The notes beneath the pieces were generated by a model. It saw only the letters and a list, made by a program, of their open reading frames with translations. It had not been told where the DNA came from and did no database searches. From Patescibacteria group bacterium (GTDB lineage Bacteria > Patescibacteriota > Minisyncoccia > Phycocordibacterales > Phycocordibacteraceae): 36,177 nt of DNA. The position numbers were made by a program, and so were the translations under genes. The stretch is from contig JAIETW010000001.1 in NCBI GenBank assembly GCA_019744845.1, positions 243,999-280,175 of the forward strand. Direction: 5' to 3'. Position 1 is the first letter of the stretch. Each line of letters starts with the position of its first letter. This document shows, piece after piece, positions 1 to 36,177 of the stretch.

Positions 1-1
1 T

Positions 2-2638
2 ACCAGAAGCAACCCCAAGACCTGCCCACGGTGTAGAAGAAGCAATACCAATTGCGGTTTCGGCAATGACATTGCCATTTCCAGACGGAGTGCCCGTCGG
101 ACATGATCCTCCCGTACACACAAAGAGGTTCTCATCAAGAAGTGACACGTCTCCTCCTTGTGCATCAATCACCAAGTCTCCCACTGAAGTACTCTGAAAT
201 TGCGCATAGCGAGTCGCATCATAGGAAACCTTAAGTTGTGAGGCTCCTACAGTATTAAAAATCTCAAGCTTGGTATCAGGGTCAGTCACACCAATGCCCA
301 CCAGGTTCCCAGCATTGTCTCCAAAGAGAAGTCCACCATCAAAGTTGAAGTTGCCGCCCCCAACAACGGAGAGAGTGGCGCCTGCGGAACCCACTTGGAA
401 CGTGCCGCTCGTCGTCACGGTGCCTGATGAATCAACAGAGATACCTTCATCACCACCATCACCTGACAAGAAGTTAGAGCCAAGAAGTATGTTTGCAGCA
501 GAACCAGAAAGAGTAAACGAAGAAGAGAGCGTTGCAGCGGCGGCGGAGATGGTGCCGGTAAACGTCGGACTTGCAGAAAATACAACTGAGCCCGTTCCCG
601 TCTCATCGGACAATGACGCCGCAAGATCTGCAGAAGCACAGGTGACAGTAAGTGCGCCGCCAGTCGTCGTACAAACGGCCCGTGCAGAAGTAAGACCCGA
701 GAATGTAATCGTACCGGAAGAGGTAAGGCCGGTAAGAGATCCAAGCGTACCCACGATCGTAGAGTTACCCGTTGCGGCAAGACCTCCGGAAGACACCGTA
801 AGAGTGGTTGGGGTCGTGATGGCACCCGTAGTTGCAATCGTGGTACTTGCTGACCCTCCTATAGAGAACAGGTTACCCGTAAGCGTGCCAGAGAAGAGCG
901 TGGTAGAGGTGGCGTTTGCAAGAGAGGTGTTGCCCGAGAGGGTCGTACCAGAAAGTGTAGGACTGGTACCAAACACGAGTGCCCCAGAACCCGTCTCCCC
1001 TGTGACCGCGCTCGCGAGGTTTGCTGTTGAAGGGGTTGCAAGGAAAGTTGCGACTCCAGTGCCAAGACCAGAGATACCCGTTGAGACGGGAAGTCCGGTG
1101 GCATTTGTAAGCGTGAGTGCAGATGGTGTGCCGAGGTTTGGAGTGACCAGCGTCGGACTCGTTGCAAATACAAGGGAGCCTGAACCCGTTTCATCAGAAA
1201 TAGAGTTTGAGAGCGCTGCAGACGCTGCGGTGGTGGTGAGCTCTCCACCAGTCGTCGTAAACACGGTGCGATCCGCAGTAAGTCCGGAGAAGGTAATGGT
1301 GCCAGATGAGGTCACTCCCGTGAGTGAACTCAAAGTACCCACGATCGTTGAGTTACCCGTCACAGTGAGACCTCCGGAAGATACAGTAAGCGTAGTTGGT
1401 GTGGTGACGGCACCCGTGGAAGAAATAGTGGTACTTGCACTTCCACCTACTGCAAGCGATGTACCAGTAAGTGCACCAGAAAAGAACGTGGTGGACGTCG
1501 CGTTGGTAAGTGAGGTGTTACCCGAAAGAGTGACTCCGGAGAGTGTCGGGTTCGTTCCAAACACTGCAGCACCTGAACCAGTTTCGTCGGTGAGCGCAGC
1601 CGCAAGGTTTGCACTTGAAGGAGTGCCGAGAAGAGTTGCAACACCAGTGCCAAGACCAGCGATACCCGTTGAGACCGGGAGTCCACTCGCATCCACGAGA
1701 TTAAACGCAGGGGTTGCATCGCTTCCGCCAAGCGCAACGGAAACACCTCCGTATGACACTGAGGTATTCGTCAAACTAAGCGCACCTGCAGTCACCGAAA
1801 GACCAGTACCACTTAGATCAGTGACCACATCTCCGCCAAGCGCGAGACGCGTAATCTCTGCGTTCGGGAACGTAGAAGTGGCGACTGAAGAAGTAGCAGT
1901 AAAGATGAGTCCGGTGGTAGTCCCATATGTGCTCACCTGGTTACGGAAGAGTGCGTTTCCTATCACCTCCAAAATATTTCCGGTAGTTGAAGTTGCACTT
2001 CCTCCCACGATCACTACATCTGACGTGTCATCAGGATAGACGGCAAGACTGTCACTTGTGGTTGCCCATGCACCACTTCCTCCCCCTCCAACTGAGTCTG
2101 GCTCCCATGACGGTACACCACCGAGCACCTTAAGCACTTCTCCTGCTGATCCAATCCCAAGCTTGGTCAGCGTGGTTGCGTTTGATGCATACAAAAGATC
2201 TCCCGTGGTGTAGCTCGTCTGCCCTGTTCCACCATAGATTGCCTGAATAGAGGTTGTGGCCGACACAACGCCTGCATTAGCCTGCAGTGGACCATTCAAA
2301 GATCCAACAGTCAGCGTGGATGATACGCCGATAGTTTCAATGGAAATGTCACCAATCGTGGCGGTCTCCGCAATAAGATCAGTGGTGCTTGCAGTACCAG
2401 ACACTGTAATCGCAGTGCTTGAAGCATACGGGAATGTGCTTGCCTGACTGGTAGAAGTAGCAGTGAAGTACGGCGCCTCTACTTCTCCGCTTGATGAGAA
2501 TCCAGTCGCACTGAACGTGCCGTCAACGGTAAGATCGCCCCCAATCGTTGCGTTCCCCGTGACCGTAAGGGTGATGGTCGTAAATGCCTCTGCAATACTA
2601 TCCATCGCTCCGTCAATGCTGTTCGTCACGGAGTCATA
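2..2638 (-). CDS. Large Thr/Ser/Gly-rich repetitive surface/fibre-like protein, downstream (main) frame; partial, runs off the left edge
   Basis: Hand translation of the minus strand (YDSVTNSIDGAMDS...PYFTATSTSQASTFPYASSTA...GGTGQTSYTTGDLLYAS...GIGVTDPDTKLEI...) shows no stop to the window edge. It is absent from the ORF track because its stop is outside the window. The + ORF 270..2039 is its antisense shadow. Confidence 0.85.
562..1690 (-). repeat. Intragenic tandem duplication, period 588 nt (196 aa)
   Basis: ccagtgccaagaccag occurs at 1056 and 1644, and cccgt(c/t)tcatc at 597 and 1185; both offsets are 588. GLPVSTGI(A/S)GLGTGVAT and TTPTTLTVSSGGL each occur twice. Confidence 0.9.
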
Positions 2639-3150
2639 AAACGATCCACCTGATTTGAAAAATTCTCTTGCGACACTCCAGAAGAACTTCCACCACCCCC
2701 CGACGCAGACTCTCGGATAATTGTGGTTGGGTTATTCGTGACGTACGTATTTTCTACGACCGTGGTGTACGTCGGCGTACCACTCGGAGACGTAGAAACG
2801 GTATACGACGGTAGTACTTCTGCAGGAGGAGGAATAGTGGTGGTCACTACCGTCGAAGGTACCGTAGGAGTAGCAGGTGCGGGAGAAGACGATGGTGTAC
2901 GTGGCGCAATCGGCTCTGCTTCCTTACAGAGATCAAGACTCAACCAACTGGTCACCCCGCACCACACATCTACAAAGAGATTGCCCGTCAATGCGGCTGC
3001 AGCAGAGAGAGACTCATGCGCGGCTGCGGCGAACTGCACACCTGGTGACTTCTCCAGCACCTCTGCCTCCACCGAGATCGGAAAAGAGCAGAAGAGGGTC
3101 ACGGCTACCGCAATAGCCGCCCCACCCCGTGGATCGGTCAGGCGAATCAT
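2626..3150 (-). CDS. N-terminal part (signal/anchor segment + Pro/Thr-rich linker) of the large surface protein; ends at a frame break
   Basis: MIRLTDPRGGAAIAVAVTLFCSFPISVEA is signal-like and followed by a PT-rich stretch. TATAAT lies 7 nt before ATG 3150. TGA at 2626-2628 overlaps the start of the long -1 frame. Confidence 0.75.
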   Translation of the reverse strand: MIRLTDPRGGAAIAVAVTLFCSFPISVEAEVLEKSPGVQFAAAAHESLSAAAALTGNLFVDVWCGVTSWLSLDLCKEAEPIAPRTPSSSPAPATPTVPSTVVTTTIPPPAEVLPSYTVSTSPSGTPTYTTVVENTYVTNNPTTIIRESASGGGGSSSGVSQENFSNQVDRFMTP

Positions 3151-3208
3151 CCTCCTTATTATATGCTTTATTCGTGAAAAACTGGAATCAAAATCTGTGG
3201 GGAACGTG

Positions 3209-3652
3209 CTATACGCTCGTCTTTGAAAGACCGTGCGGGAGTGGACAGGTTCCCACCGCTGCCTTTTGTGCGCCGTACACGGACACATAGAGAAGACCCG
3301 CGATGATCTGGAGACAGCTGAAGAAGGTCATCATCTGCATTTGATCACTTAGATCACGGCCAAAGAACACCGCAATGAGTGCCGTGAACACAATCAGTAC
3401 CGCAGCAGCCGTACGCGAGTTGTACCCGACGATAAGTGCGATACCCGCACCGACTTCAACAATGAAAGCGAGGGTCACTGCGATCATCGCAAACGGAATG
3501 CCGACCGCAGCAGACATCTCTACCTGTCCTGCAAATGTTTCCGTGCCTGGGATTTTGTAGAAGGCGCTGTACAGAAAGAGCGCACCGAAGAGCACGCGCG
3601 CGACAACGGGAGCCCACTGTTCATACGGACGGGTAAGATGTGGAAGGGTCAT
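3209..3652 (-). CDS. DoxX family membrane protein
   Basis: 147 aa, about 4 TM segments, pattern ARVLFGALFLYSAFYK...EVGAGIALIVGYNSRTAA. Confidence 0.85.
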   Translation of the reverse strand: MTLPHLTRPYEQWAPVVARVLFGALFLYSAFYKIPGTETFAGQVEMSAAVGIPFAMIAVTLAFIVEVGAGIALIVGYNSRTAAAVLIVFTALIAVFFGRDLSDQMQMMTFFSCLQIIAGLLYVSVYGAQKAAVGTCPLPHGLSKTSV

Positions 3653-3732
3653 AGGAATGAAAATAGATTAATACTCTACTCATGGTACCCTTCCTAAGAT
3701 TCAAATCAACTCTTCCATTGGGAGATCCAGTC

Positions 3733-5229
3733 ATGTTGTATTTCACCATTTTCTCAACCAACGCTGCGATTCTCATATTTGAAATTGCCGGTGCACATCT
3801 TCTTGCCCCCTATCTCGGCACCTCGGTAGAGGTGTGGTCTGGCACTATTGCGGTCATTTTGGGTGGTATGGCTATCGGGTATTGGGTGGCAGGTATCATT
3901 GCCGATCAGCGCTCATCGCGCGCCATGCTTTCACTCTTGATGTGCGCGAGTGGTCTTGCCGCACTACTTGCCTGGAGCACACGTGATCTTATCCCCTCCC
4001 TTTTTGCGACTTCGTTCAGTCTCCCTCTTACGTTTACTGCAATGGCGACCGCAGCCCTGCTGTTTCTCCCGACGACTATTCTTCTTGCCTCTATCTCACC
4101 CTTCGTCGCAAAAGCACTTATTGTGCATCTTGAGTCATCTGGCCGAGTCGTAGGTCGTTTGAATGCGATAGGAACACTCGGAAGTATTACGGGTGCAGTG
4201 ATTACCAGCACCTTCCTTATTCCTTCTTTTGGGGTCGGTGCCATCTTTCTTTGTATTGCACTATTTTTGCTCGCTCTTTCGTTTGTCCTTGGAGTGAGTC
4301 ACCTCAAAATGAAACTAGCCGCACTGGTGATCGTAAGTGCGATCTCATTCAGTTTGTACTACGGACCTACGCATACACAGGACGCAATTGCTGATATCTC
4401 TACCACCTATAACCGGATCTGGATTGTAGAAGATGAATACAGAGGAGAGATGCTGCGTATGCTTAAAACAGATCCCTTCGGCATACAGTGCGCAATGCTT
4501 CTTCTTCCCGACGGTACAGTGGATGAAACCACCCTCTCTTTTAACTACCTCCGAGGGTTTGAGGCAGTCGCACGCGAAGTCGCTCCACAGGAAGAGGTAA
4601 ACGCACTTTTTCTTGGAGGATGTAACTACTCACATCCCCGTGCCTTCTTATCCGCTCGTCCTGACGCGCGCGCGACCGTAGTGGAGATTGATCCCGGCAT
4701 GACCGAAGTTGCGGAAACCTATTTTGGATTTGTGCCCGAGAACTTCCCTTCTCTTTCCATTGCACACGCAGACGCACGCAGATTTCTTGTAGAACACGAA
4801 CAAGACTACGATCTTATTTTCATGGATGTGTTTAACGCCTCTTCAAACACCCCCTACCATCTCACTACCACTGAGATGTTTACCCTTCTGTCGGAGCGCG
4901 TGACACCAGAAGGAGTGGTGATGGTGAATCTCATAAGTCCGCTTGAAGGAGGGGCGGGCGCCTTTGCCTCCTCCATGCTTGCCACCGCACGCACTGCATT
5001 CCCTTATGTGGAACTTTACGCACAAGACAATACTGCCCTGTCTCAAACACAAAATGTACTCTTGGTCGGAAGCACCGTCCCTCTCGCAGAAAGATACGGC
5101 TCAACACGCGTAGATGGCGTTCGTCTCTCTCGTGTTGATGACGCTCTTTTGCCTCCGTCTATTATCTTGAATGATGATTTTGCACCCGTAGAATTCCTTA
5201 CTCGTCAGATTCGTGGATCGTCATTGTGA
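3733..5229 (+). CDS. Fused membrane domain + spermidine-synthase-like (class I SAM-dependent) protein
   Basis: N-terminal multi-TM region (FEIAGAHLLAPYLGTSVEVWS, GRLNAIGTLGSITG) and C-terminal VVEIDP, ADARRFL, YDLIFMDVF, LNDDFAPVE motifs. The start could alternatively be 3682. Confidence 0.85.
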   Translation: MLYFTIFSTNAAILIFEIAGAHLLAPYLGTSVEVWSGTIAVILGGMAIGYWVAGIIADQRSSRAMLSLLMCASGLAALLAWSTRDLIPSLFATSFSLPLTFTAMATAALLFLPTTILLASISPFVAKALIVHLESSGRVVGRLNAIGTLGSITGAVITSTFLIPSFGVGAIFLCIALFLLALSFVLGVSHLKMKLAALVIVSAISFSLYYGPTHTQDAIADISTTYNRIWIVEDEYRGEMLRMLKTDPFGIQCAMLLLPDGTVDETTLSFNYLRGFEAVAREVAPQEEVNALFLGGCNYSHPRAFLSARPDARATVVEIDPGMTEVAETYFGFVPENFPSLSIAHADARRFLVEHEQDYDLIFMDVFNASSNTPYHLTTTEMFTLLSERVTPEGVVMVNLISPLEGGAGAFASSMLATARTAFPYVELYAQDNTALSQTQNVLLVGSTVPLAERYGSTRVDGVRLSRVDDALLPPSIILNDDFAPVEFLTRQIRGSSL

Positions 5230-5257
5230 TTCCTACCATAGTGGTAAAATCCATTCT

Positions 5258-6196
5258 ATGAGTCGCCTCCTTGTTGCAGGGTCTTTGGCCTATGACCGGA
5301 TCATGGTATTTCCTGGGCGATTTGAGCAGCATCTTCTCAAAGACGCCCTCCATTCTATTAATGTGTGTTTTTCCGTCACTCCGCCAAAAGAAGAATTTGG
5401 AGGTTGCGCAGGTAACATCGCATACACCCTTTCCCTTCTTGGTGGCGCTCCCGTCATCTTGGCAACTGCAGGTAATGACTTTGCGCGCTACGAGGAACAT
5501 TTAAAAGAAGAAGGAGTCGCCACCACTCCCATTCAAGTCTATGGCGATGTACCTTCTTCATCGTTCTATGTGATTACCGATGAAGGAAATAACCAGATAG
5601 GCGCCTTCTCACACGGCGCTGATGCGAAGCCCTACACCTATGACATTGATTTTAATGATGTGGTACTCGCCATTGTGGCGCCCACAGGCGTAGAAGACAT
5701 GCGTGAGTTCCCAGAAAAGTTTAAAGAGGCAAATGTTCCGTACCTCTTTGATCCAGGGCAGCAAATCACGAGCTTGTCTGCGGATGAACTCCGAAGTGGA
5801 ATCTCCAGTTCGCGAGCACTTCTCGTGAATGATTACGAGCTTGCCCTCATTGTGGAAAAGACGGAATGGGATGAGGAGCGCATTGCCTCTGAAACAGAAA
5901 TGCTCATTGTCACCCTTGGAGGAGCAGGATCGCGGATTCGTACTCGTGATGAGGCATTCCATATAGAGGCGGTAGCCGCAAAGTCAGTCGTAGATCCAAC
6001 AGGTGCAGGTGACGCATATCGTGCAGGTTTTATGCATGCACTTGCGGAAGGCCTCTCTGCCCGAGAAGCAATGCAGGTAGGAAGCGCGGTAGCCGCGTAT
6101 GCCGTGGAGTGCTATGGTACTCAAAACCACCGCTTTACCCTTGATGAACTGAAGACCCGCTACGAAGATACCTACCACTCTTCCTTCCCTCTCTAA
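5258..6196 (+). CDS. PfkB family carbohydrate/nucleoside kinase, probably adenosine kinase
   Basis: [40 protein letters not shown] motifs; directly upstream of ahcY. Start set at ATG 5258, 7 nt after TAAAAT. Confidence 0.88.
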
Positions 6197-6197
6197 T

Positions 6198-7448
6198 ATG
6201 GACTACGACATTGCAAATCCTGATCTTTCGGCCGAAGGTGCCACGCGTCTTGCCTGGGCTGACAATGACATGCCCGTGCTCCGCGCAATTCGTGAACGCT
6301 TTGAGAAAGAACAACCATTCAAAGGAAAAAATCTTGCTGCCTGTCTCCATGTCACTGCGGAAACCGGAAACCTAATGCGCACCCTCAAAGCAGGAGGAGC
6401 GAATGTAGTTCTCTGTGCGTCCAACCCTCTTTCTACGCAAGATGACATTGCGGCCACCCTCGTAAAAGATCACGACATTCCTGTGTACGCAAAGAAAGGG
6501 GAAGATCGTGATACCTTCTTTGCCCATCTGAAGAAAGTGATCTCCTACAACCCACATCTCACCATGGATGATGGCGCGGATCTGGTTTCCACCATTCACA
6601 AAGAACATCCAGACCTCATTCCTTCTATTGTCGGCGGTACTGAAGAAACAACGACGGGCGTCATTCGCCTTCGTGCGATGGCAAAGAATGGTGCACTCAA
6701 GTTCCCCATCGTTGCAGTGAATGATGCAAAGACCAAGAATATGTTTGATAACCGCTATGGTACAGGCCAATCAACACTTGATGGCATTGTGCGCGCCACC
6801 GATGTACTTCTTGCAGGAAAAGTATTTGTCGTTGCGGGATATGGCTGGTGTGGTCGTGGTCTCGCACTTCGTGCACGCGGCATGGGTGCACAAGTAATCG
6901 TGACCGAAGTAGATGCAATCAAAGCGCTTGAAGCATCTATGGATGGCTTCCGTGTCGCAACCATGGAAGAGGCTTCTCCAATCGGTGATATTTTCTGTAC
7001 GGCAACCGGGAACATTCATGTCATCCGTCTTGAGCATTTGAAGCGTATGAAAGATGGTGCAATCGTTGCGAATACCGGACACTTTGATGTGGAGATAGAT
7101 GTGGCAGCACTCAAGAACGCGGCGACCTCAGTACGTGAGAACGTACGTCCTTCAGTAGATGAGTACATGCTTGGGAAGAATCGCATCAACCTTCTTGCTG
7201 AGGGTCGTCTCGTGAATCTTGCCGCTGCAGAAGGACATCCTGCCTCCGTGATGGACATGAGCTTTGCGACTCAGGCACTCTCTGCTGCGTGGATGGCAAC
7301 GCAGGCACTTACTCCTCAGGTATACGAAGTGCCAGAAGAAATAGAAGAGACCGTCGCCACTCTTAAGCTTTCTGCTATGGGTATTACCGTTGATACGCTT
7401 ACTCCTGAACAGCAGAAGTATCTCTCCGATTGGGAGAGTGGTACTTAG
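6198..7448 (+). CDS. ahcY: Adenosylhomocysteinase (SAH hydrolase), short type
   Basis: [57 protein letters not shown]. Confidence 0.97.
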
Positions 7449-8068
7449 TATCCAAGTTCTTCGCGTGGAATTGCTCCCTCACGCAAAATGCGTGGCGTAT
7501 CGCCGTGGGCAAACGATATCACCGTAGAGGACACTCCTCCTCCGCATTCACCTCCATCAATAATTACGGATACGTGTTCAATGTCAGGGCCAAAGTGTTC
7601 AATCATACTTTGGATGTCGCGCGGTGTAGGAATGCCCGCACGGTTCGCGCTCGTAGAAGTAATTGGTCCACCAAAGGCTGCACCAAGTGCACGTGAGAAC
7701 GTGTCACCAGGCACACGAATACCGACCGCATCATTCAAAAGCACTTCTTTCGGTGCATGCTCTGTCGCGGGGAGTACGAGGGTAAGTGCGCCTGGCAGAT
7801 GGCGCTCTGCGATGGCACGGGCCTCAGGAGAAAGTTCTCCATAGCGTTCTATGTGATCAATGGTGGGGACCAATATAGATACTGGCTTCTTCTGTTCACG
7901 GACCTTAAGTGTACGCAGACGCACAAGCGCGTCAGGATCAAGCGCGTTCACCCCGAAGCCGTAAATGGTATCGGTGGGATAGATGATTATCCCTCCCTGA
8001 GCAAGAGCTTCAGCCGCTGCCCGTGCAGCCTCTTCAAGGTTTTCGTCAGTTAAACGTATGATCTTCAT
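7445..8068 (-). CDS. tsaC: L-threonylcarbamoyladenylate synthase (YrdC/Sua5 domain)
   Basis: YPTDTIYG, Kx[30 protein letters not shown]. Confidence 0.92.
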
Positions 8069-8118
8069 ACGGTTTGAATACTATCTGAAAGTGCGATATT
8101 GTGCGAGGGCCGTAGCAT

Positions 8119-8194
8119 GCGCGGTTAGCTCAGTTGGTAGAGCATTCCCTTGACGTGGGAAGGGTCAGAGGTTCGAATCCTCTATCGCGCACCA
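8119..8194 (+). tRNA. tRNA-Val(GAC), CCA encoded
   Basis: gcgcggt-tagctcagttggtagagc-ttccc TTGACGT gggaa-ggttcgaatcc-atcgcgc ACCA. Confidence 0.96.
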
Positions 8195-8195
8195 A

Positions 8196-9968
8196 TCATT
8201 CCTCCAAGAAGCCGCCGGCCTGATGGTTCCAGAGGTCTGCGTAGACTCCCTTCTTTGCAATAAGATCGTCGTGCGTCCCGTCTTCAATAATCTTTCCTTG
8301 AGAGAAGATGATAAGACGATCCATGGCACGAAGTGTGGACAGACGATGAGCAACCGCAATCACCGTACGTCCTTCCATCAGATTGAGAAGTGCTTTCTGC
8401 ACAAGCACCTCGCTTTCACTATCAAGAGCACTGGTGGCCTCATCAAGAAGGAGGATTGGCGCGTTCTTGAGAAGTGCACGGGCAATCACAATGCGCTGGC
8501 GCTGGCCTCCGGAGAGCTTAATACCGCGCTCGCCTACCAATGATTCATAGCCTCCCGGGAGCTTTTCAATAAATTCATGTGCCTGTGCCTGTGTTGCAGC
8601 GGCAATTACTTCTTCGCGGGTGGCCTCCGGTCTACTGTAGGCAATATTTTCATGAATCGTGCGATGGAAAAGGGATGGCTCCTGTGGTACCACCGCAATC
8701 TTTTCGCGCAAACTTTCTTTGGTGACCTCTGCAATATTTTCGTCTCCAAGGAGAATGGCGCCGCCACTCAAGTCATAGTGACGAAGAAGAAGCTTCACGA
8801 GTGTGGTTTTTCCGGCACCACTTCTACCGACGAGACCGACGCGCTGCCCCGCAGGGATAGTGAAGGAGAGATTGTTAAACACCTCTGTTCCTTCATACTT
8901 AAACGACACCTTATCAAACGCAATGCTTGCCTCTGTAAGCGCAAGTGTGCTCGCGCCCTCCCGATCCGACACGGTGTGCGGGCGCACAATATCTGCAAGA
9001 CTCTCTGAAAGCTGACCCCATACCTCCGTAAAGTGATTGAACTGACTTCCGAGGAAGATAAAGCGTTCTTCAAGAAGCCATACCATCGCAAGCATAAGAA
9101 CGACATCTCCTGGCGTGAGTACCCCCTGTATGGCGAGATACACCGACGCAAACACAATTGCCGCCATGAAGAAGTTGATAATCACTCCGTTCCAGAGAAG
9201 AGTCCATTCACCAAACTGCCAGTTCTTCATACCGAGCTCGCGACGTTTCAAAAGGAAGGTCTTCAAGCGAATATCTTCAAAGTTACGCTTTGCAAATTCA
9301 TGCACCGAAAGAATATTGGTGAGAGAGTCTACGGTTGCACCATTCAACTCAGTTTCTGCATCCTGTGCAGCAATAGAAAGCGGAATACGCTTTTTTGAGT
9401 AGTAGTAGTTGTACGGAATGATAATGACAAAGAGACTGAGAAGAATGAAGCCGATGAGTGGGCTTGTGAGAAAGACCACAATAAAACTAGTAAGCACTGA
9501 GATCACGAACGAAAGGAGCTGCCAGAGGAACCCTTCCACCATGTCTCGTGCACCATCCCCCGCTTGTTTAATGCGGCTCAAGAGCGATCCTGCAAAACGA
9601 TCAGAGAAATATTGATAGCTGTGTCGTGAAAGGTGCGCAAAGAGTGCAGAGCGCGCCGTCGCACGTACACCCGTGGCCCATCGCATACCCGCAAACCCGC
9701 TTCCACGCCACAGCAGGTGACCAGTGAGTGCAATTACAAAATAGAGAGTCACTGCCCACACGAGTGGCATGTAAATACCATCATTTAGCATGAACGCACT
9801 GTCGGTAATGAGCTTATAGAGGTATGGAGCGACGCCATTGGTGATGGCCGCAAGCGTTACAAAGAAGGTCGCAAGGAGTGCCATCTTCCTATGAGGACGA
9901 GAGATGAAGAGAAAAAACGAAATTGGATTCAATTTCGTTGGGAGGTCATCACGCCACATAGATTTCAT
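8196..9968 (-). CDS. ABC exporter, fused permease + ATPase
   Basis: N-terminal TM domain, Walker A GRSGAGKTT, signature LSGGQRQR, Walker B LLLDEATSALD, AHRLST. Confidence 0.95.
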   Translation of the reverse strand: MKSMWRDDLPTKLNPISFFLFISRPHRKMALLATFFVTLAAITNGVAPYLYKLITDSAFMLNDGIYMPLVWAVTLYFVIALTGHLLWRGSGFAGMRWATGVRATARSALFAHLSRHSYQYFSDRFAGSLLSRIKQAGDGARDMVEGFLWQLLSFVISVLTSFIVVFLTSPLIGFILLSLFVIIIPYNYYYSKKRIPLSIAAQDAETELNGATVDSLTNILSVHEFAKRNFEDIRLKTFLLKRRELGMKNWQFGEWTLLWNGVIINFFMAAIVFASVYLAIQGVLTPGDVVLMLAMVWLLEERFIFLGSQFNHFTEVWGQLSESLADIVRPHTVSDREGASTLALTEASIAFDKVSFKYEGTEVFNNLSFTIPAGQRVGLVGRSGAGKTTLVKLLLRHYDLSGGAILLGDENIAEVTKESLREKIAVVPQEPSLFHRTIHENIAYSRPEATREEVIAAATQAQAHEFIEKLPGGYESLVGERGIKLSGGQRQRIVIARALLKNAPILLLDEATSALDSESEVLVQKALLNLMEGRTVIAVAHRLSTLRAMDRLIIFSQGKIIEDGTHDDLIAKKGVYADLWNHQAGGFLEE

Positions 9969-10012
9969 GCTCTCTAGTATACCGCGTCTAAATACGTTAT
10001 AACGGCCTATAT

Positions 10013-10861
10013 ATGGCTCGTACCGTAATCCTCTATCACGGTGACTGCCCCGATGGCTTCGGGGGTGCCTTTGCTGCCTGGAAGAAGTTTGGCGGTGCTG
10101 CAGAGTATGTGCCCGTAAAGCATGGGCGCCCTGTGCCGGATGGACTTGCAGATGCAGATCTGTACTTCATAGACTTCGTCTACAAGAAACCGGAGATGGA
10201 TCAGATTGCGAAAGAGGCAGCATCTCTCGTCGTGCTTGATCATCATGAAGGTGTGCGCGATGTAGTGGAATCTCTTCCACACCATATATATGATGCGAAT
10301 CGTTCAGGGGCGACTATTGCCTGGAGCTACTTCCATCCTCAAACCCCTGTCCCTACCCTGCTCTCGTATGTAGAGGACGGAGATCTCTATCGTTTTGTGC
10401 TTCCAGATGCCCGTGCACTCCTCTCCTATATATATACGGAGCCGTTCACCTTTGACTCCTGGGACACTATTGCCAGTGAGTTGGAGAACCCTGAGAAGCG
10501 AGCAGAGATGATTGCACGGGGAGAAATCTACCGTCGCCATTCTGATCTCATCATTGATGAGCTTGTAACTGACGCAAAGCTCGTGAAGTTTGAGGGCTAC
10601 ACCTGCTACTTCGCTCCTACCCTAAGTATCTTTGCATCTGATCTTGGAAATCGTCTTGCAAAGAAACGCGGACCCCTTGCCCTTGCCGTGCAAGCACGAC
10701 CCGACGGCCTTCGTGTCTCACTTCGTGGAGATGGTTCCGTAGATGTATCAAAGATTGCACAAAAGTATGGTGGCAATGGCCACCCGAACGCATCCGCATT
10801 CTCGCTTCCATGGGGCACTCCTATCCCTTGGGAAGAAGTCTATGAAGATCCTCGCAATTGA
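10013..10861 (+). CDS. DHH/DHHA1 family phosphoesterase (nanoRNase-like)
   Basis: YHGDCPDG, FIDF, LDHH, SLR, GGNGHPNAS motifs. Confidence 0.9.
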   Translation: MARTVILYHGDCPDGFGGAFAAWKKFGGAAEYVPVKHGRPVPDGLADADLYFIDFVYKKPEMDQIAKEAASLVVLDHHEGVRDVVESLPHHIYDANRSGATIAWSYFHPQTPVPTLLSYVEDGDLYRFVLPDARALLSYIYTEPFTFDSWDTIASELENPEKRAEMIARGEIYRRHSDLIIDELVTDAKLVKFEGYTCYFAPTLSIFASDLGNRLAKKRGPLALAVQARPDGLRVSLRGDGSVDVSKIAQKYGGNGHPNASAFSLPWGTPIPWEEVYEDPRN

Positions 10862-11999
10862 AACAAGCTGCGACGAGACCGCCATCACCATACTTGAGGC
10901 GACAGGCGGAGAGGGTGATGCCACCTTTCGTATTCGCGGGAATGCACTGCTCTCACAAATAGATATTCATAAAGAGTACGGTGGTGTGTTTCCTGCACTT
11001 GCCAAGCGTGCGCATGCAATAAATCTCACCCCGCTCCTGACTGCCGCACTCAAAGATGCCGATATGCTTAACGAGGGATCAGTCTCTCTTTCTCCCGACG
11101 CCGCAACCTTTCTTGCTCGTGAGTATGAGCTCGCAGAAGAATTGAAGGCATTTCTGAGCGCCCACGCCACTCCTGATATAGACGTGATTGCAGTCACGTA
11201 TGGTCCTGGTCTTGAGCCCGCGCTCTGGGTAGGCGTGAACTTCGCGCAGGCACTCGCTCGTGCCTGGAACAAACCGCTTGTCCCTGTAGATCACATGGAA
11301 GGACACTTGCTCGCCTCTCTTGTAGAGGGTGATCTAAAAGAATTCACGTTGCGTGGCGTTGATCTTCCTGTGCTTTCACTTCTCGTCTCGGGAGGACACA
11401 CGGAACTGATACAGATGCCTTCATGGCTCTCCTACACACTCCTCGGTTCTACGCGCGATGACGCAGTAGGTGAAGCATTTGATAAGGTTGCGCGTATTCT
11501 TGGGCTTCCGTATCCAGGAGGACCAGAAGTATCAAAGCTTGCAGAACGTATGCGAGGCACACCCTCTACCGTGACGCTTCCACGCCCTATGATCACGTCT
11601 GATGATCTGGATTTCTCCTACAGCGGACTCAAAACTGCAGTGTTGTATATGGTGAAAGGTCGCGAGCTCTCAGAAGACGAGAAAGCAACGATTGCACGTG
11701 AGTTTGAAGACGCAGCAATAGACGTACTCTGGGCAAAGTCATCTCGTGCACTGCAAGAGAGTGGTGCAAAAACGCTTGCGGTTGGTGGAGGGGTATCTGC
11801 AAACACACACTTGCGACGCTTCTTTGCAGAAAAGATTGCACACGAGTATCCAGAGGTTACACTTCGTTTCCCTCCTACTGGCTTCACTGGAGACAATGCC
11901 ATCATGATCGGCGTGGCCGGATATTTCCGCGCCCTTCGGAAGGAGTTTGCGGAGCCAGGAACCGTTCGTGCCTCAGGGACCCTTGCCCTCCATCAATAG
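10842..11999 (+). CDS. tsaD: tRNA N6-adenosine threonylcarbamoyltransferase TsaD
   Basis: MKILAIETSCDETA, GPGL, HMEGH, VSGGHTEL, DDAVGEAFDK, FSYSGLKTA, GGVSAN, DNAIMI. Confidence 0.97.
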   Translation: MKILAIETSCDETAITILEATGGEGDATFRIRGNALLSQIDIHKEYGGVFPALAKRAHAINLTPLLTAALKDADMLNEGSVSLSPDAATFLAREYELAEELKAFLSAHATPDIDVIAVTYGPGLEPALWVGVNFAQALARAWNKPLVPVDHMEGHLLASLVEGDLKEFTLRGVDLPVLSLLVSGGHTELIQMPSWLSYTLLGSTRDDAVGEAFDKVARILGLPYPGGPEVSKLAERMRGTPSTVTLPRPMITSDDLDFSYSGLKTAVLYMVKGRELSEDEKATIAREFEDAAIDVLWAKSSRALQESGAKTLAVGGGVSANTHLRRFFAEKIAHEYPEVTLRFPPTGFTGDNAIMIGVAGYFRALRKEFAEPGTVRASGTLALHQ

Positions 12000-12027
12000 G
12001 AGGTATCTGGTACACTTGGCTTCACAT

Positions 12028-14205
12028 ATGGACGAAAAGTTCAAAAAACCCTACGACCCGGCCGCTACAGAACCGCGTATCTATGCGGAATGGGAGAAGA
12101 GCGGGTACTTTAATCCCGACAACCTTCCTGGGGAACGCTCCGATACCTATACGATCATGATGCCGCCGCCAAATGCGACCGGCGTGCTTCACATGGGTCA
12201 TGCGCTTGGTCTCACGATTGAAGATATCCTCATTCGCTATAACCGCCTCCGCGGAAAGGCTACACTCTGGCTTCCAGGTACTGACCATGCCGCAATTGCG
12301 ACTCAGTCAAAGGTGGAGAAAGATATTCAGAAGACGGAAAAGAAAAATCGTCATGATCTTGGACGCGAAGAACTTCTTCGCAGGATTGGAGAGTTTGTAG
12401 AAGAAAGTCGCGCCACCATTCAAGGACAGGTACGTGTCATGGGTGCATCCTGTGACTGGTCACGAGAAGCATTCACGCTTGATATCGCACGTAATCGCGC
12501 CGTGAACGAACTCTTTAAGCGCATGTACACGGCGGGTCTCATTTACCGTGGACACCGCATTGTGAACTGGGATCCAAAAGGTCAGACCACTATTTCTGAT
12601 GATGAGATTGTGTATGAAGAACGTAAGGAGAAGTTTTACTATTTGAAGTACGGTCCGTTCACTATTGGCACGGCACGCCCTGAGACCAAGTTCGGTGATA
12701 AGTATGTGGTGATGCATCCAAATGATGCTCGGTACTCAGAATTCAAAGACGGGCAAAAGATTGATTTGGAATGGATCAATGGCCCTATCACTGCGACCGT
12801 CGTTAAGGACGAGGCAATTGATATGGAGTTTGGTACGGGAGTGATGACGATTACGCCATGGCATGACGTCACTGACTTTGAAATTGCCGAGCGCCACAAC
12901 CTTGATAAGGAACAGATCATAGATGAGCGCGGGAAGCTCCTCCCCGTTGCAGGTGAGTTTGCAGGTATAAAGATCACTGAGGCGCGCGAGAAGATCATTG
13001 AAAAGCTCCGTGTGAAAGGACTGGTAGAAAAGGAGGAGGACTACGTACATAACGTGGCAACTGCAGAGCGTACCGGAGGAATGGTTGAGCCACAGATCAA
13101 ACTCCAGTGGTTTATTGGAGTGAACCGCCCGTTCACGATAGATCACTCAGAGATTCCTGGAATTGAGGCGGGTAGCACCGTCACGCTTAAGGAAATTATG
13201 CGCGCATCCGTCGCAGACGGTGGTGTGCGCATTGTGCCCGATCACTTTAATAAGACGTACTTCCACTGGATAGATAACCTTCGTGACTGGTGTATCAGCC
13301 GCCAGATCTGGTACGGACATCGTGTGCCTGTATGGTATCGCGGCGAAGAGGTTGCAGTCGGAGAAGCACCGACTGGTGAAGGGTGGACGCAAGATGAGGA
13401 CACGCTTGATACGTGGTTCTCCTCTGGTGCGTGGACCTTTTCTACACTCGGATGGCCCGATATCACAGGCGACCTCCGCCGCTTCCATCCTACGAACGTA
13501 CTTGAGACTGGCTACGACATTCTTTTCTTCTGGATTGCCCGCATGATTCTCATGAGCGGGTTTGCGCTCGGGCAGGTTCCCTTCCGCGATGTATACCTCC
13601 ACGGCATCGTGCGTGACGCGCAGGGTCGCAAGTTCTCTAAATCTCTTGGAAACGGTATTGATCCTATTGATGTGGCACAGAAGTATGGTGCGGACGCCGC
13701 ACGCATGAGCCTTATCGTCGGTAACACCCCAGGAACTGATTTCCGTCTTTCGGAAGACAAGATTAAAGGCTACAAACACTTCGCAAATAAGCTCTGGAAC
13801 ATTGCACGCTTTGTGTTTGAAAACGGGAAGTTTGATGGAGATGTGTCTCACGGCACAATCACCGAGGCAGATACCACACTTCTTTCTGAGTTTGAAACCC
13901 TCGCCACAGAAGTGACGAAAGATATTGATGAATACCGCATCTACATGGCTGCTGAGAAGCTCTATCACTATATCTGGAGTCGTTTTGCCGCAGAGATTCT
14001 TGAAGAGAGTAAACTTCTCATCAAAGAGGGCGGGCCTGCTGCTGAATCTCGCCAGACCACATTGGTACATATCCTTGCGAACGTACTCATACTTCTCCAC
14101 CCATTTATGCCGTTTGTGACTGAGGAAATATGGCAGAGCATTCCCCCTCCCCCAGGCACCAAGAAGCGAGATCTTCTCATGGTTGCGTCTTGGCCGGTCA
14201 AATAG
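12028..14205 (+). CDS. valS: Valine--tRNA ligase
   Basis: PPPNATGVLHMGH, PGTDHAAIATQ, DWCISRQIWYGH, DTWFSS, GYDILFFW, KFSKS, LHPFMPFVTEEIW. Confidence 0.97.
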   Translation: MDEKFKKPYDPAATEPRIYAEWEKSGYFNPDNLPGERSDTYTIMMPPPNATGVLHMGHALGLTIEDILIRYNRLRGKATLWLPGTDHAAIATQSKVEKDIQKTEKKNRHDLGREELLRRIGEFVEESRATIQGQVRVMGASCDWSREAFTLDIARNRAVNELFKRMYTAGLIYRGHRIVNWDPKGQTTISDDEIVYEERKEKFYYLKYGPFTIGTARPETKFGDKYVVMHPNDARYSEFKDGQKIDLEWINGPITATVVKDEAIDMEFGTGVMTITPWHDVTDFEIAERHNLDKEQIIDERGKLLPVAGEFAGIKITEAREKIIEKLRVKGLVEKEEDYVHNVATAERTGGMVEPQIKLQWFIGVNRPFTIDHSEIPGIEAGSTVTLKEIMRASVADGGVRIVPDHFNKTYFHWIDNLRDWCISRQIWYGHRVPVWYRGEEVAVGEAPTGEGWTQDEDTLDTWFSSGAWTFSTLGWPDITGDLRRFHPTNVLETGYDILFFWIARMILMSGFALGQVPFRDVYLHGIVRDAQGRKFSKSLGNGIDPIDVAQKYGADAARMSLIVGNTPGTDFRLSEDKIKGYKHFANKLWNIARFVFENGKFDGDVSHGTITEADTTLLSEFETLATEVTKDIDEYRIYMAAEKLYHYIWSRFAAEILEESKLLIKEGGPAAESRQTTLVHILANVLILLHPFMPFVTEEIWQSIPPPPGTKKRDLLMVASWPVK

Positions 14206-14222
14206 CCTGCTAGAATGGTCTC

Positions 14223-14936
14223 ATGCCTGCGGGAGAGACCATTGCGTACGCACTTATTGGTGGAGTTCTGCCCGCCCTGGTGTGGCTTGACTTCCTTCTT
14301 CAGGAAGATCGTCGTTGTCCTGAACCACGCTGGCTGGTCGCAGTCGCCTTTATCGTCGGTATGGTCTGTGTGCCGCTTGTCATTCCGCTAGAACACATTG
14401 CCTACGAGCGCCTTCCTGAAGGTCTTCCTACCATCATTGCGTGGTCAATGATTGAGGAGACGATGAAGTATCTGCTTGCGGCAATCTTCGTGCTTTCCCA
14501 TGCCGCAGCTCGCCAATCCACGCACATTGTGACCTCCATGATCACGGTTGCGCTCGGATTTGCCGCCGCAGAAAACGCCTTCTTCCTCATTGATCCTATT
14601 TCTCAGGGTCAGTTTATTGATGGTCTCGTTACTGGAAACCTTCGCTTCGTTGGTGCCACTCTTCTTCATGTGGTGGCATCATCTGCGATTGGATTTGCAC
14701 TTGCATTCTCTTTGAATTCAAGTCGCCGAGTACGTATGGCGGCCGCATCGTTCGGACTTATCCTTGCAATCGCATTGCATGCGCTATTTAACTACTTTAT
14801 TATTCAAGAAGATGGCTCTCACACGCTCCTCGCGTTCTTTACGGTGTGGACCGGAGCAGTCGTCTTCTTTGCCGCGTTTGAAGTCTTAAAATATTTCAGA
14901 TACCGTAACTTACCAGCGAATACTTGCGAAACATGA
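14223..14936 (+). CDS. PrsW family intramembrane metalloprotease
   Basis: PEP, IEETMK, ALGFAAAEN, LLH, LHALFN motifs in a multi-TM protein. Confidence 0.9.
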   Translation: MPAGETIAYALIGGVLPALVWLDFLLQEDRRCPEPRWLVAVAFIVGMVCVPLVIPLEHIAYERLPEGLPTIIAWSMIEETMKYLLAAIFVLSHAAARQSTHIVTSMITVALGFAAAENAFFLIDPISQGQFIDGLVTGNLRFVGATLLHVVASSAIGFALAFSLNSSRRVRMAAASFGLILAIALHALFNYFIIQEDGSHTLLAFFTVWTGAVVFFAAFEVLKYFRYRNLPANTCET

Positions 14937-15424
14937 AAAAGCGCTCTTTCTTCCAGAAGCTCACCGGTGGCGTTCCTCTGAACGACGATTTTGACGATTT
15001 TGAGGAAGAACAGGATCCCGCCCCACGTCCAGGGCTTCCAGGACGCGAGCAGGCAGCACAGCGCGTGATGTCCTACCACGAAGAAGAGCCTACCGAAGGT
15101 CAGCTCCCTATTGATATGTATCAGACGCAGGATGAGATCATCATCCGCACCTTTATCGCTGGCGTACGTCCTGATGAAATGAATGTCTCCATTAGCCGCG
15201 ACATGGTGGTGATTGAAGGATCACGTCAGGAGCGTGAGCAGGTCACCGATGGCGACTACTTTAGCCGTGAACTCTTCTGGGGATCATTCACACGAACCAT
15301 TCTTCTTCCCGAAGAAGTAGACGTAGATACCTGTACCGCAACGGCAAAGGATGGTCTTTTGACCCTCGTGCTTCCAAAGCTTGATAAGGCACGTCAGACC
15401 AAGCTTAAGGTTCGCGTAGGCTAA
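14933..15424 (+). CDS. Hsp20/alpha-crystallin small heat shock protein
   Basis: GQLPIDMYQT, ELFWGSFTRTILLP, AKDGLLTLVLPK; ATGA overlap with the prsW-like stop. Confidence 0.93.
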   Translation: MKKRSFFQKLTGGVPLNDDFDDFEEEQDPAPRPGLPGREQAAQRVMSYHEEEPTEGQLPIDMYQTQDEIIIRTFIAGVRPDEMNVSISRDMVVIEGSRQEREQVTDGDYFSRELFWGSFTRTILLPEEVDVDTCTATAKDGLLTLVLPKLDKARQTKLKVRVG

Positions 15425-16518
15425 AGCACTTTTGTCTCAAGTGGTGGCGGTGTATTCACCTGCATCACCGTAAATCCGATTCGCCCGATGGTCTGCCCAC
15501 CGGGCGTTTCTACAGACACTCTCCACTTCCCAGTAACAAGATTTGATTTCCAGGAGTAGCCACGGTATCCGCCTTCTCGTCCTCCCGTCATCGGGAATGA
15601 GACATTACTTTCAGTAATCCAGCGGCGAGACGTTGGATTGTAATATTCCCATCGGTGCACGATCGCACCTCCACGAAGATTGCCTGGTGCGGCAACCGCA
15701 CTATATGCATACAACGTTTCTCCTGGTGTGGTCTCTATGGTTTCTTCAAAGACCCACCATGGCTCAGGTGCCTCGTCAGTGACTCTGTAGCCGTTCCCTT
15801 CACGTACGAGTGAGTGATAGATGCCTGCGTCTTTAAGCGCGAGCGGAATAGGAGGAATGAGGCCCGCAAAATAGGAAACATTAACCACCAAAAGCACTGC
15901 GGCAGTGGTGATCATCACGCTTCGTACTTCTCCTCGAAAGCGTGCGGGATTGAATACCGAAAGAACCCACAAGAAAAGAGCGAACACCCCTACTGCAATT
16001 CCGGTACTTCCAAGAAACGACCACGGACCTATGAAACCAGTGTAGAACGGGAAGGCGAACACTGCGTAGGCGTACAGCGCAAAGAAAAGTAGGGTCGTCT
16101 GGAAGATAAGAAAGTGCTTATACATGCGAAAGTATTCATTCCCTGCATAGATAAGTCCGAGAATAATAAGGAAAGGCCATGAGACGAGAATGACAGAATG
16201 TGTTGCATAGAACACGGTGAATCCAGAGAAGAGGCCTCCGAATGCATACTGCACTGCAAGCGGGAAAAGTACCGAGAGTGCTTTCTTCCATCTGATCTCT
16301 GAGTCATGACAGGAGGCCGTCGCGTGCGCACCAAGCACCGACACGACGGCGAGTGTGAGATACCCTGCAAATACGAGTACTACTATTGAGAGTGGCAAAA
16401 GCCCAAAGGTAAGAAAGTCAGTGACGAATCCGAACGCGAAAAGGACCGCGCCTAGTTTGCGTTCATTTCTCGCTGCAAATGAAAGTATCCTATCGAAGAG
16501 GTTCATCGATGGACTCAT
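15421..16518 (-). CDS. DUF2914-like membrane protein
   Basis: Multi-TM N-terminus plus C-terminal HRW...GGREGGYRGYS.K...GKWRVSVET..G..IGR..F. Start is 16518 or 16506. Confidence 0.8.
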   Translation of the reverse strand: MSPSMNLFDRILSFAARNERKLGAVLFAFGFVTDFLTFGLLPLSIVVLVFAGYLTLAVVSVLGAHATASCHDSEIRWKKALSVLFPLAVQYAFGGLFSGFTVFYATHSVILVSWPFLIILGLIYAGNEYFRMYKHFLIFQTTLLFFALYAYAVFAFPFYTGFIGPWSFLGSTGIAVGVFALFLWVLSVFNPARFRGEVRSVMITTAAVLLVVNVSYFAGLIPPIPLALKDAGIYHSLVREGNGYRVTDEAPEPWWVFEETIETTPGETLYAYSAVAAPGNLRGGAIVHRWEYYNPTSRRWITESNVSFPMTGGREGGYRGYSWKSNLVTGKWRVSVETPGGQTIGRIGFTVMQVNTPPPLETKVL

Positions 16519-16519
16519 G

Positions 16520-16592
16520 TGCTTGGACCCGGGCTCGAACCGGGGACCCCTTCCTCTTCAGGGAAGTGCTCTACCAACTGAGCTATCCAAGC
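16520..16592 (-). tRNA. tRNA-Phe(GAA), CCA not encoded
   Basis: gcttgga-tagctcagttggtagagc-cttcc CTGAAGA ggaag-ggttcgagcc-tccaagc A. Confidence 0.95.
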
Positions 16593-16634
16593 AGGTACGG
16601 GGTACTGTACCTTAAAACCCCGTCTCCGTGAAGT

Positions 16635-16907
16635 CTACATTCCGAACTGTTCCCGGTACTGCTCAAAGAGGCGCTGGAAGTCCTCAGGACGCATTTCTGC
16701 GGCTCCGGTAAACATGTTCAAGAGCGGTGCAAGATACGTCATCGTGATGTAATAGCCACCTGCAAAGATGACGAGCCAGATAACTATACGGATGACACCA
16801 TGAATAAATGCGTCCCGACGCATCGCCTTAAGTATCTTGTTGTTCTCGCGTGTGAGACGAAGAGTCTCCTTTGCCATCTCACCAATTGATTCTGTTTCTT
16901 CGTACAT
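16635..16907 (-). CDS. Small hypothetical membrane protein (coiled coil + TM)
   Basis: MYEETESIGEMAKETLRLTRENNKILKAMRR followed by a TM segment; TATACT 7 nt before ATG 16907. Confidence 0.75.
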   Translation of the reverse strand: MYEETESIGEMAKETLRLTRENNKILKAMRRDAFIHGVIRIVIWLVIFAGGYYITMTYLAPLLNMFTGAAEMRPEDFQRLFEQYREQFGM

Positions 16908-16932
16908 AGCCAAAAGTATAGCACTCCACTAG

Positions 16933-17004
16933 TGCCACCAGTAGGAATCGAACCTACATCTAGGGCTTAGGAGTCCCTTGTTCTATCCATTGAACTATGG
17001 CGGC
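16933..17004 (-). tRNA. tRNA-Arg(CCT), CCA not encoded
   Basis: gccgcca-tagttcaatggatagaac-aggga CTCCTAA gccct-ggttcgattcc-tggtggc A. Confidence 0.95.
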
Positions 17005-17664
17005 TTATGAGGATACTACCCTTTCACGACAATCTTTTCCAATAAGGGAGATTATTGATTGGATAAGAAGTCTGTCTCGTATTCCTGAAATCACTCGCAC
17101 CCTGCACATACCATACGGTAGTTTCCCCTTCTTCTTTCCTTCAATGATCTCTACTCTTTTGATTGATTTAAGAGGCATCCCAATTGTACGAGCCCAGTAA
17201 ACTTTCGCTGGCGTCACCGCGACATCGGTGTGGGTTCTAATAGAAATAGAGAGGCGTTCTTTTGAGATACCTATTGCCCTCAGAGAACATATGAAAGTCT
17301 GAATGAGTGCCGGATCAGAATTGATAATGGAGAAATCACGTTTTGTACCTTCCCCCCAATACAGTGCGACGAGTAAAAGCAAAAGATCTCGTTTTGAAAT
17401 AGCCCCTACTAATGCACGAGCTTCATTTGTTATGTGTTCTCTGAGGGCGGCGGCTCTTTGTTTTGATCCTCCTTGTTTTTGTTTCAATGCCTCTCTAAAT
17501 TTCTCAGGCACTACTACACTTTTAATATGACGTTGCACTGTTGTCTTAGCAATTCCAGTTTCGCGAGAGATTTCTGGAATACTCTTCCCATTCATTCGTA
17601 AATTTACCAGTTGCCTATGAATAGATTGAGGCAATTTGTTCATGTATATGAATATAGCACTCAT
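17005..17664 (-). CDS. HTH + LAGLIDADG/DOD homing-endonuclease-like protein
   Basis: N-terminal HTH (GKSIPEISRETGIAKTTVQRHI), LLVALYWGEG (LAGLIDADG-helix-like), INSDP..I..F, YW, PYGMCRVRV. Lys/Arg-rich, in AT-rich DNA. The start may be 17643. Confidence 0.65.
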   Translation of the reverse strand: MSAIFIYMNKLPQSIHRQLVNLRMNGKSIPEISRETGIAKTTVQRHIKSVVVPEKFREALKQKQGGSKQRAAALREHITNEARALVGAISKRDLLLLLVALYWGEGTKRDFSIINSDPALIQTFICSLRAIGISKERLSISIRTHTDVAVTPAKVYWARTIGMPLKSIKRVEIIEGKKKGKLPYGMCRVRVISGIRDRLLIQSIISLIGKDCRERVVSS

Positions 17665-17701
17665 ATACTAGGAATCTTTTGATTTATCCACTAAATATAT
17701 A

Positions 17702-17740
17702 AAGAAGCCCCACGATGTTTAATCATGGGGGTTTCTTTTG
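17702..17740 (-). terminator. Intrinsic terminator-like hairpin downstream of glutaredoxin
   Basis: aagaagcccca..gat / atc..tgggggtttctt inverted repeat with A/T-rich flanks. Confidence 0.65.
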
Positions 17741-17752
17741 TAAGGAGTGGTT

Positions 17753-18007
17753 TTACATTCCTGGCTCGCCTCCGGTGCCAAAGAGCTCGTCAAAGCGACG
17801 CTTGTCAAAGCCGATGATCATTTCATCACCGACAAAGATGACTGGTACACCCATCTGACCGCTCTTCTCAATCATCTCGGCACGCTTCTCCTGATCTGCA
17901 GCCACGTTGATGTCCGTGTACTCAATACCGTTGGCATTGAAGTACTCCTTACTCATCTGGCAGAAGTGACAGGTTGGCGTGCTGTAAATGGTTACTTTCT
18001 TATCCAT
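17753..18007 (-). CDS. Glutaredoxin-like (NrdH/YruB-type) redoxin
   Basis: YSTPTCHFC (CxxC), SGQMGVPVI, IGFD. Confidence 0.93.
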   Translation of the reverse strand: MDKKVTIYSTPTCHFCQMSKEYFNANGIEYTDINVAADQEKRAEMIEKSGQMGVPVIFVGDEMIIGFDKRRFDELFGTGGEPGM

Positions 18008-18048
18008 AGTGATATTTCGTTATGTCTCCGAGAGTATATCACCCCCAG

Positions 18049-18057
18049 TTATCCACA
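18049..18057. promoter_or_regulatory. Perfect DnaA-box consensus TTATCCACA, 10 nt upstream of the glutaredoxin -10 (TATACT, 18033-18038, minus strand)
   Basis: Exact match to TTATNCACA; function is inferred only. Confidence 0.4.
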
Positions 18058-18058
18058 G

Positions 18059-18724
18059 CTATGGGGACGGGTTACCGGGCACCGAAAACCAGACAAACGT
18101 CTCATTGGGACCCTCTTCGGTACCGCTCACAGTAAAACCTGCCTCAACCAGACGTGCTAATCGCTTCTGGCGATCTTTTACATTGTGATCATAAAACCCC
18201 ACCACAAGTGCTCCTCCAGGACTTACGCGTGAATAGAGGTCCTTCACAAATTCAATCTCTTTTGATTTCTCTAGTTTCAAATGATCCCATGCGTTCCAGT
18301 ACACGACATCAAATGTCTTCTGAAGGCTCTCCAGATCCTCTACGGAATGTACGAAGTGTGATTCTTTTCCTGGAAAGAGTTTTTGAGCATCACGTACTCG
18401 TTCTTTTCTCTTATCAAGACCGTACGGTTCTATCGTATGTGTAGACCATTCCTGGAGTGAGCGTAGTAAAAGACCGTTCGCACTTCCATAATCAAGTACG
18501 GAAACAGTCGCCTTGTCTCCTGCAATACGATCAATAATTCCTGCAATTGGTTTCCTTCCCTTCTCCCACCATGCCCACAACTTTTCTGCAGAATCTCGCC
18601 AACTGGTAACGATCTCACTCCCCTTCAATATACGTTGAAGTTTTGCACGATTCGTACGTATATCGTCAAACGTTTCGTCTCGCGACGAGGGACCTCCTTG
18701 ATAAGGAAATTCATTGAGCTTCAT
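18059..18724 (-). CDS. Class I SAM-dependent methyltransferase-like protein
   Basis: Motif I-like VLDYGSANG, YGLD, FDVVYWN, VSPGGALVV. The only Met is the first, and it overlaps the tRNA-Gly CCA. Confidence 0.75.
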   Translation of the reverse strand: MKLNEFPYQGGPSSRDETFDDIRTNRAKLQRILKGSEIVTSWRDSAEKLWAWWEKGRKPIAGIIDRIAGDKATVSVLDYGSANGLLLRSLQEWSTHTIEPYGLDKRKERVRDAQKLFPGKESHFVHSVEDLESLQKTFDVVYWNAWDHLKLEKSKEIEFVKDLYSRVSPGGALVVGFYDHNVKDRQKRLARLVEAGFTVSGTEEGPNETFVWFSVPGNPSP

Positions 18725-18797
18725 GGTGCGGGATACGAGAATCGAACTCGTGCTTATTGCTTGGGAAGCAATCGTCCTGCCACTAAACTAATCCCGC
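18724..18797 (-). tRNA. tRNA-Gly(CCC), CCA encoded
   Basis: gcgggat-tagtttagtggcaggac-attgc TTCCCAA gcaat-agttcgattct-atcccgc ACCA. Confidence 0.95.
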
Positions 18798-19151
18798 TCA
18801 TAGACCGAACCAACCGAACACCTTCCTCCACCACGGAAGCGGAGGACCAGCCTCTGACTGGTCTTCAACGACGATAATAACCTCTTCCCCGGGACGTGCA
18901 ACGCCATGCGCCTCCCTGAGTGTTGCTTCCTCCCCACGAGGCGTATTCAGCTCTGCAATGTTCTCAGTCAAGATCTCTTTCCGCTCTGTCAGGGATGCAA
19001 GCTCTGCCTGTGCCTCCATCGCCGCATGTCGTGCACGCTCTTCTTTCTGCATAATTCCCCACAACAACCAGAGAAGCCAAATAAGCACGAGTGCAAGAAG
19101 CGCGATAATCGCTGCTTCACGAAACCTGAGTTTCTCCTTGCGGCGGGCCAT
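18798..19151 (-). CDS. Septum formation initiator family protein (FtsB/DivIC-like)
   Basis: Basic N-terminus, single TM, coiled coil, then E...RE..G..RPGEEVIIV. Confidence 0.82.
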   Translation of the reverse strand: MARRKEKLRFREAAIIALLALVLIWLLWLLWGIMQKEERARHAAMEAQAELASLTERKEILTENIAELNTPRGEEATLREAHGVARPGEEVIIVVEDQSEAGPPLPWWRKVFGWFGL

Positions 19152-19169
19152 TACGGCCAGTATACCAAC

Positions 19170-20969
19170 CTATCGCTCGCTCTCCTGTACCATTTTCATG
19201 AACACCTCTTCAGGGATCTCAACGCGCGCACTGTAGGCGGCACGATGCTTCTTACCTTTCTTCTGTTTCTCCAACAGCTTCTTCTTACGTGTTACGTCAC
19301 CTCCATAGAGATATCCGGTCACGTCTTTACGAAGTGCAGAAAGGGTCTTCGAAGAGATAATACGTCCAAGGGCATGAGCCTGGATCTTTGTGACCTGGAG
19401 CTGACGCGGAAGAATCTCATAGAGCTTCTCTACCATACGCTCCCCCTCTTCCTGCACACGACGACGAGACACCACACGTGCAAAGGCAGGCACCTCTTCT
19501 TCCGCGACCAGAATATCTAGACGCACCACATCTGCAATACGTTCATCAAGGAATTCATAGGAAAGCGATGCGTACCCGGACGATGCGTTCTTCACGCGGT
19601 CGAAGAACCCACGCATAAGCTCACGGAGTGGCATCTCCGCCGTAAGCTCAATACGACCATCAGAATACGTTTCCGTATGCTGAATCACTCCTTCGTGATC
19701 ATGGAAAAGCTGCAGAAGATTAGAAAGAGACTCTGGAGGTGTAATGAGAATGGCTTTCACCCATGGCTCTTCAATCATTTCTATATCTCCATAGGCAGGA
19801 AACTTGGATGGCGTGTATACGGTCTGACGTCCGCCAGCCTTCGTTGTCACGATGTACGCGATGGTAGGAATGGTAACGACAAGAGACAGAGAGAATTCGC
19901 GACGAAGACGTTCGGTCACAATCTCTAGGTGAAGCATTCCAAGAAACCCACAACGGAATCCGCGACCAAGCACACCTGAAGACTCTTCTTCAAAGGACAG
20001 TGAGGAGTCCGAAAGACGAAGCCGCTCCAGTGACTGACGGAGGTCAGCAAGGTCGTCCTGACTTTCTGGATACACAGATGCCCATACCACCGGACGAGGA
20101 CGCGCGAATCCTGGAAGTGCTGGAAGTGTGCCACGTTCAAGTGCAATTGTGTCTCCCACCGCCACCACTCCCGGTTCCTTAATACCGGTGACAATGTACC
20201 CAATCTCTCCGGCAGAGAGAGAATCTGCCGGTGTCTCATCAGGAATAAAGATTCCTGTTTCAAGCGCAGTGAACTTTTTGTCCGCTGCACGGAAGGTAAG
20301 CAAGTCTCCCTTCTTCACTGCCCCATCAAACACACGCACGTACACCGCGATACCGCGATGCGTGGAGAATGAAAAATCAAAGATAGTCGCACGTGCTTCG
20401 TTAGCTTCTGAAGGCCTAGGCGCAGGAACGCGCGCGATAATCGCCTCAAGAAGTTCTTCTACTCCTGCCCCACTCTTTCCTGAGACCGCAAGCACCGAGT
20501 CCGGATCTACGGACAGAAGTGACGCAAGCTCAAGCTTTATTTCTTCCACGCGTGCGTACGGAGAATCAATCTTTGATACTGCAGGAATGATCACACAACC
20601 TGCCTTCTGAGCCATACCAAGCGTGGTGAGCGTCTGCGCCTGCACGCCCTGGGTAGAATCCACGAGAAGAATCACTCCTTCCACCGCGGTAAGTGCACGG
20701 GATACCTCGTATGCAAAATCTATGTGCCCTGGAGTATCAATAAGGTTAAGTACGTAGTCCACTCCATCTTTTGCACGATAATTCATGCGTGCAGGCTGCA
20801 TCTTAATAGTGATGCCGCGCTCCCGCTCAAGATCCATACGATCAAGAACCTGGTCCCGCATCTTACGAGCCTCAATGGTATGGGTACGCTCAAGCATCCG
20901 GTCAGCCAAGGTGGACTTCCCGTGATCTATGTGGGCAATAATGGAAAAGTTACGAATCGGTGCGGTCAT
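19170..20969 (-). CDS. lepA: Elongation factor 4 (LepA)
   Basis: IRNFSIIAHIDHGKSTLADR, ERERGITIK, DTPGH, GFRCGFLGMLHLEI, YGGDVTRKKKLLEKQK. Confidence 0.97.
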   Translation of the reverse strand: MTAPIRNFSIIAHIDHGKSTLADRMLERTHTIEARKMRDQVLDRMDLERERGITIKMQPARMNYRAKDGVDYVLNLIDTPGHIDFAYEVSRALTAVEGVILLVDSTQGVQAQTLTTLGMAQKAGCVIIPAVSKIDSPYARVEEIKLELASLLSVDPDSVLAVSGKSGAGVEELLEAIIARVPAPRPSEANEARATIFDFSFSTHRGIAVYVRVFDGAVKKGDLLTFRAADKKFTALETGIFIPDETPADSLSAGEIGYIVTGIKEPGVVAVGDTIALERGTLPALPGFARPRPVVWASVYPESQDDLADLRQSLERLRLSDSSLSFEEESSGVLGRGFRCGFLGMLHLEIVTERLRREFSLSLVVTIPTIAYIVTTKAGGRQTVYTPSKFPAYGDIEMIEEPWVKAILITPPESLSNLLQLFHDHEGVIQHTETYSDGRIELTAEMPLRELMRGFFDRVKNASSGYASLSYEFLDERIADVVRLDILVAEEEVPAFARVVSRRRVQEEGERMVEKLYEILPRQLQVTKIQAHALGRIISSKTLSALRKDVTGYLYGGDVTRKKKLLEKQKKGKKHRAAYSARVEIPEEVFMKMVQESER

Positions 20970-22629
20970 TGAAAGTAGGGTTGTAGATCGGGGTCTTTGG
21001 GAGCGCAAAACGCTTCAGGGACGAACGTATGTCCTTGAATTCCTTGTTCTCTAGGAGGAAGAGCACTCCCGCAGCCGCTACGACTCCTACGATACCAGCC
21101 GTGAGCCCTTGCGCAAGCACGGAGGCCAAGGTGGAGAGTGGCGCGATGTTCCCCATGAGTGCAAGGGTCCAGTATGCTACCGTACCTCCCACAATCGCGG
21201 CCCCCGTACCTTCCATGATGGGGCGCACCAGTGACCCAGCTACTCCCGGCGCTACGGTGCGAAGCGTGAGAAGTGCCACGATCCCCATAAGGATGTACCC
21301 AAGCATGGCGCCAAAGGCAATGAAAAGAATGTCAGAGCCCTGCACTCCTTCTACACGCATAAGTGCTTCCATGAAGTCACGGGCAAACGGATAGGTCCGT
21401 GCGAGTGCGAGTGTGCCTGCGGCACCACCCACCGATGCAAGGAGGCCAAGAATCTGTATAAGAAATGGCATCCACGAACGACCCGCAGCATAGAAGGCAC
21501 GCGCGGAAAGCAACACAAGACCTTGCGGGACGAGCGCAAACGCAAGAATACCAAGCACTGCCGCAGTGAGGCGCGTATCGTCCCAGTCAAACGCACCAGT
21601 ACCAAGTACCACACGCACAATATGTGCGCGCATCACAATGGTGAGAATGGCAAGAATCGCGGACCAGAAAATAAGATGGCGCGCCGCAGCGGCAAGTGTC
21701 GCCGCAAACGCTTCCATGTGCCCTTCATTCATTTCTTTTGCGAGTACGGGGAATGCGGCAGTGGCATAGGACGCCGCAATCAAGGAAAGTGGCACGGCGG
21801 CAAGATTTCCCGCAAGCGCAAAGACCGCAATGCCTCCTGCGCCCGTAACTGCCGCAAGCATCGTAAGAAGGAAGAGGGTTGCGGCACCCATAGAGAGCGC
21901 AAGTGAGCGCGGCACCGATTCCTTAATCACGCTCACAAGGACTTTCGGTGACGGAACCACGAATGACGGGAATACGCCTGCGCCTGCAACGACGGGAATG
22001 TTAATCAACAAGTGCGCGATGCTTCCAAGAATCACCCCCACCCCAATCCCCGAGAGACCCATCGAGGGATACAAGAAGAGTGCGCCCACAATAATACCGA
22101 TGTTGTAGAGAATTGGAGAGAGTGCAAACAGCAAGAAACGACGGTTCACCTGCGTCACGCTTGCAAGCACACCAGACAATCCAAGAAGGATCGGCTGAAT
22201 GAGAAGCAGTCGCGCAAGCAATATAAATTCATCCGCGCGTGGTGAGTCCACAAAGTTCGGGAAGAGTGCAAAGAGCATCTGTGGCATCAGCCACGCAAGC
22301 ACTGCACAAATAATGCCGCCTCCTATAAACAGGAATGACGCAGCCTGTGAGAGCAGTTTCTGCACTTCTTCTTTCCGCACTCCTGCAATCCGTGGAATAA
22401 GCACATACGCAGAGACAAGTGAGGCGACGAGCGCAAATACGAGGTCAGGAATCTTGAACGCAGCGTAGTAGAGGTCAAGCGTCTCCCCTGCACCAAAGGC
22501 TCCCGCAAAGATGCGATCCCGAAGAAGCGCAAGAAGTTGCGAGGCAAAGGTCAGAGCTGCCAAGAGATACGCAGCCTGATGAAGACCGCGTATCGGCGCC
22601 GTGAGAGTTCCAAAGAGGCGCGTAACCAT
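20950..22629 (-). CDS. murJ: Lipid II flippase MurJ (MviN)
   Basis: SQLLALLRDRIFA..FGAG..LD.YYAAFKIPD, P.LYN.GII, RAFYA; many TM segments. Confidence 0.9.
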   Translation of the reverse strand: MVTRLFGTLTAPIRGLHQAAYLLAALTFASQLLALLRDRIFAGAFGAGETLDLYYAAFKIPDLVFALVASLVSAYVLIPRIAGVRKEEVQKLLSQAASFLFIGGGIICAVLAWLMPQMLFALFPNFVDSPRADEFILLARLLLIQPILLGLSGVLASVTQVNRRFLLFALSPILYNIGIIVGALFLYPSMGLSGIGVGVILGSIAHLLINIPVVAGAGVFPSFVVPSPKVLVSVIKESVPRSLALSMGAATLFLLTMLAAVTGAGGIAVFALAGNLAAVPLSLIAASYATAAFPVLAKEMNEGHMEAFAATLAAAARHLIFWSAILAILTIVMRAHIVRVVLGTGAFDWDDTRLTAAVLGILAFALVPQGLVLLSARAFYAAGRSWMPFLIQILGLLASVGGAAGTLALARTYPFARDFMEALMRVEGVQGSDILFIAFGAMLGYILMGIVALLTLRTVAPGVAGSLVRPIMEGTGAAIVGGTVAYWTLALMGNIAPLSTLASVLAQGLTAGIVGVVAAAGVLFLLENKEFKDIRSSLKRFALPKTPIYNPTFNDRTDS

Positions 22630-22638
22630 TGTGTCTCC

Positions 22639-24996
22639 CTACGGCGTAGGCGTTACTCCCGCAGGGGTCGGCTCATCCACTGGAGCGTACGGAATACCGA
22701 AGGCAGCCACGCGTGCGCTTGGGAATGGATTGGTGCCTGCATCAAGCGCGGCAATATCTGCAGCAACCGCTATCGCATTGTCTTCAGAGAATCCTGCAAC
22801 CACGCGGAGCTGCTCTGCTGCGCGAGGATACTCACCTGAAAGGGCGTACATCATTCCAAGGTAGAAGTGTGCGTTTGCGAACTGTGGGTTAAGCGCGACC
22901 GCACGTGTAAGAGCCTCTATTGCTCCTGCCGTGTTCCCTCCTGCATAACGAAGAAGGCCAGTCTGGAGCAATACTCCCGGATCATTTGGTGCGAAGTATG
23001 CAGCAGCTTCTGCGGCCTGGAGCGCTTCGGCGGTTTTACCCGAGGTCACCGCAAGACGTGCGTAGAGGAGAATTGCTTCTGTGTAATCACGCTTGAGGTT
23101 AATTGCCTCAATAAGAAGTGTTTCAGCGGCTGCATTGTTTCCTCGCGTAATCTCAAGCTGTGCCATTACAAAGCGAAGTGCCGGATTGGTCGGCGCAAGT
23201 TCTGCTGCCCGAGTGTATGCCCCCACTGCTTCTTCGTATGCACCCTGCACACCAAGCGGTACCAAACTCCCATAGATATTTCCTAGGAGTGCCCAGTTCT
23301 GGTAGTTCTGGGGATCAATCTTTGCCGCCTCAAGTCCTGCCACAATCGCACTCCCTGCTGCTGCACGAACGCGCTCCTGCATAACGGCTGGTGCAAGCGT
23401 GGTGTCCGCTGCGGCACGGTTCATCTGTGCAAGTGCAATAAGTGAAGTCAGACGGAAGGTCTCATCACGTGGCGCGAGATTTATGGATGCCGTGACTGCC
23501 TCAGCGGCTTTTTCTACGTTCCCAGATCCAAGAGCAGTAGACGCCTGCTGGGCAAGCACACGAGCCGCATATCGTTCAATGACTGCGTATCCTGCCGCAA
23601 TGGAGATGATGAGGAGGAGTGTGAGGAGGAACACGATTCCAAATCCAAGACGTGGATTCTCTGCAAACACAAACACTCGCTTGTGCTCCCCTTCAAGCGA
23701 CGCGATGAAGAGGCCGAGAAGAATGAATCCAACTGCCATAGTGACCGGTCCCGGGAGCGCGAACACCATAAGAAGGAGTACATAGAGTGCGCCAAAGAAA
23801 GATCCCATCATCACAAGACGACCCCAACGATCTTCTGGCAGACGAGCAATGAGTCCACGAACTCCAAAGAAGAGCAGGACGGCGAAAAAGCCCAGCCATG
23901 CAAGCACACCGAGAATGCCAGTGGTGACAAATGACGTTGGCACATGTCCTACCCCTGAACCGAAGTCCACTGCCCAGAAGATGCTGTCGTTAATAGAGCG
24001 ATCGTGATGACGTACCCATTCCTCAAGGAATGAGTTTGGTCCTGTACCGAATATCGGAGACACTGCATAGGTGTGGGTACCAATACCGAAGGTAGCCTGC
24101 CAGGATGGACGTGCATCTATATAGGTAGTGCCAAAGAGGTTCGCGATACTTCCTCCAATCGTGGTACCCCCAAGTACAAACAGAAGCCCGAGCACCAGCG
24201 TGATAAGTGGAAGCACCAAAGGACGAGAGTGTGGTTCCGCTACCGCAACTGAACGATTGCGGTACATCACTGACTCTACGAAGAGCCCAAGCGCAACGAG
24301 AGACACCAAGATCCATACGATCATTGAGTTCACGAGTGTAAGCGCAAAGAGAGAAATCACGACTGCGACTGTGAACTGCATGCGGCGTGCACCTCCGAGC
24401 ATGCGAATTGCAAGAAGACCAAAAATCGCGATAAGGCCTACAAAGGCGCCCATATCAATGAAGGAGCCAATGAAGTTTGAGGTAGGAGACACCGTTGCAG
24501 GAGAGAGAGACCCCACAAGCACAAAGATCACTTCAGACACGAGAACAAGAAGGAACGAGACACCGAGACCTGACAAAAAGAGGCGTTGGGCACGGACAGT
24601 GCGGAGGATAAATGCAGCAAGGGTTGCAAGCAGCGAGAGGACGAGGAAGAGACCAAGGGTGTCGGAGGAGAACCCGTTTCCATAGACTGCCGCATCAAAT
24701 CCAACTCCAGAGAAGAGTGTGGAAAGTGCATAGGCAATCGGCACCAGCCAAAGTGCACCCAAAAGTGGCAAATGAGGCACTGGAACACCGCCGCGCTTAA
24801 GAGATGCAAGTGCAAACACCACGAGCGTGATGAGTGCACCCACCGCAAGTACTACCGTCTTGGTCTGATAAAACGGTATTGAAGAAACGGGAATCGCGAT
24901 AAGTACGGCGATCACCGTCGTGATCGTAAGTGCCCACACCGCAAGTGCTTCAAGTGAGAAGCGGCGCACGCTCGTCGTTGTTGAAATATCCTCCAT
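22639..24996 (-). CDS. Polytopic membrane protein (O-antigen-ligase-like region) with C-terminal TPR repeats
   Basis: About 12 TM segments, loop motif PIFGTGPNSF, TPR patterns (AYTRAAELAPTN, ALTRAVALNPQFANAHFYLG). Confidence 0.75.
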   Translation of the reverse strand: MEDISTTTSVRRFSLEALAVWALTITTVIAVLIAIPVSSIPFYQTKTVVLAVGALITLVVFALASLKRGGVPVPHLPLLGALWLVPIAYALSTLFSGVGFDAAVYGNGFSSDTLGLFLVLSLLATLAAFILRTVRAQRLFLSGLGVSFLLVLVSEVIFVLVGSLSPATVSPTSNFIGSFIDMGAFVGLIAIFGLLAIRMLGGARRMQFTVAVVISLFALTLVNSMIVWILVSLVALGLFVESVMYRNRSVAVAEPHSRPLVLPLITLVLGLLFVLGGTTIGGSIANLFGTTYIDARPSWQATFGIGTHTYAVSPIFGTGPNSFLEEWVRHHDRSINDSIFWAVDFGSGVGHVPTSFVTTGILGVLAWLGFFAVLLFFGVRGLIARLPEDRWGRLVMMGSFFGALYVLLLMVFALPGPVTMAVGFILLGLFIASLEGEHKRVFVFAENPRLGFGIVFLLTLLLIISIAAGYAVIERYAARVLAQQASTALGSGNVEKAAEAVTASINLAPRDETFRLTSLIALAQMNRAAADTTLAPAVMQERVRAAAGSAIVAGLEAAKIDPQNYQNWALLGNIYGSLVPLGVQGAYEEAVGAYTRAAELAPTNPALRFVMAQLEITRGNNAAAETLLIEAINLKRDYTEAILLYARLAVTSGKTAEALQAAEAAAYFAPNDPGVLLQTGLLRYAGGNTAGAIEALTRAVALNPQFANAHFYLGMMYALSGEYPRAAEQLRVVAGFSEDNAIAVAADIAALDAGTNPFPSARVAAFGIPYAPVDEPTPAGVTPTP

Positions 24997-25075
24997 ATAT
25001 ATGTCCCCTATGCCCGTACTAATCTTCTCAGTATACCCTCTTGCGAGGGGTGTATTTATGAAAAACCGTGGATAG

Positions 25076-25104
25076 GAAAAGCCCGCCGGTTAGGGCGGGC
25101 TCTC
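25076..25104 (-). terminator. Intrinsic terminator downstream of rnpB
   Basis: Minus strand gcccgcc-ctaacc-ggcgggc followed by TTTT. Confidence 0.75.
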
Positions 25105-25114
25105 CATGTGTGTC

Positions 25115-25434
25115 GACCGATACGATAAGCCGAATTCTGTCATGCATTGCTGCACGGACGATTATCTATCTGGGAATGACATTACTGTCACCCTCAAGCG
25201 GCGCTCTCCGGTAAAGGAGCACGGCCTTGCACAGAAGTAAGGATTTGGCCGTTTCATCTTCATCTCTCAATGAAGTTCATCCCGAAGGATGTCATTGGCT
25301 TTCGCCTCCGACGTCACTGTTCGCACCTCGCGCCTCGCGGCGGACGGGCGTTACCCGCTACCATCCTGCAGAATAATCTGCCTGTGTTCGGACTTTCCTC
25401 TCTTATTGCTAAGAGCAATCGTCTGTATCGGTCC
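25115..25434 (-). ncRNA. rnpB: RNase P RNA
   Basis: Minus strand has GAGGAAAGTCCGAAC and ACAGAATTCGGCTTAT (P4 halves), P1 gaccgatac/gtatcggtc and GATGAAACGG; TATAAT lies about 7 nt upstream. Confidence 0.95.
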
Positions 25435-25452
25435 GTCTATTATTATACCACA

Positions 25453-25914
25453 CTAACGAGGAATCGGAAGAACCGTGCCAACTTCCCACCCCTTACGTCT
25501 TGCCTCTCCTGCTTTGGTTTCAAGTACATACGGAATAGGTACGGGAGGATAGAACGCAGTTGGATACGTGTCCGGTGTGACTGAGTCTTCTATTCCGACA
25601 ATGGTGCCATCTTCAGCAATCCAAATGATGTCTATGGAGATTCGCATGTCTTTCATCCAAAACCCATAGCTTCCTGGTTCAGGAAAAATAAAGAACATGC
25701 CGTAGTTCTCTTCTATATCAGTACGAAAAGAGAGTCCTTTGGTACGACTATCAGGCGTATCGGCGAATTCTATATAAAACGGCTCTTCCTCTATCGTAAC
25801 GGTGGTATCAAACGTGTCTGGTGTCTCGGAGTTCATCCACCAATACGTAATACCGCCTGCAGCGAGTACAAGAATGACAAGAAGAATGTTCCGGATCACG
25901 GCAAGAGTGCGCAC
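25453..25914 (-). CDS. DUF192 family protein
   Basis: N-terminal TM, ADT..R.KGLSFR, GMFFIF, FWMKDMRISIDIIWI, YVLE..AG. Confidence 0.9.
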   Translation of the reverse strand: MRTLAVIRNILLVILVLAAGGITYWWMNSETPDTFDTTVTIEEEPFYIEFADTPDSRTKGLSFRTDIEENYGMFFIFPEPGSYGFWMKDMRISIDIIWIAEDGTIVGIEDSVTPDTYPTAFYPPVPIPYVLETKAGEARRKGWEVGTVLPIPR

Positions 25915-26363
25915 ATGAGCGCGGCTGTTGCGGCCTCTACGCCTTTATTATGCTTCCCCGTTGAACGTACGCGCGCCTGGGTAAGAGAGTTCGGCGTAAT
26001 CACCCCGAATGCAATGGGCACCTTGTAGTTGATCGTGAGAGTCGTAATACCCGCAGCAACCGCATTGGAAATGTAGCGATCGTGTTCCGTTTCTCCTTTG
26101 ATGACACAACCAAGCGCAATGATCGCATCAGGTTTTTTCTTTCCTGAGAGAAGTTTTATGCAACCAAATGGAATCTCAAAACTCCCTGGCACATGGATCA
26201 CTCGTATATTCTTTTCCTTTACTCCCCACTGTTTCAGTGTGGTTTGTGCGCCTGTCAAAAGACGCTCCGTCACATCACTATTAAAATCTGAGACGACAAT
26301 TCCGACGGAAAGACGTGATGCATCTTGAGTCTTAACCGTTTTTTCGTAGTGGCTTCGCTGCAT
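25896..26363 (-). CDS. ribH: 6,7-dimethyl-8-ribityllumazine synthase
   Basis: IVVSDFN, VPGSFEIP, ALGCVIKGETEH, PIAFGVIT, NKGVEAA. Confidence 0.95.
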   Translation of the reverse strand: MQRSHYEKTVKTQDASRLSVGIVVSDFNSDVTERLLTGAQTTLKQWGVKEKNIRVIHVPGSFEIPFGCIKLLSGKKKPDAIIALGCVIKGETEHDRYISNAVAAGITTLTINYKVPIAFGVITPNSLTQARVRSTGKHNKGVEAATAALMCALLP

Positions 26364-26949
26364 ATGCGGTAACTCTAGCATGGCCTCTATGGCGGGCCAT
26401 GATGTCGGTTTCTACGTTTACCATATCTCCTACCGTAAGGTTGGTAAGTGTCGTGTGCGCAAGGGTGTGCGGCACGAGCGCCACGGTCACCCAGGGGCCA
26501 TGACGCTTGGCAACCGTAAGCGACACTCCATCAAGCGCTATGGAGCCTCTAGAGATTGCGTAGCGCGCAAGACCCGCAGGAAGCTTGAGGGTGAGCAGTG
26601 TAGAGCGTCCTTCTCTTTTCTTCTCTCCAACCCTTGCCACTCCTTCAACATGTCCCATGACGAGATGCCCGTCCATACGATCACCAAATTGGAGCGAGCG
26701 CTCAAGGTTTACCTCATCTCCTTTTTGTATATTCCCTACCGTAGTGACGCGGAGAGTCTCCGGCATATATTCAACGACTACGCTGGTACTGGTAGAACGA
26801 ACGACCGTAGAGCAGACACCGGACACATTGATGCTTTGCCCGTTCTTCAATTTCCACGACGCAGGCTTTGAGAATGTGACGGTGCGTACCGCTCCCTTTT
26901 TCTCTACCCGAGTGATCTTCCCTTTCTTCTCTATAATTCCAGTAAACAT
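26332..26949 (-). CDS. ribE: Riboflavin synthase (alpha chain)
   Basis: MFTGIIE N-terminal signature, GVCSTV, VNLERS, GHLVMGHVEG, GSIALDGVSLTV, VNVETD. Confidence 0.95.
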   Translation of the reverse strand: MFTGIIEKKGKITRVEKKGAVRTVTFSKPASWKLKNGQSINVSGVCSTVVRSTSTSVVVEYMPETLRVTTVGNIQKGDEVNLERSLQFGDRMDGHLVMGHVEGVARVGEKKREGRSTLLTLKLPAGLARYAISRGSIALDGVSLTVAKRHGPWVTVALVPHTLAHTTLTNLTVGDMVNVETDIMARHRGHARVTAYAAKPLRKNG

Positions 26950-26953
26950 GAGT

Positions 26954-27289
26954 TTAGGAGAGTATGTCTTGTGCACGCACCGCATCACTATGCATCGCCT
27001 CCTTCAATTGTTCATCGTTTTCAAATCGCGCAGTTTCCCGAATCTTTTCTACTAAGATGATGCGGATGTCTTTCCCATAGAGATCCCCAGAAAAGTCAAA
27101 GAGGTGTGCTTCTAGAATGTGGCGCTCGGGATCTGCAAACGCGACTGCGGCGTACATGGTGTCATCAAGTACTACATGTGCAGCATAGATACCCGACACA
27201 CTGGTATCCGTAAGGGGAATGTTCGCGGTTGGGTACCCAAGCGCGTGCGCTTTTGCACTTCCTCCCGCAACAATGCCGTGAAATTCCAT
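26954..27289 (-). CDS. Stand-alone riboflavin kinase (RibF C-terminal domain only)
   Basis: MEFHGIVAGG....ALGYPTANI, GIYAA, EAHLFDFSGDLYG, KIRE..RF. The ORF-track extension to 27346 lies inside tRNA-Ser. Confidence 0.9.
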   Translation of the reverse strand: MEFHGIVAGGSAKAHALGYPTANIPLTDTSVSGIYAAHVVLDDTMYAAVAFADPERHILEAHLFDFSGDLYGKDIRIILVEKIRETARFENDEQLKEAMHSDAVRAQDILS

Positions 27290-27378
27290 GGCGGAGGCGG
27301 AGAGATTCGAACTCTCGAGACCCTTTCGAGCCTGCCACCTTTCCAAGGTGGTGCACTAGACCACTATGCGACGCCTCC
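27289..27378 (-). tRNA. tRNA-Ser(GGA), long variable arm, CCA encoded
   Basis: ggaggcg-tcgcatagtggtctagtgc-ccacc TTGGAAA ggtgg-variable arm-agttcgaatct-cgcctcc GCCA. Confidence 0.96.
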
Positions 27379-27387
27379 GTGAGGCTG

Positions 27388-28293
27388 TTATACCACTTCT
27401 TCCGCCTTGCTACCAAGAAGGCGCTTCACGCGATCCTCTACCGGTGGATGGGTCGCAAAGAGCTTGTTCACGAACTTCCCTGCCTCTGCGCCAAAGGGAT
27501 TTGCAATGAACAAGTGCGCAGTCGCGTGACTGGCCTTACGCATTGGTGCGGCGTATCCACTGATCTTTCGGAGTGCACTGGCGAGTCCTTCTGGATAACG
27601 AGTGAGAAGTGCGCCTGACGCGTCCGCAAGATATTCACGACGACGAGAGATCGCAAGTTGAATAAGCTGCGCAGCGATAGGGGCAAGGATGATGGCAATC
27701 ACTGCAAGCACCGCCATGATCGCGCCTCCCTTTCCACTGTCCCGATCATTCCCACCCATAAGCGACATACGAAGGAACATGTCTGCGACAATAGCGATCA
27801 CTCCCGCAAGCACCACCGCAACCGTCATGACCAGCATGTCTTTGTTTTTGATGTGAGAGAGCTCGTGTGCGATCACTCCCTCAAGCTCTGCACGATCAAG
27901 CATTGCAAGAAGTCCGGTCGTGGCTGCCACCACCGCATGCTTCTCATCACGTCCGGTCGCAAACGCATTTGGCGCAGGATCATTCACCACGTAGAGTTTT
28001 GGCATTGGCATGCCGTTTGCGATAGAGAGATTTTCCGTGATGGTGTAAAGATCAAAGTACTCTTCACGAGACGCAGGCTTTGCGCCCGTCATAGAAAGCA
28101 CAATCTTGTCGGAGAACCAATAACTTCCCACGTTCATGAGAAGGGAGAAAATCACTGCCCCATAGAGAATGCTTACGTCTCCGTAATACCAGGAGAGCGC
28201 CCATCCGATTGCAATAACCACGAGCAAGAACCCGAGCATGAGGCCCCAGGTTCTCAGTACATTATTTGATCGTTCTTGATATAAGTTTGCCAT
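27388..28293 (-). CDS. htpX: M48 zinc metalloprotease HtpX
   Basis: PNAFATGR, AHELSHIKNKD, AISRRREYLADA, ATHPPVEDRV. Confidence 0.95.
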   Translation of the reverse strand: MANLYQERSNNVLRTWGLMLGFLLVVIAIGWALSWYYGDVSILYGAVIFSLLMNVGSYWFSDKIVLSMTGAKPASREEYFDLYTITENLSIANGMPMPKLYVVNDPAPNAFATGRDEKHAVVAATTGLLAMLDRAELEGVIAHELSHIKNKDMLVMTVAVVLAGVIAIVADMFLRMSLMGGNDRDSGKGGAIMAVLAVIAIILAPIAAQLIQLAISRRREYLADASGALLTRYPEGLASALRKISGYAAPMRKASHATAHLFIANPFGAEAGKFVNKLFATHPPVEDRVKRLLGSKAEEVV

Positions 28294-28323
28294 AGATAAC
28301 CGCTAGTATACCAAAATCTATTT

Positions 28324-30291
28324 TTACGAGGCACCACCTCCGCCTCCTCCGCCCCCACCACCTGCGCTCCCCCCTCCACCAGAGGCGCCTGACGCTCCTG
28401 AGCTTGCGAAAGTAGACGCAAAACTTGCACTAAAGCCAGCTGCGAATCCTGCAGCAGAAAAGCTGCTTCCGCCGACTGCCGCATGGTGTCCGTGATACCA
28501 AGACGGCGAGGTCATGGTGAGTGAGGAGAAGGCACGGGCCCACTTTTTCTCTACGCCAAATATCATTGCGTACGGCAGATACTTTTCAAATATATCGGGG
28601 GTCAGATTCGCGAGACGATGCTTCTCTGCAGTTTCTAGGTAGAGCTTGAATCCAAGCCACGCTTCTCGCTGGAGATGTCCTTCGTGACTTAGGCGTGCAT
28701 CAAAGACCACACGAGAGACAATGATGATTGCAGACAAGAGGACCACAATTCCCAGAACAGCAAGAGGCCCGAACACTGCTATCTCAAACTGCACGAGCAG
28801 GTAGATAGCCATGACGATGACAAGTACCACCCCTGCGATCACACCTGCACCCTTCGTAAATTCACCAGACAATGATCGTTCATACGCCTTCGTGTCTTGA
28901 TCAGTTTCTGCGTACAACACTTTCTCTAGTGCGCGCATAGCATAGAACATCTGTCGCTGCTGATCAGGCTTTGTACGAAGCTCTTTCGTTGAGAACGTTT
29001 GTTTCCCCGCAGAGAACAGCGTAGTTAACAATTGCACTTCATACCTCTCAAGTGCACTACGATCTTTCTCTGTGGGGGTAAGCGTATAGTCTTTCTGACG
29101 TATGAGGACTCCAAGACTTTTGCCGATTGCAAATCGTGCAAACAAAACGACAAGTGCAATCACGCCAAACAACTTAAGTCCTGCTTCAAATCCTGACCCG
29201 TTCACACCGAATATAAAGTACGCCATCACAAGAAGCACTACTGCCATAAGAATGTAGGCCACCACACTCCCCCATGAAGTAGATTCCGTTTCTTCTATGG
29301 TGAGATAACCATGGGTTGCAAGATCTACAATAGTGGCAGGCCAGGTGCGACGAGACACTCGCTCATGCACGATGAGTTCTGCCATCGCGGGACGAATGGG
29401 TGCTGGTGGCGCGTATTCAGGGATGATCACTCCACGACCTTTCTTATGTCGCTCGGTGTAGTACCAATGCAGAACGCAGAAAAGAATGCTGAGGATAAAT
29501 ATTCCTGCCGCGACTGGGTATGGCCAGTTACGGCTCCAGAAATACTCCTGATACGCACTCTCATCCACGAGCCCTTTCTGCCAACCAACCGCAATCGTGG
29601 CATCATCTCCTGCGTTAAAGCTATGTGCGCTGAATTTCGCTGACTGCAGACTCACATTTTCTATGCGCTCGCTATGTCTGCCTTGATCGTTGGTATACCA
29701 GACCAACTGAGGCGCTGGCACCTCCCCTGGCATGTGTACCGTCGCATACACGTTATAGACCGGGACGTTGAAGTCAGTGAACAGGTCCCAGTAGAGTTCG
29801 TCATGTGTGTCATAGAACGCGAGCCCTCCATGAACGGTGTAGACGAGTGTCCAGGCTTTATACACTTCTCCCGCCTCACCTGGTGTTTTATCCGAGAGAT
29901 CGTAGTACCACTCAATATTCGTCGCGCCATCCTCTACCCATGTCGTGTACTTCCCCCAGCTGGTGGGATCTTCCTTATCAAGACGCTTTGGTGAATACGT
30001 GAGTGGAAACTCTTCGTCCCCACTACTCTCTAGTACCTGTATCTCGGTAATCTCATCAAGTTGGTCATGTGGAATCGTGCGCCATCCCTGGTGGAAAGAT
30101 CCGTGAAATGAATACACTTGTCGCTCACGAACGGTGAAGGTCGTGTCTTCGTGAATCGTGATGTCGTAATCAAGTACTGCATAGGTGTAGTAGCGCGTCT
30201 CCTGTGCAGCGACCGCTCCCGGCATAAGCAACAAAGCCGCCGCAACTACTGCGACGACTTTCGTGCCCGCTTCTTGGAAGCGGTGAATCAT
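28324..30291 (-). CDS. DUF2207 family membrane protein
   Basis: Signal peptide, DELYWD, EY.PP, ATIVDLA..GYL.I, FEKYLPYAMIFGVEKKW, Gly/Ser-rich tail; lies between lemA and htpX. Confidence 0.88.
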   Translation of the reverse strand: MIHRFQEAGTKVVAVVAAALLLMPGAVAAQETRYYTYAVLDYDITIHEDTTFTVRERQVYSFHGSFHQGWRTIPHDQLDEITEIQVLESSGDEEFPLTYSPKRLDKEDPTSWGKYTTWVEDGATNIEWYYDLSDKTPGEAGEVYKAWTLVYTVHGGLAFYDTHDELYWDLFTDFNVPVYNVYATVHMPGEVPAPQLVWYTNDQGRHSERIENVSLQSAKFSAHSFNAGDDATIAVGWQKGLVDESAYQEYFWSRNWPYPVAAGIFILSILFCVLHWYYTERHKKGRGVIIPEYAPPAPIRPAMAELIVHERVSRRTWPATIVDLATHGYLTIEETESTSWGSVVAYILMAVVLLVMAYFIFGVNGSGFEAGLKLFGVIALVVLFARFAIGKSLGVLIRQKDYTLTPTEKDRSALERYEVQLLTTLFSAGKQTFSTKELRTKPDQQRQMFYAMRALEKVLYAETDQDTKAYERSLSGEFTKGAGVIAGVVLVIVMAIYLLVQFEIAVFGPLAVLGIVVLLSAIIIVSRVVFDARLSHEGHLQREAWLGFKLYLETAEKHRLANLTPDIFEKYLPYAMIFGVEKKWARAFSSLTMTSPSWYHGHHAAVGGSSFSAAGFAAGFSASFASTFASSGASGASGGGGSAGGGGGGGGGGAS

Positions 30292-30294
30292 GAG

Positions 30295-30855
30295 TTAGAA
30301 CGCAACTTTCACTGGCTGACGTGCGGCCTGCTCTCCTTCTTCAAGTTCAAAGAACTCGCGCTTTCCAAACTTGAACATGCCTCCAATGATGTTTCCTGGG
30401 AACTGCTCAAGCGCTGTATTAAGCGCCATGACAGTGCCGTTGTAGAAACGACGTGCGGCCTGAATCTTGTTCTCCGTGTCAGAGAGTTCACGCTGGAGCT
30501 CAAGGAAGTTGGTGTTTGCCTTAAGATCAGGATACGCCTCTGCGATCGCAAAGATAGACTTCAACGCACCAGTAAGCATGTTCTCTGCTTCTGCATGATC
30601 AGCCATGCTTGACGCACCCATGGCTGCGGCGCGTGCATTGGAGACGTTCTCAAATGCTGCCTTCTCATGTGCGGCATATCCCTTCACCGTTTCAATAAGG
30701 TTTGGGATGAGGTCGTAACGGCGCTTCATCTGCACCTCTATATCGCTCCATGCTTCCTTTGCACGGTTCACAAGAGTAATGAAGCCGTTGTAGGCCACAA
30801 TCACCCAGAGCACGAGCACCGCAAGTACGGCGAGCACAATCCAAAGAATGGTCAT
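30295..30855 (-). CDS. lemA: LemA family protein
   Basis: YN......AWSDIEVQMKRRYDLIPNL, EAYPDLKA, ENKIQAARRFYN. Confidence 0.96.
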   Translation of the reverse strand: MTILWIVLAVLAVLVLWVIVAYNGFITLVNRAKEAWSDIEVQMKRRYDLIPNLIETVKGYAAHEKAAFENVSNARAAAMGASSMADHAEAENMLTGALKSIFAIAEAYPDLKANTNFLELQRELSDTENKIQAARRFYNGTVMALNTALEQFPGNIIGGMFKFGKREFFELEEGEQAARQPVKVAF

Positions 30856-30886
30856 AATATCGTTTCGGTTATCCTTCTATTATAGC

Positions 30887-30914
30887 AAAAAGGCTCCATG
30901 TGTGGAGCCTTTTC
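30887..30914 (-). terminator. Intrinsic terminator after groEL
   Basis: aaaaggctcca-tgtg-tggagcctttt perfect inverted repeat with T tails on both strands. Confidence 0.85.
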
Positions 30915-30915
30915 C

Positions 30916-32864
<1,949 letters not shown>

Positions 32865-32990
32865 AAATATAGAGTCGTAAATACGCTTTACCTTATAAAG
32901 CTTTGGGGAATGCCCCTTCTGGGAAGATCCCAGAGACGCTCGCAGTATATTCGTGTGCGTACCTTGTCGCAAGTCGGGTACAATACCGGC

Positions 32991-33965
32991 ATGCAGCCGA
33001 ACTTCATCGAAGGAAAACCCTTCCCTATTCCGCCTGAAAAAGTGCGAGATCTAAAGGAAGATATTGCAAAGCTTATGGCGGGCACCTATGAGATTCCGCC
33101 CGAGCATACTTTCTTAAACTTGTGTGCTCATATGCATGCGTTCAAGACTCGCCTTGTGAATGAGTGGGACGCAGAATCAGTGCCATCTGAAAAACTCTTG
33201 GACGAGTTCACACGTTTGAACGATGCACTCAAACCCGAGAAAAATGCCCTCTTGGCTATCTTCACTTCACAGATTTGGAACGAACCTGAATTTGTGGAAG
33301 ACCGTGCACGACTCCTCCGATATAACGCCGCCATCGCACAGAAGTTAAGTGCATTGGGCGCGCTCTTTTCTGAAGCCTGTGTACGTTGGATAGAAAGTGA
33401 AGAAGCACGATCGCCGTTATATGCCTCAATGATTGCACGCTTTAAAGAAATATATGGCTTTACGAATAGTACACGTCCCCATACGATTCCTGACCGCGTG
33501 ATCACAGAAGTGGTGATGAGTGGTATGTCTACTGCGGAAATCGCTGCGATGAACCTCGCGGACATTGTGATCAGTCACTGCGAAGACCTTGAAGAAAAAG
33601 GAGAGGTGGTAGACCGAGATGAGGCACTACGGGCAATACAACGCGCCTATCGCAATATCGGGATAATGCTAGCCCGGATGAATCAGAACGTTTCGGTTCC
33701 CCTTATGGATGAACTTTGGAGTGATCCTTCATACTTTGAACTTCGCGAAGAGGGCGGTGAGTATGTGCTCTATCTCATACCAACTGACCGCCTCAAGGAA
33801 ATGAAAACTGAAGAAGGTGAATTAGTGTGGGAGACCATGCGCTACGGAGATACGACTGCCTGCCCAGCAATGTATGGTGCTGGGGAACATGGTCCCGTCA
33901 TCACAGAATTCTTCCAAACTGCAGTAGAGTTGATTGGATCTTCAAACGATTTCCCCCAGAAATAG
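32991..33965 (+). CDS. Hypothetical soluble protein
   Basis: Long ORF filling the gap; TACAAT 6 nt before ATG 32991; no recognised family. Confidence 0.75.
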   Translation: MQPNFIEGKPFPIPPEKVRDLKEDIAKLMAGTYEIPPEHTFLNLCAHMHAFKTRLVNEWDAESVPSEKLLDEFTRLNDALKPEKNALLAIFTSQIWNEPEFVEDRARLLRYNAAIAQKLSALGALFSEACVRWIESEEARSPLYASMIARFKEIYGFTNSTRPHTIPDRVITEVVMSGMSTAEIAAMNLADIVISHCEDLEEKGEVVDRDEALRAIQRAYRNIGIMLARMNQNVSVPLMDELWSDPSYFELREEGGEYVLYLIPTDRLKEMKTEEGELVWETMRYGDTTACPAMYGAGEHGPVITEFFQTAVELIGSSNDFPQK

Positions 33966-33969
33966 CACC

Positions 33970-33998
33970 TTGCCGAGGGTCTGCCCCCATGGTATTCT
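33970..33998 (+). promoter_or_regulatory. sigma70-type promoter of secG
   Basis: TTGCCG (33970-33975), 17-nt spacer, TATTCT (33993-33998). Confidence 0.55.
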
Positions 33999-34009
33999 CG
34001 GGGCTACAG

Positions 34010-34240
34010 ATGGAGACACTCAAGGCGATATTGCCATACATAGAGATAACCCTCTCCCTTCTCCTCATCATCGGCATTGTGCTCCAGCAGCGTGGAGCCG
34101 GCCTCGGTGGAGCCTTCGGGGGGGACAATTTCGCAGCGACGTTTTACAAGCGCCGTGGCGCAGAGAAATTCCTTTTCAATGCGACCATAGTTATTGCGCT
34201 CCTGTTCGTCGCCTCAGCAATCGCTGGATTCCTCATCTGA
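34010..34240 (+). CDS. secG: Preprotein translocase subunit SecG
   Basis: Two TM segments, LQQRGAGLGGAFGG, RRGAEKFL. Confidence 0.93.
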   Translation: METLKAILPYIEITLSLLLIIGIVLQQRGAGLGGAFGGDNFAATFYKRRGAEKFLFNATIVIALLFVASAIAGFLI

Positions 34241-34250
34241 ATCCAACCCC

Positions 34251-35966
34251 ATGCCTGGCCAGCTCTCGCGCCTTTTCTCATCTATTTCTCGTTTCTTCTC
34301 CCCGCCGGTTCGGGCGCTTTCAACGCGTCTCGCCACTCTCTCTCCGGGAGATAAGCTCATTGCAAGCGTACTTGGACTTTTCGTACTCATTTCTGGTTTT
34401 ATCGGTCTCTACGCACTAGAGCGTGCTTTTCTTGTAGAAGTACCCGCAAACGGGGGATCTCTAACTGAAGGACTCGTGGGAACACCACGCTTCATCAATC
34501 CCCTTCTCGCACTTTCTGATGCCGATCGTGACCTTACCCGCCTTACCTACGCGGGACTCATGGGTATCGGTGAAGATGGAAATCTCACCCCTGTCCTTGC
34601 CGAATCGTACTCAGTTTCTGAAGACGGAAAGACCTACACCTTCATACTTCGCGAAGATGCAGAATTTTCTGATGGTCGCCCAGTCACCGCAGAAGACATT
34701 GTCTTCACCGTCGGCAAAGCACAGGATCCCGGCCTTAAGAGTCCGGAGCTTTCAAACTGGGCAAACATTCGTGCAGAGGTGGTAGACGCACGCACCGTTT
34801 CTTTCACTCTTCCAAAGGCCTACGCACCGTTTCTTGAAGATACGACACTTGGTATTTTGCCTGCACACCTCTGGCGCAATGTGCCAAATGCAGAATTTCC
34901 ATTTTCTCCTCGCATGGAGAAGCCAATTGGCGCAGGCCCCTTTAAGGTACGGAGCGTTGTCCGTGCAAGTGACGGCACCATTGAGAAGTACGTGCTTGAA
35001 GCGAACAACCGCTACATCCTTGGTCGCCCGTATCTAGATGAGATCACCTTGGTCTTCTTTGACCAGGAAGAAAATCTAGAGAATGCACTTAAGACAGGAC
35101 GCATTGAAAGTGCATACGGCATTGCAACCAAGAACGCACTCTCTGCTCCGTACTCCCGCGTGTTCGGCGTGTTCTTTAACGGAAATGAAAATCCTCTTTT
35201 TGCACGTCCAGAAGTACGCGAAGCCCTTTCTATCGCAATAGATCGTGAAGGCATCATCGCCAACGCACTTGGCGGATACGCCACAGTCGCACAAGGTCCC
35301 GTACCTCCAGGAAGTCTCCCCGCACCTTCTGATCTCATTCTCTCAGAAGAAGAGCGACGCGTCGCAGCCGCAGAAGTGCTTGAAGCGGAAGAATGGGAGT
35401 ACGACGAAGAGACGCGCGCATGGAAGAACGATGGGCTGGTGCTTGAAGTCACTATCAAGACCTCTAATGTTCCTGAACTCAAGGCTGTTGCTTCTGCAAT
35501 ACAAGATCAATGGGGACGCTTTGGTGTTCCTACCTCAATAGAGCTCTATGAGCCGGGGGACCTTACACAGACCGTGATTCGTCCTCGTGCCTTTGATGCC
35601 CTTCTCTTCGGCATGGTGGTGGGTCGTGATCAGGATCTCTTTGCGTTCTGGAATTCATCAGAACGTAACGACCCAGGGCTTAACATATCCATGTACACCA
35701 ATCCGTCCGTGGATCAGCTCCTTGCACAAATCCGTGAAGAAACTGATCCCGAAGAGCGTCAGGAAGCTTTGGAGCGAGTGAACGACCTTATCGCGAGCGA
35801 CTATCCTGCCGCCTTCACACACGCACCAGACTTTTTGTATGCGATTCCCACCGACCTGAGGGGCGTGACACTCACCCGCATTGCCTCTCCGTCTGATCGT
35901 CTGGCGACCGCCGCACACTGGTATCGCCGTACGGAGATGGTGTGGCCGGCGTTTGCACGTGAATAG
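34251..35966 (+). CDS. Peptide ABC transporter substrate-binding protein (family 5, OppA/DppA-like), TM-anchored
   Basis: GG...EG.VG.P..INP, LAESYSVSEDGKTYTF.LR, FSDG.P.TAEDI.FT, PIGAGPF, VREALS.AIDR. Confidence 0.92.
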   Translation: MPGQLSRLFSSISRFFSPPVRALSTRLATLSPGDKLIASVLGLFVLISGFIGLYALERAFLVEVPANGGSLTEGLVGTPRFINPLLALSDADRDLTRLTYAGLMGIGEDGNLTPVLAESYSVSEDGKTYTFILREDAEFSDGRPVTAEDIVFTVGKAQDPGLKSPELSNWANIRAEVVDARTVSFTLPKAYAPFLEDTTLGILPAHLWRNVPNAEFPFSPRMEKPIGAGPFKVRSVVRASDGTIEKYVLEANNRYILGRPYLDEITLVFFDQEENLENALKTGRIESAYGIATKNALSAPYSRVFGVFFNGNENPLFARPEVREALSIAIDREGIIANALGGYATVAQGPVPPGSLPAPSDLILSEEERRVAAAEVLEAEEWEYDEETRAWKNDGLVLEVTIKTSNVPELKAVASAIQDQWGRFGVPTSIELYEPGDLTQTVIRPRAFDALLFGMVVGRDQDLFAFWNSSERNDPGLNISMYTNPSVDQLLAQIREETDPEERQEALERVNDLIASDYPAAFTHAPDFLYAIPTDLRGVTLTRIASPSDRLATAAHWYRRTEMVWPAFARE

Positions 35967-36066
35967 AAGGTAGTGGGCACAGATACTCACATTTTGCCCA
36001 CTTCCCACTGTTCGCGGTATTCTAGAAACACTTACTCAACTACTACTCACTAACCTGACCCGATTT

Positions 36067-36177
36067 ATGTCTTCAGCACCAGCTCCAGCACCTGCGCCCG
36101 CTTCTGGCGGCGCACCAAGCCGCCCAACCGGCCCGCAAAGCGATCGTCCTCGCCCACCATTCCGTGGTGAACGTGGA
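36067..36177 (+). CDS. 5' end of a CDS with a low-complexity Pro/Ala/Arg-rich N-terminus (partial)
   Basis: ATG 36067, MSSAPAPAPAPASGGAPSRPTGPQSDRPRPPFRGERG, open to the window edge; TATTCT upstream. Confidence 0.6.
   Translation, partial: MSSAPAPAPAPASGGAPSRPTGPQSDRPRPPFRGERG

Follow-up and report, generated by a model that had tools for sequence, protein, structure and literature searches.

How can a coding sequence be expressed when its start codon shares a nucleotide with the 3′ end of a tRNA gene? The question is raised by a 36-kb stretch of DNA (hereafter the window) from a Patescibacteria group bacterium (assembly GCA_019744845.1, contig JAIETW010000001.1), for which the original prediction proposed that tRNA excision defines mRNA ends, as in mitochondria. 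We confirmed the tRNA limits with Rfam and found every predicted junction, those of tRNA-Ser, tRNA-Gly (on both sides), tRNA-Arg and tRNA-Phe, at its predicted position. All features described here lie on the minus strand unless placed outside the window.

tRNA-Gly(ccc) (18724–18797), which ends in GCACCA with its CCA encoded, has a tight junction on either side. The TGA (18800–18798) of an FtsB/DivIC-like coding sequence (CDS; 117 aa, 18798–19151) is flush with the tRNA +1 (18797), and A18724 serves both as the last base of CCA and as the first base of the ATG that opens a class I SAM methyltransferase CDS (221 aa, 18059–18724), whose open reading frame (ORF) holds this single Met only. Likewise, tRNA-Ser(gga) (27289–27378; ending in CCGCCA, CCA encoded) shares A27289 with the ATG of a riboflavin kinase CDS (111 aa, 26954–27289) that heads a rib cluster, and lies 9 nt from the stop codon of an upstream M48 (HtpX-like) peptidase CDS (27388–28293). 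tRNA-Phe(gaa) (16519–16592; discriminator A16520, C74 at 16519), 42 nt from the upstream stop, is followed directly after C74 by the ATG at 16518 of a DUF2914 membrane protein CDS (365 aa, 15421–16518). tRNA-Arg(cct) (16932–17004), of whose CCA only C74 is encoded, is flush at its +1 with the TAA (17007–17005) of an HTH protein CDS (219 aa, 17005–17664). A fourth near-flush start lies outside the window, where tRNA-Trp (discriminator G, no upstream CDS) reads CTG-ATG into an isochorismatase gene with an ambiguous start, a second ATG being present 21 nt downstream of the first. Abutment without a spacer, the hallmark of mitochondrial punctuation, is thus seen on both sides of tRNA-Gly, at the 3′ ends of tRNA-Ser and tRNA-Phe and at the 5′ end of tRNA-Arg. 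The spacers between tRNA and CDS measure −1 to +1 nt for tRNA-Gly, tRNA-Ser and tRNA-Phe, and 3–4 of the 41 tRNAs in the genome abut a start codon. The junction at 18724 is crossed without differences by contigs of another study (X5–X7) as well as by contigs of a second sample from the same one (X3), and is therefore no assembly artefact. An island at a tRNA 3′ end was also considered; in the 36-kb window, however, the 3′-terminal 22 nt of each of the four tRNAs occur only once (≤3 mismatches), and hence there is no att-type repeat.

Are these ATGs real starts? They might be unused, with translation beginning at downstream TTG or GTG codons, or the genes might be silent passengers, including islands at tRNA 3′ ends. 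The frequency of CCATG is what chance would give (2 of 16 CCA-encoding tRNA genes, binomial p = 0.26), and both overlapped genes are accessory: 2 of 40 relatives have riboflavin kinase, and the methyltransferase has no orthologue among 60 genomes of the genus. Against this, the N-termini are conserved from M1. The Pfam Flavokinase domain spans residues 2–110 of the riboflavin kinase ORF (profile positions 6–124 of 124), and the homologues in genomes G002 and G030 share its first residue, with a −10 box lying 6 nt ahead of each start. The methyltransferase M1 is aligned in 4/4 homologues, residues 7–36 are conserved, and the ORF has stayed intact in the same context at 47–76% identity. In a frame test on 52 tRNA-confirmed CCATG junctions from 250 other genomes of the order, the ATG frame ran uninterrupted over at least 100 codons in 20 cases, and the other two frames did so in 1 and 0 (p = 4e-9); 15 of the 20 long ORFs contain Pfam domains beginning near residue 1. 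Homologue N-termini and the frame test on relatives therefore indicate that the riboflavin kinase and methyltransferase ATGs are the true starts, as had been predicted, and coincidence or misannotation is very improbable. The CCATG letters alone do not exceed chance, but the real gene starts and the conserved arrangement do.

That conservation is clearest at tRNA-Gly(ccc). The order stop codon, tRNA-Gly, CCATG-methyltransferase recurs in identical form in L091, L092 and L093 with a varying stop codon (TGA or TAA), and across the genus 18 of 24 loci place the FtsB-like stop at −1 to +7 nt from this tRNA. Of the expectation that CCATG overlaps are both more frequent than chance and conserved, the second half was thus upheld in three related genomes and the first was not. 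The flush form of the HTH stop and tRNA-Arg also occurs in L093, and the tRNA-Phe/DUF2914 junction is identical in L091; L092 and L093 have a 10-nt spacer without a promoter there, so that a cut at the tRNA would not make a leaderless DUF2914 mRNA in these two. By contrast, the tRNA-Ser/riboflavin kinase overlap is a single-lineage event and not conserved, as the tRNA-Ser genes that end with CCATG in G198, G083 and G168 lead into ORFs of just 8–16 codons.

Conservation of both tRNA-Gly junctions in 4/4 lineages could also reflect termination–reinitiation over the folded tRNA, whose closed acceptor stem would bring the FtsB-like stop to within a few nucleotides of the methyltransferase AUG in space. 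Stop coupling is the second main mode of initiation in this genome (183/786 ORFs), and we know of no precedent for termination–reinitiation across a folded tRNA. A ribosome at a stop codon has a footprint that would reach into the 5′ half of an adjoining tRNA, so that this half would already be unwound. The idea further leaves unexplained tRNA-Phe and tRNA-Ser, with their more distant stops, and tRNA-Trp, which has no CDS upstream; we regard it as highly unlikely.

We then considered where transcription starts. The FtsB-like gene has a strong extended −10 box, ttggTATACT (19168–19159), ending 7 nt upstream of its ATG, while the best −10 score for tRNA-Gly(ccc) is −1.5, which leaves this tRNA without its own promoter. 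Its counterparts in the genus likewise lack a −10 box, whereas tRNA-Gly(tcc) and tRNA-Gly(gcc) score 7.9–9.8 in 10 of 13 loci. From this promoter anatomy we strongly infer that tRNA-Gly(ccc) is co-transcribed with the FtsB-like gene; a promoterless tRNA inside an mRNA unit is what the punctuation idea needs. The other tRNAs differ. tRNA-Phe has its own promoter (aaggTACAGT, 16613–16604); tRNA-Arg has a −10 box, TAGTAT (17018–17013), within the last codons of the HTH gene, and the ORF after it also has its own promoter (gtgcTATACT, 16924–16915); tRNA-Ser has a weak −10-like TATAAC (27392–27387; score 4.6, gap 8) overlapping the TAA of the M48 peptidase gene, which is itself preceded by a strong promoter at 28314–28305. 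Genome-wide, 30 of the 41 tRNAs have a −10 box of their own, and the majority of ORFs either are leaderless, with a promoter of their own, or are stop-coupled. The mitochondria-like punctuation originally suggested therefore fits the anatomy of the tRNA-Gly(ccc) unit and fails as a genome-wide rule.

The genes downstream of the tRNAs could in principle be served by promoters inside the tRNA genes, with T-loop hexamers of the GAATCT/GATTCT type giving primary transcripts with short leaders. Such A2/T6-type hexamers do occur in the T-arm 13–15 nt upstream of the ATG, and in L092 and L093 the CACCAT at the end of tRNA-Arg lies exactly 6 nt upstream of an ATG. However, the best −10 boxes in the tRNA 3′ halves score −0.4 (riboflavin kinase), 0.9 (methyltransferase) and −5.2 (DUF2914, so that tRNA-Phe has effectively none), far below the real promoters of the genome (at least 4.5), and they sit at distances that do not suit transcription starting at the AUG. 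Moreover, these T-loop letters are common to most tRNAs, so that every tRNA gene would fire. Promoters of this kind are improbable. None of the three genes has the −10 box ending 5–9 nt upstream of the start that marks primary leaderless genes, and a 5′ end next to their AUGs would therefore need processing.

Ribosome binding sites are missing as well. The 16S rRNA 3′ end reads ...GGAACATATCCAAT and contains no CCUCC, that is, no anti-Shine–Dalgarno (anti-SD) sequence; CACCTCC is in place in only 2 of the 182 genomes of the order that hold the 16S 3′ motif, and SD enrichment was not found upstream of 767 ORFs. The view that neither promoter nor ribosome binding site fits between tRNA and CDS is hence sustained by spacing, promoter scores and 16S sequence alike. 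The leaderless pattern noted in the window also extends to the whole genome: TAnnnT occurs at −12, −13, −14 and −15 in 110, 69, 43 and 58 of the 767 ORFs (background ∼10), and 306 of 786 ORFs (∼39%) are of the leaderless type, with an extended −10 box 5–9 nt before the start. If the −10 box sets the transcription start, classes −13 to −15 imply that leaders of 1–3 nt are tolerated. Longer leaders are possible in ∼108 of the 786 ORFs, and internal SD-free initiation therefore probably exists in this organism.

How would the tRNAs be cut out? The genome contains the RNase P RNA gene (class A, 25110–25434, own promoter gtggTATAAT) and the RnpA protein, a CCA-adding enzyme, RNase J, RNase Y, an RNB exonuclease and a 467-aa beta-CASP nuclease. 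No RNase Z scored above cut-off in any of 81 genomes of the order (this genome, G000, included), nor did a search of G000 yield RNase PH/PNPase or RNase E/G domains. Of the enzymes that the original prediction listed for checking, RNase J and the CCA-adding enzyme are thus present, whereas RNase Z and RNase PH were not found; excision of the mitochondrial type would have RNase P for the 5′ end and no RNase Z for the 3′ end, and the suggested route, with cleavage by RNase Z behind the discriminator, needs revision. C74 is encoded by 39 of 40 tRNA genes, 22 of which encode this C only, and its near-universal presence suggests, if tentatively, cleavage within CCA or next to it. If RNase R is the main 3′ exonuclease, exonucleolytic maturation could destroy the downstream mRNA rather than release it.

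We propose, with about an even chance of being right, that these loci are tRNA–mRNA co-transcription units in a bacterium without SD initiation, in which tRNA excision sets the mRNA ends; we infer co-transcription strongly, and also the cleavage sites and the dependence of translation on the cut. Transcription would run from an upstream extended −10 promoter through the tRNA into the next CDS, starting (i) at the near-leaderless promoter of the FtsB-like gene for the FtsB-like/tRNA-Gly(ccc)/methyltransferase unit, (ii) at the promoter of tRNA-Phe itself for the tRNA-Phe/DUF2914 unit and (iii) at the weak tRNA-Ser promoter or that of the peptidase gene for the tRNA-Ser/riboflavin kinase unit. 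RNase P would cut at the tRNA +1 and leave the upstream mRNA ending on its stop codon. An endonuclease other than RNase Z would cut at or within CCA, most simply after C74, and the CCA-adding enzyme would then complete the tRNA. The downstream mRNA would begin 0–2 nt before the AUG, with AUG for DUF2914 and with CAUG or CCAUG for the methyltransferase and riboflavin kinase. If so, the released mRNAs would resemble the many leaderless mRNAs that this organism translates.

The main competitor of excision-defined mRNA ends is compaction only: deletion of the spacer left tRNA and CDS co-transcribed, the downstream CDS is translated SD-free and independently of its 5′ end from a precursor that is uncut or cut in some other way, and tRNA maturation is an unrelated or competing fate of that transcript. 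Deletion-biased compaction piles starts on any upstream feature, so that the flush state and its persistence alone are no proof of selection. Indeed, 159 of 357 promoter-less same-strand CDS pairs lie at −4 to +6 nt from the upstream stop, and starts fall 0–6 nt past CCA in 8 of 25 tRNA-confirmed junctions (30 loci sampled from 179 matches in the order). The possibly leadered ORFs without SD, the 10-nt tRNA-Phe/DUF2914 spacer in L092 and L093 and the missing RNase Z point the same way, as do overlaps in relatives with an anti-SD: three of four long-ORF cases in a phylum sample come from genomes with a normal anti-SD, and with ∼0.08 long-ORF CCATG starts per genome the order shows no clear excess over the remainder of the phylum (∼0.03–0.06). 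On the other hand, 30S binding needs a single-stranded upstream landing site, and here the AUG would sit on a folded acceptor stem without such a site and without a ribosome arriving from upstream. The genome has no other tRNA for Phe or Trp, so that the precursors of tRNA-Phe and tRNA-Trp must be cut there anyway. Finally, the order has 20 starts at −1, against ∼7 per offset for offsets 0–6 as extrapolated from the sample. Compaction alone is possible, at clearly less than an even chance.

The proposed units resemble several known systems. In mitochondrial tRNA punctuation, reportedly described by Ojala, Montoya and Attardi in 1981, tRNAs likewise butt on CDSs, RNase P is present and SD sequences are missing; the mRNA upstream of a tRNA terminates with its stop codon and the one downstream begins at or next to the AUG, as we predict here. 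Here, however, just 3–4 of 41 tRNAs are involved and most are self-promoted, the 3′ nuclease would be one other than RNase Z/ELAC2, and the encoded CCA overlaps the AUG, whereas mitochondrial tRNA genes have no encoded CCA. Among bacteria, thrU-tyrU-glyT-thrT-tufB of E. coli is said to be a tRNA–mRNA co-transcript. Another, secG-leuU, is described in PMC2241853. In such operons, one transcript is separated by RNase P and other nucleases, as would apply here, but they keep SD-bearing spacers, in contrast to spacers of −1 to +1 nt in a genome without an anti-SD.

A parallel for processing is offered by Propionibacterium acnes, for which PMC3848588 describes no tRNase Z, many leaderless mRNAs, RNA-seq evidence of endonucleolytic cuts between C74 and C75 and proposed repair by CCA addition. 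Our bacterium shares the missing tRNase Z and, by promoter anatomy, the many leaderless mRNAs. P. acnes is described as having RNase PH, RNase D and an RNase E homologue, while searches of the present genome yielded neither RNase PH nor RNase E/G, and the account of these cuts in PMC3848588 draws no link to a downstream CDS. Primary leaderless mRNAs, described in Deinococcus (PMC4007540) and mycobacteria (PMC4633059), also have the AUG at or a few nucleotides from the 5′ end and no SD, as predicted here; their 5′ end is a transcription start set by a −10 box 6–7 nt upstream, a box that our three genes lack. SD-scarce bacteria without CCUCC, which according to PMC10783764 include Candidatus Wolfebacteria and Campbellbacteria, share, as candidate-phyla bacteria, the 16S 3′ tail without an anti-SD; tRNA junctions and promoters are outside the scope of that paper. 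tRNA punctuation and tRNA–mRNA co-transcripts are thus both already known, and the arrangement here is a variant of them.

ARAGORN predicts five tRNA genes in the window, and Rfam gives identical limits. Four of the five lie in 16506–27378 on the minus strand; the adjoining coding sequences are named here after their Pfam families. Two of these tRNA genes share a base with the next gene: (i) tRNA-Ser(gga) ends as ...CCGCCA/TG GAA TTT, with A27289 common to CCA and the ATG of a riboflavin kinase (111 aa); and (ii) tRNA-Gly(ccc) ends as ...GCACCA/TG AAG, with A18724 common to CCA and the ATG of a methyltransferase (221 aa). Two tRNA genes begin flush with an upstream stop codon (i.e. TGA/GCGGGA at 18798/18797 between an FtsB/DivIC-like ORF and tRNA-Gly, and TAA/GCCGCC at 17005/17004 between an HTH ORF and tRNA-Arg(cct)), while tRNA-Phe leads into a DUF2914 protein as ...AAGCA-C-ATG (16520–16516). 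All five junctions match the original prediction, and the one at 18724 is unchanged in contigs from another sample and from a second study. A search for sequencing runs containing the host listed 21, all of DNA. No att-like repeat occurs among the top 20 repeat families by size (of 60 or more), nor did the last 22 nt of the four tRNAs, with up to three mismatches, recur in the 36-kb window; island integration at these tRNA genes was rejected.

The overlapped methionines were proposed to be the true N-termini, and protein comparisons support this. The riboflavin kinase matches positions 6–124 of the 124-position Flavokinase profile from its residue 2 onwards, and MNTYHG... and MEKTISG..., its two homologues among 40 relatives, start at the equivalent residue. 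Neither homologue has a tRNA close by, and each is preceded by a −10 box at a distance of 6 nt; with the gene present in only these 2 of 40 other genomes this junction was rejected as a conserved feature. The methyltransferase has no second Met. Its alignment with three database homologues (BLASTP identities of 76, 54 and 52%) begins at M1, and conserved residues appear from the seventh position onwards. No orthologue of it was found in 60 genomes of the genus, where the sole matches are two weak domain ones (E values of 1e-4 and 9e-4).

We then examined which signals could start transcription and translation at these genes. The host genome (760 kb in eight contigs, 99% complete, 41 predicted tRNAs) has an extended −10 promoter (tgGTAtacT) and lacks a −35 element. 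Counted from the ATG, TAnnnT hexamers begin at −12, −13, −14 or −15 in 110, 69, 43 and 58 of 767 ORFs, respectively, compared with about 10 at other positions, and words resembling a Shine–Dalgarno (SD) sequence are not enriched before the same ORFs. In a rough classing of 786 ORFs, 306 are of leaderless type, 183 start between −8 and +10 nt from an upstream stop codon, 108 are possibly leadered and 189 are unclear. The leaderless pattern noticed in the window thus extends to the whole genome. The 16S rRNA ends in ...GGAACATATCCAAT (contig C2:25616–25666, outside the window) and lacks the CCUCC anti-SD core, a loss already published for some candidate-phyla bacteria (PMC10783764). In a set of 251 genomes from the host's order, the conserved 16S 3' motif is present in 182, with CACCTCC in its normal place in two and absent in 180; all 12 tails read individually (loci L161–L172) are without it. 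In a sample of the phylum, 114 of 251 genomes keep the CACCTCC anti-SD. The order tallies include one unpublished genome (G309), which contributes one 16S-motif match and no match to CCATG or to starts offset by 0–6 nt; nothing else reported here depends on it.

A −10 box scoring at least 4.5 ends 5–12 nt before the first nucleotide (+1) of 30 of the 41 host tRNAs; in three more the distance is 16–17 nt, and the remaining eight lack a box. Both tRNA-Phe and tRNA-Arg carry a box of their own, that of tRNA-Arg (17013–17018) lying within the last codons of the HTH gene. The sole candidate for tRNA-Ser is TATAAC (27387–27392, score 4.6), which overlaps the TAA of a peptidase gene. Boxes that overlap or lie inside the end of an upstream CDS also occur before the host's tRNA-Thr(tgt), tRNA-His and tRNA-Ala(ggc), and in places the upstream TAA or TAG stop supplies the first letters of the TAnnnT hexamer. 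tRNA-Gly(ccc) has no −10 box (best score −1.5), and ttggTATACT stands 7 nt upstream of the FtsB-like ATG, two findings that together suggest one unit of promoter, FtsB-like CDS, tRNA-Gly and methyltransferase. No usable −10 box precedes the three abutted genes (best scores −0.4, 0.9 and −5.2), bearing out the claim that no promoter fits between tRNA and CDS. Elsewhere in the region, the RNase P RNA gene (25110–25434) directly follows the rib cluster downstream of tRNA-Ser; its promoter gtggTATAAT (25442–25451, score 11.7) is the best match of the region, and a terminator hairpin follows the gene.

The tRNA-Gly arrangement recurs in relatives. Three related genomes (LepA 90–98% identical) keep the order of stop codon, tRNA-Gly(ccc) and CCATG-methyltransferase, with TGA or TAA as the stop and a methyltransferase that has drifted to 47–76% identity. 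The FtsB-like stop lies −1 to +7 nt from the tRNA-Gly(ccc) +1 in 18 of 24 loci from the genus and relatives, its last G being common to stop and tRNA in one of them (L134), and the tRNA is promoterless throughout. In most members of the genus, a promoter and a glutaredoxin gene follow 25–40 nt after tRNA-Gly, so the methyltransferase gene was inserted within a single sub-lineage; in another genome (G008), a different 299-aa ORF begins at a CCATG of its own. The A-C-ATG of tRNA-Phe is kept in one of the three relatives (L091), and the other two (L092 and L093) have a 10-nt spacer with no promoter. The flush TAA/tRNA-Arg junction with its embedded TAGTAT is found again in L093. In L092 (~3570–3583) and L093 (~4252–4265), the ATG of a histidine-phosphatase-like gene follows the tRNA-Arg(cct) end CACCAT at a distance of exactly 6 nt, so a leaderless transcript could arise from this 3' end acting as a weak −10 box. 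Judged from sequence, the anatomy of the junctions, the true starts, the lack of another initiation signal and the conserved promoterless tRNA inside an mRNA unit make co-transcription of tRNA and mRNA very likely.

How unusual are such junctions? Relative to the ARAGORN end, same-strand starts in the host lie at −1 (Gly), −1 (Ser), 0 (Phe) and +2 nt (Trp, whose start is ambiguous). For 15 further tRNAs the candidate start lies 12–96 nt downstream, with a −10 box at the right distance in nine (strict) or 11 (lenient). The junctions of tRNA-Val(tac) (+14) and tRNA-Ala(ggc) (+16) were not counted because their starts are uncertain and no Pfam family applies; in the former, there is also a GTG 36 nt downstream that is preceded by a TACACT box of its own. 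CCATG occurs at two of the 16 host tRNA genes that encode CCA, which is chance level (p = 0.26). Compaction combined with some other SD-free initiation route is a serious rival to a 5' end made by tRNA excision; if compaction is the whole explanation, the arrangement still marks the tightest tRNA–CDS packing compatible with expression of both. The original prediction was to fall if CCATG overlaps were no commoner than chance and not conserved: their frequency is indeed that of chance, but the tRNA-Gly arrangement is kept in three relatives.

Across the order, a T-loop...CCATG pattern gave 79 matches in 64 of 251 genomes. Of the 77 outside the host, 54 are tRNA ends, and 52 have sufficient flank for a frame test: at 20 of them the ATG frame runs 100 codons or more without a stop, compared with one and none for the other two frames. 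Pfam domains begin near residue 1 in 15 of these 20, among them TsaD, MiaA, RF2, DedA-type proteins, methyltransferases, a tRNA-binding protein and, after tRNA-Val(tac) in two genera, RluA-type synthases. Enzymes that modify tRNA or rRNA (RluA type, MiaA and TsaD) are recurrent among the products of genes starting at or beside tRNA 3' ends (L021, L056, L057, L100 and L031), with MiaA after tRNA-Leu(caa) in two genera. For starts 0–6 nt after CCA, 30 of 179 matches were sampled, which makes the per-offset figures rough; 25 are tRNA-confirmed, eight of them with open long ORFs. In the phylum sample, CCATG is commoner than in the order (255 matches) and mostly part of a hairpin; among 70 matches examined, the ATG frame is open at four of 66 junctions, the other frames at one and three. 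Per junction, the order thus exceeds the phylum sample (20/52 vs 4/66, Fisher p = 2e-5), with hairpin CCATG elsewhere inflating the phylum denominator; given these hairpins and the four open frames, the order is at most about twofold richer per genome. Three of the four long-ORF phylum cases are in anti-SD-bearing genomes. In other Patescibacteria lineages (L174, L182, L183, L189, L190, L194, L195, L197, L200, L211 and L213), the encoded CCA often opens a CCATG...CATGG hairpin immediately behind the tRNA, which might act in termination or, by pairing with the CCA end, in processing. Among open-access papers, our search found none describing bacterial tRNA punctuation or an overlap of tRNA CCA with a start codon, and those listed include none that treats leaderless mRNAs and Patescibacteria together.

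Processing of the tRNA 3' end was predicted to involve a cut after the discriminator. RNase Z as the enzyme for such a cut is disfavoured: none passes the cut-off in any of 81 order genomes, the host included. The host has RNase P RNA, RnpA, a CCA-adding enzyme, an RNB exonuclease, RNase Y, RNase J and a 467-aa beta-CASP nuclease, and neither an RNase PH/PNPase domain nor RNase E/G was found in it; of the enzymes named beforehand, RNase J and the CCA-adding enzyme are therefore present, but RNase Z and RNase PH are not detected. In many order genomes (e.g. G117, G107 and G130), a beta-CASP metallo-beta-lactamase nuclease of ~455–490 aa accompanies RNase J and resembles archaeal aCPSF1 and Cas14-type MBL-CASP proteins. 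The first C of CCA (C74) is encoded by 39 of 40 host tRNA genes (16 as CCA, one as CC and 22 as C alone). After a lone C, the next base is A or T and never G; these 22 genes include the window tRNAs at 16519 and 16932. Non-CCA tRNA genes at other loci encode C74 in 41 of 45 cases. Near-universal C74 in an order with no detected RNase Z suggests that this base is either required or left in place when the 3' end matures.

By analogy with mitochondria and from the leaderless habit of this genome, we infer that tRNA excision may create the translated 5' end of the downstream mRNA. With a cut after C74, the DUF2914 mRNA would begin 5'-AUG and the methyltransferase and riboflavin kinase mRNAs 5'-CAUG, and monophosphate 5' ends are predicted at these three positions. 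A fuller version, which we put forward tentatively and regard as somewhat improbable, is that in this order without anti-SD or RNase Z a nuclease cuts inside CCA, after C74 or the second C (C75), with the order-wide ~460-aa beta-CASP enzyme as one candidate. The CCA-adding enzyme would mend the tRNA and the other product would be a ready-made leaderless mRNA, so that a single precursor would yield both a tRNA and a translatable message, and excision would be an obligatory switch turning on the downstream gene. If excision does set the translated 5' end, an end made by processing, not by transcription initiation, could act as a start signal for bacterial ribosomes, and tRNA maturation and the expression of the adjacent gene would be mechanically linked. 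Such a mechanism would further illustrate how lineages with very small genomes initiate translation after SD loss and how their tRNA 3' ends mature without RNase Z.

Two known systems invite comparison. P. acnes is another bacterium without tRNase Z; there, RNA-seq is reported to place cuts between C74 and C75, and repair of the cut CCA by a nucleotidyltransferase has been proposed (PMC3848588). The other is mitochondrial tRNA punctuation, of which the proposed host system would be a bacterial form that evolved independently.
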